Part shown: in pieces, positions 1 through 64,000 of the stretch
Numbering within the stretch: the stretch's first letter is position 1
How the letters are laid out: every line of letters begins with the position of its first letter
Source of the DNA: a virus
Taxonomy: Duplodnaviria; Heunggongvirae; Uroviricota; Caudoviricetes
Length of the DNA stretch: 64,000 nucleotides
Reading direction: 5' to 3' (one strand)
IMG/VR virus record: IMGVR_UViG_3300033075_001920
Position numbers and translations under genes: made by a program
The notes under the pieces: generated by a model
Database searches by the model: none
What the model was told of the DNA's origin: nothing
Seen by the model: only the letters and a program-made list of their open reading frames with translations

Positions 1-59
1 AATTTCCAAAAGGATATTTAAAAGCCCCAACCTTATTTCCCTCAACCGATTCGGACAAT

Positions 60-686
60 ATGAATTGTGAATTGTGCGGTAAAACACCCATACGCACGAT
101 GTACTGGCTTCAAAATGATAAAATGAAGTGGACAATGGGTGTAGGCTCTGAATGTGTAACACACTTTGGAGATGGCGCTTCCGGAAAGGACAATGTTAGA
201 CAGTATAAAATTAACCGAGCCATTGTTTTAGACAATGATCTTTTGAATCTAAAAAAACTAATCCGTGAAAAAACATCAAAAATCAGACACATAGGATACG
301 GCAAAGAAGTCAGAGAATGGAATAGTGCTAACTTCTATGATGATTCCGGAAATGATAGAATTCAAGAGTTTTACGATTTAGTAAAAGAAAATAAATTGGA
401 TTTATTGTTTGAAGTTGGTAAAACTGGCCGAAACCGGTCCAATAAAAAAACAATATACTGGGATTATGTGTATGGAGCAATACCAATATTTGGTTATAAA
501 AGAGATATTCTAATGGCTGAGGGGCAGGGTAGAACCAAGGAAAGGATAGAAAAGGATCTTCTGAGCTGGTATTCAAAGAATGAAAAAATAGCTGTAGAAA
601 TGATGCAGCAGTCCATTATGGCTCTTGAATCAGCCTATTCGACAAAAGTAGATTTTAACTCTGAATATATGCAACAACAACCATGA
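60..686 (+). CDS. hypothetical protein
   Basis: 208-aa ORF with ATG start and an N-terminal Cys pair (MNCELCGK). No family recognised by eye. Confidence 0.55.
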   Translation: MNCELCGKTPIRTMYWLQNDKMKWTMGVGSECVTHFGDGASGKDNVRQYKINRAIVLDNDLLNLKKLIREKTSKIRHIGYGKEVREWNSANFYDDSGNDRIQEFYDLVKENKLDLLFEVGKTGRNRSNKKTIYWDYVYGAIPIFGYKRDILMAEGQGRTKERIEKDLLSWYSKNEKIAVEMMQQSIMALESAYSTKVDFNSEYMQQQP

Positions 687-744
687 AACCCATGTTATCC
701 AACCCTGTGCATAACTGAGGGCAATGTCTTAGATATTAGGCATG

Positions 745-752
745 TATTTTTG
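745..752 (+). promoter_or_regulatory. Bacteroidota-type -7 promoter box (TATTTTTG)
   Basis: Exact match to TAnnTTTG, 18 nt upstream of the ATG at 770. The same 8-mer recurs before four other late genes. Confidence 0.45.
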
Positions 753-769
753 ATGAAAATATAAGATAT

Positions 770-1306
770 ATGCGTAATATTAATAAAGTCCTTTCTGCAA
801 ATGGACTTGAACTTGCAAATTTACCGGAAGAATTTCAAACCAGAATTAACAATCTGGAAGCGCAATTTATTGCCTACAATGAAAAGTGCGATGATATAGA
901 GCAAAATCCGGGCAACTACACAGCAGAACAAACCGATGAAGTCTTCCAGGAAGGAAATGGGTTAGATGTTCTTGATGCTGAACTCAGTGGAGAAATAAAA
1001 GCTTGGTACAAATCGGAAAAAGACAGGCTTAAAAAAGAAGCTGCAGAGAACAAAAAGAAAGAGGAAGATCGCCTGAAAGCTGAACAGGAACAAGCCGAGA
1101 AGGAAGCTGCCGATAGAGCTGAAGCTGAACGGTTAGAGAAGGAAAAGGCGGATAGAGAAGCTGCCGATAGAGCAGAAGCTGAAAGGATTGCTGCCGAGCA
1201 GAAACAGAACGATGAAAAGAAAGGATCAGGAGCACTGGGCCTTTTTGTGGGCTTAGGTCTTACTATAATAACACTCGGAGTATACAACGCGTTTAAAGAA
1301 AAATAA
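770..1306 (+). CDS. coiled-coil protein with C-terminal membrane anchor
   Basis: 178 aa with a highly charged K/E/A/R helix region. It contains the direct repeat AADRAEAER (DNA 1103-1132 and 1157-1186). C-terminal hydrophobic helix GALGLFVGLGLTIITLGVY. Confidence 0.6.
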   Translation: MRNINKVLSANGLELANLPEEFQTRINNLEAQFIAYNEKCDDIEQNPGNYTAEQTDEVFQEGNGLDVLDAELSGEIKAWYKSEKDRLKKEAAENKKKEEDRLKAEQEQAEKEAADRAEAERLEKEKADREAADRAEAERIAAEQKQNDEKKGSGALGLFVGLGLTIITLGVYNAFKEK

Positions 1307-1311
1307 TCATA

Positions 1312-1977
1312 ATGGCGTATTTGGATACATTATCAACCTCCGCAATTGCAAATGCTAAGATCTTAGCAGAAACATGCCGGTCAAGAGGTGTATCCAATCC
1401 GGTTTCTATTGCTGCGGCAATGTCAGTTGTATCCAAGGAGTCAGGCTTTATTCCCAAGTTCGAAACCGGTTATTCCGGAACTTCTATAAGCCGAATCAGG
1501 GAGATATTCCCTTCTACATTAAAAAACTTTTCCGATGCCCAACTCGTAAAACTCAAAGCGGATGATGTTAAATTTTTTAATGTCATTTATGGTGGAAGGT
1601 ATGGTAATGGTCCAGACGAAGGGTATAAGTACCGTGGTGGTGGACTGAACCAGGTAACGTTTAAAAATAATTATAAAAAGCTTGCCCAATTAACCGGCCA
1701 CGATCTTGTTAACCATCCCGAGCTGATTAACGACATTCACGTAGCTTCGGAATGCATGGTTGAATATTTTAAATCCTGCTTTGTCAATTCTGCACCAATA
1801 GTGCTGAACCGGTACGGAGCCAAACATATTAATGATTTCACCAATTTGGAAACCGCTGCCAAAGCATTTTATAATGCCAATGCCGGGTTTGCCAAGGATA
1901 CCAGAAACAGTAAGATGGATGGATATAAAAGGACACTTGATCGGGTGGATGAATTATACAGTCTAATACATTTTTAA
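1312..1977 (+). CDS. glycoside hydrolase family 19-like muramidase/chitinase-like enzyme
   Basis: SKESGF..FE followed by YKYRGGGLNQVTFKNNYKKLAQLTGHDLVNHPELI. This matches the GH19 catalytic Glu region and the GRGxxQLTxxxNY core by eye. Confidence 0.7.
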   Translation: MAYLDTLSTSAIANAKILAETCRSRGVSNPVSIAAAMSVVSKESGFIPKFETGYSGTSISRIREIFPSTLKNFSDAQLVKLKADDVKFFNVIYGGRYGNGPDEGYKYRGGGLNQVTFKNNYKKLAQLTGHDLVNHPELINDIHVASECMVEYFKSCFVNSAPIVLNRYGAKHINDFTNLETAAKAFYNANAGFAKDTRNSKMDGYKRTLDRVDELYSLIHF

Positions 1978-2226
1978 ATGACAGAATTATATATCATATG
2001 GTTTGAAACAGCCAAAGAACTAGAAATCAGCCAAGCGGCTAGTTTTCTACAATTAGGACTTGGTGTTTTTTATGGTCCGGATGAAAACTGGCCAAACGGA
2101 TATAAAAGGCTCGAGCAACCATTAAATCAGGAACAGATTGAAATTGTCAATCAGTTGTGCGATCAGCATGTTGCTATTAATTGTGTAAGAGGACCTTATC
2201 CTCCGTATTCACCTACAGGTAGATGA
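1978..2226 (+). CDS. hypothetical protein
   Basis: 82-aa ORF abutting the previous stop (TAAATG). Its stop overlaps the next start (ATGA). Confidence 0.5.
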   Translation: MTELYIIWFETAKELEISQAASFLQLGLGVFYGPDENWPNGYKRLEQPLNQEQIEIVNQLCDQHVAINCVRGPYPPYSPTGR

Positions 2227-2702
2227 AAAATCAATTTAAAATCACAGAGATGGCTAAATTTATGCTGGCAATGTGTTTAAGAACCTTAGAACACAGATAT
2301 TACTGCTATGGGCTTTTCAATAGCCGTATTATCAATATCGTGTTACTGTGGTCTATTATTCCAATTGGAATACTTGCTTATCTGATCATGTACAAGTGGC
2401 TTCCTGCAGATGCAATTTATCAGCAATGGGATGCCAACTTTATTTCCGAGAGCATACAATTCTTTTTTATGGGTCTTTTGATTTATTCGTCGTTTCAAGG
2501 TACCAGACATGCCGGCATGGCAACATCAGTACTGATATACTTTATTTTTCACCTGATCAATAGTATTCGTGGCGTGTACATGAAGGTCTGGTGGTTTGGT
2601 CTATCGTGGAAACTGGTTTTGCTGGGGATGGTCTTTTTTACCTTTTACAAATATTTTAAAGGGGCTAAAAAAGATAACCATGTCGAACGAACAATTAAAT
2701 GA
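2223..2702 (+). CDS. multi-pass membrane protein (holin-like candidate)
   Basis: 159 aa with about four hydrophobic segments (IINIVLLWSIIPIGILAYLIMY, FFFMGLLIYSSF, SVLIYFIFHLI, LVLLGMVFFTFY). Confidence 0.55.
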   Translation: MKNQFKITEMAKFMLAMCLRTLEHRYYCYGLFNSRIINIVLLWSIIPIGILAYLIMYKWLPADAIYQQWDANFISESIQFFFMGLLIYSSFQGTRHAGMATSVLIYFIFHLINSIRGVYMKVWWFGLSWKLVLLGMVFFTFYKYFKGAKKDNHVERTIK

Positions 2703-3012
2703 ATGGCTCGGAGTACTGCTTTGGCTGGCAGTAGTATCGCTTACGAAAATAGCATCAGCTTCAAAGGATAAAAAATTAACCACAGCTGAGATGGTTTCAG
2801 AAGTTGCACATGCCTTTTTTGGAGGCATTTTTGCATATCTTTCCATACGCGCTTACAAGGATTTTCAGTGGAAGTGGGCGGTCATTACCGGTGGGGCTGC
2901 AGCAGGAGCTGAACTAATGAAATTTTTTACCCTCAATGTTAAAGCCGGTCTTCGAACGGTAGGAAAAAAAGTTCAAAGTAAAGTCGACAATATTGATAAT
3001 TTAGAAAAATAG
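2680..3012 (+). CDS. membrane protein
   Basis: The track ORF opens at 2596, but the ATG at 2680 (MSNEQLNEW) avoids a long overlap. Hydrophobic helices WLGVLLWLAVVSL and FFGGIFAYLSI. Confidence 0.5.
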   Translation: MSNEQLNEWLGVLLWLAVVSLTKIASASKDKKLTTAEMVSEVAHAFFGGIFAYLSIRAYKDFQWKWAVITGGAAAGAELMKFFTLNVKAGLRTVGKKVQSKVDNIDNLEK

Positions 3013-3014
3013 TC

Positions 3015-3022
3015 TATTTTTG
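3015..3022 (+). promoter_or_regulatory. Bacteroidota-type -7 promoter box (TATTTTTG)
   Basis: TAnnTTTG match 30 nt upstream of the ATG at 3052. Confidence 0.4.
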
Positions 3023-3051
3023 AATTTTCAAAACCATTAAATATTATACAT

Positions 3052-3300
3052 ATGGATAGTCAACCAACCCAAGAAGGCAGACCCCTTACCTATGGAGAAA
3101 AAGCCGTAGGTCTTTCTTTTAATCCATCAGGAGATCCGGCAGTAAATGAATGTAAAAGCATTTTTGCAAGAGCGATTGATCAGATGAATGATCTAAGAGA
3201 AAAATCCGAAAGTAATGAGCAGAAGCGCCATTGTTCTATTGCCATTACCGATATGGAGACAGCCCAGATGAGAGCTGTTAAAGCTATTACCTGGAAATAA
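3052..3300 (+). CDS. hypothetical protein
   Basis: 82-aa soluble ORF followed by an intrinsic terminator. Confidence 0.5.
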   Translation: MDSQPTQEGRPLTYGEKAVGLSFNPSGDPAVNECKSIFARAIDQMNDLREKSESNEQKRHCSIAITDMETAQMRAVKAITWK

Positions 3301-3333
3301 CGATCTGAAATTGTACTGTTCCACCACTTAAAA

Positions 3334-3367
3334 GAAGCCGGTTCGAAAGAATTCGGCTTCTTTTATT
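3334..3367 (+). terminator. rho-independent terminator
   Basis: GAAGCCG (3334-3340) pairs with CGGCTTC (3354-3360), followed by a TTTTATT run. Confidence 0.7.
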
Positions 3368-3401
3368 ACATTTGTATAGTATTTTTATTTTTTATTTTGG
3401 T

Positions 3402-3433
3402 ATCTGAGTCCTGTAGCAATATAGGACTCAGAT
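3402..3433. other. perfect 11-bp stem hairpin in a non-coding gap
   Basis: ATCTGAGTCCT (3402-3412) and AGGACTCAGAT (3423-3433) form a perfect inverted repeat with a 10-nt loop. No T-run follows. Confidence 0.6.
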
Positions 3434-3516
3434 ATTGTAAATCAAACAATTATAAAAAATGTGTTTAAAATAATATACAGATTCTGAATCTAAAAAAATA
3501 TCCTTTTTATTATCTA

Positions 3517-3524
3517 TATTTTTG
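3517..3524 (+). promoter_or_regulatory. Bacteroidota-type -7 promoter box (TATTTTTG)
   Basis: TAnnTTTG match. The extended CTATATTTTTG resembles the box at 7945-7954. It ends 1 nt before the ATG at 3526, so the ATG at 3544 may be the real start. Confidence 0.4.
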
Positions 3525-3525
3525 T

Positions 3526-3807
3526 ATGATAAATCAAAGGATTATGCAAAATTTTTTAAATACAGCTCTCGGCTCATATCTTAAAGTTTTACTTGCTATG
3601 GTCTTAGCTATTGTATTAAAAGACATTGAGTCCGGCAAGACTCTTATGGATATTCTTCACAAAAGCAATCTCAATACCTATGGTACAATTTTGCTCAGTG
3701 GGCTTATTCCTATTATAATCAATGCCCTGAATCCAAAAGATCTTCGCTATGGTAAAAAACCAAAGCCAAAGGATTTCGAAACCAAAACAGACAAACCCAC
3801 TAATTAA
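3526..3807 (+). CDS. membrane protein
   Basis: 93 aa with two hydrophobic helices (YLKVLLAMVLAIVL, GTILLSGLIPIIINAL). An alternative start at 3544 is possible. Confidence 0.55.
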   Translation: MINQRIMQNFLNTALGSYLKVLLAMVLAIVLKDIESGKTLMDILHKSNLNTYGTILLSGLIPIIINALNPKDLRYGKKPKPKDFETKTDKPTN

Positions 3808-3818
3808 TCATAGTTATT

Positions 3819-3935
3819 ATGGCAACAACAGAAAAAACTCCGTCATTAGGAATGGCTATCCTCGGCTTAGGTATATCACTGGCAGTGGTATTTACAGTAG
3901 CCTATGTAGCCGGAAAAGGCTGGAAAAAAGCGTGA
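3819..3935 (+). CDS. micro-ORF, single-helix membrane peptide (38 aa)
   Basis: Not in the track because it is under 60 aa. MATTEKTPSLGMAILGLGISLAVVFTVAYVAGKGWKKA. Its TGA overlaps a GTG in the next frame (GTGA). Confidence 0.4.
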   Translation: MATTEKTPSLGMAILGLGISLAVVFTVAYVAGKGWKKA

Positions 3936-4417
3936 ATAAAGTTTTCGAGCATATCGGTGGTGCTGCTAAGGGTAGTTTGTCCGGAGCATTGGTATACGCA
4001 GGCATAATAGGTCTGATGCTTACCGATGCTGTTCTGACACCTGGGGATATCGCTGCCGACATGCGTGAAAAATCACTCAGGGATAAAATGAGTGAGGGCA
4101 CTATCACTTCCGGGCAATATCAGAAAAAGGCTTCCAATGCTTTTACCTTATATCCTCCCGCATGGTGGGCTCTTGTTCTTGGTCTGGTTTATGTTTCAAA
4201 GGGCGATTATGTTCAGAAAGCAAAATTTGCCGGTATACTCATTGGTTCGGGTGCACTTGCCGCTTTAGCCTTGAATACAAAAAAGCCGGATATTTTGACC
4301 GTAAGAGATAATATGCCGAAGTCAAAACCGGTATCCAGCACCCTGCCTTTCAACGGCCCGAACAAAAAGAAACGAATGGCTCTTATGAGCGGAAATAAAT
4401 TAAAATTCATCAAGTAA
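3932..4417 (+). CDS. membrane protein
   Basis: The track ORF opens at 3749, but its first ~60 codons are R/S/N-rich, overlap two better ORFs and look non-coding. GTG 3932 (VNKVFEHIGG) is proposed instead. Hydrophobic segments GALVYAGIIGLMLT, WWALVLGLVYV and ILIGSGALAALAL. Confidence 0.45.
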   Translation: MNKVFEHIGGAAKGSLSGALVYAGIIGLMLTDAVLTPGDIAADMREKSLRDKMSEGTITSGQYQKKASNAFTLYPPAWWALVLGLVYVSKGDYVQKAKFAGILIGSGALAALALNTKKPDILTVRDNMPKSKPVSSTLPFNGPNKKKRMALMSGNKLKFIK

Positions 4418-4744
4418 ATGGATCCAACACCCAGCCCTACACCGCCAGCATTTGGCTCAGGTCCTCCGCCACCGCCACCAGCGCCACCTGCACCGCCAGC
4501 AACTCCACCAGCGCCACCAATGGCTGAGGGTGGTCAAACTCAATCATCAACTGATGTGGGACAATGGGTTGCTATTGTACTCATTTCGCTTACGTTGGTG
4601 AATTTAGTTCTACAAATATCTTTAAATAGGAAACAGCATGCTCAAATCGGTAAAACCGACGACCAGATAAAAAGAGATATCAAAGAACTTAAACTGAACG
4701 TCCAAAAATCGATGGGAGATAAATATGAACCAGTCACAGTCTGA
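4418..4744 (+). CDS. proline-rich single-pass membrane protein
   Basis: 108 aa with an N-terminal GPPPPPPAPPAPPATPPAPP tract, then helix WVAIVLISLTLVNLVLQI and a charged tail. Confidence 0.6.
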   Translation: MDPTPSPTPPAFGSGPPPPPPAPPAPPATPPAPPMAEGGQTQSSTDVGQWVAIVLISLTLVNLVLQISLNRKQHAQIGKTDDQIKRDIKELKLNVQKSMGDKYEPVTV

Positions 4745-5387
4745 TTTCCTTGATAAAGTAGTTTATGGAACACCCACAGACAGCGATAAGCCGTTTTTGG
4801 TCAAATCTGAATTCGATGAAGTTTTAACCTCTCTTTACATTAAACCTTTCCCGGCATCCGGAAGCGAGGCGACCAAGGATGAAATCCGTGAGCTGATTGC
4901 ACTTCAGCAAGATGCAGCTCAAATGGACCCGAAAATCTCCGGAAGATACCTGCGCTACGACCAGGATATCATTGGTAGTCTTAAAATTATCATTGCCAAA
5001 CATATTCCGGATGAATCAATATCCGGGCTTATTGATCAGATAGTGCAGGATTGCCTGCCGATCATCACCAAATTAAAATACAAATTTCAACGACCAAGGC
5101 CAAATCAGATAGCGCAGTATTTAAAAGCAGCACTGTTTCCCCTTAAAAGTGTTTCCGCATTAAGCCCATCATATCCTTCTGCCAGTGTATTTTATACTCA
5201 GGCTATTTGTGAAGTAATCGGGAGTAAATATCCGGATAAACATGAACTGCTTGAAGAGTTGACTTTCGATGTGGCAACCAGTCGCCTGTATCATGGATTG
5301 AACTATGCAACAGATAATGAATTTGCCATTTACGCGGCAAAGCAGTTATGTAAGCTAAAAGCATTTACAACTAAGTACGGAATATAA
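4725..5387 (+). CDS. PAP2 (acid phosphatase/haloperoxidase) superfamily-like protein, catalytic His residues substituted
   Basis: KLKYKFQRP fits K-x6-RP. SYPSAS sits where PSGH would be. SRLYHGLNYATD sits where SR-x5-H-x3-D would be, with His replaced by Asn. Confidence 0.45.
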   Translation: MNQSQSDFLDKVVYGTPTDSDKPFLVKSEFDEVLTSLYIKPFPASGSEATKDEIRELIALQQDAAQMDPKISGRYLRYDQDIIGSLKIIIAKHIPDESISGLIDQIVQDCLPIITKLKYKFQRPRPNQIAQYLKAALFPLKSVSALSPSYPSASVFYTQAICEVIGSKYPDKHELLEELTFDVATSRLYHGLNYATDNEFAIYAAKQLCKLKAFTTKYGI

Positions 5388-5855
5388 ATGTCAATAAAAA
5401 AGAAGATGTCAAGAAACTTAACACAGGATAACCGTCAGCTCAGGGAGTTTTTAAGCGTATTAACTTCTTCAATAGATAATTTGGGTATTATGCAAACTAC
5501 TCAGATACTCAAGAAAGCACGTAATTCCACAACCATTAATACAGATCTTGCGCATGCAACATATATTGTTGCCGAAATCTTTCAGCTAGCCCCGGATGCT
5601 CTTTTTGGCAAAAGCAGGAAATACCCAAGAAAGTATGCATTTGCAATTTGGGCATTTATAGCATCTGCAGATCTGAATTATTCACTCAAAGACACTTCCT
5701 TATATTGTAAAGCATCAGAAAGCACTTTAAGTAAAAATATAAAGTTTGCCAGAGAATTCCCGGAAAAGACGAAATTTGAAAAGGATATAAAGTTAAAATT
5801 CAATCAATGCCGAGAACGCATTAAAGAACAAATAGTAAATAAATATAGTAAATAG
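5388..5855 (+). CDS. hypothetical protein
   Basis: 155-aa ORF that starts directly at the previous stop (TAAATG). Confidence 0.5.
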   Translation: MSIKKKMSRNLTQDNRQLREFLSVLTSSIDNLGIMQTTQILKKARNSTTINTDLAHATYIVAEIFQLAPDALFGKSRKYPRKYAFAIWAFIASADLNYSLKDTSLYCKASESTLSKNIKFAREFPEKTKFEKDIKLKFNQCRERIKEQIVNKYSK

Positions 5856-5859
5856 TATT

Positions 5860-7002
5860 ATGACCATAGAAAAGAATGACGAATCCGTTTTTTCCCCGTT
5901 TGAAGGAAATGTAAGAGACAGATCATACACCAAACCTGCGATATCACAGAATGAAGTAGGCGGCGAAATTCCTGAGCCTGTATATACCCCTCCTACTATG
6001 GGGCAGATGCAGGAAGCCATGAACGATAAGGCTTTTGAAAATAATCTCGGGGGATTTGGTGCAAAACCTCAATCAAATACCACTTCCAGCACTTCCGGCT
6101 CAGGAAATTCTTCTTCTGGTGGTGATAAAGTAACACCTCCGCCAAAAGCACCTATGCAACCGGTCAATCCGGTCATGAACGAACTGGAGGATACTGAAAA
6201 AAGAAAAGCGGCTCAGATAGCAGTTGAAGCTGCTATGGACGGATACAAAGGTTTGAATAAGTTTGGAAACAGTAAAATCATGTTCAACCTTCCGAAGATT
6301 TCCAAGATGGTTAAGGAAGGAAAGGTAGACCCGCGTATTATTCTCGAACCGGAACCCGGTATAAAGATGCCACTTTTGGAATATATGAAGACATATAACG
6401 CCAATGTGGATGGTATAATCAGTGTTAGCCCTGAATTTGAAAAAAAGGTAAAACCGATTATGACCAGGGTGTTTATGAAAAGGGGAATTGGTATGTCTGA
6501 TGAAGGGCTTTTAGCTTATTACTTCGGAATGGATATTCTGACCAAAACCAAATTGCTCTACGACCTGAATAAGACACTCAAAGATCTGACAGGTGATATT
6601 ATTGAAAGGTCAGCTATTACATTAGCCGGCTCTCCAATCGCGTCCCAGACTTCATATCAACCCGACGTTACTGAGCCTCAGGAAAAAAGAAGTCATCCCG
6701 AGCCTGACCCAACGCCCTCAGGTGGAAACAACTCAGGTGGAGAAAGAGAATTTATAGAACCCCAACAGGAAATAAGCCGTACTTTTGAAGAACCGGAAGA
6801 AAAATCTGCTGTAAAAGAGGAAGTTCATCACGAACCAATTTCTGTCAGCACTGTAAAGGAAAGAACAGGTTCCGAAAAAGTAGAGCAGCCAGTTATTGTT
6901 ACTTCGAAAAGAAAAAGCAAACCTCCTCAATTTGGCAATCCTGAAATATTGAGTGATATGGAACGTGTGGCTAAAAAGGGTACAACAAGAAAAAGAAGAT
7001 AA
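5860..7002 (+). CDS. low-complexity virion/assembly protein with basic C-terminus
   Basis: 380 aa with S/G/T/P/E-rich disordered ends and a C-terminal KKGTTRKRR. It lies immediately upstream of, and is translationally coupled to, the packaging ATPase (TAATG). Confidence 0.5.
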   Translation: MTIEKNDESVFSPFEGNVRDRSYTKPAISQNEVGGEIPEPVYTPPTMGQMQEAMNDKAFENNLGGFGAKPQSNTTSSTSGSGNSSSGGDKVTPPPKAPMQPVNPVMNELEDTEKRKAAQIAVEAAMDGYKGLNKFGNSKIMFNLPKISKMVKEGKVDPRIILEPEPGIKMPLLEYMKTYNANVDGIISVSPEFEKKVKPIMTRVFMKRGIGMSDEGLLAYYFGMDILTKTKLLYDLNKTLKDLTGDIIERSAITLAGSPIASQTSYQPDVTEPQEKRSHPEPDPTPSGGNNSGGEREFIEPQQEISRTFEEPEEKSAVKEEVHHEPISVSTVKERTGSEKVEQPVIVTSKRKSKPPQFGNPEILSDMERVAKKGTTRKRR

Positions 7003-7850
7003 TGGAAGAACTACGCGAACCATTATTAGGTGTGGCCATTGGCAAAAAAGGGGTTGGAAAATCATATCAGACCGATAAACTGATATCGGGCTATATTGCC
7101 GGTAATCCATCTAAGGGTATAAAGGGAAGAAAAGTATTAATCATAGATCCCAACGATGAGTATACCCATATCAAGGCTATTGCATTACAGGATGTAGTTC
7201 GCTTCTCGGTCAGCCCGGTAGTGGAAGCCAGAAGAATTCGTCCATATATCATTGATAAAAATGGTAACACCGAAAGAATGCGATTGGAAGATCTATCCAA
7301 TACTTTAAATATTGTAATGGATGCTTTTTCCGGAGGTCTTCTATTAGTAGAGGATATTAACCGCTATGTGGGAGATAATATGAAGCAGGACGTTATGGGT
7401 GCCATAGCAACCAACCGTCATAGAGATCAGGATATTATTTTGCATTATCAAGGTATTGGACGTATCGGTCCTAAGGTATGGCAGAATTTAAACTGGCTCA
7501 GGTTCCATAAAATCACAGAACCGGTTCACCGCCATAAAAACAAATTCATAGACAAATATGAATTATTGCGTATTACCGAGATTATGGTCAATAATGAATT
7601 CTTCAATGACAATATCCGCTATTTTATTTATGTCGATTGCGACAATATGAAACTGCAGGGAAATATTGATTCTGAAAAATTCAATAAGGCTTGTCTGGAA
7701 TACCTGGAAGAAAACTATTCAACTACCATAGGTCCGATGCTTAGAAGCAGGGGAGATGGTGGCAAAAAAAGATACACTTATGAATCCGCGCTTGCCCATG
7801 AGAAGGACAGGCTTACTAAGTTGTATTTAAAATCAAAGTCTAAAGATTGA
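7002..7850 (+). CDS. FtsK/HerA-superfamily genome-packaging ATPase (A32/PRD1-P9-like)
   Basis: Walker A GKKGVGKS, LIIDPNDEY, Walker B LLLVED, then NRHRDQDIILHYQ (RH-x9-Q signature). Small size of 282 aa. Confidence 0.6.
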   Translation: MEELREPLLGVAIGKKGVGKSYQTDKLISGYIAGNPSKGIKGRKVLIIDPNDEYTHIKAIALQDVVRFSVSPVVEARRIRPYIIDKNGNTERMRLEDLSNTLNIVMDAFSGGLLLVEDINRYVGDNMKQDVMGAIATNRHRDQDIILHYQGIGRIGPKVWQNLNWLRFHKITEPVHRHKNKFIDKYELLRITEIMVNNEFFNDNIRYFIYVDCDNMKLQGNIDSEKFNKACLEYLEENYSTTIGPMLRSRGDGGKKRYTYESALAHEKDRLTKLYLKSKSKD

Positions 7851-7946
7851 ATAATAGCAAGGCTTTTGCCTCTTTATTCAAATAAAATCAACTTTCAACT
7901 TGCTTTTACATCGTGTTGGTAATGAGTTATTACCGAGGATGTGTTA

Positions 7947-7954
7947 TATTTTTG
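7947..7954 (+). promoter_or_regulatory. Bacteroidota-type -7 promoter box (TATTTTTG)
   Basis: TAnnTTTG match in the gap after the ATPase gene. It implies a ~90-nt leader before the ATG at 8050. Confidence 0.45.
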
Positions 7955-8049
7955 AATTCGATTATCAGTCTGTGCTGAAAATCACCCAAGACTCATCGAG
8001 AAAACGACAACAAAAATTTTTACAACACATTAAAAACACCCTTCAAAAA

Positions 8050-8769
8050 ATGAGACAAAACAATAACATCCGTCAATACTTGGATGAAGCGTCTAACAAC
8101 GCACATCAGAAGTTTTTGAACGCGGACGGTTTCTTTGATGACGATCTGAGCTTCACAGCCGGAGAAGACTTCATGAATACCGACGGCAACGCGGTCAGTA
8201 ATGGACCTGCTCCAACCTCTCAGCCATACATCATCATTGTAACAAACACAGGTTCTGCTGTTTCGAACTTTGATTTCCTTGGCTCTAACCAGTACTTGTT
8301 CGATACTGCGACATCAGCATGGACTACCGCCGGTAATCTGGTGGTAAGTAACATCACGATTTCCAGTGGTATCCCGAACATCACGTACCGTGAGGCTCTT
8401 CAACAATTCCAGCAATCGCCGTTCAGTGTGGGTCTTACCTACATTCAGTCGTCTTCTGCTTCTCAGTTGTTACAGGCCATTTCCGTAAACACCAGAGACG
8501 CTAATGGTAACTTGGCGCAAAAACCATTGATTCCAACCATTGACCCGTATCAGCAACAAACTACAGTGCTGGCCATGAAATTTGGCTACCGCATTGATGG
8601 TTTCACAAAGCTGATCATCAACTCAGTGCTGGCTTCAACAACAGTAACCTTCAACATCTACCCATCAGACAACATCAACATCGCTCGTGGTCTGACTGGA
8701 AAACAGGTGTCAAGAGAGTTCGCTTCTCCTGGTATCGTGAAATCACAGACAGTACGTCTGGTTCAGTAA
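8050..8769 (+). CDS. candidate major capsid protein (small beta-rich, jelly-roll-sized)
   Basis: 239 aa from the ATG at 8050; the track ORF opens at 7900 inside the promoter/leader. Beta-strand-like S/T/N/I/V-rich body. It follows the ATPase and is bracketed by its own promoter and the strongest terminator in the window. Function is inferred from context only. Confidence 0.4.
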   Translation: MRQNNNIRQYLDEASNNAHQKFLNADGFFDDDLSFTAGEDFMNTDGNAVSNGPAPTSQPYIIIVTNTGSAVSNFDFLGSNQYLFDTATSAWTTAGNLVVSNITISSGIPNITYREALQQFQQSPFSVGLTYIQSSSASQLLQAISVNTRDANGNLAQKPLIPTIDPYQQQTTVLAMKFGYRIDGFTKLIINSVLASTTVTFNIYPSDNINIARGLTGKQVSREFASPGIVKSQTVRLVQ

Positions 8770-8795
8770 CCAAACCACCCAACACAAAATTCCAA

Positions 8796-8836
8796 AACGG
8801 GGCTGAATGCTGTCTAAGCTCAGCTCCGTTTTTTTT
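8796..8836 (+). terminator. rho-independent terminator
   Basis: AACGGGGCTGA (8796-8806) pairs with TCAGCTCCGTT (8820-8830) over 11 bp with one G-U pair, followed by T8. Confidence 0.8.
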
Positions 8837-8850
8837 AAAACAAAAATCAC

Positions 8851-9288
8851 ATGAGCATGTATGACTATATAGCCAGGAGAGATCCAAGAGGAGCAGTAAA
8901 AGTTCTTTCTGATTTCGGCTATCGTGTTACAGAACCAAGAACAATGGGAAACAACCTTCGCCTTTTGGTTCAAAAAGAAGGTCAACCGGCTCTGATTGCT
9001 ATTTTAGGATTACATCCGGACAAGGATGTAATTTTAGAAGCTTTCGGAGAAGAACAATCCACCCCGCAGGAAAAACCATGCGGATGCAAAGGTTGTTCAG
9101 AAAACAAAAGTTTCGTTAATGCCGATGGAAGCAAGGGTTTAACCTTAAATGAGCTTCTCCCAACCATGAATGCAAATATGCAGGCAAATAACGACGCTAA
9201 TAAACTCGCATCAACCAATAATGCCCTGATCATAGCAGGCGCATTGTTGTTTTCAACCCTCATATTCGTCAACATCAAAAACAAATAA
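8851..9288 (+). CDS. C-terminally anchored membrane protein with FVNADG motif
   Basis: 145 aa with KSFVNADGSKGLTL and the C-terminal helix ALIIAGALLFSTLIFV. Confidence 0.6.
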   Translation: MSMYDYIARRDPRGAVKVLSDFGYRVTEPRTMGNNLRLLVQKEGQPALIAILGLHPDKDVILEAFGEEQSTPQEKPCGCKGCSENKSFVNADGSKGLTLNELLPTMNANMQANNDANKLASTNNALIIAGALLFSTLIFVNIKNK

Positions 9289-9293
9289 CGACA

Positions 9294-9902
9294 ATGGCAA
9301 CATTAAAACCCGAAGATAAACTTTTTACCGCGATGGCTTATACCATCGATAAAAAGCCTAAGGAAACATTGGCTGTAATCAGAAGAAATGGCATATTGCT
9401 TCCTTCCAATGCCAGCCGAAAAGACATCCAGGGAGCTGTTGCTTCCCTTTCCATGAGAAGTAAACCTTTCTGGAAGGATTTTTCGCTTTTAGTTCAAAAG
9501 ACAGGCGAAGAAAATTTCAAAGGATTTGTCCATGCTGACGGAACCCAAGGCTTGAACGATAGTGTAAAGGACAGTAAGAGTAAAGAAAAGAAGGACTATG
9601 CCGACTCTACCTTAGGGAAGGTATTTACTCCAGACTTTATTCAAAATATCCTTGGAACCGGAGTTCAGGTATGGGCTAACAAGCAAAACTCCAAGGCCGG
9701 TGTATCAGGTGTCAATAATGACATCAATTCCGGAAGGAGCAATTACTCCAATGAAGTATCCGGTTCTTCCGGAGATGGTACAGGCAATCCTCCACCTTCA
9801 AAAGGAATCGGGACTACCGGTATCATTTTGATTTCAGTGGGCGCTATTGCATTGATAGGCACAGTGGTCTATTTTGCAATGAAGAGTAAAAAAGGAAAAT
9901 GA
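9294..9902 (+). CDS. C-terminally anchored membrane protein with FVHADG motif
   Basis: 202 aa with GFVHADGTQGLN and the C-terminal helix GIILISVGAIALIGTVVYFAM. Confidence 0.6.
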   Translation: MATLKPEDKLFTAMAYTIDKKPKETLAVIRRNGILLPSNASRKDIQGAVASLSMRSKPFWKDFSLLVQKTGEENFKGFVHADGTQGLNDSVKDSKSKEKKDYADSTLGKVFTPDFIQNILGTGVQVWANKQNSKAGVSGVNNDINSGRSNYSNEVSGSSGDGTGNPPPSKGIGTTGIILISVGAIALIGTVVYFAMKSKKGK

Positions 9903-10141
9903 GTGAGGAAAATAAATATCAAGCTGCATTAGCAAAAGTCAGGAGAGAAAAAACCAACCTTTTAACAGATCAGTCAGGTGAAACGATGAATCTGGTAAAG
10001 GGAAGTGCTTTTGGACTTTTAGCTGGAGCCGGATATGGATTTTTCAAAAAGAAAAACGTATACGTCTGTGCCGTTTTAGGGGCGGTAATAGGCGGAGTGA
10101 TTAACGGAATTGTAATCCCCTATGCAAGTGAGAATATATGA
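9899..10141 (+). CDS. small glycine-zipper membrane protein
   Basis: 80 aa with GSAFGLLAGAGYGFF and VCAVLGAVIGGVINGIVI. ATGA coupling at both ends. Confidence 0.55.
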   Translation: MSEENKYQAALAKVRREKTNLLTDQSGETMNLVKGSAFGLLAGAGYGFFKKKNVYVCAVLGAVIGGVINGIVIPYASENI

Positions 10142-10386
10142 GTAAAGCTGAAAAAATAACACTTGTCTGTATTGCCGTTGGAGCACTGGCTCTTATTGGC
10201 TTGTACGGCAAAAAGATTTCGAGCTATTCATCATCAGACCCTGATGCACCGGTAGGCGACGAAACAGATTTTAATGCAGATGGAAGTCAGTTTAATTACA
10301 ATGCACATGGAAGTAAATTTTCAGATCGCCTGCAACAAAGACAAGTAAAAACCAAAAAGAAACTAACCTTAAATAACCTGTTATGA
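10138..10386 (+). CDS. N-terminally anchored membrane protein with FNADG motif
   Basis: 82 aa with helix ITLVCIAVGALALIGLYG, then DFNADGSQFNYNAHGSKF. Confidence 0.55.
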   Translation: MSKAEKITLVCIAVGALALIGLYGKKISSYSSSDPDAPVGDETDFNADGSQFNYNAHGSKFSDRLQQRQVKTKKKLTLNNLL

Positions 10387-10490
10387 ACAAAACAACCAAA
10401 ATCGTATTTACCATTGCCTTAGTTGGCATTGCAGCATTTTTAATATTCAAAAAACCGGCAGTTGTAGATCCGCCAAAAGAAGTCAAGTAA
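10383..10490 (+). CDS. micro-ORF, single-helix membrane peptide (35 aa)
   Basis: Not in the track. MNKTTKIVFTIALVGIAAFLIFKKPAVVDPPKEVK. Its ATG overlaps the previous TGA and its stop lies 1 nt before the next ATG. Confidence 0.45.
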   Translation: MNKTTKIVFTIALVGIAAFLIFKKPAVVDPPKEVK

Positions 10491-10491
10491 T

Positions 10492-11019
10492 ATGAAATCA
10501 AAAACCCTCATAAAGATTGCAGGAGCCGGATTGCTTGTTTATTTGATTTTCAAATCTTCAAAAAAGTCTGAAGCTCCGAAGGAAACTCCTAAATCTTCCG
10601 GTGGGGGTGGTGGAGGCGGTATGGCATCCAGCCCGATAATTCCTATTTATCCATCCTTTGGTGTTCCTTCAACAACAATAAATACTGTTGTTGGACCAAA
10701 TACCGGAGGCACCCTGTTTAATCCAAATCCTAATTTAATTACTCAGAAGGAAACAACAGGTACCAAGGCTGAAACCACAAAAACCGGAGATAACCAGAAC
10801 ACTACCTATAAAACCCAGGGAGAAGTAACAGGCGGTGGTATTACAGGCGGAGGCACAGGTCAAGGTACCGGATACACGACATCCGGAGGTTCTGGCAGTA
10901 ATGTTTTGACCAAGGATGGAGCAGGCTCCGGAACTAATACAGGAGGCGGACTGGTAGTAAACATGGATGGATTTTCCAAACCAAAAAAAGGCTTACATTT
11001 AGATCATTTCAGAAAATGA
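10492..11019 (+). CDS. N-terminally anchored Gly/Thr-rich membrane protein
   Basis: 175 aa with helix IKIAGAGLLVYLIF, a GGGGGGG tract, G/T-rich repeats and VVNMDGFSKPKKGLHL near the C-terminus. Confidence 0.55.
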   Translation: MKSKTLIKIAGAGLLVYLIFKSSKKSEAPKETPKSSGGGGGGGMASSPIIPIYPSFGVPSTTINTVVGPNTGGTLFNPNPNLITQKETTGTKAETTKTGDNQNTTYKTQGEVTGGGITGGGTGQGTGYTTSGGSGSNVLTKDGAGSGTNTGGGLVVNMDGFSKPKKGLHLDHFRK

Positions 11020-11342
11020 ATAAAACAATTAAAACAGGACTAATGGTGGTAGGTGGCATTGCGGTAGTAATGTTTGCTGCAGGATTCATGGGTAAAAGAA
11101 AAGCTGCTGAAACAGCTTCACCAACCCCGAGCAAACCGGAAGAAAGACCTTCCGATAATGCAAAAGATACGACCACGGCCAATTCGTATGACCCTACGAA
11201 ATTTGGATACAATCCGGGAGCAAAACCTCCGGACATTAAAATAAGTAGTGGCCCTATTCCAACTGAAGTAAATCCGGATTCGAAAACAGTCTTTACTGCT
11301 TTTGATGGTGGGTTAACACTGTCAAAAATACCAAGACGATGA
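11016..11342 (+). CDS. N-terminally anchored membrane protein
   Basis: 108 aa with helix GLMVVGGIAVVMFAAGF and C-terminal FTAFDGGLTLSK. Confidence 0.55.
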   Translation: MNKTIKTGLMVVGGIAVVMFAAGFMGKRKAAETASPTPSKPEERPSDNAKDTTTANSYDPTKFGYNPGAKPPDIKISSGPIPTEVNPDSKTVFTAFDGGLTLSKIPRR

Positions 11343-11662
11343 AAAAGATATTATACATCATAGTGCCAATTGGTCTTGCAGCTGCAGGATTTTTGGTGTA
11401 TAAGAAGTTTTCATCTTCCGGCTCTACCGATGCAGGACCGGTTGAAACTACTCCGGAATTAAAAGATCCGGCTCAAACCCCGTCGGCTCCAAAATTCGAT
11501 ACAGCCAAGGTACCGGCCGTAAACAGCGATAGCAATATTGCAAAAAGCGGAACAGGAAGCTGGATGGCTCCATCAGGTGGCGCAAGCGGCGTGGTTGCAA
11601 ACTTTTCAGGAACAGAAAAAAAAGGATTGTACATAAATGATATCGGCAAATCAGGAATATAA
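11339..11662 (+). CDS. N-terminally anchored membrane protein
   Basis: 107 aa with helix ILYIIVPIGLAAAGFLVY and C-terminal VVANFSGTEKKGLYIN. Confidence 0.55.
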   Translation: MKKILYIIVPIGLAAAGFLVYKKFSSSGSTDAGPVETTPELKDPAQTPSAPKFDTAKVPAVNSDSNIAKSGTGSWMAPSGGASGVVANFSGTEKKGLYINDIGKSGI

Positions 11663-11909
11663 GCTCTCAGGATCAACTTTGCCTTTCGCCCAGTGGCTTG
11701 AAAGGGAAAAAACAAAAGGCAGATTCATTCCCAACAAGGGAGCGACAGAGGAATTCATGAATTTTGCAGGAGCGGAAAAATATCCATCTCCGGATGGAAG
11801 TGAACCAATTCCTGCAGCAAACTACGTGGTTCCAAACCTGCTTAGAACAGCTGCTTTGATTGGTGTTGTTTACATAGTTTATAGAGTATACAAAAATGCC
11901 CAAAAATAA
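11637..11909 (+). CDS. C-terminally anchored membrane protein
   Basis: 90 aa with EEFMNFAGAEK and the C-terminal helix LLRTAALIGVVYIVY. Confidence 0.5.
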   Translation: MISANQEYKLSGSTLPFAQWLEREKTKGRFIPNKGATEEFMNFAGAEKYPSPDGSEPIPAANYVVPNLLRTAALIGVVYIVYRVYKNAQK

Positions 11910-12153
11910 GGTTGTAAAATATGCGCTCATTACACTTGGACTTATAGTATTATATGTCAACAGAGCTATTTTCAACCCTGTAAAATTGCCATTGAATGCA
12001 GATGCCGGTGCCAAAGGAGAAGATGCTAACGTAGCCGATCCCGAAAACGCCAAGAGTGATAACCAGACAGCAATTGACCGTGCATTACTCAAAATCAAGA
12101 CAGGTTCTGTAAAAGTAAATCCAACATCGAAGGAGGCGAGCCAGAGCCTATGA
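11896..12153 (+). CDS. N-terminally anchored membrane protein
   Basis: 85 aa with helix VVKYALITLGLIVLYV, then LPLNADAGAKGE. Confidence 0.5.
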   Translation: MPKNKVVKYALITLGLIVLYVNRAIFNPVKLPLNADAGAKGEDANVADPENAKSDNQTAIDRALLKIKTGSVKVNPTSKEASQSL

Positions 12154-12944
12154 AGTATAGAGTAACGACTAACAACGCACCGATTCGTCTGGAAATAAAA
12201 GTTAAAACATCAAAACCCGAAACGCTGTGTGTATTGGTCTATGATGAAAAGAATCCGGAAGGTACTGTATTTACAAACCGGTGGAAAACAATCAATGGAG
12301 AGGAAACATTTTCCGTCCGTCTTCCATTGAGTCCGGCAACTGCCATTGTGGAGGTTTATAACAAAGCACTTGGCCGTGGAATAAAAAGGGAAAATGAAAC
12401 TTCGTTCTCTATAGAATCAGTTGAAAAGAAAGCACTTGAGCGCAAACTTGCACCAAGCGATATTGCCAATGCCGATATAAGGTCCTTTGTTGACTTTGCG
12501 TGTGCAGTGGCATATAACCTTGGCACAATGGAGCCGGATAAGGCTTACCAAAGTGATGACGGCAAATTCTTCATTAAACTCTCCGGCAGAATGCTGGATA
12601 AACAGGGAAATGAAGTAACCACCCCGGCAAGGATTAACCGCCATACAGGTGTAATTCAGGTATCTAAAAAGCAGATGCTTAAAATGACTGTTCCAATGCG
12701 TTTTGCAATCTTAATGCATGAATTCAGCCATTATTATCTGAATGAAAAGATTGACGATGAGATGGAAGCAGACTTAAACGGCCTGCTGATTTATCTCGGA
12801 TTGGGATTCCCGAGAATAGAAGCATATCAGGCTTTTCTTGAAACCTTCAAGAACCGCCCGAGCGAACTAAATAAAGACCGGTATGATATTATAAATAAAT
12901 TCATTACCGATTTTGAAAACATAGGAATAGTGATCAACAAATGA
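12150..12944 (+). CDS. putative zinc metallopeptidase (HExxH)
   Basis: 264 aa containing FAILMHEFSHYYLNE (HExxH) with a downstream E/D-rich segment. Embedded in the membrane-protein run. Confidence 0.5.
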   Translation: MKYRVTTNNAPIRLEIKVKTSKPETLCVLVYDEKNPEGTVFTNRWKTINGEETFSVRLPLSPATAIVEVYNKALGRGIKRENETSFSIESVEKKALERKLAPSDIANADIRSFVDFACAVAYNLGTMEPDKAYQSDDGKFFIKLSGRMLDKQGNEVTTPARINRHTGVIQVSKKQMLKMTVPMRFAILMHEFSHYYLNEKIDDEMEADLNGLLIYLGLGFPRIEAYQAFLETFKNRPSELNKDRYDIINKFITDFENIGIVINK

Positions 12945-13081
12945 CAAAGAAAATAATTATCATATCGCTTTTGTCAGCCGGGTTAATAGCACTTGGAATC
13001 CATTATGTATCCAAAGATAAAAAGATGCGTATGGGCTCAAAAGAAGCTAATCAGGCGCTGGAAGGTATGAAAATGTATTAA
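12941..13081 (+). CDS. micro-ORF, single-helix membrane peptide (46 aa)
   Basis: Not in the track. MTKKIIIISLLSAGLIALGIHYVSKDKK... ATGA overlap with the previous gene. Confidence 0.45.
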   Translation: MTKKIIIISLLSAGLIALGIHYVSKDKKMRMGSKEANQALEGMKMY

Positions 13082-13084
13082 CAG

Positions 13085-13936
13085 ATGGCAGACCAGTATG
13101 GATATCGTGCAGTAATGATTAACCAGGCTAATCCGGGTTATCCGGCCGGTGCTGTGGCTATCATTAATTTTCTTAAGGATAAATACCGTAAGGAAATAGA
13201 TGCAGCTGCAGACAGGTGGAAAGTTCCGCCACCCATTCTGTATTCGTTCTTTGGAGTTGAATCAGGAAGGGGAGGTAACGATTTGGATTCTTTTGATAAG
13301 CGCACAGTTGGAGGCGTAACAGTTCCCAACACATATGCGCTATGTCAGACCAATTCGATTGGAATTAATGGAGCAATCAAATCCTGTCTGGCAGGCGATT
13401 GCACCCTTGGTCAGATCTATCCGGTTTATGATGCCTTTCCGATAGCGTTTAAGATTGTAAAGAATCTTCCTCCAAAGGCAGATTTCTGGAAAGATGAGTA
13501 CAAGACCAAGAGAAATGAGAAGGCCAGTGATTATTTTGAACTCAGTGATGCTGCCAGAGCTTTTGAAAAAGCAAAGGGAAACATTAAGTCGTATTGGGAT
13601 GCCGGCGCTAAAAAATTAAAATCAGATCCGGGCTTCTCTACCAATATTGGAGCAATACTTTTGAGCAAATATCTCTTAGAGGATTTATCAAAGGTAAAAG
13701 AGGAGGAAATTGATGGAAAGAAAGTAAAGATGGCAAGGCTCGACTGGGTAATTACCAAGTACAATGCCGGTCCGAATGCTTTCAAAAACATGGAGGAGAA
13801 AAAAAATGACAAGGTACAAGCTGATACCACAGTGTTTATTACGATTGTTCCCAGCTATACCAAGTCGTATATTATAAAATTGGTAGGCAAGGATGGTCTA
13901 CTGGATGTACAAAAAAGAGGACTTGTAAAAGTGTAA
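13085..13936 (+). CDS. lytic transglycosylase (SLT domain) protein
   Basis: FFGVESGRGG (catalytic E-S), ALCQT and ITKYNAGPNAF match SLT motifs by eye. Confidence 0.65.
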   Translation: MADQYGYRAVMINQANPGYPAGAVAIINFLKDKYRKEIDAAADRWKVPPPILYSFFGVESGRGGNDLDSFDKRTVGGVTVPNTYALCQTNSIGINGAIKSCLAGDCTLGQIYPVYDAFPIAFKIVKNLPPKADFWKDEYKTKRNEKASDYFELSDAARAFEKAKGNIKSYWDAGAKKLKSDPGFSTNIGAILLSKYLLEDLSKVKEEEIDGKKVKMARLDWVITKYNAGPNAFKNMEEKKNDKVQADTTVFITIVPSYTKSYIIKLVGKDGLLDVQKRGLVKV

Positions 13937-13937
13937 T

Positions 13938-14381
13938 ATGGCAGTTAACACATGGAATATCGCACCGGATTATGATGAATGGGGAGTTGATTCTTCCTGG
14001 ACAGCAGCCGATTGGATTCAGTGGCATAAGCTGCTTAAGGAAAAATTTGGCAAAGACAAAGCAAAAATTGCCTGGGAATATGCCTATGCGAAAAATGGTG
14101 CTTTTGCCAAGGCTTGGGATTACCGAGTGTTTAATTCAGGTTTCCGCCAGTATGTTCAGGATGAAAACCTTGATCCGTATGTCAATGCCGGGTTATTCGA
14201 TCCTCTTTTGAAAGGATACGCAACCGTATCGGATGTATTTGATTCTGTAACGGATGGTATATCTGGAGTATTCGGAGGAAGCAAGACAGGAAAAACCGTA
14301 GTTACGGTTATACTTATTGCCGGTATTTCGTTTGCGGTTTTCAAAGGAGTTCAGGCATTTAAAATGTTAAAATCAGAGTGA
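13938..14381 (+). CDS. Trp-rich protein with C-terminal membrane anchor
   Basis: 147 aa. The C-terminal helix is TVVTVILIAGISFAVF. Confidence 0.55.
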   Translation: MAVNTWNIAPDYDEWGVDSSWTAADWIQWHKLLKEKFGKDKAKIAWEYAYAKNGAFAKAWDYRVFNSGFRQYVQDENLDPYVNAGLFDPLLKGYATVSDVFDSVTDGISGVFGGSKTGKTVVTVILIAGISFAVFKGVQAFKMLKSE

Positions 14382-14545
14382 TGACAGAGAGTAAAAAAAC
14401 CATATTGATTGTAATCTCCACTGTGCTGATAAGCGGTACCATTATCGGTATGGCGATACATAAAGTGCGTAAGGAGAAGATGAATCTGGTTAATGATAAG
14501 GATTTTCAGGAATTAATGAAAAAAATTGACAATGCCAAAAAGTAA
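14381..14545 (+). CDS. micro-ORF, single-helix membrane peptide (54 aa)
   Basis: Not in the track. MTESKKTILIVISTVLISGTIIGMAIHKVRKEK... TGATG overlap with the previous gene. Confidence 0.45.
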   Translation: MTESKKTILIVISTVLISGTIIGMAIHKVRKEKMNLVNDKDFQELMKKIDNAKK

Positions 14546-15023
14546 AGTATACATATTTTCAGGTCTGGCCATTTCGCTCTCGATTGTAGCTTACTTTTTT
14601 ATAACCAAAAAGAAAAAGTTACCGCCAAGTGAAATACCAAAAGTGGATGCTTCCGGTGAAGAAATTACCAAGGAGCAAACAGTCATTCCTGAATCTTTGG
14701 CAGCTCTGATGAAGCTATCGGCAGCTAATGCGACCAAAGCGCTTAGGGGTAAGGATGTATATACTAAACTGAATGATGCCAACGCGCGGGAAGTTGCCTG
14801 GGTAAACAATGGGGTTATAAATAATCTCATAGGTACCATTAAGACCAAGGGCACTTATGTCGGAAAAATACTGGATGTGGAAGAGGATGGCAATGGAGCA
14901 AGAAACGGAGACAGAATATACAAGTGGGTAATGATTGCCCCAACAAGCAAGGAAGCGCGTAAAGACCTGGGAACCGATAGACCAATTTATTTAAGAGAAG
15001 ACGTAATTAATTTGACAAAATGA
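14532..15023 (+). CDS. N-terminally anchored membrane protein
   Basis: The track start at 14526 is TTG; the ATG at 14532 (MPKSKVYIFSGLAISLSIVAYFFI) is preferred. Confidence 0.55.
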   Translation: MPKSKVYIFSGLAISLSIVAYFFITKKKKLPPSEIPKVDASGEEITKEQTVIPESLAALMKLSAANATKALRGKDVYTKLNDANAREVAWVNNGVINNLIGTIKTKGTYVGKILDVEEDGNGARNGDRIYKWVMIAPTSKEARKDLGTDRPIYLREDVINLTK

Positions 15024-15649
15024 ACAGAACATTAAAATACAGCCTTTATTTTGGCGTAGCAGCATTATCAACACTAATTCTTGTCAAGTTGCTAAGGAAA
15101 AAAGAAGAGGAGCCTGTAATCGATTTACCTTCACCTTCCGGCGGAGTGACTTTGAATAACATTCCAAAGTCTATAAACAGATCTGCTATTTTAGTTTTTG
15201 GTTCAAAAGGAGCGGAAGTAAAAGAACTGCAGAAGATACTGGGAGTTACTGCCGATGGCATATTTGGGAAAGATACTCAGGCGGCTTTGGCTGCAAAAAC
15301 CGGTCAAACTTCAGCATCGCTTAATACCGTAAGTAGAATCATGGCTGAGTATGCCGCTAAGAAAGCGCTTGAAGCTAAACTCAGTGGTATTAAATCCACT
15401 TTCCCGGTTGGCAAACCGGTTACGGCTGCGGCAACATTCAGGGCGTTTGCTTATCAATTCCGGAATGGGGATTGGTACCCAACGGATGCTAATGGCAAAT
15501 CACTTCCGAGCAAAGAATTTTTGAAAACAGCCGATATGGGTAAGGTATTCGGATATGGAAAAGCAGATCCGAATCTTATCATTATTGAACTGCCTCAGAC
15601 AATAGAGGGATGGAGATATGCAGGTGTAAAATCGACTTGGATTAAGTAA
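15020..15649 (+). CDS. membrane-anchored peptidoglycan-binding domain protein
   Basis: N-terminal helix YSLYFGVAALSTLILV. GSKGAEVKELQKILGVTADGIFGKDTQAAL matches the PG_binding_1 repeat by eye. Confidence 0.6.
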   Translation: MNRTLKYSLYFGVAALSTLILVKLLRKKEEEPVIDLPSPSGGVTLNNIPKSINRSAILVFGSKGAEVKELQKILGVTADGIFGKDTQAALAAKTGQTSASLNTVSRIMAEYAAKKALEAKLSGIKSTFPVGKPVTAAATFRAFAYQFRNGDWYPTDANGKSLPSKEFLKTADMGKVFGYGKADPNLIIIELPQTIEGWRYAGVKSTWIK

Positions 15650-16146
15650 TGGATATTGATGTATTCTATCGCAATGGTGACGCCAGTTTTGGTGTAGATG
15701 GAAATAAAAATTTCGTAGAGGAATTTTCATGGCCAATGATAAATGCGTCAGGTCCGGAGCAGGAAGCACTTTCTTCTTACAGAAAGCAGCTTACCCCAAA
15801 GATGAAATCCGATTGTGCGGCTTTGGCTACTCTTCTATCGCAGGTTAAAAGCGAAATAGAAATAGCGACTGCAGGTAAAATTGCAGCTAAGTCATCGGAG
15901 AAAAAGAAGATTGAACAAAAGATCGCCGGACTTGAAAAGGCGAAAAACGAGATACAGGCAGCATACAATTCCGGAAAATGCGATGCTAAAATAGCGCAGA
16001 AAGACCAGGATGCTCTTTATGCTGCATTAGGTGTAGGAAAAGGTCCGGATGTGGCAAAAGTAGGAACCTACCTTATTGTAGGCGGAATCGGAGTGGTGGC
16101 GTTGGCTGTAGGTGTAATATTGTATAGAAAATTTAGAAAAAAATGA
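15649..16146 (+). CDS. coiled-coil protein with C-terminal membrane anchor
   Basis: 165 aa. The C-terminal helix is TYLIVGGIGVVALAVGVILY. Confidence 0.55.
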   Translation: MDIDVFYRNGDASFGVDGNKNFVEEFSWPMINASGPEQEALSSYRKQLTPKMKSDCAALATLLSQVKSEIEIATAGKIAAKSSEKKKIEQKIAGLEKAKNEIQAAYNSGKCDAKIAQKDQDALYAALGVGKGPDVAKVGTYLIVGGIGVVALAVGVILYRKFRKK

Positions 16147-16817
16147 GCGACATTTCAAAACAACTTGGACTAAGGGTAATTCCGGAAATTAAAAACACAA
16201 AGACCATTGATCAGGAATTGGGTATTGGTGTTAATAAGGAAGGTATTGTAAAGGTTTCTCAGCCTAATGAATTCAATTTTTTAGGTATAGGGGAAGGTAA
16301 ACAAAAAGCCAAAAAAACCTATGGAAAGATAGGTCAGCCGAATGCGACACTTATCCAGGAAGCCCGTAACAGGATTTTAGCAGAATTCCCTTTTGAAAAA
16401 TCAAGAGCTGCCAGTTCTACAGAAATCGGAGCAATGATCAGTAAAGCTGATCAGGAGATGGACCATGCTTTAAATCAGATGGGAGAATCCAGAAAAAGCA
16501 TAGGAAAATTCATCGGTACCGATTTTAAAGGCAATGGAACATGCGGAGATAACATAGAGTGCGTGAATAAAGCGTTTGCATCCTATCAACAATGGGATAA
16601 ACGCAGAACTGAGCTGGTAAAAGACCAGATAGATGCCGTGGCAAGAGAAGAAAAAGCAGCCGAAAAAGCCGCATCTGATTCAGCCCCTTCGCCTAAAAGT
16701 AAGCCGGGAGCTGGTAATATCACGGCAAACATAAAAAACAACTGGTTGTGGTGGACTCTTGGTTCAGCGGCAGCCATATCAATTGTAGTATTTATTTACA
16801 AAAAACGAAATGGATAA
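16143..16817 (+). CDS. protein with C-terminal membrane anchor
   Basis: 224 aa. The C-terminal helix is WLWWTLGSAAAISIVVFIY. Confidence 0.55.
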   Translation: MSDISKQLGLRVIPEIKNTKTIDQELGIGVNKEGIVKVSQPNEFNFLGIGEGKQKAKKTYGKIGQPNATLIQEARNRILAEFPFEKSRAASSTEIGAMISKADQEMDHALNQMGESRKSIGKFIGTDFKGNGTCGDNIECVNKAFASYQQWDKRRTELVKDQIDAVAREEKAAEKAASDSAPSPKSKPGAGNITANIKNNWLWWTLGSAAAISIVVFIYKKRNG

Positions 16818-17079
16818 TTTTACAGAATTTTTTAACGACACAGGGTCATCCATTGACAGTTTTCAAGTCAATCAGACCATTGAGAAAGCAAAAACATTTT
16901 CTCAAAAGCTTCAAGACCTAATCGGTCCGGAAGCCGGTAAATTCATTGCTCAGGAACAAGCAAGGGCAGACAGGCTCAATGCCAAGGAAGCCATTGTTCC
17001 GAATGTGCCAAACAGCGCATTGTATTACATTGCTGCAGCTGGAGCACTTTATCTGGGATACAGACTGTTATTTAAATGA
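16810..17079 (+). CDS. small protein with C-terminal membrane anchor
   Basis: 89 aa. The C-terminal helix is ALYYIAAAGALYLGYRLLF. Confidence 0.5.
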   Translation: MDNFTEFFNDTGSSIDSFQVNQTIEKAKTFSQKLQDLIGPEAGKFIAQEQARADRLNAKEAIVPNVPNSALYYIAAAGALYLGYRLLFK

Positions 17080-17591
17080 AAAAAAGCACCATCATATTGC
17101 TAACCGGAGGCGCTGTGGTAGCGGGGCTTATGGGCAGGTATGTGTACAGAAATATTGTACTTGCAAAAGACTACGATTTCAAGTTCAATGGTTTCATACC
17201 TACCGGAATTCGTCTTACAGGAGATGATCCTAAAATTTCAGGCAAGGCATCGCTGCAGTTTATCAATAAGAGCGATATCAAAGCTGTCATTAAGGATATC
17301 AATATACAGGTGTTCAGTAAAAATGTTCGCCTGGGAGCAATTGAAAAGCCGGAAGTAGTTTCTATAGCACCAAAAGGATTTACAACATTCAATTTTGATA
17401 TTTCCTTTAATCCAAAATCGGTTGTAGATAATTGGCGCATTTTAACATCAACAATAATCAACGATAAGAACATACCTATGGATTTTGTTGGTCAGTTAAA
17501 AGTGGATACTGCTTTTGGATTTATAAAGATTCCGATTAAGTATTCCACAACGGGTAAAGATTTGTATGCGCTTTATCAACAGTACTACTAA
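17076..17591 (+). CDS. N-terminally anchored beta-sandwich (LEA_2/NDR1-like) protein
   Basis: 171 aa with helix IILLTGGAVVAGLMG. The alternating beta pattern (ASLQFINKSDIKAVIKDINIQVFSKNVRLG) resembles LEA_2 domains. Confidence 0.4.
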   Translation: MKKSTIILLTGGAVVAGLMGRYVYRNIVLAKDYDFKFNGFIPTGIRLTGDDPKISGKASLQFINKSDIKAVIKDINIQVFSKNVRLGAIEKPEVVSIAPKGFTTFNFDISFNPKSVVDNWRILTSTIINDKNIPMDFVGQLKVDTAFGFIKIPIKYSTTGKDLYALYQQYY

Positions 17592-17599
17592 TAAAGAAC

Positions 17600-17607
17600 T
17601 ATTTTTG
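17600..17607 (+). promoter_or_regulatory. Bacteroidota-type -7 promoter box (TATTTTTG)
   Basis: TAnnTTTG match 18 nt upstream of the ATG at 17626. Confidence 0.45.
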
Positions 17608-17625
17608 TATAAATATTAAATATAT

Positions 17626-18078
17626 ATGTTACATAAGATGATTGGTCAAGCGTTCGGACCCAAAATAGAGCGCAATTTCATTAACGGATTAAAAAAATTT
17701 GCTAGTGAGAGTTCAGTTCTGATAAATGAAGTTCAGGTACGAATCACTCCTTCCGTTGTCAATGATCAACCGGCGCTTATTTACCACAAGGCGGTTAATT
17801 GGCAGGTTATGGAAGAGGTTACGTTTAAAAGAATCATGGATTTAAACTTAGATCTTTTAAACTTAGAGGCAAACATATCTCCGGCTATATTTCAAATTAT
17901 AGCTGAGCAGAGCGAAAAACTCTCTATCGAACCGAATATGATTTCTGCATGGATGTTTTTGGTTCAGCAGGAAGAAGCTTCAGAGCCGACGATAATGGTA
18001 TTCTTCTACAATGGCACCGAGCCGGTAAAAGGATATCCGATATTAGAATTATTTGAAACAGAAGAAGAACCAACGTAA
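17626..18078 (+). CDS. hypothetical protein
   Basis: 150-aa soluble acidic ORF, the first gene after the promoter box. Confidence 0.5.
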   Translation: MLHKMIGQAFGPKIERNFINGLKKFASESSVLINEVQVRITPSVVNDQPALIYHKAVNWQVMEEVTFKRIMDLNLDLLNLEANISPAIFQIIAEQSEKLSIEPNMISAWMFLVQQEEASEPTIMVFFYNGTEPVKGYPILELFETEEEPT

Positions 18079-18084
18079 TAAATT

Positions 18085-20157
18085 ATGTCACTTACAGCCA
18101 GTTTAGCCCAGACAATCAAAACCATAGAAGGTAATGGACTTGCCGTTTTTATCAATGAACAAGGAGTTCTTATGCTTAAAGACGTACACGGACAACTGGC
18201 AACGGTGCAATCCTTTATTTCCGGCGGCGGTGGAAGTTCTGACCTTACGGTAGGAACTACTCCAATTCTTTCCGGAGGTTTAAAGCGCGTCCTGTTCGAA
18301 GGAGCTGGTAATATACTTCAAGAATCTTCAAATTTTGTATGGGATTATACCAATAATCGCCTTGGTGTAGGTACAAGCGATCCGGATACAGACATCGCGG
18401 TACAAAAAGCATCAGCAGATGTTGTATTTCAAATTTCAGGTACCTCTGATTTTGACCGCAAGGTGAAATTCAGTTCCTTGGACGGCGGAAGCAATCTTGG
18501 TCGTTTCTCATTTAAGATTACCGGAAACGAAAGCGGATCAGATGCAGGTTCTGATTTATATATTGAGAGATATGATGATGCCGGAGATGTAATAGCCAAT
18601 GCTATGTTTATAGAAAGGGCTACTGGCTTTGTGGGTGTTAATACAAGTTCACCTGCCGGATTCTTTCATATTTTCGGAGCATCTTCTACTACCAATTCAA
18701 TTATAGACGCCAGCAACAATATTGACAGAAACCTTCAATATAGAACCGATGATGTAATACGCTGGAATCTGAATGTTACAGGAGATGAAACCGGTTCGAA
18801 TGCCGGGGCAAATATTGCTTTTAATCGCTACAGCGATGGAGGTGCATTAATTGATGCTGCATTATCCATCACCAGATCGAATGGAAGGGTGGTAGTACTT
18901 AATAACGCCAATGTTGGTGGAGTGCTCGCTCAGACTGCAAGATTAGATGTTGTAGGAAGCAGCGATGTGTCCGGTTCTGCATTGTATATTGGTTCATTAA
19001 GCAATGAAGCTTACCGTATCTATAACAATCGTACAATTGTCTATGGAGGAAGTTCTGCAGCAGCCAGCACACATATCACAGTAAACAACGTCGGAGGTTC
19101 TTCCGGCTCATCCACTTATGCTCAGCAGTGGATAGGCTCAGGTGGAGATAACATTGTGCGAATCTCCAATAACGATGGTTCAAACACCGGTGGTATACAA
19201 ATTTTAAGAACCCAGGCATCGACTTCAAGAACTTCAATTACTGTTGCCGTAGGCTCTACCACTTATTTCAACGTAATGAGCAATGGTATGCTGTATTTTC
19301 CAACAAGAGGTACATGGTTTGATGATGGAACAGCTGCGCATATCCAGTACGTAAATACAGCGGCCGGTAATGCCAATCAGGGATTATGGTTTAATATTGA
19401 AACCGGTTCAGAGGATAGCTTTGTTTTCCATAAATCTCGTTCGAGCGGCGCTATTTCAACAGCGCCATTTATGAGATGGTTCTCAACCTTCACCGATTCC
19501 GGACAGCCGATAACAGGTACCCAAACCATGTTGCGAATAGATCCTACAACCACTTTTACCGGTTCTGGTTCTATCAATCTGGTTGGTATAGAATATAATC
19601 CTACATTAACAAATATCAATGGTGTAAACTATGCTTTGTTAATGAAATCAGGTAGAAATGGTTTTGGTCTTGGTTCTACACTTCCAACTGCAATAATTGA
19701 CATAACCGGTTCGACTACCGGTGTATCCTCCCTGCGCATGCGCTCAGGTACAGCGCCAAGTTCTCCGAATGATGGGGATGATTGGTATACCGGAACAGTA
19801 AGACAATTCAGGGTAGGTTCTACAACACGTACATACGAGTTTACACCTGTTACTCAGACAGTAAATGCAACTACAGCTACTACTACAATTGATTTATCGC
19901 TTGCTCAGATAACAATTTTAAATCTACAGACAGCTACTACAGCCCTTACTTTAACAAATCCGGCGGTAGGAACATATATCATTAAAGTCAAGCAGGATGC
20001 TACCGGAAGCCGCTTACTGACCTATACAACTATTATCGCGTGGGCGGGCGGTTCATCTCCAACACTTACAACAACTGCCAATTACAGCGATGTAATTACA
20101 CTGGTATACGATGGAACTAACTTGCTGGCAACATTTACTGCAAACTTTAACGTATAA
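18085..20157 (+). CDS. fibre/spike-like receptor-binding protein
   Basis: 690 aa, G/S/T/N-rich and beta-rich. The N-terminal ~45 aa are shared with ORF 21176 (TIKTIEGNGLAVF...KDVHGQ). Confidence 0.5.
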   Translation: MSLTASLAQTIKTIEGNGLAVFINEQGVLMLKDVHGQLATVQSFISGGGGSSDLTVGTTPILSGGLKRVLFEGAGNILQESSNFVWDYTNNRLGVGTSDPDTDIAVQKASADVVFQISGTSDFDRKVKFSSLDGGSNLGRFSFKITGNESGSDAGSDLYIERYDDAGDVIANAMFIERATGFVGVNTSSPAGFFHIFGASSTTNSIIDASNNIDRNLQYRTDDVIRWNLNVTGDETGSNAGANIAFNRYSDGGALIDAALSITRSNGRVVVLNNANVGGVLAQTARLDVVGSSDVSGSALYIGSLSNEAYRIYNNRTIVYGGSSAAASTHITVNNVGGSSGSSTYAQQWIGSGGDNIVRISNNDGSNTGGIQILRTQASTSRTSITVAVGSTTYFNVMSNGMLYFPTRGTWFDDGTAAHIQYVNTAAGNANQGLWFNIETGSEDSFVFHKSRSSGAISTAPFMRWFSTFTDSGQPITGTQTMLRIDPTTTFTGSGSINLVGIEYNPTLTNINGVNYALLMKSGRNGFGLGSTLPTAIIDITGSTTGVSSLRMRSGTAPSSPNDGDDWYTGTVRQFRVGSTTRTYEFTPVTQTVNATTATTTIDLSLAQITILNLQTATTALTLTNPAVGTYIIKVKQDATGSRLLTYTTIIAWAGGSSPTLTTTANYSDVITLVYDGTNLLATFTANFNV

Positions 20158-20191
20158 TAAGCAAATCCGGTCAACTTTTAAATAAAATAAC

Positions 20192-20653
20192 ATGCAAGAT
20201 ATTCTTAAACTTCAAACAGCACTGGAACTTACCGATTGGACAAATCGCGGTCTTACACACAGTGTTTCAGATGATCCTGTAACCGGTAAGAACAGAATTG
20301 CCTTAATGGGTGGATTTGATCACATAGACTTCAATAACAACAAGCTCGGAGTTTATGTGGTTATCTACAATTTGGACGACAATGGCAAACCGCTCAATGG
20401 CAGACTGTCTAAGGCAGATGGGTCTATCTATCCCAAAGAGATATTGATTCAGGCCAACAATGAAACATTTGTTTCGCTTCCCGGTTTAACTGTTATTCCA
20501 AATGAGGATGTTACAGACGACATGCGAAATAATGTTGATTACGGAAATGGATATATGCGCGAGTTTGACGCCTATTTTGCCGTAGCCCAAGCGGGAGCAA
20601 TCAACTTGTTTGATTTAATCAGAAACGCTATAGACACATCTTCCCAGGTATGA
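20192..20653 (+). CDS. hypothetical virion-associated protein
   Basis: 153-aa ORF between the fibre-like genes. Confidence 0.45.
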   Translation: MQDILKLQTALELTDWTNRGLTHSVSDDPVTGKNRIALMGGFDHIDFNNNKLGVYVVIYNLDDNGKPLNGRLSKADGSIYPKEILIQANNETFVSLPGLTVIPNEDVTDDMRNNVDYGNGYMREFDAYFAVAQAGAINLFDLIRNAIDTSSQV

Positions 20654-21165
20654 TTCAGACAGGTGATATAGCAATGGTGCATACACCGTTTAACTGGAGA
20701 CAGCCGCTTACAATTATCAGTTTTCTGATTCGAAAAGTCACCGGATTCTTCTGGAACCACAATATGACATTTTATACTGTGGACGGATTAGTATTTGTAG
20801 TTGAAAGCGATATTTCCGGAGTTGTCATATATCCCATATACAACATCAATCCGAGTAAAATAGTCAAAATATACAGATTGCCTGATCCGGGGGATAAGAA
20901 CAGACTCCTGAGTAGGATCCATAAAACCAAGTATGATTTTCGCGGGTTATTCATTCACGGGTTAGTCAAAGAATATTTAGGCATCTGGATAGGTCCAACT
21001 TGTCCGGGCGCTCAATACGAAAAATTCACCTGTTGTGAGTTTGTTCTCTGGTGGAGAAAGCAACCGGATGCATATAAATCAAAACCATCTGACGTTGAAA
21101 AATACTGTCTTGAAAATCAAGGAACTGTTGTATATGAAGGATCTGTAAAAAATATAATGTCGTAA
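20650..21165 (+). CDS. putative permuted papain-like (YiiX/C92, NlpC/P60-related) amidase
   Basis: WNHNMTF..VFVVESDISGV (His, then a Glu-bearing strand) followed by a late FTCCEFVLWW. The order fits permuted papain-fold amidases. Weak call made by eye. Confidence 0.3.
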   Translation: MIQTGDIAMVHTPFNWRQPLTIISFLIRKVTGFFWNHNMTFYTVDGLVFVVESDISGVVIYPIYNINPSKIVKIYRLPDPGDKNRLLSRIHKTKYDFRGLFIHGLVKEYLGIWIGPTCPGAQYEKFTCCEFVLWWRKQPDAYKSKPSDVEKYCLENQGTVVYEGSVKNIMS

Positions 21166-21175
21166 TGATTACTTA

Positions 21176-21664
21176 ATGATTACTAGGAGTTTACCACATA
21201 CCGTCAAAACTATTGAAGGCAATGGCTTAGCGGTTTTCGTGGACGATACAGACTCCGAATTAAAAGTTAAAGATGTCAATGGTCAGGTTTTTAATATTGC
21301 AGATCTAATTTCAAATGCATTAGAGAACAGAATATCATTTACAAAAGCTTTTTCATTACATGATCCCGACACTTCAGATATCATTCTTCTCAGAACAGAC
21401 CACCAATATCTTATTCAGGAAGTGTATTCACTGGCTCAGGGAGTTAATCCTGAAATTTCATACAACATTTATTTTGCTCCCAGTTATAGCGATACCCCTA
21501 CACAACTGTGGGATGAGGATAAGCTTATTACCGGCGAAAGTGCGTTTACGGAATTTGATCATTCAAGAATTGACAGCGCTAATGTTATTTGGTTTAAAAT
21601 TAATTCTTTATCCGGAAGCGACTTAAAATTTCATACAACCATCACTTTTATAAAAATTCATTAA
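21176..21664 (+). CDS. short fibre/adaptor protein sharing an N-terminal module with ORF 18085
   Basis: 162 aa. The N-terminus SLPHTVKTIEGNGLAVFVDDTDSELKVKDVNGQ is paralogous to 18085. Confidence 0.5.
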   Translation: MITRSLPHTVKTIEGNGLAVFVDDTDSELKVKDVNGQVFNIADLISNALENRISFTKAFSLHDPDTSDIILLRTDHQYLIQEVYSLAQGVNPEISYNIYFAPSYSDTPTQLWDEDKLITGESAFTEFDHSRIDSANVIWFKINSLSGSDLKFHTTITFIKIH

Positions 21665-21670
21665 TCCAAA

Positions 21671-22093
21671 ATGTCAGTAGTAGCATTAACCCTTTATCCT
21701 TCATTTGTCGAAGGTAAAAACGAAGGAAAACACAATCTTCAAACCGACCAGATTATGGTTGCATTCACTAATGCAGCCCCTAACCCTGCTCATACCGTTT
21801 TGGCTGATTTAAGCCCGATAAACCATGCAAATATGTCATCCAGGGTGCTGTCAATGGTGTCATCATCAATGAGCGGAGGCACATACCGGTTTATAGTTGC
21901 GGATAATACCATCACCTCTTCCGGCGGTTCATCCGGTCCGTATCAGCATATACACATATACAACAATACGGCAACAAATAAGGATTTGATTGCTTACGGA
22001 AGCTTTGCCGCTGCAAAAACCTTGGAAGATACCGATCAGCAGGTTTTGGATTTTGATGGAACAGAAGGACTTTTAAAAGATGTTATCGTTTAA
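21671..22093 (+). CDS. hypothetical virion protein
   Basis: 140-aa ORF. Confidence 0.45.
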   Translation: MSVVALTLYPSFVEGKNEGKHNLQTDQIMVAFTNAAPNPAHTVLADLSPINHANMSSRVLSMVSSSMSGGTYRFIVADNTITSSGGSSGPYQHIHIYNNTATNKDLIAYGSFAAAKTLEDTDQQVLDFDGTEGLLKDVIV

Positions 22094-22095
22094 TT

Positions 22096-22476
22096 ATGGA
22101 ACAAGAAATATTACAACAAATCAGTCAGCTTCGCTCTCAATATCACGATAATATTGACAAGATGACCATAGCTCAGGAAGCAGATCTTTCATCGGCTATC
22201 AAAAAAGCATGCTCCCAGCTTCAAGACTTTTACTTAAAAGGTGTTAAAATACCTGGTAATGTCAATGGCAATGTGCTGGGTATGAGAAAAAACGAGCATA
22301 CTATTGAAATTGGCTGCCAAGTGATGGTAACAATCGGCAAAAAAGTAACCCCTGTTTTTATTAAATCCCAGGGTGTAACCCAAGAGTTAGCTGCAGCCAG
22401 TTGGAATGCGGATGATTTTATCAATAAGGCAGGACTTAAACTTGTTTGGAAGGGAGATGATATAGTATGTCAATAA
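22096..22476 (+). CDS. hypothetical protein
   Basis: 126-aa ORF. Confidence 0.45.
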   Translation: MEQEILQQISQLRSQYHDNIDKMTIAQEADLSSAIKKACSQLQDFYLKGVKIPGNVNGNVLGMRKNEHTIEIGCQVMVTIGKKVTPVFIKSQGVTQELAAASWNADDFINKAGLKLVWKGDDIVCQ

Positions 22477-23276
22477 CCACTCTCGACGGTGTTATTGCCG
22501 GTGCCAAGCCTCCAGTATGGTTTGCAAAGGCAATTACTCCTACTCTTGTAGCGGGTAAGCCTCAAAGCCTATGGGGATTAGGTGGCAATCCCGGTGCGGG
22601 TGCTTTCAGTGGCTCATTGGCAGGTGCTGCATTGTCATCCTCAGGTGGATTGGTAGCAGGTCAGCTGCCTTATAGCGATCCAAGCAATAATTCATATTTG
22701 AGCCTGTTTTCAGCGATGGCAACGCAGGCCGGTATGCTCTTACTATGCGATAGATTATGGCATAACGGTGGTTTTACAATTACCTCCAACACTTCTCAAA
22801 CAGTGAACTCAGTTGCTTTCCCTGCCAGAGATAATAATGGATCCGCTAATGGCGAAGGTGTTCTTTTAGGTCTTGAAATTTCCTCGGGAGCCGGCGCCGC
22901 TGCTCCAACCATCACAGTAAGTTATACCAATAGCGATAATACCGCAGGAAGAACAGCTCTCAATTCATTTGCTACAGCAAACTCCCCTGCTGCAGGTTCG
23001 TTTTTTCCAATTGGTCTGCAGGCAACCGATAAGGGAGTCAGAAGTGTTCAGAGTTTAACATTATCGGCATCCTGGCTTTCCGGTACCATGAACTTAGTGG
23101 CTTACAGGGTTCTTGCAGCAATTGAGCTTATAGGGGCAAACATCCCTAATGCCATAGATGCTGTCACCGGGGGCTTTCCAAAATTACACAACGGCACTGT
23201 TCCGTTTCTTATTTTCATTCCCAATACTACTACTGCTTCATATGTGAACGGAAGGGTAGTGTACTCACAAGACTAA
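22467..23276 (+). CDS. beta-rich structural protein (second capsid/vertex candidate)
   Basis: 269 aa, G/A/S/T-rich with no hydrophobic helix. The size is compatible with a jelly-roll protein. Context-based call only. Confidence 0.35.
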   Translation: MSITTLDGVIAGAKPPVWFAKAITPTLVAGKPQSLWGLGGNPGAGAFSGSLAGAALSSSGGLVAGQLPYSDPSNNSYLSLFSAMATQAGMLLLCDRLWHNGGFTITSNTSQTVNSVAFPARDNNGSANGEGVLLGLEISSGAGAAAPTITVSYTNSDNTAGRTALNSFATANSPAAGSFFPIGLQATDKGVRSVQSLTLSASWLSGTMNLVAYRVLAAIELIGANIPNAIDAVTGGFPKLHNGTVPFLIFIPNTTTASYVNGRVVYSQD

Positions 23277-24214
23277 TGCATCAGCTCTTATCCTCATATG
23301 GCATTCAATCTAAGTTCTTGAAAAGAAGAGCTCGGCTCCTGAATTTAGAAAAGACCAATATGGCTTTTCCAAATACAGATACAGCTTCGAGTGTCATTTG
23401 GCAGGATTGGTATAGCAGAGGACAAAGTTTAAACACTGTACATAATGATAGTTTTACGACCGGCCGCATAAATGCATCAGCAGTTTCTTTAAATTCCAGA
23501 ACCGTTAGAAATGATTCTGCCAGCGGTGATCAGTCCGATAGTTCTGTGATTTCAATTTCTGCCATAGCAGTGAGAAAAGAGGCTATTTCAGTGTCTCAAA
23601 CAAATAATACAGCCGTCTCCCTGATTCAAAGAATTATTTATCGTGCCACAATTCCCAAGGCAGAAAATAGTTCTCAAAGCGTAAATATCCAAGCTTTCAC
23701 CAAAGCAACAGCTCAGCATGCGACGGTCCAAACGCAAAATCAATCTAACGCGATAAATCAAAGCACGGTTTATAATGGGCTATTCACCCCGTCTGTCCTA
23801 AACAGCCAGAGCGAACCGGTAAGCTATAGAATGGTTTATTCCCGGCAACTGACTCCATCCGGGCAGCAATCCCAGGCAAATGTTATAGATGGACGAAACA
23901 TAAAACGAAATACGGTCTCTCCGGCATCAAATCAAGCTGCGGCAGGAGAGATATCGGTTAAAAAAATCACTCCAAATCAGTTTCAAGATGCTCAATCATT
24001 GAGTTATGTGCCTGAAATTCAAAGTTTCAGTATTGTATCAGACACAGTGAATGCCGGGTTATCCCATGCTGTTAGTAATATAATGAATTCATACTCAGTG
24101 AGTCAATTTACTTTTGTAAAAGCAGTGGTTAATGCCTCCGGAATTAACATTCAGGAAAGCTTCATCCACAACACATCGCCGTCGATGTCCAAGAAAATAA
24201 TATTCATAATTTAA
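23276..24214 (+). CDS. Ser/Asn/Gln-rich hypothetical protein
   Basis: 312-aa low-complexity S/N/Q/V-rich ORF. Confidence 0.45.
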   Translation: MHQLLSSYGIQSKFLKRRARLLNLEKTNMAFPNTDTASSVIWQDWYSRGQSLNTVHNDSFTTGRINASAVSLNSRTVRNDSASGDQSDSSVISISAIAVRKEAISVSQTNNTAVSLIQRIIYRATIPKAENSSQSVNIQAFTKATAQHATVQTQNQSNAINQSTVYNGLFTPSVLNSQSEPVSYRMVYSRQLTPSGQQSQANVIDGRNIKRNTVSPASNQAAAGEISVKKITPNQFQDAQSLSYVPEIQSFSIVSDTVNAGLSHAVSNIMNSYSVSQFTFVKAVVNASGINIQESFIHNTSPSMSKKIIFII

Positions 24215-24224
24215 ATAGATACAT

Positions 24225-24608
24225 ATGGACAAATCAAAAAACAAACGAAATCCAGATCAAGTGCCTCCAAAAGAACACTTGGTCGAAGCAAAGGTAGAGC
24301 CGGCAAAAGACGGCAAAATCTATGTTACAAAATCTGAGCTTGATTACATCAAGAAAAAAGATACTGTTACTGCGCAGATGAAGGACCGCATTAGTGATAT
24401 CACCATCAATATAATGGTTCTTGAAGAACAGAGAAAGAATGTATTTTCTCAGTTGAAAGACCATTTAAGGCAGTTTGATGAATGGCAAGGAGAATTCATT
24501 TCGCCAAAATACGGAAAGGGTAACATCAACCTTGAAACAGGTGAATTTATTGCCCAGGCGAAGGAAGTACCAAAACAGGAAGTAACGTTAGAAGCCGCCG
24601 CAAAATGA
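24225..24608 (+). CDS. hypothetical coiled-coil protein
   Basis: 127-aa K/E-rich ORF. Confidence 0.45.
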   Translation: MDKSKNKRNPDQVPPKEHLVEAKVEPAKDGKIYVTKSELDYIKKKDTVTAQMKDRISDITINIMVLEEQRKNVFSQLKDHLRQFDEWQGEFISPKYGKGNINLETGEFIAQAKEVPKQEVTLEAAAK

Positions 24609-25081
24609 TTGTAGTGTTTTACGGCGCCCGAGACAGCGGTAAAACGACACTATGCAAATTGTTTCACAGCTGGCTACGGAGCGAGACGAATTATAAAAAG
24701 ATACATTACATTGATTCTGATAAAATCAAGTATGTATTTAGTAAAGGACAGACCATGTATGATATAGCATCATTTGGACTCCACGACAGGGCAGTTATAT
24801 GTGCCCGTTACGAAGAATCGCTTAATGAAGTGGTCCTTATGGCTATGCCTTTTCCTACTCAGAAAGAACGAGATCTTTTATCCGATCATCCAAACACACT
24901 TTGGTTGTATTTAAAAGATATAAATTCGGCCAGAGAATTAAAGAATAAAAAGCCCATTATTCCATTTGAAGAGCCAAGTGATCAGATTATCGATACAGGT
25001 CTTAATAATGAAATCAAAACCCTTGATATCGTTATTGAAAAATTTAAACAATTTACATTTAACCAGGTAATGAAAAACTAA
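24605..25081 (+). CDS. P-loop NTPase/kinase-like protein
   Basis: N-terminal MIVVFYGARDSGKTTLCK (Walker A directly after beta-strand 1), 158 aa. This layout is typical of small nucleotide or APS-type kinases. Confidence 0.45.
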   Translation: MIVVFYGARDSGKTTLCKLFHSWLRSETNYKKIHYIDSDKIKYVFSKGQTMYDIASFGLHDRAVICARYEESLNEVVLMAMPFPTQKERDLLSDHPNTLWLYLKDINSARELKNKKPIIPFEEPSDQIIDTGLNNEIKTLDIVIEKFKQFTFNQVMKN

Positions 25082-25083
25082 CC

Positions 25084-25782
25084 ATGCAGGTACCATTCGG
25101 ATTTATGTCATCTACTCCTTCCATAGGCACAGCCAGAGTTCTTCGGGTTGCTGGCGGTGGTGGGGGTGGTGAATATAATGGCGGTGGTGGCAGTGCGGGT
25201 GAATTTTTAGACACGCCCTCTGAGGTTATTCCCCAAGGCGCCAATACCGTTACAGTAGGTATTGGTGGTCCGGGTGCGCCCGGTTCAGGTTCTCCCGAGG
25301 CAGGCGATGACGGAGGCGATACAACCTTTAATGGTGTAACAGTATCGGGAGGTGCGGGAGGTGGAGGAGATACAGGTCTTGGTGGAAACGGTGCCGGTTC
25401 TGCAGGCTCAGGTAGAGACGCAGGAGATGGATTGTCAAGCGATATTTCCGGTTCTACGCTATTTTATTCAGGTGGTGGTGGAGCGTCCGATGGTGGAAGC
25501 ACATTGCACGTGGGTGGTAGTGGAGTGGGAGGAGATGGCTCGGTTAATGATACTGCAACCCCTGCCACAAGTGGAGTAGCGAACAGGGGATCAGGAGGAG
25601 GTGGAGACTGGTTTGGTATAGATGCCGGTGATGGTTCAGACGGTGTAGTAGTGATTGCTTACAAGACAGATGGTTCTGATGGTATTTCAAATTCATCTAC
25701 CGGAGGAACAATTACCACAAGCGGAGCATACACAATTCATACATTTACCACAAGCGGAACCTTTACATGCGTGTATTCATAA
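25084..25782 (+). CDS. glycine-rich fibre-associated protein
   Basis: 232 aa with GGGGGG/GGAGGGG/GSGGGG tracts. The N-terminus MQVPFGFMSS is shared with ORF 25822. Confidence 0.5.
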   Translation: MQVPFGFMSSTPSIGTARVLRVAGGGGGGEYNGGGGSAGEFLDTPSEVIPQGANTVTVGIGGPGAPGSGSPEAGDDGGDTTFNGVTVSGGAGGGGDTGLGGNGAGSAGSGRDAGDGLSSDISGSTLFYSGGGGASDGGSTLHVGGSGVGGDGSVNDTATPATSGVANRGSGGGGDWFGIDAGDGSDGVVVIAYKTDGSDGISNSSTGGTITTSGAYTIHTFTTSGTFTCVYS

Positions 25783-25821
25783 CAGGAAAACATGAAATAA
25801 AACAAAACTAACGAAAATAGA

Positions 25822-28800
25822 ATGCTGGTACCATTTGGATTTATGTCTTCGGACGCGGAAGTTAACACAGACAATTATAACTTTACGTTATCTGCGCCGG
25901 CAATGGTGAGTGCCGGTGTTTATGATTCTGATGATTATCTGCTGAGGGTTCTTTTCCAGGGGGAATATTTAGAAGCAGGCAATCACGTATTTACATGGGA
26001 TAAACTCGACAGACAAGGTAATCCCGTTACGGGCACTCCCGGTGTTGATTGGGTTATAAAGTATTTGAGGTCTGAGGCAAATATTGTCTATCAATCTCCT
26101 TTAATAGGAAACTCCTCCACCGTTGAGCATGGCCGGCATAAACTCAGATCATTCAATCCGCTGCAGTGCGCCGTATTGGATGGTAATATTATGACCTTTG
26201 GATGCGGATATGCCGAAGGTATCAGCTCTGCCCACCAATTACTTTACGATAACAAGGGAGAAAAACTTAATGACCTTCTAGATGGTATATTTGGTGAAAA
26301 TGGTCAGGAAACAGAATTTATATGCTCAGACGGAACTATTGTTTATCTGGCCGGCTTTGACCCGTACAACAACGTTACTTCATGGGTCTTTGGAGTATTA
26401 CTGAACAATACAACAGAATTTGAATTTGCGGATGGTGTTCCATACACATGCTCTATCGGACGAACATATAACTGGTGTATTGGATACATGGATGGCGGCA
26501 CCGATGAACAAATAACCGGAATAGCCGTATCGGATTCATATCTATACATTGCCAGAGGCGGCATTGATACTATTCAGATTTTAAATAAACTTACCGGTGA
26601 ACTCCTTGTGACCAACACGGATTATACGAACCCGAGGGCTATATCTATCATTGGAGATAAAATGACGATGATTACCGGCACTTCAGGAGCGGGTGATGTT
26701 GATACATATACACTCTCAGGCACTACAATTACCCTGGATGTATCACTAGCCAGTCTGGTTGACCCGTTAAATACGGCTATGAGCGTTAGGCTTATAGAGT
26801 ACCTGCAATCAACAAACAGTTCAATTTCCGGATACGATACACTTCAAACATGGAGACCGGTTTCAACCCAGGAAGTAGTAACGGTAACAACTACCAATGT
26901 AAGCACAGAATATCTTTTAAAAGCTTTCAATACCGGCGCCATTGGTCTTACATCCATTCCTGCATGCGATTGGGAATTTAACACCTATTGCAGAGCTTCG
27001 CTGGCTAATCAGAAGCTGGTTTACAGGGTTTATAAACGCGCAGTCGACACCACGGAAACACAATTATTTACCGTAACGTCTGCAAATATGACAAACGGAA
27101 GTGTTCCGCCATACGATTTATTGACTACAACCAGTTCACAGGGTGCATTCACAATAGACCCTACTGATATAATTGTTGTAAAAATATACGCATACAGAAC
27201 TACCGGCTCGGCTGCGACAGTTAATATCGCCTACGACGGGGCTACTTACATGTCTTACTTTAAGGCAGTTCCTACCACGCCATACATATATATTATTGAT
27301 GGTGGTTCAAGTATGCAAATTAAGCGTTATGATCTGGCCGGTAGCAGTGTAGATACATTTGGAACAGCAGGAGGGTATATCACAAATTCACCTGCAGTAA
27401 CAAATGCTAAATTTGCTTTTGACGATGTTACTGTTCCTTATGGAGAAAGTAATGGATTCAGACCGTTTATTTTACCGGTATTTGATTCAACCTATTGGGT
27501 AATGGATCCGGGGCTGGAAAGATTCCAGCATTATGATTCAAGTAATACGTACATAGAACGCATTAACTGGCTGATCAACTCATACATTGTTATGGGTGTT
27601 ACCGCTGACCCTACAAGGGTATTTAATAAGCTCAATGAATACAGCGTGCCACTGGAAACCCCAGAAGATGCTCAAACCCCTGTAAACTACTGGGCAGGAA
27701 AATTAACGGCAGATTATTTCGACCAGTGGGTGCAGTCATACAGGCAAATTGTAGAGTTTCCTAACGGGGAAACCTATATGCTGTTAAACCATCCGTCAGA
27801 AGGTACATACGAACTTGTCAGGTTAGATCCAACCGTAGGTATTGTTTACTTGGGTATAGATACCGATGCCGACTATGGAACAAGGGTATGGATTGATGAA
27901 GCCACAGGTGATTGGTATTGGGCTGATACAACCTTCTCGGTTGGCGATCCAATTTACATTAAAAAAAGAACCGTTACAGGTTATTCAGGCGGAGGACTTA
28001 TTCCTACATACAGCGCATGGGCTGTCAACACTACCACTCCTGATATTGTAGCAAATTCTGTTACTGCGGATGCTTCCAACAATATCTTCGATACATTCCC
28101 GGTAAAAACATTAAGCGGAAAATTTGCGCTTTATAATCCTGAAAAAACCAATTTAGGATACCACCAAAATATCATAAGAGAGGGAGATAATGCCTGGGAT
28201 TCAGTTTCACATCCTGCCACCTGGTTTGGATCTGCAACTGATAACCCCTATGGTGTTCCGGATGGGTATTATGGAGGATATCCGGATAAGGGATATCATG
28301 ATATAGCCAACCACGTTCAATATGCAGGCTCGAGAATGTTTACGGCCAATAACTTCCTTATACTGCTTTATAGAGGGGAATTCTGGCACGATACGCAGAC
28401 CAATAAGATGTTCCTGTATAACGATATGGGTCTGATGGTTGGTATTATTGGAATAACAGCCGATTCATCCAGAGCTTTAAATGATGATCCATATTATTCA
28501 GCGCAGGCAACGCCGTACATGGTTGGAAATGCATTTACAGCTGCATTCTTTTATTCAGGAACTACTCTTTACATACGTCAAAACGATGAAAGCTATCAGT
28601 CAGCGGTGACTCCTTGGAAAATTGAAAATATGGACTCAGTGGTTGTGGCCAATGCAACCATAGGTGGAACTCTTATTGATGATGGATATGTAAGCTTGCT
28701 TGATGATGTTCCGGTAAGGGACGACGAAGTTCTGTCCGTTGGAAATTTAGTTCGTACTCCAAACAGCCAGTACCATAACGTGCCATCGGGAGATAACTGG

Positions 28801-29370
28801 TGGAATGTCATTTCCGGACATTACAGTTATTTACCGGGCACAAATGACGTTTCTGTTCGCGGAAGAAGCACATTAGGTGCAACATTGAGCTTTGACTTTG
28901 AAATAGATCCTTCGCCGGTGGTTTCTTCTGAATTTACAGTAAGGGGAGGTATTATACTTGCGGCTCCGTTCCCAACCAATGAGGATGTTGGTATTCAATT
29001 CCAGATATTGGACGATACGGATAAAGTTATTGCAAGGATGAAACCAATGTCCTATAATGGTTTCCCATATCCGGTTTTCAGAATGCTGATGAACGACGAT
29101 GATTCCATGTTCCAGCTCGAAGGATATGACTTCTCATACGGTCCGTATTTTAAAGATAATGCAGATTTTTCAATCAGGGTATATTCAGGTGGCTGCGACT
29201 TTACTTTTGGAGATGAAGATCCGCTCACAGGTGTTGCGCTTATGGATCCGACTGCAGACAGGTTCTCTCCTGCAAAAGTCAGAATATTAATAGTAACCAC
29301 CGATGGATTGGATAATTGGACAAACGATAATTTAATGATCATAAAAGCCTTAGAAATCAAAAAAGAATGA
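25822..29370 (+). CDS. large fibre/spike or host-recognition protein
   Basis: 1182 aa, the largest ORF. The N-terminus is MLVPFGFMSS. The body is beta-rich and aromatic-rich with no membrane helices. Confidence 0.5.
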   Translation: MLVPFGFMSSDAEVNTDNYNFTLSAPAMVSAGVYDSDDYLLRVLFQGEYLEAGNHVFTWDKLDRQGNPVTGTPGVDWVIKYLRSEANIVYQSPLIGNSSTVEHGRHKLRSFNPLQCAVLDGNIMTFGCGYAEGISSAHQLLYDNKGEKLNDLLDGIFGENGQETEFICSDGTIVYLAGFDPYNNVTSWVFGVLLNNTTEFEFADGVPYTCSIGRTYNWCIGYMDGGTDEQITGIAVSDSYLYIARGGIDTIQILNKLTGELLVTNTDYTNPRAISIIGDKMTMITGTSGAGDVDTYTLSGTTITLDVSLASLVDPLNTAMSVRLIEYLQSTNSSISGYDTLQTWRPVSTQEVVTVTTTNVSTEYLLKAFNTGAIGLTSIPACDWEFNTYCRASLANQKLVYRVYKRAVDTTETQLFTVTSANMTNGSVPPYDLLTTTSSQGAFTIDPTDIIVVKIYAYRTTGSAATVNIAYDGATYMSYFKAVPTTPYIYIIDGGSSMQIKRYDLAGSSVDTFGTAGGYITNSPAVTNAKFAFDDVTVPYGESNGFRPFILPVFDSTYWVMDPGLERFQHYDSSNTYIERINWLINSYIVMGVTADPTRVFNKLNEYSVPLETPEDAQTPVNYWAGKLTADYFDQWVQSYRQIVEFPNGETYMLLNHPSEGTYELVRLDPTVGIVYLGIDTDADYGTRVWIDEATGDWYWADTTFSVGDPIYIKKRTVTGYSGGGLIPTYSAWAVNTTTPDIVANSVTADASNNIFDTFPVKTLSGKFALYNPEKTNLGYHQNIIREGDNAWDSVSHPATWFGSATDNPYGVPDGYYGGYPDKGYHDIANHVQYAGSRMFTANNFLILLYRGEFWHDTQTNKMFLYNDMGLMVGIIGITADSSRALNDDPYYSAQATPYMVGNAFTAAFFYSGTTLYIRQNDESYQSAVTPWKIENMDSVVVANATIGGTLIDDGYVSLLDDVPVRDDEVLSVGNLVRTPNSQYHNVPSGDNWWNVISGHYSYLPGTNDVSVRGRSTLGATLSFDFEIDPSPVVSSEFTVRGGIILAAPFPTNEDVGIQFQILDDTDKVIARMKPMSYNGFPYPVFRMLMNDDDSMFQLEGYDFSYGPYFKDNADFSIRVYSGGCDFTFGDEDPLTGVALMDPTADRFSPAKVRILIVTTDGLDNWTNDNLMIIKALEIKKE

Positions 29371-29564
29371 GCACTATTACCCAACTTCCGGAGCAATTAA
29401 AAATCGTAAGAACGCCTAACAATATGCCAAACGATATGGTTTGCACTTGTGGTAAAAAACTGCAAGTCCCCATAGATTTAAAACAGTGGATTTTGCCGAA
29501 AGTAGAAGAGAGAATACAGAAATTCTACGATGAGCACAAGAAATGCAAACCATTGAGTAAGTAA
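29367..29564 (+). CDS. small Cys-containing hypothetical protein
   Basis: 65-aa ORF with ATGA coupling to the previous gene. Confidence 0.45.
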   Translation: MSTITQLPEQLKIVRTPNNMPNDMVCTCGKKLQVPIDLKQWILPKVEERIQKFYDEHKKCKPLSK

Positions 29565-29612
29565 GAGAAAAGGCACTTGCACTTACGTTTTATGCCTTTT
29601 AGAAATAATTTG

Positions 29613-29620
29613 TAAATTTG
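29613..29620 (+). promoter_or_regulatory. Bacteroidota-type -7 promoter box (TAAATTTG)
   Basis: TAnnTTTG match 4 nt upstream of the ATG at 29625. Confidence 0.35.
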
Positions 29621-29624
29621 TACT

Positions 29625-29915
29625 ATGTCTATTATAGCAATTGGAGAAGTTGCAGCTGTTCTTACCAAAGCGGGAATAGATTTGCACGATAGTAACCAGC
29701 GAAGAAAATTCGACCAGGCGGTTGCGGGTATGAATGCCGCCAAGCAAAGAGAACTGGCCGATAAGCTTGCCAAAGAGCAGAGCAATGCCATGCGTATGCA
29801 GATTATAGCCGATGCTATAAAAAAGCAGCAACAGAATCAATATATTCCCATATATATTGGAGCCGGTTTACTATTGACAGGACTCATTGTAACGCTTATT
29901 ATACTTAAAAAATAA
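29625..29915 (+). CDS. protein with C-terminal membrane anchor
   Basis: 96 aa. The C-terminal helix is IPIYIGAGLLLTGLIVTLIIL. Confidence 0.5.
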   Translation: MSIIAIGEVAAVLTKAGIDLHDSNQRRKFDQAVAGMNAAKQRELADKLAKEQSNAMRMQIIADAIKKQQQNQYIPIYIGAGLLLTGLIVTLIILKK

Positions 29916-29918
29916 ACC

Positions 29919-30242
29919 ATGTTTGACAAAACAAAAATAAAATACTTTATCGGTATAGTTGCCATTACAGGTTTGCTCATTTTTGTGCTTAAGCCTAAGG
30001 ATAAGAGCGGAATAAAAACACCGTCACTAGCGGATAAGAAAAAAATTGACGAGAAAGAAAACGCCAGAATTGCGTTGGATGCATATCTGAATGCCGTGGA
30101 AGCCGGGGAAAACCAGCAGGCTTTACTGAAGTTGAATGCAATTATGTCCGAGCAGTTTGGTATCAGAGTAGCGAGAAAAAAAGATGGCACATGGGTTGCC
30201 AGATCTTCCGATGGAAGGGATATATTGTATGTAAGAGCATAA
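29919..30242 (+). CDS. N-terminally anchored membrane protein
   Basis: 107 aa with helix YFIGIVAITGLLIFVL. Confidence 0.5.
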   Translation: MFDKTKIKYFIGIVAITGLLIFVLKPKDKSGIKTPSLADKKKIDEKENARIALDAYLNAVEAGENQQALLKLNAIMSEQFGIRVARKKDGTWVARSSDGRDILYVRA

Positions 30243-30691
30243 TGGCATCAAAGAAGCCCAAAAGACGAACTGACAAGACAGTTCCCCAAAAGCAGCAAGA
30301 AGGGGATAAAAAAGGTACGTCCGTGGGTAAGGGTAACTCATCAACAGCCCAGACAAGTTCTCAGGGAGCATTCTTTTTTCAATTTGACAATGACCGGCCT
30401 GAGTACATTAAAGGTCAGAAAGAAGGTCAAAATCTCTCTATACGTGTTCTTCCAAGTATTGATGGTGGCTTTAAAGCGCAGTGTAACGATAAGACATTTG
30501 AACTGTATTACGATGCACTTATTGGATTTTATTGTTTCCGGTTCAACAGACGATTCACAACAATATTTCCATTAATTTCACATGCTCCTGTTGATCTGTT
30601 AATTTCCCTTACAAGGGTTTCTTCCTCAATTGCTGTGTTTAATGATTTTGTAGGACATTCCTTTAAAATTTTCTATAAAGAACATGCCTGA
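30242..30691 (+). CDS. hypothetical basic protein
   Basis: The track ORF opens at 30191. The ATG at 30242 (MASKKPKRRTDK) abuts the previous stop (TAATG). Confidence 0.45.
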   Translation: MASKKPKRRTDKTVPQKQQEGDKKGTSVGKGNSSTAQTSSQGAFFFQFDNDRPEYIKGQKEGQNLSIRVLPSIDGGFKAQCNDKTFELYYDALIGFYCFRFNRRFTTIFPLISHAPVDLLISLTRVSSSIAVFNDFVGHSFKIFYKEHA

Positions 30692-31127
30692 TTACATACC
30701 AACTTTAACTACTTCATCGACTCCTTTTATAGAAGTAACTTCAGCAGGTGGTGTCAGCTACACTGAAATACAGAACTCTATTGGAACTTATGTTTACCAG
30801 ATATTGAACTTATACCAGAGAGCCAGTAGTATAAGTCAGATAATGCAGAACATCCTTTTGAGAAAATACGACAAATTTGGTAATCGTCAGCTCAGATTGA
30901 TGGAAATGAACATTGATCCGTTTCAGTTTCAGGCTTCACTTAATAAAAACATGCGGAATCTTGACTACCGTTTTGACAACAATAACAATATGTACATGAC
31001 GGTTGAAGGCAATACATTGATAAACATTGTTATAGATATGATAGAATTGAACCGGGCTGATATGCTCGGTCCCAATGATACATTTAAGGAGATTGAATTT
31101 TTGAAGGATTATAATATTGATTTTTAA
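30684..31127 (+). CDS. hypothetical protein
   Basis: 147-aa ORF. Confidence 0.45.
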   Translation: MPDYIPTLTTSSTPFIEVTSAGGVSYTEIQNSIGTYVYQILNLYQRASSISQIMQNILLRKYDKFGNRQLRLMEMNIDPFQFQASLNKNMRNLDYRFDNNNNMYMTVEGNTLINIVIDMIELNRADMLGPNDTFKEIEFLKDYNIDF

Positions 31128-31430
31128 ATGGCAAAGATATATTCTGTAGAAAATCAACCCGGCATGTTTGGATTTTATTGTCCCGGATGTAAGATGGATC
31201 ATGGATTTACCATTGCGCATCCGGATATGGACCATAAAATCAAGTGGGTATGGAATGGCAGTTTTGATGCTCCCACGGTCAGGGATAGTATACGGGTTGT
31301 GTATCCTTGGGGAGATCCGCCGGTTCAAATGCTTTGTCATTTATATTTGGACGATGGGTTTATCCGGTTTTTAGATGACTGCACGCATGGATTGAAGGGG
31401 CAAATAATACCAATGAATGAAGTAGAATGA
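31128..31430 (+). CDS. small Cys/His-rich (putative Zn-binding) protein
   Basis: 100 aa with CPGC...H...H...LCH...DDCTH spacing. It resembles small phage metal-binding proteins of unknown function. Confidence 0.4.
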   Translation: MAKIYSVENQPGMFGFYCPGCKMDHGFTIAHPDMDHKIKWVWNGSFDAPTVRDSIRVVYPWGDPPVQMLCHLYLDDGFIRFLDDCTHGLKGQIIPMNEVE

Positions 31431-31789
31431 AACAGAAGCAGATTATATTGCAGGTTCAGAACAATATGAGCATTCAGGCTCCCATATCTCTTTTTGGCGG
31501 TATGTTTGACCCAAATGGCAATACAGTTAATACGCACAACCGCTGGGCATGGGATATCAGTGCTCAGACTTACGTAGGACTATCATTGTTCCAGTTGCAA
31601 TATAGAAGAGTAGGGGTAATTCCCTATACCACCATCAGCATGCCTGTACCGGGCAATTTTGCAGATGTAATCCGGATTTTAAATTTACAAGGTCTTGGAA
31701 CGTTTTGGGCTGTAAGTTTGATTCTGCCACCACTGATGATTTATACTATGTCCGATACTCTGCAGTTTAATCAGCTTTCAATAGCATAG
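31427..31789 (+). CDS. hypothetical protein
   Basis: 120-aa ORF, the last gene of the + block. It converges with and overlaps the - strand methyltransferase end by 23 nt. Confidence 0.45.
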   Translation: MKQKQIILQVQNNMSIQAPISLFGGMFDPNGNTVNTHNRWAWDISAQTYVGLSLFQLQYRRVGVIPYTTISMPVPGNFADVIRILNLQGLGTFWAVSLILPPLMIYTMSDTLQFNQLSIA

Positions 31790-33011
31790 CCTCATATTGT
31801 TCGATTGCTTTTGCAATTTGCATAAACACTTGTGGTACAATTGCATTACCGCCTGCCTTTATAGATTGTTCTCTCCACCGTGTAAAGGTTTTTTTTGGTT
31901 TTACGTTGTTTCTTCTTGGGTCTTGATAAACGGCAGTAGGGTCCAATCGGGAGGGAATCCCATCATTTCCATCACAAAAAGGGGAGACAGTTGGCCACTC
32001 GTCCCAGTATGATCCTGCATTACTGCGCAGAGATAATCCTTTTCTGACATGTGTACATGACTCTTTGAGTTTAGCGGTCCTACTCCCTTCCACTCCGATG
32101 CTCGAGGGGTTGGAATTAGCCCATTTTCTTTCAAAACTGTTTTCAAGGCTTTGCCCCCTTGTGCGAAATTTGTGTTTCTGTCCGCCCCCGATGTTGGCGT
32201 CGGAATTAGTCCCTGTATTTGAAGATATTCCAAATGGCTCTCTAAGTATGACATTGCGACTAAATGACCCTTTCTTTCCGCTCTGGTATGGTATCCTTCC
32301 TGTCCGCCAACTCGAGGAGTTGGAATAAGACCGTGCATTATTGTGTCTGTCAGATTCAAACTGTGGCTGTTGCCGTTTGCCGCTTTTCTGCGTCCAGTTT
32401 TTGTTAATTCCGCTTTGGGGTGTGGAGTTTCTTGTGTTGTTACTGTAGGCAATAAACCAGACTCTATATCTCCGGTGGGGTGCTCCGACACCAGCAGCTG
32501 GAAGTACAAACGGGAGAACCTCATATCCTTCGGACTCGAGCTGCTGCGTCTGATCACTGTCTTTGAACGCAGCTCCCAAGTCAGCTTGCACCTCGTCGAA
32601 GACCATCCCGGCATTCCAATTAATAAGCCCGAGAACGTTCTCGCCCACGACCCAACGGGGACGAACCTCTCGAATGACTCTAAGCATCTCTGGCCAGAGG
32701 TGGCGTTCATCCTCTTTTCCTTTTTGTTTTCCTGCGACTGAGTAAGGTTGGCATGGTCATCACGGGAACCCTCCGACGAGAACAATGTCATTTGTCCTCC
32801 AGAGGGTTCCTTTTGTTTTTGAAATTTCTTCATTTAATTTTTGGTAATTGAGAGTATGAATATCGTCATGATGATAAGCATCAGGCCAATAGTATTTTAG
32901 TAGATGTCTGCAAAAAGGATTTATTTCGCATGAGGATAGAACTTCCCAACCTAAGGCAGAAGCCCCAAGTTCAAACCCACCCATTCCGGAAAAAAGGCTA
33001 ATTAATTTCAA
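31767..33011 (-). pseudogene. DNA (cytosine-5) methyltransferase, interrupted by in-frame tandem TGA-TGA inside motif IV
   Basis: Motif I FSGMGGFELG and GGFP, then TGA TGA (32757-32762). The same frame continues PCQPYSVAGKQKG, ENV, GAPHRRYRVWFIAY and GNAIVPQV. A second frame carries GLIPTP repeats and MGFPPDWT. Confidence 0.75.
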
Positions 33012-33014
33012 TAC

Positions 33015-33575
33015 TTATGGATCTAAACGCATTGAATTACAGATTCCGGACTTCACATTAATAAATCCATCCCATTCTAAAGATCCTGATCTGGTTCTGG
33101 CAGACCATCCATAACTACCCTCTTTGGCTATAATGGTAACAAATCCATCTGCATTACAGGCCGGCTCTCCGGAAATAACATATTTGGTAATTGTGCCTAC
33201 ATAGCTGCCATTTACCGATATATCAATAACTTCCCCGAAATTATGGTTCACATAAAACACGCAGGTACCCCTTACGTTTTCTATGTTTACAATTTGGGAA
33301 GCGGAAGAGGAAACATTGTCGATACTTGTAGCTTTTAGATTCACAAGGTAAGAACCATTTTTGCTATACTTATGGGTTGTATGCTTTGATGTGGAACTTG
33401 CGCCATCTCCAAAATCCCAATTGAATTTTTCTCCGTTGGAGGTATTATTGGTAAAGGTAACGCTCCCTTCATCGGTGGGAGAGATAAAGTATGAGAAACC
33501 GGTTTCCGGTGTTACTTTTTTGCAGCCGCTTACGGTTGCAAGCAGGGTAATTAAAATTAATTGTATTATTTTCAT
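33015..33575 (-). CDS. lipoprotein with PKD domain
   Basis: Lipobox signal MKIIQLILITLLATVSGC. FNWDFGDGASSTSKHTTHKYSKNGSYLVNLKA matches the PKD domain core. Confidence 0.7.
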   Translation of the reverse strand: MKIIQLILITLLATVSGCKKVTPETGFSYFISPTDEGSVTFTNNTSNGEKFNWDFGDGASSTSKHTTHKYSKNGSYLVNLKATSIDNVSSSASQIVNIENVRGTCVFYVNHNFGEVIDISVNGSYVGTITKYVISGEPACNADGFVTIIAKEGSYGWSARTRSGSLEWDGFINVKSGICNSMRLDP

Positions 33576-33603
33576 ATTTGTTCAATATTCAAAGCTTGTG
33601 CCA

Positions 33604-34290
33604 TTATTTCTTGTAGAAATACTTTGGAGTAGAATCCGGCACATCCAGCATCTTTGGTTTAATCTTTTTAAGCTTGAAGAAGTCCTTACAAGCTTTTTGA
33701 GCACCCTCCAAAGCCCAATCGTCGATAATAATGATTCCTCCTTTTGAAACAAAGGGATATAGGTTCATTAAAGCATAAAGGGTAGGATCGTAAATATCCA
33801 TATCCAAACGTAGGATAGAAATAGCCCCTATTTTATTAATTGTCTGCGGGAGGGTATGTTGTATCCATCCTTCGACCAATTCAATGTCCAGTGAGCCATA
33901 AAGACCCCAATCGGTTAAATTTTTGATTACCTGCTGGCGGGATACGGAGGTAACACCACTGGATTTCAGAAGTTCCTCTTCAGGTACATTGACATCGTGG
34001 GTGATAGTACCTATACCTGGCTGTTCTTTATCATTCTTACCGGCAAGCTGAATTCCCTGAAAAGAGTCAAAACCCCAGAATTTTCTTCCCGATGGTCCTC
34101 CGGCGTCAAGTACACCGAGCATCATACTGGCAAAGTTTCCTGCTGCAGCCACTCCGCATTCAATAATATCTCCGGGAATGTTTTGCTCAATGATTTCTTT
34201 ACCACACTGGTAGCTGTGCAGCTGAGTTTGTTTGGTTGAATAGACATACTGTCCGATACGGTCCAGTTTTGCCTGAGTATTTATATCCAT
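33604..34290 (-). CDS. TylF/macrocin-O-methyltransferase-like class I SAM methyltransferase
   Basis: IECGVAAAGN (SAM-binding loop) and ISILRLDMDIYDPT...GGIIIIDDW match TylF-family hallmarks by eye. Confidence 0.6.
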   Translation of the reverse strand: MDINTQAKLDRIGQYVYSTKQTQLHSYQCGKEIIEQNIPGDIIECGVAAAGNFASMMLGVLDAGGPSGRKFWGFDSFQGIQLAGKNDKEQPGIGTITHDVNVPEEELLKSSGVTSVSRQQVIKNLTDWGLYGSLDIELVEGWIQHTLPQTINKIGAISILRLDMDIYDPTLYALMNLYPFVSKGGIIIIDDWALEGAQKACKDFFKLKKIKPKMLDVPDSTPKYFYKK

Positions 34291-34360
34291 AATCGTTGGA
34301 ACTTATTTTTTGGTAAAAATAATATTTTTTAAGTTATTCGAAAGTAAAAAGCTATAAACG

Positions 34361-34368
34361 CAAATTTA
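34361..34368 (-). promoter_or_regulatory. Bacteroidota-type -7 promoter box (TAAATTTG on - strand)
   Basis: + strand CAAATTTA is the reverse complement of TAnnTTTG, ~70 nt upstream of the start at 34290. Confidence 0.3.
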
Positions 34369-34383
34369 TAAAATACATTAAAA

Positions 34384-35010
34384 TTAGAATAATTTCAACT
34401 GTTTTTTGTATTGATTGAACCTTTTAACACCAGCATCAAAATAAGTAGTATTTATTTCGCATATATCTAAATCATATCCCATTTCATCGCAGGCAATAGC
34501 AATACTCATTGAACCTCCATGTGTATCTAAAATTTTAGCATTTGCAACACCTGACCCAAATTTATCAAGAAGGTACTTATACAATTTGACCGGTTTTTGT
34601 GTAGGATGGATTTTATCTTCATTTGTCCTTACAGTTGATTGTCTAAATATTTTTGATGGTTTGTCAAACGAAGTCCATGCATATTCTGCTGCGCTAAAAT
34701 TTTCAAAAGGCTGTTCTTTATCCCATATAACAAAACATCTGTTAGGAGGAAGATCGAAGTAATTCCCCCCCCATATAATTTGATTCTTTGAAACCCTAAA
34801 CAATTCGTTAAAATATTCTTCACTTGGCGCGGTATCCCATTCTTGAATATTACCTCTATTTAAAATTCTGTTTTTTAATTTACCGCTCCCTTGAGAAGAG
34901 CTTTTTGGCATTCCATATGGAGGATCGACAATTGCTAATTCATAAATCTTATCTTCTTTTCCTTTCAAGAAATCCATAGCATCGACATTGTAAAATTCAA
35001 TATTGCTCAT
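34384..35010 (-). CDS. DNA methyltransferase, N6-adenine/N4-cytosine (beta class, DPPY)
   Basis: IVDPPYG (motif IV) comes first, then HPTQKPV and LDTHGGSMS (motif I). Confidence 0.8.
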   Translation of the reverse strand: MSNIEFYNVDAMDFLKGKEDKIYELAIVDPPYGMPKSSSQGSGKLKNRILNRGNIQEWDTAPSEEYFNELFRVSKNQIIWGGNYFDLPPNRCFVIWDKEQPFENFSAAEYAWTSFDKPSKIFRQSTVRTNEDKIHPTQKPVKLYKYLLDKFGSGVANAKILDTHGGSMSIAIACDEMGYDLDICEINTTYFDAGVKRFNQYKKQLKLF

Positions 35011-35441
35011 TTTCTCTTTTTTCTATGATCTTCCATATCGATGTGCAAATCCGGTTTAAAATTAGGGTTTGCTATACACTTTTGTTCGTGTTGTACCAAA
35101 ACCCTCAAAGCTTCTTCTTTGGAAGGGAATCGCGTATTATGTAGGTATTCGTCTGTCCGAGAGGATGGAATGGGTTCATACACATATTTTGTGCCCTGTG
35201 TCAGGCTTTTTGCTAAAGCCCAGGTATTATCCATTAAAACCTTCCAAAGAACTGTTCCATCTCTCTGAATGGCTTTATGGATATAAATTTCCCGACCGAA
35301 TGAACCATCGTTCATCCTATAAGCTCTGGATTCACCAATATAAAAACTATCAGCAGCTAAGTTCCAGTCGAACGGAAGCATTCCGCAAATCTGTTGGTCA
35401 AAATTTTCTTGTATATCTTTTGGTACGTTCATTTTTTTCAA
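35007..35441 (-). CDS. hypothetical protein
   Basis: 144-aa ORF coupled (ATGA) to neighbours. Confidence 0.45.
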   Translation of the reverse strand: MKKMNVPKDIQENFDQQICGMLPFDWNLAADSFYIGESRAYRMNDGSFGREIYIHKAIQRDGTVLWKVLMDNTWALAKSLTQGTKYVYEPIPSSRTDEYLHNTRFPSKEEALRVLVQHEQKCIANPNFKPDLHIDMEDHRKKRK

Positions 35442-35689
35442 TGTATATTTTTCCCCCGAATATCTTTAATTAAATCTTCCTCAAATCCATTTTCCTTAAG
35501 TAATTTAATGGCATCAGTATATGCTTTCACTAGTTTTTGGTTATCAATCACAGCCAGATTGTAAAATGTGGGATGAATCTCATCCTTTCGTTGTTCCATC
35601 CGTAATGCAATATCTTTTACTGCATCCAAGTGCTCTTTAAGGGATTTTATCGGTCCGAGTGGATTTTTAATTGAACTTTTACCGTACAT
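35438..35689 (-). CDS. hypothetical protein
   Basis: 83-aa ORF. Confidence 0.45.
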   Translation of the reverse strand: MYGKSSIKNPLGPIKSLKEHLDAVKDIALRMEQRKDEIHPTFYNLAVIDNQKLVKAYTDAIKLLKENGFEEDLIKDIRGKNIH

Positions 35690-36473
35690 AGGGGAATTGT
35701 CTTATTTTTAAACTTTCAGGAAAATTATTTATGTCATTGCCGTGGCGATCTGAGCCAAGTTGCAATTTTTGGGCAATATGGGTACCAAGCTGCTTTACAA
35801 AGACCGGTACACCCATAGACTGACAATGACCAGCGATAGACTGAATCCATTCTACTTCACATTTGCGGTACCGGTATTTACCGTTTTCATTTCCGGATTC
35901 CCCGCCTATGATTACCCAGTCAATTGTGCCAATTTCAAACTTTCTTGTATTGTCAAGAAATTTGTCAAGCCAGAAAGAAAATAAATCCACCGGCCCTATA
36001 AGAGGTTCGCAGCTCAGGAATCTAACCTTTGCCGGCACCGAAAGAAGCGTAGGGATTCTCTTTCTGGCAAACTCATCATTTTCAACAGAAACGCCTAACC
36101 AGACATTATTCCATCCATCGCCCCAGTCGGGGGGTAAACATTGAAGTATTCTATCTTCACGTTTGGTAAGAATCTGCCAAATAAGATCAGGACGGGAGCG
36201 AATGATATCCCATGCAGCCGGCCTCCACTGGTCAGCTTCTTCTATAAAGAAGTCAGACCAAGAGCATGTAAATATCTTATCTCCGGGCTTTGCCTTACGC
36301 AGTACCTCATTGATAGTTTTTTGCTTTACCTGGATAACCTGTGATGGATCCAGCCCATATCTTTCCTTATCCCGGTACATATAGCAAAATTTACATCCAG
36401 GCGATGTCTTGCGGCATCCTGTCCAAAAGTTCAAGGTATGATCAGTCCATTCAATGGAGGAGTTGGTTGTCAT
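35679..36473 (-). CDS. phage Gp37/Gp68 family (DUF5131) protein
   Basis: The N-terminus SIEWTDHTLNFWTGCRKTSPGCKFCY is the characteristic IEWT...GC...GC..CY signature. Also WVIIGGESG. Confidence 0.7.
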   Translation of the reverse strand: MTTNSSIEWTDHTLNFWTGCRKTSPGCKFCYMYRDKERYGLDPSQVIQVKQKTINEVLRKAKPGDKIFTCSWSDFFIEEADQWRPAAWDIIRSRPDLIWQILTKREDRILQCLPPDWGDGWNNVWLGVSVENDEFARKRIPTLLSVPAKVRFLSCEPLIGPVDLFSFWLDKFLDNTRKFEIGTIDWVIIGGESGNENGKYRYRKCEVEWIQSIAGHCQSMGVPVFVKQLGTHIAQKLQLGSDRHGNDINNFPESLKIRQFPYVR

Positions 36474-36475
36474 AA

Positions 36476-36733
36476 TTAATCGATAAATCCAATTACTGTT
36501 GTTATGTCTCCGTTTACGATGGACTGCTTCCGTTTTCCTTCTTCCATTAATGGCTTAGGATTCATAGGACCGATGATATGCTTTACAATAAACTTTTTTT
36601 GCTTAATAAGATCATCACTCTGATCTTGGTTGAATGCTTGCCCAAAATGAAGATTCCCTTCTTTGTCAGTCCATTTGATTACAAAACCTCCTTTTTCCCG
36701 ATTACCCATAATATCTTTGCCGTTGTATGACAT
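36476..36733 (-). CDS. hypothetical protein
   Basis: 85-aa ORF. Confidence 0.45.
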   Translation of the reverse strand: MSYNGKDIMGNREKGGFVIKWTDKEGNLHFGQAFNQDQSDDLIKQKKFIVKHIIGPMNPKPLMEEGKRKQSIVNGDITTVIGFID

Positions 36734-37035
36734 TATTTTGTTTCCAAATTGACCGGTGGGTTATTCCCGATTTGAACGGATTGGGTTTTATAGAATTCAA
36801 TTTCCTTAGCAGTCAATTCCCTGCACTTGGATTTTGGGAATAGCACATCTATTAAGCCAAAACCTGTCACCCAGTTTCCAATGTAATAGTCTGGTGTTTC
36901 ATGGGTTGCCACAAGTAAATCTTCTTCGGTCCGACTGATTTCTCCCAGTGTGTGGTGAGCCGTAGTCCCCATCATGTATTTAAGTTCAATGGGAGTTTTC
37001 TGGTTTAATTGTTCTTGAATTTCTTTGTCTTTCAT
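36733..37035 (-). CDS. hypothetical protein
   Basis: 100-aa ORF. Confidence 0.45.
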   Translation of the reverse strand: MKDKEIQEQLNQKTPIELKYMMGTTAHHTLGEISRTEEDLLVATHETPDYYIGNWVTGFGLIDVLFPKSKCRELTAKEIEFYKTQSVQIGNNPPVNLETK

Positions 37036-37466
37036 GATTTTAAAGTTAAAGTGGTTAAATCTATGGCAAACCCTTTTGGAATGAGATTAAATATATCAAA
37101 CTTTTTAGAAAGAAGCCATAGTGTTACATCTATTCCTCTTTGGGAATGATGCCAATTAATGATAGGTCCTGCCTGAATTTCCGGTAGAATGTTTTTGGTG
37201 GATGTTGAAGATAAATCTCTGTGAAATTCACGTTTTTCCGAATCTGTCATGCTGGATAAAGGTCGGAGCAATAGTTTAAATGGAAGTGGCATTTCATTTT
37301 TATCTTCAATTTGCCACAAGAGATCAATTAAGGGATGTCCGGTCGAAGAATATCCACCCACTTCATCAATATTAATATTGTCAATTTTTCCAGAATCATT
37401 CCATATGATTTTTAAATCAAAAGGAATATATGAAGCGAATTGTTGAAATGTCAGTTTATTTTTCAT
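37032..37466 (-). CDS. hypothetical protein (paralog family with C-terminal ..GFAIDLTTL)
   Basis: 144 aa. The C-terminus LWLLSKKFDIFNLIPKGFAIDLTTL resembles the C-terminus of ORF 58353. Confidence 0.45.
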   Translation of the reverse strand: MKNKLTFQQFASYIPFDLKIIWNDSGKIDNINIDEVGGYSSTGHPLIDLLWQIEDKNEMPLPFKLLLRPLSSMTDSEKREFHRDLSSTSTKNILPEIQAGPIINWHHSQRGIDVTLWLLSKKFDIFNLIPKGFAIDLTTLTLKS

Positions 37467-37512
37467 CCCTGTATTATTTTTGATTTTTATTGATTTTAAA
37501 TTCCTTGATTAT

Positions 37513-38055
37513 TTAAGTAACATTTTTTATAAATTCATCCCAATCTTCGATTGTATCAGCTTCTTCACCTTCTATAAAAAGACTTTTTCCACCTCTGCCT
37601 CTAAAATAACAGCAGCCCTTACATCTGTCTATTCCGTGCAATCTTTGAGATTTACAACCAAGACATCCACAGTGAAATATAATATTTGGATTATTGCCAG
37701 ATATAATAATCCCATTTGGATATTGTTCGGTAAGCCATTCAGTTCTATAAGCGTCCGCATACATTTTGTATTCAATGTAATCATCATCAGATAGAAACTC
37801 TATACACCTCATAGGTTTGTCGTAGTTCTGAGTATCAATCCAGAAATGCTTGAATGCTTCTTTTCGGTCATTTGGAAACATAGCAAAGTAGTCAATGTAG
37901 TATATATCCTTCATTTTTTCCTCATACTCTATTTGTGCCGCAATTCTTTCGCGCTCATCAATCTCAAAATGCTTTGTATTTGTTGGCAAATTCTCAACCT
38001 TATGTGTCATGTATATAAGCCATGCAACTACAATAATTGTAATTAATATTTCCAT
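37513..38055 (-). CDS. N-terminally anchored Cys-rich protein
   Basis: 180 aa with helix ILITIIVVAWLIYM and the C-terminal cluster HCGCLGCKSQRLHGIDRCKGCCYF. Confidence 0.5.
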   Translation of the reverse strand: MEILITIIVVAWLIYMTHKVENLPTNTKHFEIDERERIAAQIEYEEKMKDIYYIDYFAMFPNDRKEAFKHFWIDTQNYDKPMRCIEFLSDDDYIEYKMYADAYRTEWLTEQYPNGIIISGNNPNIIFHCGCLGCKSQRLHGIDRCKGCCYFRGRGGKSLFIEGEEADTIEDWDEFIKNVT

Positions 38056-38117
38056 TTTATTTTCACATTTGATTGTATTGCTTTCATCTTAAAAGTAATC
38101 TGCATTAAAACATTAAT

Positions 38118-38531
38118 TTATAGGGCTTTTAATCGATTGATTACATCAGCCGGTGTATGGCCATCAAACTCAAATAATGCTCTATCTTTTGCGGGGATTC
38201 TAAACAGATCCCAATCCTCTCTTTTGTAGTGATTAGTTATCTGTCCTGTAGGGAGCATGGCAACCACTACAAACCAATTTTCATCTCCGAAGCAATATTC
38301 GCCGTCAGCATGCCTAACGGATTTATGCACATCATACATTCCGGCTGCAGCCCATTGATTAAAGAGTGCGGCATTATAAACTTTCCGAAACTCATACAAT
38401 TCATCAAACGTATGATATCCGTCTGATATGTCTTTACTTATACAGAACTTCCCAATTACATCATTAACGATTTTGGTATTGTATAGCTTATCTTTCTCGT
38501 CAGATCTTAGTGATATTGGCATTGTTTTCAT
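38118..38531 (-). CDS. hypothetical protein
   Basis: 137-aa ORF containing YHTFDELYEFR...HADG...WFVVVAMLPTGQITNHY, a widely seen phage family of unknown function. Confidence 0.45.
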   Translation of the reverse strand: MKTMPISLRSDEKDKLYNTKIVNDVIGKFCISKDISDGYHTFDELYEFRKVYNAALFNQWAAAGMYDVHKSVRHADGEYCFGDENWFVVVAMLPTGQITNHYKREDWDLFRIPAKDRALFEFDGHTPADVINRLKAL

Positions 38532-38535
38532 TTTT

Positions 38536-38688
38536 TTATCTGGGTTTATGTTTTATATACCGAAAACGATTATTTGACATTAAATCACAAATACTATCAC
38601 AAGTTGAGCGCATCCAAGTCCATTGCTCTAATTGTTTATCCCAAAGTTTGATCCAATCACCCCTGAGTTTTGCAAAATTTGGTTTCAT
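38536..38688 (-). CDS. micro-ORF (50 aa)
   Basis: Not in the track. MKPNFAKLRGDWIKLWDKQLEQWTWMRSTCDSICDLMSNNRFRYIKHKPR. ATGA overlap with the upstream gene. It fills the gap exactly. Confidence 0.4.
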   Translation of the reverse strand: MKPNFAKLRGDWIKLWDKQLEQWTWMRSTCDSICDLMSNNRFRYIKHKPR

Positions 38689-38906
38689 TTGATTGTATCT
38701 CCTATTTGATATTTTTTACAGGAATCTTCGAACAAGTGTAAGTTATAGTCTGAATAATATTCATACATACAGATACACGGCATCAGTTTCTTTCTTGGCT
38801 CGAAGGAATACGACTTTGATGCTATAACTTTACCTCTCGGTTTTGGAGTATAACCGCAACCACTGAATACCAAAATTGATAGTATTAAGGCGATAAGTTT
38901 TTTCAT
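38685..38906 (-). CDS. small lipoprotein
   Basis: Signal plus lipobox MKKLIALILSILVFSGC. Confidence 0.55.
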   Translation of the reverse strand: MKKLIALILSILVFSGCGYTPKPRGKVIASKSYSFEPRKKLMPCICMYEYYSDYNLHLFEDSCKKYQIGDTIK

Positions 38907-39142
38907 TATTTAAATGTTTCTTGATAATATTCTCCGCCTTCTGTGAACAAGGTATTATCACCTATATCGTTAGTGCTATTACTAAATCCTTTGTTAAAAG
39001 CATCTATGATAACCTGTTTTTCGGTTGGTAGTTTACGAATAGCGAGTTGTTTACAGTATAGATATACTTGCCTGTTAGAAATAGGACCTCTTTTGGCAGC
39101 TTTATCAAATTCCTCTATTAATTGTTGCAATGGTGTTTTCAT
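38906..39142 (-). CDS. hypothetical protein
   Basis: 78-aa ORF. Confidence 0.45.
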   Translation of the reverse strand: MKTPLQQLIEEFDKAAKRGPISNRQVYLYCKQLAIRKLPTEKQVIIDAFNKGFSNSTNDIGDNTLFTEGGEYYQETFK

Positions 39143-39327
39143 TTCTTTTCGCTTAAAAGTGTTTCAATTTCAGAATCCGTGATTTGCCCAGTATGGTCGT
39201 AGCCCTTATTAAGGCCGTAAACCAATACCTTTCTTACCTGTTCTTTGGTCATCGGTTTGCCGTTATGGACAAAAGCTCTATATGACTTATTTATCTGGGC
39301 TAATGCCCCTTTGATATCTGCATTCAT
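39139..39327 (-). CDS. hypothetical protein
   Basis: 62-aa ORF. Confidence 0.4.
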   Translation of the reverse strand: MNADIKGALAQINKSYRAFVHNGKPMTKEQVRKVLVYGLNKGYDHTGQITDSEIETLLSEKK

Positions 39328-39875
39328 TTCAATAATTCTTTAGCTTTTACTTCCATGTCCCGGATGTCTCCATTATTGTTAATAGATCTACCATGTTCAG
39401 CAAGTGCTTGAAAATTATCATAAAAGAATCTTAAACAGGCTCTGAGCCTTTCATTCTCACTTTTTAAAACCTCAAATCTTGCAGACTGTTCTTTCATTCC
39501 TGATGTTAAAGTTTCTATTATAACATTTCTCCCTTCTAACTGTTCTTTTAAAACCTCTATCTCGGAAGGTTCAGCACTTTTCAATGCAGGTTCGATAATT
39601 TCAGAACGATATTTGTCTTTAAGAGAAGGTTCAGCACTTTCTATGATATTACCACTTGAATCTAAAAAGACTTCGGTGTAGCCTTTAGGTGGGATATCGG
39701 AATTATAAGTAATATAATCAGCATTGTCAACAATACCTTCATAATCAATAAACCAATATTCGCCAATTATCGGAGCATCAACTTCCCAAAGATTGTTCTC
39801 CCCTCCCAATTTTTCAAGTGCAGGAATAACAAACTGTTTGTTTTCTTCTGTTACTCTTATGTATCTTTTTCTCAT
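39324..39875 (-). CDS. hypothetical protein
   Basis: 183-aa ORF with a C-terminal coiled coil. Confidence 0.45.
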   Translation of the reverse strand: MRKRYIRVTEENKQFVIPALEKLGGENNLWEVDAPIIGEYWFIDYEGIVDNADYITYNSDIPPKGYTEVFLDSSGNIIESAEPSLKDKYRSEIIEPALKSAEPSEIEVLKEQLEGRNVIIETLTSGMKEQSARFEVLKSENERLRACLRFFYDNFQALAEHGRSINNNGDIRDMEVKAKELLK

Positions 39876-39879
39876 GGCT

Positions 39880-40050
39880 TTAATCGTTACGCGATTTTAA
39901 ATATTCAAAAATATCCTTTGGAAATCCGAACCATAATTCCCGGAAACCTTCCGATTTAGCGAACATTATCATACCAATGATGGTGCAGCAAATAAGAGCA
40001 GTGGCGGCAAGCCAGATCGTTAAAAGAATGGAAAGAAAGAATAATTTCAT
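39880..40050 (-). CDS. small membrane protein
   Basis: The internal ATG at 40050 (MKLFFLSILLTIWLAATALICCTIIGMIMF) avoids overlap with the upstream gene. Confidence 0.45.
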   Translation of the reverse strand: MKLFFLSILLTIWLAATALICCTIIGMIMFAKSEGFRELWFGFPKDIFEYLKSRND

Positions 40051-40057
40051 AATTTGA

Positions 40058-40525
40058 TTAAATAAGAAAGTAATTACCCACCTTTGAATAAACAACATTG
40101 TTCTTCAACATCTCCATCCACTCTTCTTTAGAGGCGGTATAATTAGCAAATGTTGTGCAGTTTTCAGCAGCATATTCACAAAGCTTTTCCAGTTCATCTG
40201 CTTTAAATACAGGGCTTTCGGGTGTTCCTTCTGATGTCTCTTCGTATAACTGAATATGGGTTAGTTCCTCTGGAGTATATTTTTTGGTTTGATATCGTTC
40301 TATCTCAGGAGCGTCTCCATTCCACATAGCATAAAACGGGTATTTTTCTTTTGAGGCATCCCCGCTTAACAAATCAGGATGCGTTCCGGCTTCCCATAAT
40401 TGATGGTTATGTAACCACTCATTTAATGCATCGCCATAATATTTATTAAACATAGGGATGTAATTCCCATCACTGTCCTTTGGATGCTCCCATCCTTCGG
40501 GAACTTTTCTAATTATTCTACCCAT
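40058..40525 (-). CDS. hypothetical protein
   Basis: 155-aa ORF. Confidence 0.45.
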   Translation of the reverse strand: MGRIIRKVPEGWEHPKDSDGNYIPMFNKYYGDALNEWLHNHQLWEAGTHPDLLSGDASKEKYPFYAMWNGDAPEIERYQTKKYTPEELTHIQLYEETSEGTPESPVFKADELEKLCEYAAENCTTFANYTASKEEWMEMLKNNVVYSKVGNYFLI

Positions 40526-40531
40526 AATGAT

Positions 40532-41467
40532 TTATTTTGGGAGTTGTACAATTGCTCCGGAGTTTGGGGAAAGCACAGTAGTAGGATTTACCCCATTCCA
40601 TGTTTTAACTTTTAGATATTCAATATAAAGCGGAGTAAGCTGCATCTGCTCTTTCTTTATTGCTTCCGCGCGTCCGGATGCGGCGATCACAGCCTGGGCA
40701 GAATCTCCTCTGGCTGTGGCTATTTTTCGCAGAGCTTCCGCTGCAGCTACCTTGGTTTGGCTTTCGGCTACCATAACATCCTGTATTGCTTTGGTTTTCT
40801 GAACAATTGATTCTTTAAGGGCATCGGGAGGCATAATATTGGTTCTAAGTTGCGATATCGTAAACCACTTTCCGGTACGTTTTATAGTTTCAGCAATGAT
40901 CGACATTTCAAATAGTTCTCTGTGATTAAAAATACTATCTACGGTCCAGCTATTACTTACATCATTTATAGAGCTGGTAATGGCGGTTTTAAGCCATAAT
41001 TGTTCTACTTCTTTCAAGGGAAGTCTAAGGTTGGAAAACATATCTCCTACCGTGCCCGGAATAAGTGAATAGTTAAAGGAAGGTTTTATAATAGTTGGAA
41101 ATCCACCCTTGGTAATTACCGGCTGCTCAGGATAATCGACATGTTGCTGGAAGATCTGGTATTCGTATAGTTTTGAAAACCAACTATTATAAACCACCCA
41201 TCCGCCTTTTAATTCGTATTTCGAAATTCCTCTTTCATTTCCGGATAAGCGAAAAACTATACCTACACTCCCGGCATCGACTCGTTTAATTGTAAATGGC
41301 TGGATAAATGAAAAAACGATTCCGCCTGAGAAGATGGAAAAGGTGATAATAGCTGCTTTGATTTTTGAGCTTGCGCTGGCGTCAGAATCAGTAAAAACGC
41401 TTAATTTTTTGAAGATGTACCAAACGGTAATTGCTATCGTTAAAAGTACGAAAATTGTAGTAATCAT
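40532..41467 (-). CDS. SPFH/band-7 (prohibitin-homology) domain membrane protein
   Basis: N-terminal helices, then VDAGSVGIVFRLSG... and a C-terminal Ala/Glu-rich helix (VAAAEALRKIATARGDSAQAVIAASGRAEAIKKEQ) typical of SPFH proteins. Confidence 0.6.
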   Translation of the reverse strand: MITTIFVLLTIAITVWYIFKKLSVFTDSDASASSKIKAAIITFSIFSGGIVFSFIQPFTIKRVDAGSVGIVFRLSGNERGISKYELKGGWVVYNSWFSKLYEYQIFQQHVDYPEQPVITKGGFPTIIKPSFNYSLIPGTVGDMFSNLRLPLKEVEQLWLKTAITSSINDVSNSWTVDSIFNHRELFEMSIIAETIKRTGKWFTISQLRTNIMPPDALKESIVQKTKAIQDVMVAESQTKVAAAEALRKIATARGDSAQAVIAASGRAEAIKKEQMQLTPLYIEYLKVKTWNGVNPTTVLSPNSGAIVQLPK

Positions 41468-41679
41468 TGTTGTGGGTTATTTTTTTTTGGTTTTAAAATT
41501 TCGATTAACAATCCGAGGAGTATAAGACTCACTCCCAGTATAGCTACAGCGCAGCCCATCTGAAGCCAGGTATCACTACTTTCGCTGAAAAGGCTGAATA
41601 GGTAATCAAGAATCATCATCCAGCCAATTAGTATAATGGAAGTGAGCATGATTTTTTTGAAGATGGTTATTTTGTTCAT
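41464..41679 (-). CDS. two-helix small membrane protein
   Basis: 71 aa with LTSIILIGWMMILDYLF and CAVAILGVSLILLGLLI. ATGA-coupled upstream of the SPFH gene. Confidence 0.5.
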   Translation of the reverse strand: MNKITIFKKIMLTSIILIGWMMILDYLFSLFSESSDTWLQMGCAVAILGVSLILLGLLIEILKPKKNNPQQ

Positions 41680-41811
41680 ACAGATTTGATAATTAAGTTT
41701 TTTTGATTTTACCGGTTGCTACTTCCTTCTTTGACTTACTACTTGAAATACAATCCAAAATGAGCAGGATCAAAGAAAGGATTGCAACAGTCCTGAAAAA
41801 GCAATTTCTTC

Positions 41812-42204
41812 TCACTTGGCTTTAATAATTAAGGATGATTCGTCTAAGGTAATAGAATACGGCTTTTTGCACGCCGAGCATTCAAATGCTGTGTCGTTAA
41901 AAACAATTTTCATATTTTGAATAGCTTCTTCCTGTCTGTCCACATGATGCGATTCATAAGAAAAGAGCTTCTTCCTTCCGCATATGCAGGTAAATGTCCC
42001 GCCGGCCACTATGGATGATACTTCTTCATTGCTGTATAAGACCAGAACAGAGAGAATAATTCCAGAAAGCAGATCATCGTGGTACTTTTGAGTTTTTTTA
42101 AAAGCCCGGATATGTTCACTGTTGTGTATCTGAGGTATGATTTTTCTGCCGTTGGCAAGCATTGTTCCGTCAGTAGAAACGGAGTAAATTATTCTATTTT
42201 CCAT
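41812..42204 (-). CDS. hypothetical Cys-containing protein
   Basis: 130 aa with CICG...H and CSACKK pairs. Confidence 0.45.
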   Translation of the reverse strand: MENRIIYSVSTDGTMLANGRKIIPQIHNSEHIRAFKKTQKYHDDLLSGIILSVLVLYSNEEVSSIVAGGTFTCICGRKKLFSYESHHVDRQEEAIQNMKIVFNDTAFECSACKKPYSITLDESSLIIKAK

Positions 42205-42257
42205 TGTAATTGTGATTCAACATTATACCATTGTTTTAATATTTCCAAATAAATTAT

Positions 42258-42821
42258 CTAAGGGTATTGAACAGGGTTTTTTGAGAAAACCAAGATCTTT
42301 CCCTCAAATGAGGGCATATACTTGTTTTCATTAGAATTAAACCATTCTAAAAAATTTCTATGTCCAAGTCCATCATTCTCTGCTAGTTTATTGATTGTAT
42401 CATCGTAATGATCAAAAAGCCATTCGCCTCCATTGAATTTTATAGCATCAAGTCCAAAGCCTAATTCAACCGGGATAATTTGATTAATTGTGGAGCACGC
42501 AAATATCATCTGAGCTGTGCGGTATGGTCTGCCGCTCCAAACGCGTAAAGAAGCCGGTTCTCCTTCCTTAAAACGGGAGGTCCTTCGGATAGTGTGAATT
42601 TTGGTTCTTGTGGTTTCAAAGTCAAGGTAGAGGGAATCAAAAAAGCTGTTAATCTGTTTTAACGAAAACCGGTCGCTATTTTCTTTGATCAGGAACTGAC
42701 GGTATTTTTCATTTATAGGAATATGCAGTCCTTTTAGAACAGATTCCACAAAATAAGTAGATTGGCCAGCCCTTGGATGGTAATGGGGGAATTCCCTGGA
42801 AAATGATAATACCTTTGCCAT
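42258..42821 (-). CDS. hypothetical protein
   Basis: 187-aa ORF. Confidence 0.45.
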   Translation of the reverse strand: MAKVLSFSREFPHYHPRAGQSTYFVESVLKGLHIPINEKYRQFLIKENSDRFSLKQINSFFDSLYLDFETTRTKIHTIRRTSRFKEGEPASLRVWSGRPYRTAQMIFACSTINQIIPVELGFGLDAIKFNGGEWLFDHYDDTINKLAENDGLGHRNFLEWFNSNENKYMPSFEGKILVFSKNPVQYP

Positions 42822-43027
42822 TATTGATTTGCTTCGTTAAAGATTTTCCATCCTCGATTAAAATGCTCCTGGTTTCTGTAAGCCCAAAATTCCTTAGGGG
42901 AGCATCGAACCCCGTCTTCCATCACATATTCATCCTCTTCCTGTTTTACCCATTCGCCACTAGAAAAATATTCATGAGTAAGTACTTTTCCGGCAAGCAG
43001 AGCTTGTTTTGCTTCTAGCATGTTCAT
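42821..43027 (-). CDS. small hypothetical protein
   Basis: The track start at 43123 overlaps the methyltransferase gene by 73 nt. The ATG at 43027 (MNMLEAKQALLAGKVL...) removes the overlap. Confidence 0.4.
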   Translation of the reverse strand: MNMLEAKQALLAGKVLTHEYFSSGEWVKQEEDEYVMEDGVRCSPKEFWAYRNQEHFNRGWKIFNEANQ

Positions 43028-43049
43028 ATCTGATAATATTTGTAAGTGG

Positions 43050-44570
43050 TTATAATTTTTCCGGTAATGTTTGCCCTTTAATCTTCGCATATCTCTGCAT
43101 AAGTCTGGCCCAGACGTTTTCATCTTTGAACTTTAAGTGCAGGCTTCCTTTCATATATCCCTTAATTTCAAAGAAACCCCAATCCATCCACTTGCCAAAT
43201 TCAGATTTCTGTTCTACAATTTCAAGTTCAACACCTACTTTGGCAGCCTCCTGCTTTACATGAACCAGCGAATCGTATTTATCTTCGTGCAGGTATTTAT
43301 ATTCTCCCCATGATCGGATAAACTGTCCGTCTTTTTTAACATGGAATGAGTACCTTGTTAAATTGTACAAATCCGGTATGGTGTCATAGTCAATTCCTTC
43401 ATTGGCGGCAATAACCTTTACAAGGTCATTTAAGCGCTGTGCGTTCGAATAAGAACTGTGGGCGGATTTGGCGTACATACGACCTACTTTGTATCCTTTT
43501 TCAGTCATGTAGTCAAGGATGAATTTTTTGTTCAACATATAACCGGAATTGGTTTTCCATCCTTCTACGTTGTAGCGGTTTTCGTGCGTATGGCGCGTAA
43601 AGTTATCGACGGCCTCTTCCAAAGCTTTATTAAAAATCTGGTCTTTGGTCCCACGGATAATATCAAACATTTTGTAGATATTTCTCATAGTGAAAGGGAT
43701 TTGAGTCTGAGTTTCTACAAACTTATTGATTTCACCAATTACACCAGCAGTGAGATACTTAGACATATTCATTTCATTGAATAAATGCTCCCATGCTTTC
43801 TTCTGAAGTGCTTTTTTAAACTCGTCATGCGTACATACAGTATCGTTGTACCCAACTTGGAAGGTAAAACCACCCACGCCGAAAGGAGCGGTATACTTGT
43901 TCATTTTTTTATTTAATTCCAAATGCTCATCAAAGCACTTTACAGAGCCGATATATCTTTGGACAATATCACGAACATAATTGTATTTCATGATTCCTTC
44001 CCTTGCCGGTCCTTCGGGTTCTTCCTCGAGAAAAAATCCATCAAATTCATTGTTTTCATCTGCAGGCTTGAATAAGCGTATTAAGCCGACATGGACATCG
44101 GTACTGCGCTCAGCATCTGAAAAGGGATTACCTAAGTTTTCAAGACTTCCATATGATTCAATAATTGGAAACAGTTCCTGTGCTGCAGTTCTATACTGGT
44201 TTTTAATGCTGCTATGGTTTACCAGTGAAACAATTTCACATCCTGCAGGAGCAATCTTCCATGCATGCAAAATATGGGCGCAATCGTTGGAAAAAGGAGG
44301 ATTCATAACTATAGCCCCAATATGGCTTACTTCATTAGGAACTACCTGTAAAAAGTCGTTTTTCAAAAACTGAGCTTTACTACTGATAATTTTAGCAAGA
44401 TCCATATGAATTTCACAAGCCAAAACTTTTGCCCCATAGCTTTTAAGCACATCTACAATGTTACCTTTACCGGCTGATGGCTCTAAAACAGTTTTACCAT
44501 TTACGTCCATTCCATGCAGCATTGTATGTATGGTATTTTCGGGGGTTGGATAGAAATCTGAATTAAACAT
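43050..44570 (-). CDS. N6-adenine DNA methyltransferase (gamma class, NPPF) with large C-terminal domain
   Basis: FYPTPENT, VLEPSAGKGN (motif I) and IVMNPPFS (motif IV), followed by ~300 aa of unassigned domain. Confidence 0.7.
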   Translation of the reverse strand: MFNSDFYPTPENTIHTMLHGMDVNGKTVLEPSAGKGNIVDVLKSYGAKVLACEIHMDLAKIISSKAQFLKNDFLQVVPNEVSHIGAIVMNPPFSNDCAHILHAWKIAPAGCEIVSLVNHSSIKNQYRTAAQELFPIIESYGSLENLGNPFSDAERSTDVHVGLIRLFKPADENNEFDGFFLEEEPEGPAREGIMKYNYVRDIVQRYIGSVKCFDEHLELNKKMNKYTAPFGVGGFTFQVGYNDTVCTHDEFKKALQKKAWEHLFNEMNMSKYLTAGVIGEINKFVETQTQIPFTMRNIYKMFDIIRGTKDQIFNKALEEAVDNFTRHTHENRYNVEGWKTNSGYMLNKKFILDYMTEKGYKVGRMYAKSAHSSYSNAQRLNDLVKVIAANEGIDYDTIPDLYNLTRYSFHVKKDGQFIRSWGEYKYLHEDKYDSLVHVKQEAAKVGVELEIVEQKSEFGKWMDWGFFEIKGYMKGSLHLKFKDENVWARLMQRYAKIKGQTLPEKL

Positions 44571-44574
44571 GCAA

Positions 44575-44582
44575 CAAAATTA
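44575..44582 (-). promoter_or_regulatory. Bacteroidota-type -7 promoter box (TAATTTTG on - strand)
   Basis: + strand CAAAATTA is the reverse complement of TAnnTTTG. It lies 4 nt upstream of the start at 44570 and 2 nt from the palindrome. Confidence 0.45.
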
Positions 44583-44584
44583 AA

Positions 44585-44602
44585 GTTATTTTACAAAATA
44601 AC
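44585..44602. promoter_or_regulatory. 18-bp palindromic operator GTTATTTT-AC-AAAATAAC (copy 1 of 3)
   Basis: Perfect 8-bp inverted arms with a 2-bp spacer. Identical arms occur at 51088-51105 and 53838-53855. Confidence 0.65.
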
Positions 44603-44779
44603 AATAAATATTTTCATAAAATTGGTAAAATGCAGAAAATCAGCAATAAAAAATAAATACATGAATAAAATACGTAGTATTAAGTAAATATTAACCGGAT
44701 ATACCTTTTTAATATTTTTTTTATTGTGAACAAATATTATGTAATTTGTAATATATAAGCAATTAAAACTTACACAGTG

Positions 44780-45445
44780 ATGGAAAAAATAGATATAAAA
44801 AAAGATTTTGTAATATCAAATCTATTCCGAAAATACAAAAGGGAACTTGATGAACAAAAAATATCGACTAAGGGATTAAGAAAATCATTAGAACTTATCG
44901 GAGATGGTGAAATAATTGAAAAATCGGAATACAATATCGAGGGTGATAATTTAATGTATAAAGAATTTTCTAAGGATCAAACAAAAATATTTGTTGTTCA
45001 TGCGCAAATTGCGAGAAGTCCTTATGGTGGGCCATTCGGATATGCTTATGAAATAGGTGTTTATTTAAATGATCCAAGCACTATTCAGATAGGTGGTGGT
45101 TATGGGACGTCGGGAATAATTCAAATAAAACATACCAGTCTATTTGCAAAAGGTTTTGGAGATGAAGTTTATTTTAATGAAAATATCATTTCAAAGGTTT
45201 GTGATGTTATTAAAGATTACTTTGATTTTTCAATTAAAATGAGTCAAGGTGGATCAATAGGAAATAAAGGTACATTTAAATCGCTTGGCTCAGCAAAAGA
45301 ATTAGGAATAAAACCAGATATTAAATCGCATGATATGATTGCTATCTGTGATTGCGGGGGAAAATTCAGCTATCAAAATTCAAAGAAAAATATACCCTGG
45401 CAATGCCCCGAATGTAACAAAATAAAACGGATTAAAACTGTTTAA
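44780..45445 (+). CDS. hypothetical protein with C-terminal zinc ribbon (opposite-strand island gene)
   Basis: The ATG at 44780 follows a GTG at 44777. C-terminal CDCGG...CPECNK. It is the only + strand gene inside the - strand block. Confidence 0.5.
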   Translation: MEKIDIKKDFVISNLFRKYKRELDEQKISTKGLRKSLELIGDGEIIEKSEYNIEGDNLMYKEFSKDQTKIFVVHAQIARSPYGGPFGYAYEIGVYLNDPSTIQIGGGYGTSGIIQIKHTSLFAKGFGDEVYFNENIISKVCDVIKDYFDFSIKMSQGGSIGNKGTFKSLGSAKELGIKPDIKSHDMIAICDCGGKFSYQNSKKNIPWQCPECNKIKRIKTV

Positions 45446-45498
45446 ATTTACTGAGAGAGGTTTTTCTGATAGGATACTATTGGCATACCAAATAATTT

Positions 45499-45765
45499 TT
45501 ATAGAAGTTCAATCGCTTTTACAATCATACTCTCGTATTCTGAAATATCGGTATCCGGTTGATCGTTTAGAGTTTGATTAGGATTTGCCTTCAATTCATC
45601 GTGCATGACATGAGCTTGTGGAGGATTTTTACTCTTCCAGGACTCAATAGCACCAAGCTCGGTCTTAAGCATATTTTTTGCTAAGTCCGGTCCATATTTC
45701 TTCCGCATAAAGCTTGATAACTCCTCGGCGGAATGAAACATCACAAATATTTCTGGTTTATACAT
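45499..45765 (-). CDS. hypothetical protein
   Basis: 88-aa ORF. Confidence 0.45.
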   Translation of the reverse strand: MYKPEIFVMFHSAEELSSFMRKKYGPDLAKNMLKTELGAIESWKSKNPPQAHVMHDELKANPNQTLNDQPDTDISEYESMIVKAIELL

Positions 45766-46360
45766 AAAGTCTTTGTATTATATCGATTCCATAAAAAACA
45801 TGATCACCTCTCTGCAGTGGAAGTGTACCTGGGAGATAAAGTGGATGAGCTGGTGAACCGTCGCTGTTGAGTTTGATATGAAATCCATCCGGGAAATTTG
45901 ATTTCAACCATTTGTCTTTTTTAAACTGTGCTCCATCCTTTCCCCAAGCGTACACGACGCAGGCAGAATCTTTAGCCATTTCCTTTAAATAGAACAAATT
46001 TTGCTCCACAATTTCAACGGTTTCACTTTGAGCGTATTGCGAAAATAATTCTTTCGGGTTTGGAGTTCTGAAAGTCCATAAATTACCAACATAGAACCCG
46101 CCGGCCTTCCAGTATTTTGAAAAAGAGATAAGTCTTCTTATAGTAGCATCATTGATATTGTGGGAAGCGGTCGAAGGATTAAGCATTACAAAAAGAATCT
46201 TTGGCCTGTCATCCCAGTAGCGATACAAGGTATATCGGTGGGACATATCTTCGGAAAATGTTGCACTGGACAAAATCTTTCCATTTTGATCGTTGGTACT
46301 GAGTGTTTTGGTTTTTAACCAAGCTCTGTCTTGTATCATTTCATTCATAATTTTTGCCAT
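45758..46360 (-). CDS. DUF1643 family protein
   Basis: ILFVMLNPSTAS...DATIRRLISF...GGFYVGNLWTFRTPNPKEL matches the DUF1643 signature by eye. Confidence 0.65.
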   Translation of the reverse strand: MAKIMNEMIQDRAWLKTKTLSTNDQNGKILSSATFSEDMSHRYTLYRYWDDRPKILFVMLNPSTASHNINDATIRRLISFSKYWKAGGFYVGNLWTFRTPNPKELFSQYAQSETVEIVEQNLFYLKEMAKDSACVVYAWGKDGAQFKKDKWLKSNFPDGFHIKLNSDGSPAHPLYLPGTLPLQRGDHVFYGIDIIQRLYV

Positions 46361-46611
46361 GCCATTCCGTTCCAGGTATGTTTTATACCCTGAACAATTT
46401 TTTCACTTACTCCGGATATTAATTCTTCGGTTGTTTCGTTAACTATATTTTGAATTCTGTAGCCATGATTGTAATATTTAGGATCATCGCATACGGTCTC
46501 GAGTTTCTGTTTTGCAATAAACTTATCAGGAGCCTCAATGGTAATTGGCTTTTCAATATCCTTAAAAAAAAATTTATACCGGTTCATTCTATTTAAAAAG
46601 CGGGTGTCCAT
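46345..46611 (-). CDS. hypothetical protein
   Basis: 88-aa ORF. Confidence 0.45.
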   Translation of the reverse strand: MDTRFLNRMNRYKFFFKDIEKPITIEAPDKFIAKQKLETVCDDPKYYNHGYRIQNIVNETTEELISGVSEKIVQGIKHTWNGMAWQKL

Positions 46612-47000
46612 TCTGCTTCAACCCATTCTGCAGGAGCGATAAGAAAAATTAAATTTTCATCTTTACTGATTCTATCTTCAAAGCACATTCGATACACATT
46701 TGCCAAAGAATCGGGATGTTCCATAATAAACCGGTCAGTCGTTTTTACTTTTCCGCAGTACAATTCGTATGGAGGATAGTATCCTTTTATAGCCGGGATA
46801 TCATACATTTGATAATCCCCATTGAGAATTAATTTTTTATCGCTTACACAATTGATGACATTGTATTTATCGATGTAATAAAATCCATTGGGGTCATCGC
46901 CTTTGTGGTTGTAATAATTTACTCCATTATCTCGTAATAGATAAGAAATAATGATGTTTCCTGTTTTTTTGGTACCGTCTGATGCAAATACTGCTTTCAT
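46593..47000 (-). CDS. hypothetical protein
   Basis: The internal ATG at 47000 (MKAVFASDG) abuts the upstream stop. The track start at 47066 would overlap by 67 nt. Confidence 0.45.
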   Translation of the reverse strand: MKAVFASDGTKKTGNIIISYLLRDNGVNYYNHKGDDPNGFYYIDKYNVINCVSDKKLILNGDYQMYDIPAIKGYYPPYELYCGKVKTTDRFIMEHPDSLANVYRMCFEDRISKDENLIFLIAPAEWVEAEWTPAF

Positions 47001-47215
47001 TATACAATTGTTGGAATTTTTGCGCGGTTGAGTCTTTGATAAAATACTTTCAGGCAGTCGGGACAAAATTGTTTCATGTCTTTCTGCCTAAGAGCATCTG
47101 ACCAAGAACAGCATGATTGGTTATACCGTTTTTTCATCGTATTCTTAATAGATGGAGACATGCTTGAATTCATCAAGCAAAAAATATTTCCATCTCTTTT
47201 AATATGAGTTGCCAT
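47000..47215 (-). CDS. small Cys-containing protein
   Basis: 71-aa ORF containing CCSWSD...CPDC. Confidence 0.4.
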   Translation of the reverse strand: MATHIKRDGNIFCLMNSSMSPSIKNTMKKRYNQSCCSWSDALRQKDMKQFCPDCLKVFYQRLNRAKIPTIV

Positions 47216-47550
47216 TATTGTATTAAATTTTCATATCCCCTGAGACATCTGGAATAGTTCAGCCACTGGGCAGCATCAATAATATATTTGTCCTGATTAA
47301 TGCTTATGTCAATGGAATTGTTGCGCCTTACGCGATATTTAAGATCGATCCTCGAACCAACTCCATATCTGGGCTCACGAAACTTTCCGGTTTTTACAGG
47401 TTCAACCCGCTTGGTATTATCTTCCAAAATCCAAACCTTGGAGTGTTTACTGCTCGTATAAGCGACGATTGTGCCAGCGCTGTCCATATGCTCGCTTTTT
47501 GAGCAACCGAAGCACCAGGTGGCAAATATGGCAAAAATCAGAGTTTTCAT
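47215..47550 (-). CDS. lipoprotein
   Basis: The internal ATG at 47550 gives MKTLIFAIFATWCFGC (signal plus lipobox) with ATGA coupling to the upstream gene. Confidence 0.55.
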   Translation of the reverse strand: MKTLIFAIFATWCFGCSKSEHMDSAGTIVAYTSSKHSKVWILEDNTKRVEPVKTGKFREPRYGVGSRIDLKYRVRRNNSIDISINQDKYIIDAAQWLNYSRCLRGYENLIQ

Positions 47551-48287
47551 AAATTCAATGTGAAAGATCCGCCAAAGTGAAGTTTGCCATCGTAAAAACC
47601 ATTCAGCCCGAAGCGCTTTCTTTTTGACAATACACACAGGCCGGCATTGGGCAGGTTGTTATAAAGTCCGCCATTAACAAGCAGACCTTTGTAAAGGGAG
47701 CGATAAAGCTGAATGTTTATTACCATAGGGCTTGATTTAACCTCGGATTTATTGGCATAGTACCTCAGGCTGGATTCAAACCCTATATGACGGCTGTATC
47801 CGTTAAATCCGGCTCTTAATCCTGTCTGGTATTTAGAACGGTCAAAACGACCATCTACACCAACATGCCAATATCCCTTCATATTGATAAAGCCCATAAA
47901 GCTAAAAAGGCATTCAGTGCTCTGCGCGTAGCTGATGTTTAAATTTGCTCTTTTAAGCAAATCATCATAAGAAAATCCCGCAAATATGAATTTTGGCCTT
48001 TTCATATCCTCGTCAGGTAGTAAGTTCTGATTGTTTACCATTATTAGCAGTTCGGAATTAAACCTAATGTTTGTAAGCATGCCGCTTTCTGAATTTCCAA
48101 AATGTCCATAAGCTTTTTCCGGAACTGTTGAAGCAGGTTGCGTAAAGTGGCCTAACGTGGTCCGGAGCACCGGAGTCTTTACCCCAAAATTTAATCGAAG
48201 CAAAGACATGTCTTCTCCGTTAATCCGGATTGATTGCCCCTGGACTGCAGTGGCAATTACAATGAGTAAAAAAAGTATTGATTTCAT
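47547..48287 (-). CDS. secreted beta-barrel outer-membrane-like protein
   Basis: Signal peptide MKSILFLLIVIATAVQG. The body has alternating hydrophobic/polar beta patterns rich in G/Y/F/N/R. Fold is inferred only. Confidence 0.4.
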   Translation of the reverse strand: MKSILFLLIVIATAVQGQSIRINGEDMSLLRLNFGVKTPVLRTTLGHFTQPASTVPEKAYGHFGNSESGMLTNIRFNSELLIMVNNQNLLPDEDMKRPKFIFAGFSYDDLLKRANLNISYAQSTECLFSFMGFINMKGYWHVGVDGRFDRSKYQTGLRAGFNGYSRHIGFESSLRYYANKSEVKSSPMVINIQLYRSLYKGLLVNGGLYNNLPNAGLCVLSKRKRFGLNGFYDGKLHFGGSFTLNL

Positions 48288-48748
48288 GGTTGTTTGTTCT
48301 GATCGTTTCTGATTGGAATAGGAATCTGAATTCTAAAATATAGAGATCTGATAAGGCTATACCATCTGAATTTTTGAAGATAAGTATTGATGGATTTTAA
48401 TCCCTGATGGAACGTTTGCTGATTGGACGGTGCTGGTTTCCTGCGCTCTACCTTCGTGTAGTTATCGATGCGCTTGTCTAAAAACCGGTTAAAATCATCC
48501 CCAAGGTCTTTCTTGTATGGGGATCTATACCATTTGGCAAAAGCGGCAGTATCAAATCCCCGCATGCGCATATCCCGGAACATCCAAACCATATGGGGTA
48601 TTGGTTTTTCTTGTTTTTTAACATTTTTAGGGCGATTACCGAGCATTTCTCCCAAGACGAGTATAACACCAATCATTAGCGCCATCCAGACACCAATTGG
48701 CAAATTAATGAGATTGTAAAGTATATTCATAAGTAGTTTGTTAATCAA
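48284..48748 (-). CDS. N-terminally anchored membrane protein
   Basis: 154 aa with helix INLPIGVWMALMIGVILVLGEML. Confidence 0.5.
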   Translation of the reverse strand: MINKLLMNILYNLINLPIGVWMALMIGVILVLGEMLGNRPKNVKKQEKPIPHMVWMFRDMRMRGFDTAAFAKWYRSPYKKDLGDDFNRFLDKRIDNYTKVERRKPAPSNQQTFHQGLKSINTYLQKFRWYSLIRSLYFRIQIPIPIRNDQNKQP

Positions 48749-48754
48749 TTTTAT

Positions 48755-49057
48755 TTAAGTTTTGTCAATCCCTTCTATCAGTAATTCAAAAAGGGCAGCC
48801 CTTGCGGCGTCTCTAAAAGAAGAGTATTGCATACGACCAATTTTATTTTGTATCTTCTTGCAAAATTCAAGATTATCCTTAATATTTTGCTTCACCAATT
48901 CAACGCATTCTAAAAACATGCAAGCAAATTGTTCATCATTTCCATCAATGTGCTCACTTGCAAATTTAATAATTTCCGACTGAGGTTTATAGCTATTATA
49001 CATGGCAACCATTTCAGTCTTTAATTTCCAAAGTCTGTCAATTTCCTGTTGTTCCAT
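48755..49057 (-). CDS. hypothetical protein
   Basis: 100-aa helical ORF. Confidence 0.45.
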   Translation of the reverse strand: MEQQEIDRLWKLKTEMVAMYNSYKPQSEIIKFASEHIDGNDEQFACMFLECVELVKQNIKDNLEFCKKIQNKIGRMQYSSFRDAARAALFELLIEGIDKT

Positions 49058-49277
49058 TTTTTAAAAAATAAATACGTAAGTTAATTCGAAGTAAAGAATC
49101 GATTGTAACACCAAATAAATCACTCATTTTGACAATGATTTCTATAGGAGGATTACAACGGGATTCTTCATATGCCCCAACGGCGGATCTGGAAACACTG
49201 AGCTGCTGAGCCAAATCACTTTGAGTCATCTTCCTTTTGCTACGTAAAAATACAATATTTTCACTCCAAATGCTCAT
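49038..49277 (-). CDS. XRE/Cro-C1-type helix-turn-helix transcriptional regulator
   Basis: FLRSKRKMTQSDLAQQLSVSRSAVGAYEESRCNPPIEIIVKMSDLFGVTIDSLL is a canonical HTH_3 pattern. Confidence 0.8.
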   Translation of the reverse strand: MSIWSENIVFLRSKRKMTQSDLAQQLSVSRSAVGAYEESRCNPPIEIIVKMSDLFGVTIDSLLRINLRIYFLKNGTTGN

Positions 49278-49687
49278 AATTTGATAGCAAAGGGCAGTAG
49301 AGACGGATAATTCTCTTCACATTCTATACAAAGTCCATTAAAGATGGTAAAAGCGTCTTCTCTGGATTTAGCCTTTTCTTTTCCGGCATTGAAAAACAGA
49401 TAGATGTTTCCGGTCTCCGAGTCCCATGCCCCGAACGAGAACTGTCTTGTAAGGTTTTTGTTCTTTAATTTAATGGGATTTGCAATCCGGAACTTCCTTT
49501 TGCTTTCGACAAATTCATTTATGGCTATATGGTATTTACCTTGCCATATTATTGTCTGTTTGCAGCCCTTTATAAGCTTATCATTGCGCTCTAGTAGTAT
49601 TTCAGGATTCTGATCGTAATGCATAAGCGATTCCGAGTCAAATAACTGGGAAGGGGATGCTAAAAATAACTTTATTGGTTCTGCCAT
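49274..49687 (-). CDS. hypothetical protein
   Basis: 137-aa ORF coupled to the HTH gene. Confidence 0.45.
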   Translation of the reverse strand: MAEPIKLFLASPSQLFDSESLMHYDQNPEILLERNDKLIKGCKQTIIWQGKYHIAINEFVESKRKFRIANPIKLKNKNLTRQFSFGAWDSETGNIYLFFNAGKEKAKSREDAFTIFNGLCIECEENYPSLLPFAIKL

Positions 49688-49712
49688 GTTCTATATGATA
49701 ATTTTATACTTT

Positions 49713-50159
49713 TTATTTCTGACACATTTTTAAGTGACGCGAATAACCTCCCATTTGTGTACCAATAATTCTTTCACATTTAGGGCATTTAATATACATA
49801 TAACTTCCTGCTCTACCTGTTGGGAATTTGCCATCTATTTCGCTTACAAAAAAACCACGATGCGATTCAAAAAATTTTTTATTTAAAAACCCATCAACGA
49901 GCCAGACCTGACTATATTCAGATTTTCTAATAAATTCACATCTAAAACTTCCACTATTGGTTCTGTATCCATTTTCTAAAATAAATTCATGTCCTCCGTT
50001 AATAGTGTACACAAGATGCCACATTTGATCGGTAGACTTTCTTACGCGCTTTACTTTTAATACATCCTCACCATTGTTTATATATGCCGATTCTCCAATA
50101 GAAAGAAATAATTTATTGTCGCCAATTGTGAATTCGTATTTATATTTTTTTTGTTTCAT
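49713..50159 (-). CDS. hypothetical protein with C-terminal C2HC-like finger
   Basis: 148 aa with CPKCERIIGTQMGGYSRHLKMC. Confidence 0.45.
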   Translation of the reverse strand: MKQKKYKYEFTIGDNKLFLSIGESAYINNGEDVLKVKRVRKSTDQMWHLVYTINGGHEFILENGYRTNSGSFRCEFIRKSEYSQVWLVDGFLNKKFFESHRGFFVSEIDGKFPTGRAGSYMYIKCPKCERIIGTQMGGYSRHLKMCQK

Positions 50160-50197
50160 AATTATTTTAGGTTAGTTATACATATAATAACCTTTAT

Positions 50198-50950
50198 TTA
50201 TGCTTTCTTTTTCTTCTTATCTTCGAATACCAGCTGTTTGAAATTAAATCCAAGTTTTCTAAGGTAGTTGTGTACTATTTTTCTGTTTTCTTTCGTGCCT
50301 CTGTAATAGATACAATCGGTCCTGTAAGCTTCAAACTCATTTCCGAGAAGTGCAGCCATGTCATTCATCATTTCATAACACTTGTATCTGATTGACCTGT
50401 ACATGTCTTTCATTTTTGGGTGTTCAGGTTCAATGATCACCGGCTTGGTTTTATCGAGCTTCCCCTTTTCGAAATTCTGATAAGCAGTATTTCTGCCAAG
50501 TACAGCTAAGGCAGCCAGACGAACTCTTTTATATTCATCCCCGCCGGCTCTTTTAAAGGTATTATCAGAAATCATTCCAAGGCGGTATGCCATTACCCAG
50601 TAAGCTGAATCAATATCGGTACCTTCCAGTTCGCCGTAGGAATCATCGTAATCGTAGTTTGTTACATTGGTTGGAAGTTTTTTTGGAGCTTCCCAATCAG
50701 GGTGTACCTGAAGGAACTTTCTTGCATCCATTTTTACAGATCTGAAAACCCATAATTGATTGATTGCAAAACCCTCCTCATTCCGGTTTGGAAATGAATA
50801 ATCGATGTTATTATGAATGATGGTGGTCATGTAACTGGTCTGACGGAACAAAAAAGTCTTACCTTTTTTTTCGAGTGTTTTCTTTAACACCCCAGGCTTG
50901 CGTCTGGCGTTAAACCTTGTTTCAATAATTTCCAAATCCTTTCTAACCAT
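50198..50950 (-). CDS. hypothetical protein
   Basis: 250-aa basic ORF. See the rejected polymerase-motif note. Confidence 0.5.
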   Translation of the reverse strand: MVRKDLEIIETRFNARRKPGVLKKTLEKKGKTFLFRQTSYMTTIIHNNIDYSFPNRNEEGFAINQLWVFRSVKMDARKFLQVHPDWEAPKKLPTNVTNYDYDDSYGELEGTDIDSAYWVMAYRLGMISDNTFKRAGGDEYKRVRLAALAVLGRNTAYQNFEKGKLDKTKPVIIEPEHPKMKDMYRSIRYKCYEMMNDMAALLGNEFEAYRTDCIYYRGTKENRKIVHNYLRKLGFNFKQLVFEDKKKKKA

Positions 50951-50953
50951 ACG

Positions 50954-51067
50954 TTATCTATCTAAGAAGTGGGGCTTTTTACGCATAAGATATCTGCCCA
51001 AACAATACAAGGTTATTGGCATAGAAATCATAAGCGCGATACCGATCCAAAAATATACTATTTCCAT
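50954..51067 (-). CDS. micro-ORF, single-helix membrane peptide (37 aa)
   Basis: Not in the track. MEIVYFWIGIALMISMPITLYCLGRYLMRKKPHFLDR. It starts 10 nt after a -7 box and ends 3 nt before the next ATG. Confidence 0.4.
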   Translation of the reverse strand: MEIVYFWIGIALMISMPITLYCLGRYLMRKKPHFLDR

Positions 51068-51077
51068 AATTACGGGA

Positions 51078-51085
51078 CAAATATA
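51078..51085 (-). promoter_or_regulatory. Bacteroidota-type -7 promoter box (TATATTTG on - strand)
   Basis: + strand CAAATATA is the reverse complement of TAnnTTTG. It lies 2 nt from palindrome copy 2, the same spacing as at copy 1. Confidence 0.45.
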
Positions 51086-51087
51086 GT

Positions 51088-51105
51088 GTTATTTTTTAAA
51101 ATAAC
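51088..51105. promoter_or_regulatory. 18-bp palindromic operator GTTATTTT-TT-AAAATAAC (copy 2 of 3)
   Basis: Perfect 8-bp inverted arms identical to those of copies 1 and 3. Confidence 0.65.
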
Positions 51106-51115
51106 AAGAGATATT

Positions 51116-52156
51116 TTAAATTTCTCCCCCTTTTTCGAATTTAGATATAGCCAGATTGGTTTGTTCTATAAGGGCATTGCTCTGAGCGAGGTAGTCTTTT
51201 TTACTGATAATTTTATCTCTGAGCAGTCTTTCCAATCTGTCGAGTTGTTTTTCCTGACGGTCCATAATAGCCTGAATATTTGCAGCTCTTTCTGAGCCGG
51301 ATATTTTACCCGGTTTCGGAGCAGGAGGTGGTACCGGTGGCGCTGGGGGTTGCTTACCTACTTTTACTTTAACTTCTGGGCGCTTACGCTTACGCTTCTC
51401 TTTTTTAGATAATTCCTCTTTGCGCCTCTTTTCAAGTTCTTTTTGCCTTTCAATGACATCCTTCCTTCTTTCTTTCCTGATTTCCGGGCTTGGCTGGGGA
51501 AGTTCTATTTCGGATTCTTCAAACGTCTGTGTGGGCGGGATGGGCTCACCATTGGTATCAACTAGGGTAAACTGGATAAAATAACTACTGGCTTTACCAT
51601 CATCCTGCTTTCCTTTTCGAATAACAACAGATCCAACCCACTCAGGGCCGGATTTGTTTTCAATATCCATCCTCAGATTTTCAACAATCTGATTGAGCCC
51701 GGAAGAAAAGTATTCGTATTTAAATCCTCCATTGGGCATGTATAGGCTCAGCATGCCCGTGGTACCATATTGGTCGCCGGCATTACATTCAAAACGAATA
51801 TTAAGCGGAGTGACCATAGCTGCAAAGTCCGTGGTAAGAAAGTCATCAATTTCCCACCAGGGGATACCGGTGAGGGATGCGATGTCTAATTGCAGTGGAT
51901 TGAAGTATCGTTCAGCTTTAACTTCTTTATCTCCAAATTCGAGATCGAAGGCTGTTTTCCGGATATCCTTTACTTTAACCTTTCTAAAATTCTGTCCTTT
52001 ATAGGAGAGATAAGTTTCATGAATTAAGGCTTTTTCCTGTTCAGGCGTTAATTCAAGTTTATTGGATTTTAGTTCTTTTAGTACACTTCTTTTGACCTTC
52101 TGATAGAGCCGAGAGGAAGCTTTTATCTTTTGAGATTTAGACTTTGATCTGGTCAT
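51116..52156 (-). CDS. basic/coiled-coil protein, first gene of the leftward early unit
   Basis: 346 aa with a K/R-rich N-terminus, a central beta-rich domain, a K/E-rich coil and a PPAPPVPPPAPKPG tract. Confidence 0.5.
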   Translation of the reverse strand: MTRSKSKSQKIKASSRLYQKVKRSVLKELKSNKLELTPEQEKALIHETYLSYKGQNFRKVKVKDIRKTAFDLEFGDKEVKAERYFNPLQLDIASLTGIPWWEIDDFLTTDFAAMVTPLNIRFECNAGDQYGTTGMLSLYMPNGGFKYEYFSSGLNQIVENLRMDIENKSGPEWVGSVVIRKGKQDDGKASSYFIQFTLVDTNGEPIPPTQTFEESEIELPQPSPEIRKERRKDVIERQKELEKRRKEELSKKEKRKRKRPEVKVKVGKQPPAPPVPPPAPKPGKISGSERAANIQAIMDRQEKQLDRLERLLRDKIISKKDYLAQSNALIEQTNLAISKFEKGGEI

Positions 52157-52173
52157 AAAGTAAAGGTGGGATG

Positions 52174-52181
52174 CAAATGTA
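52174..52181 (-). promoter_or_regulatory. Bacteroidota-type -7 promoter box (TACATTTG on - strand)
   Basis: + strand CAAATGTA is the reverse complement of TAnnTTTG, 17 nt upstream of the start at 52156. No palindrome is adjacent. Confidence 0.4.
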
Positions 52182-52367
52182 TTATAAAAATTATTATTTC
52201 AAAATATTAATAGTTATTGTAATTGCAAGTCATTGCAGGAGTAAGGAGAAAAAACTATTTATGTCAAATATTATAAATAATTATTCACATTAACGAATTA
52301 ATATTTGCACAGATTAAATTTAATGTATTTATTTGTGAACTTTTCATTAAAAAAGTAATTGGTAAAG

Positions 52368-52400
52368 CAGGGACTTCTTCGGGAGCCCCTGTTTTATTTT
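52368..52400 (+). terminator. orphan terminator-like hairpin with C(UUCG)G tetraloop
   Basis: CAGGGACTTC/TTCG/GGGAGCCCCTG forms a ~9-bp stem with one mismatch, followed by TTTTATTTT. No + strand ORF lies upstream. Confidence 0.45.
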
Positions 52401-52414
52401 ATCGCAATGTATTG

Positions 52415-52422
52415 TATATTTG
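52415..52422 (+). promoter_or_regulatory. Bacteroidota-type -7 promoter box (TATATTTG)
   Basis: TAnnTTTG match 5 nt upstream of the GTG start at 52428. Confidence 0.4.
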
Positions 52423-52427
52423 CCTAA

Positions 52428-53114
52428 GTGAAGTTTAAAACCGAATATATTTTATTTGTACTTGGCGGATTGTTTTCCATAATTCTATTAACCAGCTCTA
52501 AGGCAAAAGGCAAAAGGATTAATCCAAAGGGTATGACCGTCGCGTTTATAGGTGATAGTCAAATGGCAAATTTCACAGCATCCGGATGGCAAAATCAGAT
52601 GATTAGGGAATACGGAATGAAATTATTGCCGGTACCCATGAACAATGGAACAGGGGCTTCAAAAAACAGCAATCTGGCACAGGTTGGTAAAACTACCACT
52701 TGGATGAAGAATATACTTTCTAAATTCTATAGTACCTGGCTTTTCCGGCCGGATATACTATTTATATACGGAGGAGGTAATGATATATCCAATGGAATCT
52801 CTCCAGAGTCAGTAGTAAAGAACACTCAGGACATGGTGGATCTTGCCAGAAAATATGGAACAAAACATATTTATGTTATTCCAGGATATCGGAGCAGTAA
52901 AGTATCTTTAAAGGCAAAAGCAATCTCAGAATCCGATGCTCAATTACGGGATTCTTATAAACAGATGTTAACAACCCAAATTAAAGGGGCAACAGTTCTG
53001 CCAATATGGGAACAAGCCGATTCAACTTATTCGAGCGATGGTTTACATATATCCGATCAGGCAAAGCTCAAACAGTTTAGCGATTTTATTTCTAAAGCAA
53101 TATTTGTCAAATGA
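52428..53114 (+). CDS. membrane-anchored SGNH/GDSL hydrolase (esterase)
   Basis: N-terminal helix YILFVLGGLFSIILLT. FIGDSQ (block I), IYGGGNDI (block III) and SSDGLHIS (block V, DxxH). Confidence 0.65.
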   Translation: MKFKTEYILFVLGGLFSIILLTSSKAKGKRINPKGMTVAFIGDSQMANFTASGWQNQMIREYGMKLLPVPMNNGTGASKNSNLAQVGKTTTWMKNILSKFYSTWLFRPDILFIYGGGNDISNGISPESVVKNTQDMVDLARKYGTKHIYVIPGYRSSKVSLKAKAISESDAQLRDSYKQMLTTQIKGATVLPIWEQADSTYSSDGLHISDQAKLKQFSDFISKAIFVK

Positions 53115-53758
53115 GAATAGACAGGAATATACGTATAGCAATGGGACTTGGCATACTGGCCGGTGCACTTCTGAGTATTAAAGTTGGTCGGGAGGTATAT
53201 GTAAAAACTGTTATCTCTGATAAGATGTTTTCTGACTCTGCAAAGTTGCTAGGTATTGACGAAGCTTTCCTTAGAGCCATAGCGGAAAAGGAGGGTGGAG
53301 GAAAAGGTTTTTATATCAATGGAAAACCTATAGTAAGACTGGAAAATCATATTTTAGAAAAATATTACCTGAGTAAGGGTAAAACTATTGATGCAGATAA
53401 GCTGTACGGAAGTAACAAATCCGGAATGAGTGAATATTCTCGCTTTGTAAGAGCATACAATGATGATCCGGAAGCTGCCATCTATGCAACTTCATTTGGT
53501 GCATTCCAAGTGATGGGATTTAATGCTATTCCAATTGGATATAAATCTTTGTATGAATTTTATAACAAGATGCACCAGTCTGCCGATAATCAATTCGAAG
53601 CAGTGGTTCGCTTTATAAAGAAGAATAATCTGACACCATATATTAAGAATCGGGATTATAACGGTTTTGCAAAAAAATACAATGGTTCTGTTTCATATGC
53701 GCAAGGTCCGAATGGAATTGCAGCTTTACATAAAAAGTGGCTTTCTAAAACCACGTAA
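53111..53758 (+). CDS. N-acetylmuramidase (DUF3380-type endolysin) with N-terminal signal-anchor
   Basis: SFGAFQVMGFN...GY.SLYEF...ADNQFEAVVRFI...DYNGFAKKYNG matches the DUF3380 muramidase family. The N-terminus IRIAMGLGILAGALLSI is Gly/Ala-rich and SAR-like. Confidence 0.7.
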   Translation: MRIDRNIRIAMGLGILAGALLSIKVGREVYVKTVISDKMFSDSAKLLGIDEAFLRAIAEKEGGGKGFYINGKPIVRLENHILEKYYLSKGKTIDADKLYGSNKSGMSEYSRFVRAYNDDPEAAIYATSFGAFQVMGFNAIPIGYKSLYEFYNKMHQSADNQFEAVVRFIKKNNLTPYIKNRDYNGFAKKYNGSVSYAQGPNGIAALHKKWLSKTT

Positions 53759-53837
53759 ATAAAAACAAAACAAGATAAAATAAAAATTAAATGCTCTGAA
53801 AAACAGCATTTTAAAACTATTTCACAAAAAATATGTC

Positions 53838-53855
53838 GTTATTTTATAAAATAAC
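53838..53855. promoter_or_regulatory. 18-bp palindromic operator GTTATTTT-AT-AAAATAAC (copy 3 of 3)
   Basis: Fully self-complementary 18-mer, 12 nt upstream of the -7 box at 53868. Confidence 0.65.
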
Positions 53856-53867
53856 AAAAAAAGGAAT

Positions 53868-53875
53868 TATGTTTG
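53868..53875 (+). promoter_or_regulatory. Bacteroidota-type -7 promoter box (TATGTTTG)
   Basis: TAnnTTTG match 33 nt upstream of the ATG at 53909. Confidence 0.4.
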
Positions 53876-53908
53876 CTGTACAATTACTAACAATTACAAA
53901 GAAAAGTT

Positions 53909-54508
53909 ATGACTACAACCGCAAAACCATCTCAGTATGCTTCCGTTGATTTGAAATACAACATTGAATTAAAAAATGTAAAAATATTTGTACCCGGAAG
54001 CCAAGAAACAATCAACTTCGTAGCCGATATTCATATCAATGGAAAACATGCAGGTTACGCTAATAATGAAGGTCAGGGAGGTCCAACTTCTGTTCAATCA
54101 AAAGATCCACAAAGCAGAGAAGTGTTAAATCAAGTAGAGCAATACTTTGGAACACTTCCTAAAATGCAGTATCAAGGTATGAAAACAGAACTTACCTTTC
54201 AACCTACATTAGATGGCTACATAGATGAAATTATCAATGACCTTTTTAATGAAAAGGAAAGATCAAAGTATGAAAAAAAACTTCAGAAGGATTGCGAAGT
54301 GGGTATTTGTTTTGGGTCGGAAAATCACTATGCAATGGCGTACTGGAATGACCCAAGGAATACGCGTAAAAAAATCGCATTAGCTCAAATGCTTACCATG
54401 CCAAAAGGTAAAGAAACCATTGTGGCTAGAATAGCTGAAATACGCGCTACTTTGGAAGAAGGAGAAAGAATTTTAAACACCAATCTTCCATCTGAAATAC
54501 TTGCTTAA
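53909..54508 (+). CDS. hypothetical protein
   Basis: 199-aa ORF, the first gene after operator copy 3. Confidence 0.5.
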   Translation: MTTTAKPSQYASVDLKYNIELKNVKIFVPGSQETINFVADIHINGKHAGYANNEGQGGPTSVQSKDPQSREVLNQVEQYFGTLPKMQYQGMKTELTFQPTLDGYIDEIINDLFNEKERSKYEKKLQKDCEVGICFGSENHYAMAYWNDPRNTRKKIALAQMLTMPKGKETIVARIAEIRATLEEGERILNTNLPSEILA

Positions 54509-54722
54509 AATGGAAATAAAAGTAAGAATGGTACTCATGTCGCATCTAAGTGATTTATCACTAAAAGCTTCTATGCAGCAAAATGAATATTCAAAAGACA
54601 TATTGGAGCATATTGAGTTCTGCAAGTTTTTGATTCTCGAACACACGGATACAGACAAAGAGATTAATCCGGATACCGAATACCAAAGATTCTTAGAATT
54701 AATAAATAAACGTAAAGGATAG
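54501..54722 (+). CDS. hypothetical protein
   Basis: 73-aa ORF. Confidence 0.4.
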   Translation: MLKMEIKVRMVLMSHLSDLSLKASMQQNEYSKDILEHIEFCKFLILEHTDTDKEINPDTEYQRFLELINKRKG

Positions 54723-54724
54723 TT

Positions 54725-55042
54725 ATGAATACTGCAGACAATTTCGCCTTCAATTTTTTATGTAAAAGAAATGTGCTTTCTGATACTCATGATCAGAGTG
54801 ATTACGTTTTTTTGCTTATGGAATTTGAAAGAATCCACGGAGCCGAAGGGCTTAAGAAACTGGCTGGTTTCTATTGCTTTGTGATAGACCATAAAAAGGA
54901 TGCAAAAGCTCAGATAAGAGCGCTCCAAGAGGTATTTTATCACGATTTAATGGGTGCATCTGAAAAGGGCTTTTTGCCGCGTTCGGACGACTATTTGGAA
55001 TATTGGAACATTGAACTTGAAAAACACCAACTAGTTAACTAA
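54725..55042 (+). CDS. hypothetical protein
   Basis: 105-aa ORF. Confidence 0.45.
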   Translation: MNTADNFAFNFLCKRNVLSDTHDQSDYVFLLMEFERIHGAEGLKKLAGFYCFVIDHKKDAKAQIRALQEVFYHDLMGASEKGFLPRSDDYLEYWNIELEKHQLVN

Positions 55043-55047
55043 ATACC

Positions 55048-55413
55048 ATGAACACAATTGCAATAGGAGCAAGCCTTTCTGTCGATGATGCAAAGATATT
55101 GATGCAAAGCATTAAGACCAATATTGACCAATGGAATTCAGGTAGGATTCCTACTTCAGTTTCTTACATAGACTGGGGTAGTAAAAAAAGAGGCCAAGGG
55201 CGTCGATCCGGTAGCACTATTCTAGGTTCTATGTCTGCTGCTCGCTATGGAATCGTAAAGTATGTTGGCGTAGACTTTAGAAAATATAAAGCAGATTGGA
55301 ATGGAGAAATAATGAAACTGCTTTCATATGATGGTTCTCGGATGAGTCGGTATTACAAAGCTCGGGAATTTGGCTGCAATCAGATTGAGGCAAGACTTTA
55401 CGCCATAATATAA
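55048..55413 (+). CDS. hypothetical protein
   Basis: 121-aa ORF. Confidence 0.45.
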   Translation: MNTIAIGASLSVDDAKILMQSIKTNIDQWNSGRIPTSVSYIDWGSKKRGQGRRSGSTILGSMSAARYGIVKYVGVDFRKYKADWNGEIMKLLSYDGSRMSRYYKAREFGCNQIEARLYAII

Positions 55414-55419
55414 CACTGT

Positions 55420-55704
55420 ATGAATAAAATCGAATTATTAAGCCAAGGCAAACCGATAATAACATCAGAGAAAGGGAATTCTATGTCCCCGAGAATACTA
55501 TCCGGACAAAAACATGAATTAACTCCATGTACACTGGATGATATTATTGTGAATGATATCGTATACTGTAAAGTGCATGGTCGGTTTTATACCCATCTTG
55601 TTAAAGCCAAAGATCCGCTAAAAGGAGTATTGATTTCCAACATGAAAGGCAGAATTAATGGATGGACAAAAAATGTATATGGCAAGGTAACAAAAGTACT
55701 ATAA
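55420..55704 (+). CDS. S24 (LexA/signal-peptidase-like) peptidase-fold mini-protein
   Basis: EKGNSMSPRILSGQ resembles the G-[DN]-S-M-x-P Ser motif and a later LVKAK supplies a candidate Lys. At 94 aa it has no DNA-binding domain. Confidence 0.35.
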   Translation: MNKIELLSQGKPIITSEKGNSMSPRILSGQKHELTPCTLDDIIVNDIVYCKVHGRFYTHLVKAKDPLKGVLISNMKGRINGWTKNVYGKVTKVL

Positions 55705-56222
55705 TGGCAAAAGTAAAAACATATCTGTTTGAAAATATGCATTTAGCTTCCAGTCAAACTATTGAGTTTGTAAAAAGTATCGATCATGAATACGTAGAAA
55801 TTGATACTGAAACAGGAGAATATAGGAGGGAGCGTGATTTTTATACTATGCAGTTACTTATTAATCCGTCTATAGAAAATATAGTCAGCTGCTCCGATTT
55901 TCTTAATATTATGGGACATAAAGCAGAATACAGTTTTCATCGGAGAGATGGTGAGAATAGATACCTTCAAATAGAGCATTTTGCATGGTTAATACGCATT
56001 GCTCTTAGAATAAGAGAAGAAAATAGGTCAAAACACTTAACCATTCATCTTAATTATTTTGGAACTGATTTTTTGCAAGACCTCAAGGATGAAGTATTCG
56101 GAGAAAATACAAAAACTCATTTAATGCTAATTTTAAGACAACAAACAAATGTTACTTTCAAAATTTACAGTGAATATAAATTAGTGAAGACCCTTACAAA
56201 AGAAGAAGACCTTGAACTATAA
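55704..56222 (+). CDS. hypothetical protein
   Basis: The ATG at 55704 (MAKVKTYLF) overlaps the previous TAA. The track start at 55662 overlaps by 43 nt. Confidence 0.45.
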   Translation: MAKVKTYLFENMHLASSQTIEFVKSIDHEYVEIDTETGEYRRERDFYTMQLLINPSIENIVSCSDFLNIMGHKAEYSFHRRDGENRYLQIEHFAWLIRIALRIREENRSKHLTIHLNYFGTDFLQDLKDEVFGENTKTHLMLILRQQTNVTFKIYSEYKLVKTLTKEEDLEL

Positions 56223-56422
56223 TGGCAAAAAAACTAAAAGACTTATCAAGCTATACAAAGCCACAGAACTGCACCGATATAAACGATGCTACTTTGGGGC
56301 TATTAGAACTCACAAACTTCGTTAGGAACGCAAAAAACCCGCCAAAAACAGCATACATTCGAATTAATAAACTTAATCAAAAGATTCAACTATGGAACAA
56401 GAAATTCAACCAAATGTCTTAA
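56222..56422 (+). CDS. hypothetical protein
   Basis: 66-aa ORF. Confidence 0.4.
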   Translation: MAKKLKDLSSYTKPQNCTDINDATLGLLELTNFVRNAKNPPKTAYIRINKLNQKIQLWNKKFNQMS

Positions 56423-56730
56423 TTAAAGCTCAGGTAATGCACTTCCGCAAACCAAAGGGGCAGAATAGCCCAATTTGGCAGAAGTCCGGCTTTAAGGTAT
56501 TTCTATTAACCATCAACCCTGATTACATAGGAAGTCAGGCAATACTTGCAGTAAAGGCTATTGAAGATGTTTTAGAAGATGCAGGCAATCCAAACACTAA
56601 GTTTGTCTACCACGAGCATGAATTCCTTACACATGAAAGCCATTTCTTAAATCCTGATCTGTTTGAAAAACACTTTCAGGAGCGCTTTAAAGCTTATCGC
56701 GAAAAAAAGACACAATCACAAATCAGCTAA
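56392..56730 (+). CDS. hypothetical protein
   Basis: 112-aa ORF. The true start may be the internal MHFRKPKG. Confidence 0.4.
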   Translation: MEQEIQPNVLIKAQVMHFRKPKGQNSPIWQKSGFKVFLLTINPDYIGSQAILAVKAIEDVLEDAGNPNTKFVYHEHEFLTHESHFLNPDLFEKHFQERFKAYREKKTQSQIS

Positions 56731-57420
56731 ATGAATACCAACGATCAACTACGCCTGTTTGGCGAACCAACAACACCGGCCACTGATACAAGAGTACAAA
56801 AGATTGATATCAGCGTATTATCAGCTCATGACATGCTGGGTATGCTGCTTAAAAAGCTAAAACAACCAGGCAGTGTTGATGCGCCTTTGGATGCAATTTT
56901 ACAAGCAGCTCAGGATATGTTGGACTTTGTGCCCAAAGAGCCGGCTCCGGTTACTTTAAGGGATGCCAGAGAAGAAGTCTTTTCTATGCGCACTCAGGGC
57001 ATCAAATGTCCTTGCTGCGATCAGTTTGCCAAGGTATACCGGCGCAATTTGAATTCAAGTATGGCTTCCGGGTTAATCCGTTTTTATATGGCCACTCAGG
57101 ATATCAATAAATTTCATCATGTGCCTACAGTGTTTACCAGAATGAAGATGAACTTTATGAATACCGAATTTTCAAAACTTAGGTACTGGGGACTGGTTGA
57201 GGAGCAGACAAGTGATGATGTTCAGGAAAAGAAAACTTCCGGATACTGGAGAGTTACCGAGAAAGGCCGCGATTTTGCCTTGGCTATGATTACGGTACCT
57301 AAATACATTTACCTTTACGATTCTCAGATTTGTGAAAACTTTTCAGACCCTACCCAGATTGATATCAATCAAGCTTTGGGCTCGAGATTCAACTATCAGG
57401 AATTAATGAGGGCAATTTAA
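56731..57420 (+). CDS. zinc-ribbon plus winged-helix-like putative DNA-binding protein
   Basis: CPCCDQ...YRRNLNSSMASGLIRF...LRYWGLVEE...GYWRVTEKGRDFA. Lies immediately upstream of a PP-loop protein. Confidence 0.4.
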   Translation: MNTNDQLRLFGEPTTPATDTRVQKIDISVLSAHDMLGMLLKKLKQPGSVDAPLDAILQAAQDMLDFVPKEPAPVTLRDAREEVFSMRTQGIKCPCCDQFAKVYRRNLNSSMASGLIRFYMATQDINKFHHVPTVFTRMKMNFMNTEFSKLRYWGLVEEQTSDDVQEKKTSGYWRVTEKGRDFALAMITVPKYIYLYDSQICENFSDPTQIDINQALGSRFNYQELMRAI

Positions 57421-57423
57421 TCT

Positions 57424-58350
57424 ATGACAGAAACCAAGCCAATAGCGCTCACAGTTGTATCGTTCGGTGCCGGTCAGGACACAATCTATTTTGTGCACAG
57501 ACTTTTAAACGACCAGACTTTCTACGATAGACACGTAAAGGGCGATCTTGTTATTGTTGGCTCGGATACCGGCAATGAGCACCCGCATACTTACCAAGCC
57601 ATTCATCATATAAAAGAATTATGCAATGGCCGGTTTGGATTTTTCTGGCTTACTCCTGACATGGGCTTTCATCCTATTACCTGGCAGAGCCTTACATATC
57701 AATATAAATTGAACAGCAGATGCGGCTCAGCTGCATTTCCTCAGACCTGCACAGACAATTTAAAGGTCAAAGTGGTAGATAATTTTGTCGAATGGTATAT
57801 TGGCAGGATGTATCTAAACATTGAACTTCCTCAATTTGTTAACCGCAAATATGTAGGTAGTAATAAGAAAAACTACCATCAATTCTATGAGAATCATGGT
57901 AAGATAAGGCTTATTTTAGGCTTTGCCGATCAAGAGGAGAGCCGGACAAAGAACGGTAATAAGTTTGATCCTGTTTGGAAAAAAAAGGTAATAGAAAGAT
58001 ATTATCCTCTTATTGAAGACAAAACAGACCGTCAGCAGGCTATTGATTACAATGAAGCCAATATTGAAATGAAAATATTCCCGAGCAATTGTATGATTTG
58101 TTTCTATTCATCCGATCAGGAAATACTTTGGCTTTACCGGAACTATCCACAGGTATTCTATGAGTGGGTGGATATCGAAAAGAAAAAGCTCGAAAAAAGT
58201 GCTGACAAAGAAAAGAATTATGGGGTATATGGGAAAATTACCCTGCAGCAGAAATTAGAAAAGGCTGAGAAACTTTATGGGCATTGGTCCGACGATCAGC
58301 TCACTGAATATAAATACTCCCACGGACATTGTATAAAATCAAGATATTGA
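57424..58350 (+). CDS. PAPS reductase-like (PP-loop ATPase fold) protein with degenerate P-loop
   Basis: VVSFGAGQDTIYF sits in place of SGGKDS. Also VGSDTGNEHPHTY (DTG.E.P.T) and QTCTDNLKVKVV (WCT..LK-like). Confidence 0.5.
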   Translation: MTETKPIALTVVSFGAGQDTIYFVHRLLNDQTFYDRHVKGDLVIVGSDTGNEHPHTYQAIHHIKELCNGRFGFFWLTPDMGFHPITWQSLTYQYKLNSRCGSAAFPQTCTDNLKVKVVDNFVEWYIGRMYLNIELPQFVNRKYVGSNKKNYHQFYENHGKIRLILGFADQEESRTKNGNKFDPVWKKKVIERYYPLIEDKTDRQQAIDYNEANIEMKIFPSNCMICFYSSDQEILWLYRNYPQVFYEWVDIEKKKLEKSADKEKNYGVYGKITLQQKLEKAEKLYGHWSDDQLTEYKYSHGHCIKSRY

Positions 58351-58352
58351 AT

Positions 58353-58841
58353 ATGATAAAAATTTTACCGGAACAACAGATGCAGGTATACGCCAGATAT
58401 TGGGGCTGTAAATATTTACTTACAATAAATATTGAAGGCAATCCGGTTGTTCAAACTTTAAGAAGTAGATTCATGTTAGATTTAGAACCTGATTTAGAAA
58501 ACAGACGAGATCTTATTTTAGTCAGAAAAATCGAAAATATAACAGATGAGCATGTATGGGATCTTCTAGCATTGCTTCATGAAAATGAAGAAACAAAAAG
58601 AAAAGACGAAGCTTTGCATTATGGAATAAAATCAGCAATTATTAATGGCTTTCCTAATGCGTGGAAATGGAATTACTGGTCAGCGGTCAAAATCTATACA
58701 TTTCTTATTTCAAAAGGCTACAATATGCCAACATTTATTGGATTTAACGACGTCAAAAGCACTCCGCTGGATTTAGGGATGGCTATTGATGTAGATGAAT
58801 TAAATAAAACTCTTCACCCTCAATACAGAATAACATTATGA
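58353..58841 (+). CDS. hypothetical protein (paralog family with C-terminal ..GMAIDVDEL)
   Basis: The ATG at 58353 follows the previous TGA. The C-terminus FLISKGYNMPTFIGF...LDLGMAIDVDEL resembles ORF 37032. Confidence 0.45.
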   Translation: MIKILPEQQMQVYARYWGCKYLLTINIEGNPVVQTLRSRFMLDLEPDLENRRDLILVRKIENITDEHVWDLLALLHENEETKRKDEALHYGIKSAIINGFPNAWKWNYWSAVKIYTFLISKGYNMPTFIGFNDVKSTPLDLGMAIDVDELNKTLHPQYRITL

Positions 58842-59188
58842 ACTTGGAAGAATTTAATGAAAAACTAAAAAAGCTGATTGAAGAATCCGGTGAGGGGTTT
58901 ACTTTTGGCTTTATAATCTCCTGTATACAGGGCTTACCTGGTAGAGATGCAAAGGGAAATAAGGCAGAGCAGATTCTGCTGTTCAATATCAGACATTCAG
59001 AGCTTTACTATAGTTTACGCAACATAATGGACAATAACGATCAGATGGCTAAGGTAATTTTGGATGTAGCCTTAGGCTATATGGCTGAAAAGAATATCGA
59101 GCCGGTCCTTCCTAATAATAATGGGGAGGGTGAAATTGGCTTGCCGATTATGATGATGCCGGGAAAGAAGGATAAATATGTTAATTAG
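58838..59188 (+). CDS. hypothetical protein
   Basis: 116-aa ORF. Confidence 0.45.
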   Translation: MNLEEFNEKLKKLIEESGEGFTFGFIISCIQGLPGRDAKGNKAEQILLFNIRHSELYYSLRNIMDNNDQMAKVILDVALGYMAEKNIEPVLPNNNGEGEIGLPIMMMPGKKDKYVN

Positions 59189-59196
59189 CAATAATT

Positions 59197-59460
59197 ATGG
59201 CAAAAACATTTAATAAAGAACAAACCGGCAATACTCAGGCACAACCAGATATCATTCATATTGTCGATTATAAGGGGCAAAAGGAAACAAATATCATATG
59301 GGATAGAACCAGGGATGTTGTATACAATGGAGACCAATTACAAATGAATACATATTCATGTTCAAGTTGTGAAAAAGTTTACTATTTCGAACAAATAAAA
59401 CATAGTTTCTGTCCTTTTTGTGGCATAAAATTCAAATACGAAACCGATGTTTCAGTATAA
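59197..59460 (+). CDS. zinc-ribbon protein
   Basis: 87 aa with CSSC...CPFCG. Confidence 0.5.
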   Translation: MAKTFNKEQTGNTQAQPDIIHIVDYKGQKETNIIWDRTRDVVYNGDQLQMNTYSCSSCEKVYYFEQIKHSFCPFCGIKFKYETDVSV

Positions 59461-59508
59461 AATCGATAACTAAATAATTCAAATCAAAAATAAAAAATCA
59501 AATTAATC

Positions 59509-60342
59509 ATGAACAATACCACAACAATCGCAATCATTATCATTGTCTGTCTTCTTATTATCATTTATTGGAAGAAGATAGTAATCAAAATTCTGTCTTT
59601 CTACACAGCGACAGCCATCACTTTGCACACCGCAAAACTCAATGCAAAGAAAGAAAAAAAACCGATTCCTACGCTTACACCTCTTGACCATTTTGCTAAC
59701 CATGCACCGGCTTGTCCGCACTGGTTTGAACCAAAAATGGCAAGAAAGAGTCCAATTATACGCAAGCATCCCAATATGGGCTCCATTGGTCCAGTTACTC
59801 TCCCCAGCGGTGAAATATTGTCGGAAGATGAGGCTCGCAAATATTTAGATGTTCATTATTCCGAAGATGGTGAATGGATCCAAAATCCAGAAGTGGTAAA
59901 TTTGGATTTATGGGGGAAGTACATTACTCTACCGGAAGGATTTAAGGAGTACATTGACAATTATGTTGCCGAATGGGATAAGGAATGTAAGGCTCATCAG
60001 AAATGGTCAAACGATTATGAACTTCAAAGGAATGTCCAGTGGAGATATTATTTTGCCTCTGCAATGGAAGTTCAATCAAAGAAACAGACTACCCAAAATG
60101 ATTGGTTAATCTTACTTGGGGCATTCTCTTCTCTTTTATCAACCATATCTGCAAAAGACGTAATTGAAAAGTATACTAAGAAAGCCGAATCACATGAATC
60201 TCCAATTGAAGAAAATGAAAAAGCCGAATCAAACGCCAAGCTCGAACCATTACCAGATGAAGTTACTGAGCCTGAAAATACTCTATCCCCTACAGATCAG
60301 AAGCCGGAAGGTATAGACGATAAGGCTTTGGAAAATCAATAG
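59509..60342 (+). CDS. N-terminally anchored membrane protein
   Basis: 277 aa with helix TIAIIIIVCLLIIIYW and an acidic C-terminal tail. Confidence 0.5.
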   Translation: MNNTTTIAIIIIVCLLIIIYWKKIVIKILSFYTATAITLHTAKLNAKKEKKPIPTLTPLDHFANHAPACPHWFEPKMARKSPIIRKHPNMGSIGPVTLPSGEILSEDEARKYLDVHYSEDGEWIQNPEVVNLDLWGKYITLPEGFKEYIDNYVAEWDKECKAHQKWSNDYELQRNVQWRYYFASAMEVQSKKQTTQNDWLILLGAFSSLLSTISAKDVIEKYTKKAESHESPIEENEKAESNAKLEPLPDEVTEPENTLSPTDQKPEGIDDKALENQ

Positions 60343-60377
60343 GAAAATTTGACGTTACAAACTATATAAAAAGTATC

Positions 60378-60719
60378 ATGACTGATCACGAATACCTCGT
60401 AAAGAGCACCATTTTCCGGATATACAACCCAACCACAGTTTTTGTTAAATATGGTCGCGGAATCTGCGATTGTAAAGGCTTTATCATATTGGAAGGAAAG
60501 CATAGGCTATATCTTGATATAAATGGCGGGGAATGGGTGGATATTGAAGAAGTTAAATTAATATTAAGGTCTGGCAGATTTACAAATACGATAGAAACCC
60601 ATTGGAATCTGATTAATCAGGGATATTCAATTCCTGTGAGTGTTCCGGGTGAAAATGGGGCAATCCAGATGGTAAACCCTATTGATATTCCTGATTTAGT
60701 AGTTTTAAAAACAGAATGA
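60378..60719 (+). CDS. hypothetical protein
   Basis: 113-aa ORF. Confidence 0.45.
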   Translation: MTDHEYLVKSTIFRIYNPTTVFVKYGRGICDCKGFIILEGKHRLYLDINGGEWVDIEEVKLILRSGRFTNTIETHWNLINQGYSIPVSVPGENGAIQMVNPIDIPDLVVLKTE

Positions 60720-61348
60720 ATCGAAATTATCAATTTAAAGTAGGTCAAAAGGTCAAGATGCTGGATGAAAGCATATTGGAAGAATGGTGGATGCATGGAG
60801 AAGTTGAAGGTATTTGTTCTGATGCTGTTTTCATCCTTTTTGAAGGGGAAACTGAGTCAACCAGGGTAGAGCCAGCCAACTTCAATTTGATCAGGTTCTT
60901 AAATTGTATTACAATAGGCAAAATAGGTATGTCTACTTATTACCAACCATTTGGATTTGTGGCAAGTTCTGATGTTACTATTCTAAAACCTAACTTTCAA
61001 ATGAGTGTTTATACTGCAATGTTTATAGTATCAATATTGAGTATGGATAAATATAAATGGAGTTATGGACGACAAATACGATTAAATGATTCACAAAAAT
61101 TGTCTGTGATGTTTCCTGTAAATTCTGATGGAGAACCAGATTGGAATTTTATGGACTATTACATAAAAAGTCTACCATATAGTAAAAATTTAGATTCTAT
61201 AAAGCATATTAGTAACGCTCCATTGTCTGATGAACAACTTGTTTCAAAATATGAATCAGGGGGAATTGAATTAGCTACCGCGATGGAACCTATGTTACAA
61301 ACACCAAGCAATTCATCAACACTAAAAAAATCAAAGAAAAAGACCTAA
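60716..61348 (+). CDS. type I S-subunit TRD-like (specificity-domain-like) protein with N-terminal SH3/Tudor-like extension
   Basis: GKIGMSTYYQPFGFVASSDVTILKP...YTAMFIVSIL...KWSYGRQIRLNDSQKLSVMFPVNSDGEPDWNFMDYYIKSL resembles a half HsdS target-recognition domain. Weak call made by eye. Confidence 0.3.
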   Translation: MNRNYQFKVGQKVKMLDESILEEWWMHGEVEGICSDAVFILFEGETESTRVEPANFNLIRFLNCITIGKIGMSTYYQPFGFVASSDVTILKPNFQMSVYTAMFIVSILSMDKYKWSYGRQIRLNDSQKLSVMFPVNSDGEPDWNFMDYYIKSLPYSKNLDSIKHISNAPLSDEQLVSKYESGGIELATAMEPMLQTPSNSSTLKKSKKKT

Positions 61349-61398
61349 AATTTAGGTTTATTTGGTACACTAAACTATATAATTGCCTAAATAAAAAT

Positions 61399-62217
61399 AT
61401 GATTATACATGGATATTCTGAAAAAGAATTACTAAAGATAGCTGATAGTAGTATTGATTTAATAATAACATCACCACCATACGCGGATCGTCGAAAAAAA
61501 ACATATGGTGGTATATCAGAGGATGAATATGTAGAATGGTTTAAGCCTATTGCTATTCAAATAAAAAGAATTTTAAAACCCTCAGGTAGTTTTTTTTTAA
61601 ATATAAAGCCACACACCAACAATGGAGAGCGAAGTTTATATGTCTTTGATTTAATACTCATGCTCACCAGGGAATTAAAATTTAGATTTTGCGATGAATT
61701 TTGTTGGACAAAATTGGGCGTTCCAGGTAGATTTAAAGGGCGTTTCAAAAATGCCTTTGAACCTATATATCATTTTACATTAGAATCTGGATATAAACAC
61801 AATCCATATAGTGTTGCTGAAAAAGCAAAAGAGACTTCAATAAAAAGATATAAAAGAAAAGCATGCGGGGAAAGTAAAAATGGTAGCGGCTTTGCTGGTA
61901 TGCGAAAAGAAATTACTAGCCATCTTGCACTACCCAGCAATCATTTACATATTCCACAAAAATCTAATCAATATACCATTGAAAAAAAACATTCAGCGGT
62001 TTTTCCAGTTGCACTATCTAGTTTTTTTATAAAAGCCTTTAGTGATGAAGGTGATACAATTTTAGATTGTTTCGGAGGAAGTGGAACGGTTGCTATATCG
62101 TGTATTGAAACAAATCGAAACTATATTATAATTGAAAAAGAGAAGGCGAATGTAAAATTGATTAACAAGCGAATAAAAATGAAAATTGGGTTGGATAAAA
62201 ATAATAACGATATTTGA
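61399..62217 (+). CDS. DNA methyltransferase, N4-cytosine/N6-adenine (beta class, SPPY)
   Basis: LIITSPPYA (motif IV), HSAVFPVAL and ILDCFGGSGT (motif I). Confidence 0.8.
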   Translation: MIIHGYSEKELLKIADSSIDLIITSPPYADRRKKTYGGISEDEYVEWFKPIAIQIKRILKPSGSFFLNIKPHTNNGERSLYVFDLILMLTRELKFRFCDEFCWTKLGVPGRFKGRFKNAFEPIYHFTLESGYKHNPYSVAEKAKETSIKRYKRKACGESKNGSGFAGMRKEITSHLALPSNHLHIPQKSNQYTIEKKHSAVFPVALSSFFIKAFSDEGDTILDCFGGSGTVAISCIETNRNYIIIEKEKANVKLINKRIKMKIGLDKNNNDI

Positions 62218-62224
62218 ATTATAC

Positions 62225-62880
62225 ATGAACTTACTCGAATTATTCGCTGGTAGCCGATCTATTGGTAAGATTGCGGAAAAACACAATATAAATGTTTTCA
62301 GTTCGGATATTGAACCATTTACTGATATTGATTATGTTGTAAATATTCTTAATTTTGATTGCTCCAAAGTGCCATTTATTCCCGATATAATATGGGCATC
62401 CCCCCCCTGCACTTTCTTCTCTGTGGCATCAATTGGGCGGCATTGGCACATCAATAATACCCCGAAGACAGAAAACGCTGTCTTGGGCGTTAAAATCGTT
62501 CAGAAGACAAGAGATATTATTGAATACTTTTTAAAATTGAATCCTGATCTTATTTGGTTTATGGAAAATCCGCTTGGCAAATTAAGAAAATTACCGGTTG
62601 TGGAAGGTTTGCCTCGGGCGACAATTACTTATTGCAGCTATGGAGATACCCGCATGAAACCAACGGATATTTGGTCCAACCATATTTAATTTATGATTCA
62701 AAGTTCAGATTGAATGGATGGAAGCCAATTGAAAGGTGCCTGCCATCAACTCAAACATGTCATCATGAAAAGGCGACTAGGGGAAGCAAGACTGGAACGC
62801 AAGGTCTGAAAGGATCATATCTTCGAAGTAAAATACCAGAAAAATTGTGTGAGGCAATTATTTCGTCTACATTGGCATGA
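62225..62880 (+). pseudogene. small DNA (cytosine-5) methyltransferase, frameshifted
   Basis: LELFAGSRSIG (I), ASPPCTFFS (IV, PC) and FMENP (VI) in one frame stop at TAA 62687-62689. The conserved tail (RLNGWKP..C..TCHHEKATRGSKTGTQGL...IPEKLC) continues in the -1 frame. The break is at a short T-run (62685-62687). Confidence 0.7.
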
Positions 62881-62899
62881 CTATTGGACATAATAATGT

Positions 62900-63865
62900 A
62901 TGACTGGAATGGAGTCTTATGATAAATACATTGTTGCCTTCTCTGGTGGCAAGGATTCAACGGTATGTTTCTTACATCTGCTGGATCTCGGAATTCCAAA
63001 AGAAAAGATTGAATTATGGCACTGTCTGATTGATGGTAAAGGACCGGTCTATATGGATTGGGAAGTTACCGAGGACTATTGCAGAAAATTTGCGGAAGCT
63101 TTCGGGGTTAAAATTTACTTTGCATGGAAGGAAGGTGGTTTCAAAAAGGAAATGTACAGAGAAAATGCTCTGACAGCTCCAACCACATTTGAAATTCCGG
63201 AAGGCGGAACTAAGACTATTGGAGGCGTCCGTGGCAAACTCACCACAAGGCGTAAATTTCCGCAGGTAAGCCCCGATCTGAATGTGAGATGGTGTAGTGC
63301 CTATCTGAAAATAGATGTGTGCTCTGCTGCCATCAGAAATCAGTCAAGGTTTGACGGATTAAAGACAATTGTGATATCCGGTGAGCGCGGGGAAGAATCT
63401 GCTGCCCGTGCAAAATATGCTGAATTTGAAGTGGATAGGGCGGATGGAAGAAATGGCAGAGGAAAGCGGCACGTCGATCGCGGCAGGTTGATAAAGGATT
63501 GGACCGAGGCTCAGGTATGGGATATCATATCAAAATACAAAGTTGTGGTGCATCCATGTTACTATATGGGATGGTCAAGGTGCAGTTGTAAGTTCTGCAT
63601 CTTTGGCAATGCTGACCAATTTAAATCAGCCTACACGGTTTCTCCGACTCAGGGGGAACTGCTTATATCAGCCGAGGAAGAATTCGGTGTCACAATGAAG
63701 CGGAAAGGTTCTATAAGGGATTTGGTGAGTGCTGGCAATGATTACCCGGGCATATCATCAAGCACAATCGAACTAGCCACCAATCACATCTATACCGGCC
63801 AGATATTTACTCAGCAATGGAATCTTCCAATGGGAGCATTCGGAAATGGATGTGGACCATCTTGA
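62900..63865 (+). CDS. PAPS reductase family (PP-loop ATPase) protein
   Basis: IVAFSGGKDST (SGGxDS PP-loop), VRWCSAYLKIDV and a C-terminal Cys cluster (CYYMGWSRCSCKFCIF). Confidence 0.7.
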   Translation: MTGMESYDKYIVAFSGGKDSTVCFLHLLDLGIPKEKIELWHCLIDGKGPVYMDWEVTEDYCRKFAEAFGVKIYFAWKEGGFKKEMYRENALTAPTTFEIPEGGTKTIGGVRGKLTTRRKFPQVSPDLNVRWCSAYLKIDVCSAAIRNQSRFDGLKTIVISGERGEESAARAKYAEFEVDRADGRNGRGKRHVDRGRLIKDWTEAQVWDIISKYKVVVHPCYYMGWSRCSCKFCIFGNADQFKSAYTVSPTQGELLISAEEEFGVTMKRKGSIRDLVSAGNDYPGISSSTIELATNHIYTGQIFTQQWNLPMGAFGNGCGPS

Positions 63866-63893
63866 TTTGAAATCTCGAAAAGTTTCTGGACCG

Positions 63894-63918
63894 GCCGCCT
63901 GATGAGGGCGGTTTTTTT
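63894..63918 (+). terminator. rho-independent terminator
   Basis: CCGCC (63895-63899) pairs with GGCGG (63907-63911), extendable by G-U pairs, followed by T7. Confidence 0.6.
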
Positions 63919-63946
63919 ATGCCGGGATGAAATGGTTTCCCGGCAT
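63919..63946. other. perfect 9-bp stem hairpin at the right edge of the AT-rich element
   Basis: ATGCCGGGA (63919-63927) and TCCCGGCAT (63938-63946) with a 10-nt loop. Sequence to the right becomes GC-rich. Confidence 0.55.
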
Positions 63947-64000
63947 TCAAAGTGTCCGTCAGGCAGCGAAGAAGTGAGAGAGCATCGCGCGCACGCCCTG

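Follow-up and report, generated by a model that had tools for sequence, protein, structure and literature searches.

A divergent SPFH gene and a predicted hairpin microprotein gene as a conserved pair in Bacteroidota chromosomes and their phages

SPFH proteins are universal organisers of membranes, and the clients and partners of the bacterial members are mostly undescribed. To our knowledge, NfeD is the sole widely recognised SPFH operon partner, and it accompanies some subfamilies only. The locus studied here lies on a 64,000-nucleotide stretch of DNA recorded as that of a virus of the Caudoviricetes (IMG/VR record IMGVR_UViG_3300033075_001920; the whole stretch is termed the window). It raises the question of whether an SPFH gene and the minute membrane protein gene overlapping it constitute a functional unit, and whether such a unit would belong to the biology of the phage or of its host. 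The features of the locus are as follows:

41464..41679, minus strand: gene for the 71-aa hairpin microprotein (ORF call), a divergent representative of a family that lacks annotation and is encoded upstream of this SPFH clade
41560..41607, minus strand: microprotein residues 25-40 (DYLFSLFSESSDTWLQ), spanning the end of helix 1, a short loop and the start of helix 2 (alignments, HMM alignment)
41464..41467, minus strand: ATGA overlap of the microprotein stop and the SPFH start (sequence)
40532..41467, minus strand: gene for the 311-aa SPFH/band-7 protein (ORF call, PF01145, phrog_200 and Foldseek)
41297..41464, minus strand: membrane anchor at the SPFH N-terminus, in which two helices (residues 2-20 and 37-57) are separated by a basic loop (FKKLSVFTDSDASASSKIKA)
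40733..41284, minus strand: SPFH (Band_7) core, residues 62-245 (Pfam match boundaries)
40535..40825, minus strand: long Ala/Glu-rich helix (residues 215-275), after which come one short helix and, at the C-terminus, beta strands (AF2 secondary structure)

The preliminary description of this DNA had reported ORFs of 311 and 71 aa joined through an ATGA, and was accurate; both lie on the minus strand at the stated positions, and the microprotein TGA at 41466-41464 overlaps the SPFH ATG at 41467-41465, at the ATGA junction ...CAACAATGATTACT. The JGI annotation instead starts the small ORF at Met11, yielding 61 aa; since a basic N-terminal tail recurs across the microprotein family, its sequences favour the 71-aa start. 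The neighbours of the single SPFH gene are unrelated small genes, with no tandem SPFH paralogue among them. The GC content of the pair (0.37-0.42, against 0.32-0.43 nearby) gave no compositional sign of a recent acquisition, and a scan of the locus for promoters and terminators, uninformative for Bacteroidota, returned nothing above shuffles.

Identity, fold and topology of the SPFH protein

The 311-aa protein is confirmed, by profile matches and a predicted fold, as a real but divergent SPFH protein. Firstly, it matches the Pfam Band_7 profile (PF01145) at E=1.8e-13 and 51.4 bits (gathering score 23.6) across residues 62-245 (from RVDAGSVG) and profile positions 2-174 of 176. Secondly, its residues 2-310 align to positions 44-360 of the 379 in phrog_200 (E=1.5e-43), although the 'lipoprotein' label of that family is inapplicable to the window protein, which has no lipobox. 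Thirdly, the AF2 model has an SPFH fold. This structural comparison was needed because a search of PDB sequences with the family SPFH profile recovered no solved SPFH protein, only spurious matches to Fis1. No NCBIfam model, those for HflK/HflC included, matched the window protein at E<=1. Foldseek returned 55 PDB matches to the model at E<=0.001 (best E=6e-8), the best 50 of which were all SPFH-fold assemblies (about 49 of the SPFH family and two entries for the major vault protein), with a probability of 1.00 to prohibitin, stomatin, HflK/C, erlin, QmcA and flotillin. Isolated SPFH-domain crystal structures gave target-normalised TM-scores of 0.67-0.84, and chains from the prohibitin, stomatin and HflK/C cages align with the model over ~200-300 columns; solved SPFH proteins are 12-18% identical to the window protein. 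The model has a pLDDT of 71.6 and a pTM of 0.42, and is poor over residues 62-105.

The earlier SPFH assignment is thus upheld by both profile HMMs and predicted fold, and the membrane helices and Ala/Glu-rich helix that had accompanied it were also recovered. The two N-terminal hydrophobic segments, at approximately residues 2-20 and 37-57, are predicted to span the membrane, and the C-terminal part of the AF2 model, which includes the long helix at residues 215-275, resembles SPFH cages in its layout, with a coiled-coil wall and a cap. [quoted passage not shown]

HflK/HflC and prohibitin share with the window protein the SPFH core, the long coiled-coil helix and the C-terminal cap (aligned to 8rrh, 9o9z, 7wi3 and 7vhq), and the window protein further resembles HflK/C in that its bulk is predicted to be non-cytoplasmic. 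It differs from HflK/HflC in being encoded by one SPFH gene rather than a paralogous pair, in having a two-helix rather than a one-helix anchor, and in having a microprotein as its partner. Across the family, the loop between the two anchor helices averages 4.1 K+R against 2.0 D+E, whereas the segment after helix 2 has 1.4 K+R against 2.2 D+E, and the relatives in crAss-like and Pseudomonas phages carry lipoprotein signal peptides. Because of this basic inter-helix loop and these lipoprotein-type relatives, the SPFH domain is predicted to face the periplasm.

The microprotein and the conservation of the pair

The two hydrophobic helices reported previously in the 71-aa protein are found by both Kyte-Doolittle analysis and AF2, which models a hairpin with helices at residues 3-33 and 37-62 (pLDDT 79.7) and a basic tail of ~9-10 residues after helix 2. 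Its topology is predicted from the distribution of charges in the sequence to be N-in/C-in, with a motif-bearing loop facing the periplasm. Alignments of the family place this motif, FEYx[IV][NS]R... / [DN][YF]D[IL][ST]GSW, across the end of helix 1, the loop and the start of helix 2. The window copy is the most degenerate member, with an eroded motif and no more than 28% identity to any other; which relatives are nearest, all at identities <=28%, varies with the alignment. It has no family match in Pfam, NCBIfam, PHROG or PADLOC, and the family came to light only through neighbourhood analysis.

This analysis covered 160 related loci, 80 from genomes and 80 from IMG/VR, which stem from Chitinophagaceae, other Bacteroidota genomes and IMG/VR contigs. 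Depending on the adjacency criterion, ~81-97% of them have a hairpin ORF of 55-80 aa directly upstream of the SPFH gene. Under the strict criterion, a gap of -20 to +30 nt, such an ORF is present at 65 of the 80 genome loci and 67 of the 80 IMG/VR loci; under the relaxed criterion, counting distinct sequences, the figures are 75/77 and 56/60 (93-97%). Control genes from the same loci have a small hydrophobic ORF upstream in only 9% and 6% of cases. The overlap itself recurs: 40 bacterial loci and 33 viral ones share the 4-nt form, and a further 21 viral loci have one of 8 nt. Since the ~3-19% of loci without a microprotein gene are joined by Flavobacterium phage FL-1 (49% identity), the SPFH protein can occur without its partner.

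The small gene has its own signature of selection and descent. Against an HMM of the other microproteins, built without the window copy, the 71-aa protein scores 29.5 bits, compared with at most 7.6 for 500 shuffles and less than 5 for the remaining small TM ORFs in the window. In a reciprocal test, three out of three homologues recovered with the microprotein profile had a Band_7 gene directly downstream. The median dN/dS is 0.17 across 14 independent pairs, and none of the 46 representative clusters, all of 34-111 aa, shows a fusion to another domain. On this evidence from sequence the small ORF is a genuine gene, whose product belongs to a hairpin family of its own under purifying selection. 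Both genes are under such selection, and their divergences are correlated (Mantel r=0.80, with 0/999 permutations as high), as expected of any tightly linked pair.

The pair is, judged by these comparisons, a conserved module of two genes, present on Bacteroidota chromosomes and in many phages of these bacteria, and the tight coupling reported previously is real. The two outcomes that had been named in advance as fatal to the earlier description, no predicted SPFH fold and a pair not conserved in relatives, were both looked for, and the opposite was found on each count.

Origin of the pair and its counterparts in other phages

The pair had been put forward as a phage feature, and this framing did not survive comparison. 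The nearest relatives of the window SPFH protein (66-69% identity) are cellular, in housekeeping neighbourhoods of Bacteroidota chromosomes (AsmA/NFACT; ABC-F/T9SS/DsbA; OsmC/PurD/FolE), and further chromosomal copies adjoin SusC/D or PaaABC. In a midpoint-rooted NJ tree the window sequence clusters with two bacterial sequences (L006 and L014), and viral and bacterial sequences are interleaved. Because the closest relatives sit in these ordinary chromosomal contexts, the phage pair is likely to have been derived from a Bacteroidota host, a sequence-based conclusion of low certainty. When every window ORF was compared with all related loci by tblastn, only the SPFH gene was held in common, and there was no synteny with any relative; megablast of the 22 kb around the pair found no match in INPHARED.

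The viral nature of the window is itself supported by only a few PHROG matches. PHROG and Pfam scans found no capsid, portal or clear terminase gene within its 64 kb, and the same scans of the large window ORFs and of the flanks of the IMG/VR loci gave few matches; among the IMG/VR contigs there may be cellular DNA that was misclassified.

Phage SPFH genes are already known, with entries in genome papers from 2006 onwards (PMC1524935), and tblastn identified 266 phage records with an SPFH homologue. Those of PHROG 200 (T4-like 44RR, Aeh1 and RB43, Vi01-like phages, Bequatrovirus and other Herelleviridae, crAss-like phages and Lak megaphages, among others) are in the same PHROG family as the window protein, and in most cases they too are immediately preceded by a small membrane ORF. 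Such an ORF precedes 87% of crAss-type and 92% of Bacillus-type SPFH genes, as well as those of Pseudomonas Meara and Staphylococcus SA1 phages. The crAss-type and window-type microproteins are related with an hhalign probability of 86.5%, against 0.6-2% for reversed controls. The window clade is distinguished by its two-helix anchor, whereas other phage SPFH proteins have a lipoprotein or single-TM anchor, and the nearest relatives of the window protein are cellular rather than viral. Within the literature searched, phage SPFH function and a microprotein partner received annotation-level mentions only. While the phage SPFH genes are familiar, the rule that a microprotein accompanies them appears undescribed.

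Proposed function and competing explanations

The reading we prefer, with a probability of roughly 0.6, is that the pair is a conserved two-gene membrane module, in which a divergent SPFH protein would form a periplasm-facing cage and the upstream microprotein would be its stoichiometric hairpin partner. Overlap-coupled translation would bring both proteins to the host inner membrane in a fixed ratio. The SPFH protein, with its domain on the periplasmic side, would oligomerise into a cage like those of HflK/C or prohibitin, while the N-in/C-in hairpin, its motif at the periplasmic interface, would join or line a transmembrane ring and help to fence off a patch of membrane. More tentatively, the element may have taken the module from a Bacteroidota host and may express it from an accessory or early-type gene block; during infection the module may, again with low certainty, stabilise the inner membrane or change its organisation, or govern membrane protein quality control as HflK/C does for FtsH.

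In Bacillus subtilis, the small membrane proteins SamG/SamH (YdjG/H) are reported to be encoded with, and to act with, the SPFH protein SamI (YdjI) (bioRxiv 10.64898/2026.02.06.704340); unlike the window protein, SamI is a cytosolic protein recruited by its partners, and its operon context (pspA) differs.

An alternative to this module is lysis control, in which the microprotein would be holin-like (class II) or otherwise permeabilise the membrane, and the SPFH cage would sequester or time it. Class II holins are small, with two helices, an N-in/C-in topology and a basic C-tail. The microprotein is predicted to be alike in all these respects, including the ~70 aa typical of class II holins and pinholins, although the features are generic for small hairpins, and it matches no holin family in Pfam or PHROGs. 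The crAss-type gene order, namely the two-TM mini, an SPFH lipoprotein, sometimes a TM protein, and then a peptidoglycan hydrolase, also fits lysis, with a homologue of this hydrolase <=3 kb downstream in 57 of 76 loci; these loci are syntenic, and hence not independent. However, the microprotein family is also kept at non-prophage chromosomal loci of many Bacteroidota, where its neighbour is the SPFH gene, not an endolysin gene. Furthermore, the only clear endolysin-like gene of the window (1312-1977) is ~39 kb from the pair, and no lysis domain was found in the gene downstream of SPFH in any of the 8 window-type viral loci sampled. Lysis control is an unlikely explanation of the pair.

Superinfection exclusion or interference with defence, whereby a change in the inner membrane would block DNA injection or membrane-acting abortive-infection effectors, had also been proposed, and is likewise improbable. 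The pair does sit in an accessory block of small genes without assigned function, and in one related viral locus it lies beside an integrase, in a moron-like position. Elsewhere, the PhiSH19 SPFH gene is listed beside an annotated superinfection exclusion protein (PMC3220722), and that of DLP5 was counted among the moron genes by its authors (PMC5834331). Yet neither window protein matches PADLOC-DB 2.0 at E<=0.01, the literature searched offered no experimental precedent, and conservation in housekeeping regions of chromosomes points to a basic cellular membrane function rather than a dedicated anti-phage one.

A broader conjecture, to which we give little credence, is that of a general 'caged membrane-active peptide' device across unrelated phages and Bacteroidota: the SPFH cage would restrain a holin-like or membrane-perturbing hairpin and free it on a signal, with phages using it to time lysis or manipulate the envelope. 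Were this true, the microprotein would act as the effector, regulated by the SPFH protein, in a reversal of the usual view of a scaffold plus accessory.

The arrangement had further been likened to an NfeD-SPFH operon, and the microprotein might then be an NfeD cut down to its membrane helices. The comparison stands as regards adjacency, coupling and the smaller size of a partner without the soluble domain; it fails on gene order, as E. coli has qmcA and then ybbJ. The likeness is one of position only. In NfeD-SPFH operons (YbbJ-QmcA, YuaF-FloT, PH1510-PH1511) a small membrane protein gene adjoins and is coupled to the SPFH gene, as in the window; NfeD partners are found only for SPFH1, 2 and 5 (Hinderhofer et al. 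2009, PMC2636767), to which they are adjacent and translationally coupled as the microprotein is here, and qmcA-ybbJ of E. coli also share a 4-nt overlap. In QmcA-YbbJ (structure 8z5g, cited in PMC13086221) the partner is a stoichiometric component of the cage. However, the Pfam NfeD profile (PF01957) matches 0/10 microproteins even at E<=10, and when the microprotein profile was aligned by hhalign with E. coli YbbJ, the one NfeD compared, the probability was 0.3% (reversed control 0.1%). The ~10 residues after helix 2 leave no space for an OB-fold, and 0/46 representative homologues exceed 111 aa or carry an extra domain. Lastly, NfeD partners are documented for QmcA, which faces the cytoplasm (Tan 2024, as cited in PMC13086221), opposite to the predicted periplasmic orientation of the window SPFH protein. 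Hence, with no Pfam match, no similarity to YbbJ and no OB-fold domain, an NfeD identity for the microprotein was rejected, and descent from a degenerate NfeD-SPFH operon is very unlikely.

It had also been suggested that the phage builds its own membrane, in which case the SPFH cage and hairpin would sculpt or sort membrane patches for a lipid-containing structure in the virion or the cell. In the window a HerA/DUF87-like ATPase gene (7002-7850) adjoins an unbroken series of ~12 small single-TM ORFs (8851-16146), an arrangement that recalls the gene layout of membrane-containing phages; tblastn of the ATPase and the adjoining 380-aa ORF against phages gave no match. Against this, no hallmark of membrane viruses, the double-jelly-roll capsid included, was identified in the window, its tail-fibre-like PHROG matches suggest a tailed phage, and the pair is ~25 kb from the TM-ORF cluster, on the opposite strand and in another block of genes. 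Ordinary bacterial chromosomes and crAss-like tailed phages carry this pair as well, making a role in membrane biogenesis highly improbable. Finally, small hydrophobic ORFs are frequent in AT-rich phage DNA and a single-sequence search with the 71-aa protein recovered only itself, but the possibility that this ORF is spurious, or an unrelated one adjacent by chance, is practically nil, being excluded by the upstream frequency (93-97% against 6-9%), the profile score (29.5 against <=7.6 bits), the dN/dS (~0.17) and the reciprocal neighbourhood test (3/3).

For the preferred two-gene module, these findings reveal no new mechanism. Rather, they would add a second, unannotated kind of SPFH partner to NfeD: a linked, co-inherited and selected hairpin microprotein, accompanying a predicted periplasm-facing SPFH clade that is common in Bacteroidota. 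Such small ORFs are often missed or left as 'hypothetical' in annotation, and in phage genomes could pass for holins. Several phage lineages carry SPFH genes with a small membrane ORF ahead of them, and the pair may serve as a testable two-protein system for studying the contents of SPFH cages and the reasons for their repeated acquisition by phages.

The overlapping gene pair and its divergent SPFH protein

The TGA of the upstream ORF overlaps the ATG of its downstream neighbour (junction CAACAATGATTACT), and the GC content of the pair is close to that of its surroundings. The ORFs concerned, and the small ORFs flanking them, are:

41464-41679, minus strand: 71-aa ORF, the microprotein gene, encoding a two-helix hairpin
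40532-41467, minus strand: 311-aa ORF, the SPFH gene, Pfam Band_7
41693-41815, minus strand: 40-aa hydrophobic ORF with a GTG start, just upstream of the microprotein gene
39880-40098, minus strand: 72-aa hydrophobic ORF, overlapping the end of a 155-aa gene downstream of the pair

Hydrophobic helices span residues 2-20 and 37-57 at the N-terminus of the 311-aa protein, which also has a long Ala/Glu-rich helix (residues 215-275); the AF2 model of the 71-aa protein contains helices at 3-33 and 37-62 (pLDDT 79.7). All the features listed in the preliminary description are present: an ORF pair with an ATGA-type overlap, an SPFH domain, an Ala/Glu helix and a two-helix mini membrane protein. The JGI start of the small gene is Met11, giving 61 aa, but the 71-aa start appears preferable, as a basic N-tail is typical of the microprotein family. 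Whether the two flanking ORFs are coding genes is uncertain; neither matched the microprotein profile (-2.7 bits for 39880-40098; 4.8 bits for 41693-41815).

Profile HMMs and predicted structure agree on the SPFH assignment that had been proposed from sequence. Band_7 covers residues 62-245 (51.4 bits, gathering score 23.6; E=1.8e-13), PHROG 200 matches over the full length (E=1.5e-43), and PF01145 is found in all 2154 homologues at E<1e-10. An AF2 model built from 39 homologues (pLDDT 71.6) had 55 Foldseek matches to solved structures at E<=0.001, the best 50 of which were prohibitin, stomatin, HflK/C, erlin, QmcA-YbbJ, flotillin and major vault protein; isolated SPFH domains gave target-normalised TM-scores of 0.67-0.84. 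The family is nevertheless divergent within the superfamily, as its sequence profile retrieved no SPFH chain among the solved structures, no NCBIfam model matched, and identity to solved relatives is 12-18%.

A conserved microprotein family in Bacteroidota and their phages

The nearest SPFH relatives of the window, at 66-69% identity, have ordinary bacterial surroundings: an ABC-F ATPase/T9SS plug gene on one side and DsbA on the other; AsmA/NFACT genes alongside; or an OMP/YitT/OsmC group to one side, with PurD, FolE and peptidase M1 to the other. Among other copies, a 2.3-Mb Pseudoflavitalea contig has one next to SusC/D and a short-chain dehydrogenase, and one lies downstream of PaaABC. Each of these chromosomal neighbourhoods contains a 56-74-aa ORF ending at, or just ahead of, the SPFH start. 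Hence the pair is not phage-specific.

This arrangement was surveyed in 80 loci from GTDB genomes (Chitinophagaceae, Ferruginibacter, Flavisolibacter, Lacibacter, Sphingobacteriaceae and others) and 80 from IMG/VR. When a hydrophobic ORF had to end between -20 and +30 nt relative to the start of SPFH, 65/80 genome and 67/80 viral loci had one; the two genes overlapped by 4 nt (-4) in 73 of the loci and by 8 nt (-8) in a further 21. When the interval was relaxed to -30 to +80 nt, and only distinct sequences were counted, the figures were 75/77 genome loci (9% for control genes in the same loci) and 56/60 viral loci (controls 6%). Reciprocally, a Band_7 gene lay directly downstream of all three microprotein homologues retrieved by the microprotein profile. 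Absence of an SPFH fold, or of the pair from all relatives, would have told against the preliminary description; the fold is predicted and the pair is conserved. Chance adjacency of the two ORFs is refuted. The mini gene is absent upstream of SPFH in Flavobacterium phage FL-1 (49% identity), and therefore the partner does not accompany every SPFH gene.

The microproteins are a genuine family. The 114 distinct sequences aligned share two helices and a motif at the end of helix 1, FEYx[IV][NS]R[PE] or [DN][YF]D[IL][ST]GSW, of which the window has a degenerate version, LDYLFSLFSESSDTWLQ. Even so, a profile from which the window microprotein had been left out gave it 29.5 bits, compared with at most 7.6 for 500 shuffles and less than 5 for other small membrane ORFs of the window. 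Median dN/dS was 0.17 (14 independent pairs), against 0.03-0.11 for the SPFH gene. Distances between microproteins followed those between SPFH cores (Mantel r 0.80, reached in 0/999 permutations), as expected for linked genes and in keeping with inheritance as a unit. The family has no Pfam or NCBIfam model, and when 1.84 billion representatives were searched exhaustively with its profile, 46 clusters were found, all of 34-111 aa and free of fusions to other domains.

Neighbour joining of 142 SPFH sequences placed the window with bacterial loci L006 and L014, in a tree where viral sequences are intermingled with bacterial ones at several points. This would fit phages and Bacteroidota hosts having exchanged the gene repeatedly, with the window copy coming from a host; the direction of transfer is only inferred because the tree is distance-based and midpoint-rooted. 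The window SPFH protein is on a long branch, and carries S67 (H in the family), V71 (K), R73 (N) and S75 (T) just past helix 2, at positions nearly invariant elsewhere; its partner has the most eroded motif. Constraint on the phage copy may have been relaxed or shifted.

Two viral contigs merit separate mention. A tyrosine integrase (L099 3328-4134; phrog_1, E=1e-44) lies ~0.7 kb upstream of the pair on a 63-kb IMG/VR contig, suggesting that some carriers are temperate, with the pair in a moron-like position. In IMGVR_UViG_3300020045_004773 (L004 2793-3554, the same as L100), a 253-aa ORF in which Cys-rich hexapeptides (CSDCSR/CSDCSG) repeat over a long stretch is ~0.5 kb upstream of the pair.

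Phage contexts and alternative functions

Listings of phage SPFH ORFs go back to 2006 (PMC1524935), so that an SPFH protein encoded by a phage is in itself no novelty; tblastn found such genes in 266 INPHARED records. The small membrane ORF upstream of them seems undescribed.

Small membrane ORFs upstream of SPFH genes in other phage lineages
crAss-type: 58/67 distinct loci; controls 23%; ~63-66 aa, two helices, loop motif SAPNTIEN
Bacillus/Herelleviridae-type: 22/24 distinct loci; controls 14%; 35-50 aa, one helix
Pseudomonas phage Meara: single locus; controls unscored; 75 aa, two helices, 14-nt overlap with the SPFH start
Staphylococcus phage SA1: single locus; controls unscored; 86 aa, one helix

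Alignment of crAss-type with window-type microproteins by hhalign (probability 86.5% over 46 columns; reversed controls 0.6-2%) suggests, without proving, distant homology. The Bacillus-type mini has no detectable relation to the Bacteroidota hairpin family; in Bacillus phage and prophage loci (L179-L235; L175 1261-1395) it is a single-TM protein with an amphipathic, charged tail.

A less likely alternative is lysis control, with a holin-like microprotein regulated by the SPFH protein, and its support comes mainly from crAss-type loci. In crAss-like IMG/VR loci (L236-L311; L003 2249-4097) the order is two-TM mini, SPFH lipoprotein, (121-aa TM protein), then peptidoglycan hydrolase, which looks like a lysis cassette; a hydrolase homologue is <=3 kb downstream of SPFH in 57/76 crAss-type loci. 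However, neither the window nor eight sampled window-type viral loci support this function, which is also hard to reconcile with housekeeping chromosomal contexts. The sole clear lysis enzyme of the window is an endolysin-like gene ~39 kb from the pair (1312-1977, plus strand; phrog_181, E=1.9e-21).

For superinfection exclusion or defence interference the hints are circumstantial, and PADLOC returned no match for the pair. The pair lies in a minus-strand block (~31.8-52.2 kb) of small, mostly matchless genes, including DUF1643 and DUF5131 genes, an HTH protein and a 506-aa DUF4942-type DNA methyltransferase (43050-44570, minus strand; phrog_32703, E=1.8e-148; PADLOC mad2, E=1.9e-13). Other window genes were sought in relatives' loci, and none besides SPFH was shared.

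Virion-membrane biogenesis has no evidence beyond a cluster of ~12 consecutive small single-TM ORFs, which is probably why a membrane-building phage had been proposed:

7002-7850, plus strand: HerA/DUF87-like ATPase (Pfam E=9e-6; weak PHROG terminase match)
8851-16146, plus strand: the single-TM ORFs, beside the ATPase

This layout recalls membrane-containing phages, or a secretion/conjugation-like module; neither the ATPase nor the 380-aa ORF upstream of it (5860-7002) matched 50,697 phage records by tblastn. The proposal is unsupported, because no capsid, portal or membrane-virus hallmark was found in the 64-kb window. The viral nature of the window rests on PHROG matches (tail-fibre, methyltransferase, PAPS reductase, endolysin), gene layout and the reported length of the contig, 132 kb. 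The PAPS-reductase-like genes are paralogues <6 kb apart (57424-58350 and 62900-63865, plus strand; phrog_424, E=6e-18 and 9e-30).

The likeness drawn to NfeD-SPFH operons holds for position beside the SPFH gene, and not for sequence or fold. A degenerate NfeD is not supported: Pfam found no NfeD match to microproteins, the AF2 model leaves no space for the OB-fold of NfeD, and hhalign against E. coli YbbJ gave a probability of 0.3%, no better than a reversed control. In E. coli K-12 (L312 2402-3774) qmcA, which encodes the SPFH protein, comes first and overlaps the NfeD gene ybbJ by 4 nt; hence the order NfeD then SPFH is not universal. Hinderhofer et al. (PMC2636767) reported NfeD partners for subfamilies SPFH1, 2 and 5 alone.

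Topology and a candidate membrane scaffold

Charged residues (K+R / D+E), as counts per segment across the family
SPFH protein: N-tail 0 / 0; inter-helix loop 4.1 / 2.0; after helix 2 1.4 / 2.2
Microprotein: N-tail 1.2 / 0.2; inter-helix loop 0.8 / 1.5; after helix 2 3.0 / 0.7

By the positive-inside rule, these counts predict a periplasm-facing SPFH domain, and an N-in/C-in hairpin with its conserved motif at the periplasmic interface. The crAss-like and Meara relatives have a lipoprotein signal peptide in place of the two-helix anchor, which would likewise place the SPFH domain outside the cytoplasm.

The best-supported reading is a two-component membrane scaffold. Family assignments, conservation, selection and cellular relatives are established for the pair; that the proteins form a complex, how they are oriented and that a cage assembles are deductions from homology and sequence statistics. 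Overlap-coupled translation would supply both proteins in a fixed ratio; the SPFH protein would form a periplasm-facing cage, like HflK/C and prohibitin; and the hairpin would join or line the cage's transmembrane ring via its conserved motif. As a guess at its role in infection, this module, borrowed from the host, may reorganise or protect the inner membrane, or control membrane-protein turnover. The SPFH gene itself is unremarkable, belonging to a known superfamily and to a class of phage genes that is known though uncharacterised. What is new is the nearly obligatory hairpin partner. It lacks annotation and is widespread among Bacteroidota as well as their phages, and in unrelated phage lineages analogous small membrane ORFs likewise precede SPFH genes.

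What the first reader, a model, noticed from the sequence alone, without database searches (positions are those of the whole stretch)
44585..53855. An 18-bp palindromic operator (GTTATTTT-NN-AAAATAAC) occurs three times, each at the head of a transcription unit
Copies lie at 44585-44602 (spacer AC), 51088-51105 (spacer TT) and 53838-53855 (spacer AT). All three have identical, perfect 8-bp arms. Copies 1 and 2 sit exactly 2 nt upstream of a - strand TAnnTTTG -7 box (44575-44582 and 51078-51085). Those boxes are followed within 4-10 nt by the first ATG of a leftward unit (the methyltransferase gene at 44570 and the micro-ORF at 51067). Copy 3 sits 12 nt upstream of the + strand -7 box at 53868. 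I found no other copy in the window, including at the late TATTTTTG promoters and at the promoters at 52174 and 52415. The geometry, with half-sites one helical turn apart, suits a dimeric HTH protein. The only recognisable regulator is the XRE protein at 49038-49277, which is itself inside the unit headed by copy 2, so autoregulation is possible. This looks like a three-operator switch controlling the accessory and modification genes.
Basis: seen in the sequence. Interest (0 to 1): 0.7.

Follow-up and report, generated by a model that had tools for sequence, protein, structure and literature searches.

The report
Conserved palindromic operator in phage promoters
Three identical 18-bp palindromes sit inside Bacteroidota-type promoters of an uncultivated phage. 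The same sites are kept in distant relatives, so this is a real regulatory protein-binding site of a familiar kind, but the protein that binds it is still unknown.

Summary
GTTATTTT-NN-AAAATAAC occurs exactly three times in the window (44585, 51088, 53838), against 0 expected. All three copies are intergenic, and it is the only repeated palindrome with 7-bp arms in 64 kb.

In copies 1 and 2 the palindrome fills the spacer of a canonical Bacteroidota promoter (TTG-N19-TAnnTTTG), and its first G is the G of the -33 element. In copy 3 it lies one helical turn further upstream.

Relatives fetched by protein homology keep orthologous sites upstream of the same genes. Between the window and L190 (about 56% protein identity) the arms match at 47/48 positions, the flanks at 37/75 and the central dinucleotide at 1/6. 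In relatives some sites lie just downstream of a -7 box, at about +1 to +18. That placement fits an operator, not a fixed RNA polymerase contact.

The best reading is an operator for a dimeric DNA-binding protein, most likely a repressor, on early or non-structural promoters.

The proposed XRE autoregulator is weakly supported. It is the only recognisable HTH protein in 32-64 kb, but a homologue exists only in the closest relative. It is absent from the orthologous regions of six other relatives that carry the operator.

A rival is that the element is an intrinsic early-promoter signature (AT-rich -18/-28 motifs). Overall this is a new member of a known kind, of moderate interest.

The parts
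44585..44602 (.). Palindrome copy 1, GTTATTTT-AC-AAAATAAC. On the - strand it spans about -32 to -15 of the leftward methyltransferase promoter.
   Evidence: Exact match and sequence. An orthologous site sits upstream of the DUF4942 methyltransferase homologue in L190 at 15606.
44602..44604 (-). The -33 element TTG of the copy-1 promoter. Its G is the outer base of the palindrome, giving TTG-N19-TAATTTTG.
   Evidence: Read from the sequence. The geometry matches the Bacteroidota -33/-7 consensus cited in PMC6847099.
44575..44582 (-). The -7 box TAATTTTG, 2 nt downstream of copy 1 and 4 nt upstream of the ATG at 44570. This predicts a leaderless mRNA.
   Evidence: The same 4-nt geometry is conserved in L190 (TATTTTTG-tccc-ATG). 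PMC6847099 places the transcription start 4-5 nt after the box.
43050..44570 (-). First gene of the leftward unit (31.9-44.6 kb): a DNA methyltransferase with a C-terminal DUF4942 domain.
   Evidence: Pfam DUF4942 at 7.6e-23. PHROG methyltransferase families matched.
51088..51105 (.). Palindrome copy 2, GTTATTTT-TT-AAAATAAC. It lies in the spacer of an internal leftward promoter, between the 346-aa gene and the micro-ORF/250-aa gene.
   Evidence: Orthologous sites in L180 (1931) and L190 (9966), and variants in L157, L158, L171 and L192, all lie upstream of the 250-aa homologue or the gene preceding it.
51078..51085 (-). The -7 box TATATTTG, 2 nt from copy 2. The -33 TTG is at 51105-51107 on the - strand.
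50954..51067 (-). A 37-aa hydrophobic micro-ORF, the first ORF after the copy-2 promoter.
   Evidence: A comparable micro-ORF (MELTICIIGL...) follows the site in L180. It is absent in L190.
50198..50950 (-). Conserved 250-aa protein that serves as the family marker. It has a palm-polymerase-like fold and is not a recognisable DNA-binding regulator.
   Evidence: 73 homologue clusters. AlphaFold2 model with pLDDT 91. Foldseek hits are only reverse transcriptases and family-B polymerases, and they are weak.
49038..49277 (-). A 79-aa XRE/HTH_3 protein. It is the candidate binder in this phage, but it is not co-conserved with the operator.
   Evidence: Pfam HTH_3 at 1.9e-10. The closest solved relatives are PbsX-family regulators and the CylR2 repressor. 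A homologue is found only in L180.
53838..53855 (.). Palindrome copy 3, GTTATTTT-AT-AAAATAAC, spanning about -42 to -25 of the rightward promoter. This is one helical turn further upstream than in copies 1 and 2.
   Evidence: The orthologous L190 promoter has a site 11 nt upstream of the same TATGTTTG box, plus a second site 4 nt downstream of it.
53868..53875 (+). The -7 box TATGTTTG of the rightward unit (53909 to beyond 64000). It has a G at -9, which is unusual, yet the box is identical in L190.
   Evidence: PMC6847099 reports G at -10/-9 as virtually absent in F. johnsoniae.
53909..54508 (+). First gene of the rightward unit: a 199-aa orphan protein.
   Evidence: No homologue other than itself. 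No Pfam or PHROG match.
52177..52184 (-). The -7 box TACATTTG of the 346-aa gene. This is a non-structural promoter without the palindrome, so it serves as a contrast.
   Evidence: Sequence. No palindrome at up to 3 mismatches.

Best explanation
The 18-bp dyad is an operator: a binding site for a dimeric, sequence-specific DNA-binding protein. It is built into host-type Bacteroidota promoters (-33 TTG / -7 TAnnTTTG) that drive three non-structural, presumably early, transcription units. These are the methyltransferase-led leftward block, the block led by the palm-polymerase-like gene, which also contains the XRE gene, and the rightward block from 53909.

In copies 1 and 2 the site spans about -32 to -15 and shares its outer G with the -33 TTG. 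In copy 3 it spans about -42 to -25. A bound dimer would therefore compete with sigma and RNA polymerase. The most likely role is repression: shut-off or timing of early transcription.

Shown: the sites exist, are non-random, are promoter-embedded and are under purifying selection across a phage family.

Inferred: protein binding, the sign of regulation, early timing and the identity of the binder. The 79-aa XRE protein is the only recognisable candidate here, at roughly 1 in 4. An unrecognised phage protein or a host factor is at least as likely.
For: - Statistics. There are 3 exact copies against 0 expected. It is the only repeated palindrome in 64 kb. All copies lie in the 4.6% of the window that is non-coding.
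- Promoter context. The geometry is TTG-N19-TAnnTTTG with the palindrome as spacer. The consensus is taken from PMC6847099.
- Independent replication in a relative fetched by protein homology, not by the pattern. L190 has 4 sites at up to 1 mismatch against 0 expected. All are intergenic, and they lie upstream of the orthologues of the same genes as window copies 1-3.
- Selective conservation between the window and L190. The arms match at 47/48 positions, the 25-nt flanks at 37/75 and the centre at 1/6 (Fisher p = 1.4e-9). L190 and L191 differ only in the central dinucleotide of one site.
- Breadth. 39 non-redundant sites at up to 2 mismatches were found in relatives. They include sites not selected by the search pattern, such as the second site about 460 nt downstream in 12 loci.
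- Variable register. Sites also start 3-6 nt downstream of a -7 box, at about +1 to +18 (L190 7228, L192 10813, L199 2147, L157 3104/4274). Others form pairs 41 bp apart flanking a -7 box (L190) or tandem sites 24 bp apart (L159). This is operator-like, not a fixed polymerase contact.
- Specificity. The late TATTTTTG promoters and the promoters at 52177 and 52415 lack the element. The inner core TATTTTNNAAAATA occurs nowhere else in the window.
- Rarity in cellular genomes. There are only 7 hits in 596 Gb, about the chance expectation I estimated by hand. By contrast, a metagenome scan gave 33 hits, at least 14 of them in this phage family by tblastx and several more in other phage-like contigs.
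Against: - There is no binding or transcription data, so the promoters and the early timing are predictions.
- No DNA-binding protein co-occurs with the operator in the sampled loci.
- The T-tract and A-tract of the arms fall at about -28 and -18. AT-rich motifs occur at these positions in ordinary F. johnsoniae promoters, so part of the conservation may reflect promoter strength.
- The dominant register (2 nt from the -7 box, 23/39 sites) is partly an ascertainment effect, because the metagenome pattern required it.
- Arms that stay invariant across phages with 50% protein identity or less are unusual for phage repressor-operator pairs, which normally diverge.
Confidence: 0.62

Rival explanations
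1. The 79-aa XRE protein (49038-49277) binds all three sites and autoregulates its own unit, forming a three-operator switch of the Cro or C-protein type.
For: - XRE is a real HTH_3 protein and the only recognisable regulator in 32-64 kb.
- It lies downstream of copy 2 in a gap-free, co-directional gene string.
- Its closest solved relatives (PbsX-family regulators, CylR2) are small XRE-type regulators. From general knowledge, CylR2 is a dimer that binds a promoter palindrome.
- The closest relative, L180, keeps both the site and an XRE homologue with a similar helix 3 (S/A-R-S-A/S-V-G/A-A-Y-E).
Against: - The XRE gene is absent from the orthologous regions of L157, L158, L171 and L181. It is also absent within +-10 kb of the 250-aa gene in L190, L191, L192, L193, L199 and L200, all of which carry the operator.
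- XRE has no close homologue among 5.8 billion proteins.
- The nearest IMG/VR homologues (34-43% identity) have no palindrome nearby.
- XRE is only 51% identical in L180, where the neighbouring 250-aa protein is 88% identical.
- XRE is the fifth gene of the unit, not adjacent to an operator.
Confidence: 0.25
2. The element is not an operator but an intrinsic early-promoter signature. It would be an optimised version of the AT-rich -28/-18 spacer motifs of Bacteroidota promoters, contacted by host RNA polymerase or by a polymerase-bound factor to make strong early promoters.
For: - F. johnsoniae promoters carry AT-rich motifs centred at -18 and -28 that are more pronounced than the -33 element (PMC6847099).
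- In the 2-nt register the T-tract lies at -31 to -25 and the A-tract at -22 to -16.
- The copy-3 register is shifted by 10 bp, so it stays on the same helical face.
- The G of the palindrome doubles as the -33 TTG.
- More distant relatives keep only the inner TATTTT-NN-AAAATA at the same register (L196).
Against: - An asymmetric polymerase does not explain the perfect dyad symmetry, including the outer GTTA/TAAC.
- Other promoters of the same phage lack the core entirely.
- In loci retrieved without the pattern, about half the sites are out of register: downstream of the -7 box at +1 to +18, or 9 nt upstream.
- There are only 3 hits in Bacteroidota species genomes, although strong host promoters would be expected to approach such an optimum.
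Confidence: 0.17
3. It is an operator, but for a conserved host protein rather than a phage protein. The phages would tie early transcription to a host regulator.
For: - The same exact arms occur in several mosaic, only distantly related phage groups of differing GC content: the window family, the IMGVR_3300044675_005311/B570J29032 group with 4 sites in 13.5 kb, and L162, L167/L170 and L168.
- No phage-encoded binder tracks the site.
Against: - Cellular genomes show no enrichment of the promoter-embedded site.
- It does not match the Bacteroidetes SOS motifs CTAA-N5-TTAG or GGA-N5-TCC (PMC8565304).
- I could not recall a Bacteroidota regulator with this site, and a literature search for the sequence found nothing relevant.
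- Lineage-specific variants (ATTATTTT..AAAATAAT in L200, GTTATCTT in L157/L192) fit co-evolution with a phage protein as well.
Confidence: 0.2
4. The promoter-plus-palindrome unit is chiefly a mobile or recombinogenic regulatory cassette, like the T4 PeSL elements. It would mediate module shuffling, with any regulatory role secondary.
For: - The module sits at boundaries of gene modules that differ between relatives.
- It precedes non-homologous genes in different phages. For example, the gene after the lysis cassette is a 199-aa orphan in the window, a 126-aa protein in L157 and a 109-aa protein in L190.
- It occurs in mosaic phage groups.
Against: - An 18-28 bp identity is short for homologous recombination.
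- Orthologous sites are stably kept upstream of the same genes (methyltransferase, 250-aa protein) across about 50% protein divergence.
- The stem is weak (-3.4 to -4.2 kcal/mol), unlike PeSL stem-loops.
Confidence: 0.08
5. It is a chance AT-rich repeat, or an RNA hairpin or terminator.
For: - The genome is AT-rich.
- IMG/VR holds at least 120 exact palindromes, mostly inside coding sequence of unrelated phages.
Against: - 0 of 100 shuffles gave a match.
- The sites are intergenic and conserved at orthologous positions.
- The hairpins have 7-8 A-U/G-U-rich pairs and fold at -3.4 to -4.2 kcal/mol, with no U-tract logic.
- Copies 1 and 3 lie upstream of the predicted start sites of their own promoters.
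- The terminator scan was at chance level.
Confidence: 0.02

Closest known systems
Lambdoid, P22 and 434 operators bound by Cro/CI-type (XRE-family) repressors. The comparison rests on general knowledge.
   Same: These are 14-18 bp dyad-symmetric sites with contacted outer bases and a free centre. They overlap the promoter's sigma-recognition elements, occur several times per genome and are sometimes in tandem (24-bp centre spacing, as in L159).
   Different: - The promoters here are Bacteroidota -33/-7 type.
- The sites are spread over three or more distant units, not one immunity region.
- The arms are invariant across highly diverged phages, whereas lambdoid operators diverge with immunity.
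- No cognate repressor gene is co-conserved.
CylR2 and PbsX-type small XRE repressors, the closest solved relatives of the window XRE protein.
   Same: The window XRE is a 79-aa HTH_3 protein of the same size class. From general knowledge, CylR2 is a 66-aa dimer that binds an inverted repeat in its target promoter.
   Different: Sequence similarity is limited (E about 1e-6 to 1e-8). No binding data exist here, and the operator sequences are unrelated.
Streptomyces phage phiC31 conserved inverted repeats (CIRs) and mycobacteriophage L5-type stoperators. The comparison rests on general knowledge.
   Same: Many copies of one short conserved repressor-binding sequence are scattered through the early region, near promoters or gene starts.
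   Different: - Stoperators are asymmetric and orientation-dependent.
- CIRs belong to a temperate phage with a known repressor gene.
- Here lysogeny is not shown and the binder is unknown.
Restriction-modification controller (C) proteins and C-boxes.
   Same: A protein of about 80 aa of the HTH_3 class is present. One controlled unit starts with a DNA methyltransferase. The operators are palindromic and overlap a promoter.
   Different: There is no C-box consensus (GACT..AGTC type), no restriction endonuclease gene, and the C-like gene is not adjacent to the operator.
MerR-type operators, which are dyads located inside the promoter spacer.
   Same: The dyad lies between the two promoter elements.
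   Different: The 19-nt spacer is the normal Bacteroidota length, not an overlong one. No MerR-family protein was found among the ORFs of 32-64 kb. Sites also occur outside spacers.
T4-type PeSL (promoter-early stem-loop) cassettes.
   Same: A repeated early-promoter module with a dyad sits at the borders of variable gene modules.
   Different: The stem is weak and AT-only and lies inside the promoter rather than downstream of it. No evidence for recombination at the sites was obtained.

Membership tests
Bacteroidota sigma-A (sigma-ABfr) promoter | A -7 element TAnnTTTG (TAHHTTTG) | tested here: met
   The boxes are TAATTTTG (44575-44582, - strand), TATATTTG (51078-51085, - strand) and TATGTTTG (53868-53875, + strand). 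The third has a G at -9, which is atypical according to PMC6847099, yet it is identical in the L190 orthologue.
Bacteroidota sigma-A (sigma-ABfr) promoter | A -33 TTG or TTTG placed 19-21 nt upstream of the -7 box | tested here: inconclusive
   Copies 1 and 2 have TTG-N19. Copy 3 has no TTG at that distance. PMC6847099 notes that the -33 element is weak in F. johnsoniae in any case.
Bacteroidota sigma-A (sigma-ABfr) promoter | A transcription start 4-5 nt downstream of the -7 box | not testable with these tools
   This needs 5'-end mapping.
Phage repressor/Cro-operator pair (XRE family) | A dyad-symmetric operator of about 14-18 bp with a variable centre | tested here: met
   The 8+2+8 structure has invariant arms. 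The centre varies across sites (AC, TT, AT, TG, CA, GA, TA and others).
Phage repressor/Cro-operator pair (XRE family) | The operator overlaps core promoter elements or the transcription start | tested here: met
   Window sites span -32 to -15 or -42 to -25. In relatives, sites also lie at about +1 to +18.
Phage repressor/Cro-operator pair (XRE family) | A cognate HTH regulator gene is co-inherited with its operators | tested here: not met
   An XRE homologue is found only in L180. It is absent from the sampled regions of all other operator-bearing relatives. The sampling is partial, at 10-20 kb per genome.
Phage repressor/Cro-operator pair (XRE family) | Specific protein-DNA binding | not testable with these tools
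   This needs EMSA, footprinting or pull-down.
R-M controller C-protein/C-box | A C-box consensus, a C gene next to its operator, and a restriction endonuclease gene | tested here: not met
   The sequence is unrelated to GACT..AGTC C-boxes (recalled from knowledge). XRE lies 1.8 kb from copy 2. No endonuclease gene was recognised among the ORFs of 32-64 kb scanned.
Intrinsic terminator or structured RNA | A stable GC-rich stem followed by a U-tract | tested here: not met
   The minimum free energy is -3.4 to -4.2 kcal/mol with AU-only stems. The terminator scan was at chance level.
Bacteroidetes SOS (LexA-like) box | The motif CTAA-N5-TTAG or GGA-N5-TCC | tested here: not met
   Motifs are from PMC8565304. 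The palindrome matches neither.
MerR-type spacer operator | A MerR-family regulator and an overlong spacer | tested here: not met
   No MerR domain was found among the ORFs of 32-64 kb scanned. The 19-nt spacer is the normal Bacteroidota length.

The most novel reading that the evidence does not exclude
The palindrome may be a shared early-promoter code of a broad, uncultivated supergroup of aquatic Bacteroidota phages. It would be read by one highly conserved factor that is not a classical phage repressor. Candidates are a host protein, the host polymerase itself, or an unrecognised phage DNA-binding fold. Arm invariance across mosaic, 50%-identical-or-less phages would then reflect a common host-takeover or timing mechanism, and the promoter-operator cassette would move between phage genomes.
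Probability: 0.2. Interest if true: 0.65.

Novelty: new member of a known kind. Interest (0 to 1): 0.45.

Why it matters
Transcription control in phages of Bacteroidota is poorly charted, to my knowledge. Their hosts use an unusual sigma factor and promoter type, and this phage family has no relative in the INPHARED collection of deposited phage genomes.

A short, exactly definable element marks a subset of promoters and is conserved across dozens of metagenomic relatives. That makes it practical in three ways:
- as a handle for annotating early regulons in uncultivated phages;
- as bait for finding the binding protein;
- possibly as a ready-made operator-promoter part for Bacteroidota genetic tools.

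As biology it is an expected kind of element, so its value is incremental unless the binder turns out to be unusual.

Tried and rejected
- Close relatives in INPHARED: none at DNA level or with the 250-aa protein.
- Scanning IMG/VR with the bare palindrome: at least 120 hits, mostly chance matches inside coding sequence of unrelated AT-rich phages, so uninformative.
- Methyltransferase homologues as a route to relatives: this gene is widely shared, and L121-L123 have no palindrome upstream.
- The orphan 199-aa protein and the XRE protein have no homologues, so neither gave a route to relatives.
- A host regulon: the genome scan gave only 7 hits, 3 of them in Bacteroidota, about the chance expectation I estimated by hand.
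- The 250-aa protein as binder: it has a palm-polymerase-like fold, not a DNA-binding regulator fold.
- The roughly 105-aa protein shared by L157 and L183 as a common binder: it is absent from the window and L190, and present in operator-negative L194 and L196.
- Window protein 4725-5387, shared with two other site-bearing groups: by my reading of its sequence motifs and a sub-threshold Pfam PAP2 hit, it looks like a PAP2-type phosphatase rather than a DNA-binding protein.
- All-against-all clustering of ORFs from site-bearing loci found no protein that tracks the site.
- Literature search for the sequence found nothing relevant.
- Extending beyond the window with the end genes failed because the proteins are not on record, so the other 68 kb of the 132-kb contig remains unscanned.
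- The terminator or RNA-hairpin reading was rejected.

Full report
OBSERVATION

The pattern GTTATTTTNNAAAATAAC matches exactly three times, at 44585-44602, 51088-51105 and 53838-53855. None of 100 dinucleotide-preserving shuffles gave any match. Relaxing to three mismatches adds only 56151, a 3-mismatch site inside an ORF. That is at chance level: 2.1 expected, and 14 of 100 shuffles reach 4 matches. A de novo enumeration of perfect inverted repeats (7-bp arms, gap 0-8) shows this is the only palindrome that recurs in the whole 64 kb.

A simple gene map leaves 4.6% of the window non-coding, and all three copies lie there.
- Copy 1 lies 2 nt from the - strand box TAATTTTG (44575-44582), which is 4 nt from the ATG at 44570.
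- Copy 2 lies 2 nt from TATATTTG (51078-51085), which is 10 nt from the ATG of a 37-aa micro-ORF at 51067.
- Copy 3 lies 12 nt from the + strand box TATGTTTG (53868-53875), and the ATG is at 53909.

CONTEXT

The window is part of a 132-kb metagenomic contig. It belongs to a phage with Bacteroidota-type promoters and no relative in INPHARED at DNA or protein level. The gene blocks are:
- a long rightward, largely structural block (60-31789);
- a leftward block (31901-44570) that begins with a DUF4942 methyltransferase;
- a single rightward gene (44780-45445);
- a leftward block (45499-52156);
- a rightward lysis pair, GDSL lipase and muramidase (52533-53758);
- a rightward block from 53909.

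Copy 1 heads the first leftward block and copy 3 heads the last rightward block. Copy 2 is internal to the second leftward block. The upstream 346-aa gene has its own box, TACATTTG, at 52177-52184 with no palindrome.

Read in the direction of transcription, copies 1 and 2 give TTG-TTATTTTNNAAAATAAC-NN-TAnnTTTG. The outer G of the palindrome is the G of the -33 TTG. The spacing is 19 nt, which is the Bacteroidota sigma-A geometry (-33 TTTG / -7 TAnnTTTG, PMC6847099). All three copies also share an A-rich AAAATAT stretch 3-5 nt upstream of the palindrome.

RELATIVES

A metagenome scan for the palindrome followed within 0-3 nt by TAnnTTTG returned 33 loci. At least 14 of them encode homologues of window genes from 46-53 kb. 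Because that scan selects for the pattern, I also fetched relatives through homologues of the conserved 250-aa protein.

L190 comes from a 71.6-kb contig, and its marker protein is 56% identical to the window's. It has four sites at up to 1 mismatch against 0 expected. All four are intergenic, and they are orthologous to the window copies:
- One sits upstream of the DUF4942 methyltransferase, with the same 2-nt and 4-nt spacings as copy 1.
- One sits upstream of the 250-aa homologue, corresponding to copy 2.
- A pair flanks the same TATGTTTG box after the lysis genes, one 11 nt upstream and one 4 nt downstream, corresponding to copy 3.

Between the window and L190 the arms are identical at 47/48 positions, the 25-nt flanks at 37/75 and the central dinucleotide at 1/6 (p = 1.4e-9). 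The near-identical contigs L190 and L191 differ at one site only in the central dinucleotide.

Across relatives I collected 39 non-redundant sites at up to 2 mismatches. They include a second site about 460 nt downstream of the first in 12 loci, which the search pattern did not select. Variation is concentrated at inner positions 6-7 and, in more distant lineages, at the outermost bases (ATTATTTT..AAAATAAT in L200; GTTATCTT.. in L157 and L192). Relatives at 36-44% marker identity (L194, L196, L198) lack the site. L194 promoters share a different upstream element, and L196 keeps only the inner TATTTT-AA-AAAATA at the same register.

The same exact arms also occur at several promoters in other phage groups that are mosaically related. 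Examples are four sites in 13.5 kb of L183 and three in L162.

Cellular genomes show no enrichment. There were 7 hits in 596 Gb, about the chance expectation I estimated by hand.

WHAT IT IS

Four features point to a binding site for a dimeric protein:
- the dyad symmetry;
- the unconstrained centre;
- selective conservation of both arms, including the outer G and C;
- restriction to a subset of promoters.

The placement matters most. In the window the site covers -32 to -15 or -42 to -25. In relatives retrieved without the pattern, about half the sites lie elsewhere. Some start 3-6 nt after a -7 box, at about +1 to +18 (L190 7228, L192 10813, L199 2147, L157 3104 and 4274). One pair, 41 bp apart, brackets a -7 box (L190). 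One tandem pair is 24 bp apart (L159). All of these positions would block RNA polymerase, so a repressor is the most economical reading. Both this and the assignment of the units as early are inferences.

WHO BINDS IT

XRE 49038-49277 is a genuine HTH_3 protein. Its closest solved relatives are small XRE-type regulators: PbsX-family proteins and CylR2. Pfam scans of the remaining ORFs of 32-64 kb found no other DNA-binding domain.

The XRE gene does not travel with the operator, however. A homologue exists only in L180 (51% identity; the neighbouring 250-aa protein is 88% identical there). None is present in the orthologous regions of L157, L158, L171 and L181, nor within +-10 kb of the marker gene in L190-L193, L199 and L200. 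XRE has no close homologue in 5.8 billion proteins.

Other candidates were excluded. The 250-aa protein has a palm-polymerase-like fold. A protein of about 105 aa shared by two groups is absent from the window and L190. A protein shared with two other groups looks like a PAP2-type phosphatase, by my reading of its sequence motifs and a sub-threshold Pfam hit. No sampled gene family tracks the site. The binder is therefore unknown. I put XRE at about 0.25, with an unrecognised phage protein or a host factor making up the rest.

MAIN RIVAL

Baez et al. (PMC6847099) report that ordinary F. johnsoniae promoters have AT-rich motifs centred at -18 and -28. The two arms fall at exactly these positions in the common register, and copy 3 is shifted by one helical turn. 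Part of the conservation may therefore serve promoter strength.

Several observations argue against a purely intrinsic element:
- the perfect dyad, including GTTA/TAAC;
- the absence of even the inner core from every other promoter of this phage;
- the out-of-register and downstream sites;
- the rarity in host genomes.

I give this rival about 0.17.

OTHER READINGS

Chance, RNA hairpin and terminator readings are rejected. The site matches neither Bacteroidetes SOS motif (PMC8565304).

VERDICT

The interpretation as a promoter-embedded operator is supported. The specific XRE autoregulation model is weakened. This is a new member of a well-known kind of element, found in an uncharted phage family, and of moderate interest.

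Noticed in passing
window 50198-50950 (- strand): A conserved 250-aa protein defines a large uncultivated family (73 clusters) with no Pfam, PHROG, PDB-sequence or INPHARED match. The AlphaFold2 model is confident (pLDDT 91). Its only Foldseek PDB hits are right-hand palm polymerases: retron and HIV reverse transcriptases and E. coli Pol II. These hits are weak (E 1e-3 to 5e-2). The conserved motifs GTDIDSAYW, K..RLAALAVLG and YRTDCIYY (several positions invariant) resemble polymerase motifs A, B and C. It may be a minimal polymerase-like enzyme.
   Followed up: partly
window 44570 and 29625; L190 15638 and others: Several genes start 4-5 nt after a -7 box, which predicts leaderless mRNAs. This applies to 12 of 70 predicted promoter-ATG pairs in the window and relatives. 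It is conserved for the methyltransferase gene between the window and L190. F. johnsoniae transcripts are reported to be mostly leadered (PMC6847099).
   Followed up: partly
L157 about 5400-6300: About eight direct repeats of ATGTCATTCGTCAGTTTTGGCAGG lie in the 900-nt intergenic region upstream of the 346-aa homologue. They look like iterons and may mark a replication origin. The window's equivalent region (52157-52532) has no such repeats.
   Followed up: no
L194 3488, 4306, 6533; L196 3100, 11926: Relatives that lack the palindrome have their own conserved promoter-upstream elements. L194 has cttatttttttt..TTTGGAAGTT. L196 has TGTATTTTAAAAAATATA at the same register. This suggests lineage-specific promoter or operator codes.
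   Followed up: partly
window 31901-32833, 34384-35010, 43050-44570, 61399-62217, 57424-58350, 62900-63865: The window carries at least three or four DNA methyltransferase genes and two PAPS-reductase-like genes. The call for 31901-32833 comes from an overlapping ORF in another frame. This suggests heavy investment in DNA modification or anti-restriction.
   Followed up: no
relatives: L157 8771, L158 1278 and others: When the central dinucleotide is TG, the palindrome itself contains a perfect -7 box (TATTTTTG, or TATCTTTG in variants). This gives two -7 boxes 18 nt apart. None of the three window copies has this feature.
   Followed up: partly
window 53826-53837 and flanks of copies 1 and 2: An A-rich AAAATAT motif lies 3-5 nt upstream of each palindrome, read in the direction of transcription. 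It extends the similarity of the three modules to about 30 nt and may act like an UP element.
   Followed up: no
window 4725-5387: A probable PAP2-type phosphatase gene, judged from its sequence motifs and a sub-threshold Pfam PAP2 hit. It is shared with two other phage groups (L167, L099, L176) that also carry the palindrome-promoter module.
   Followed up: partly
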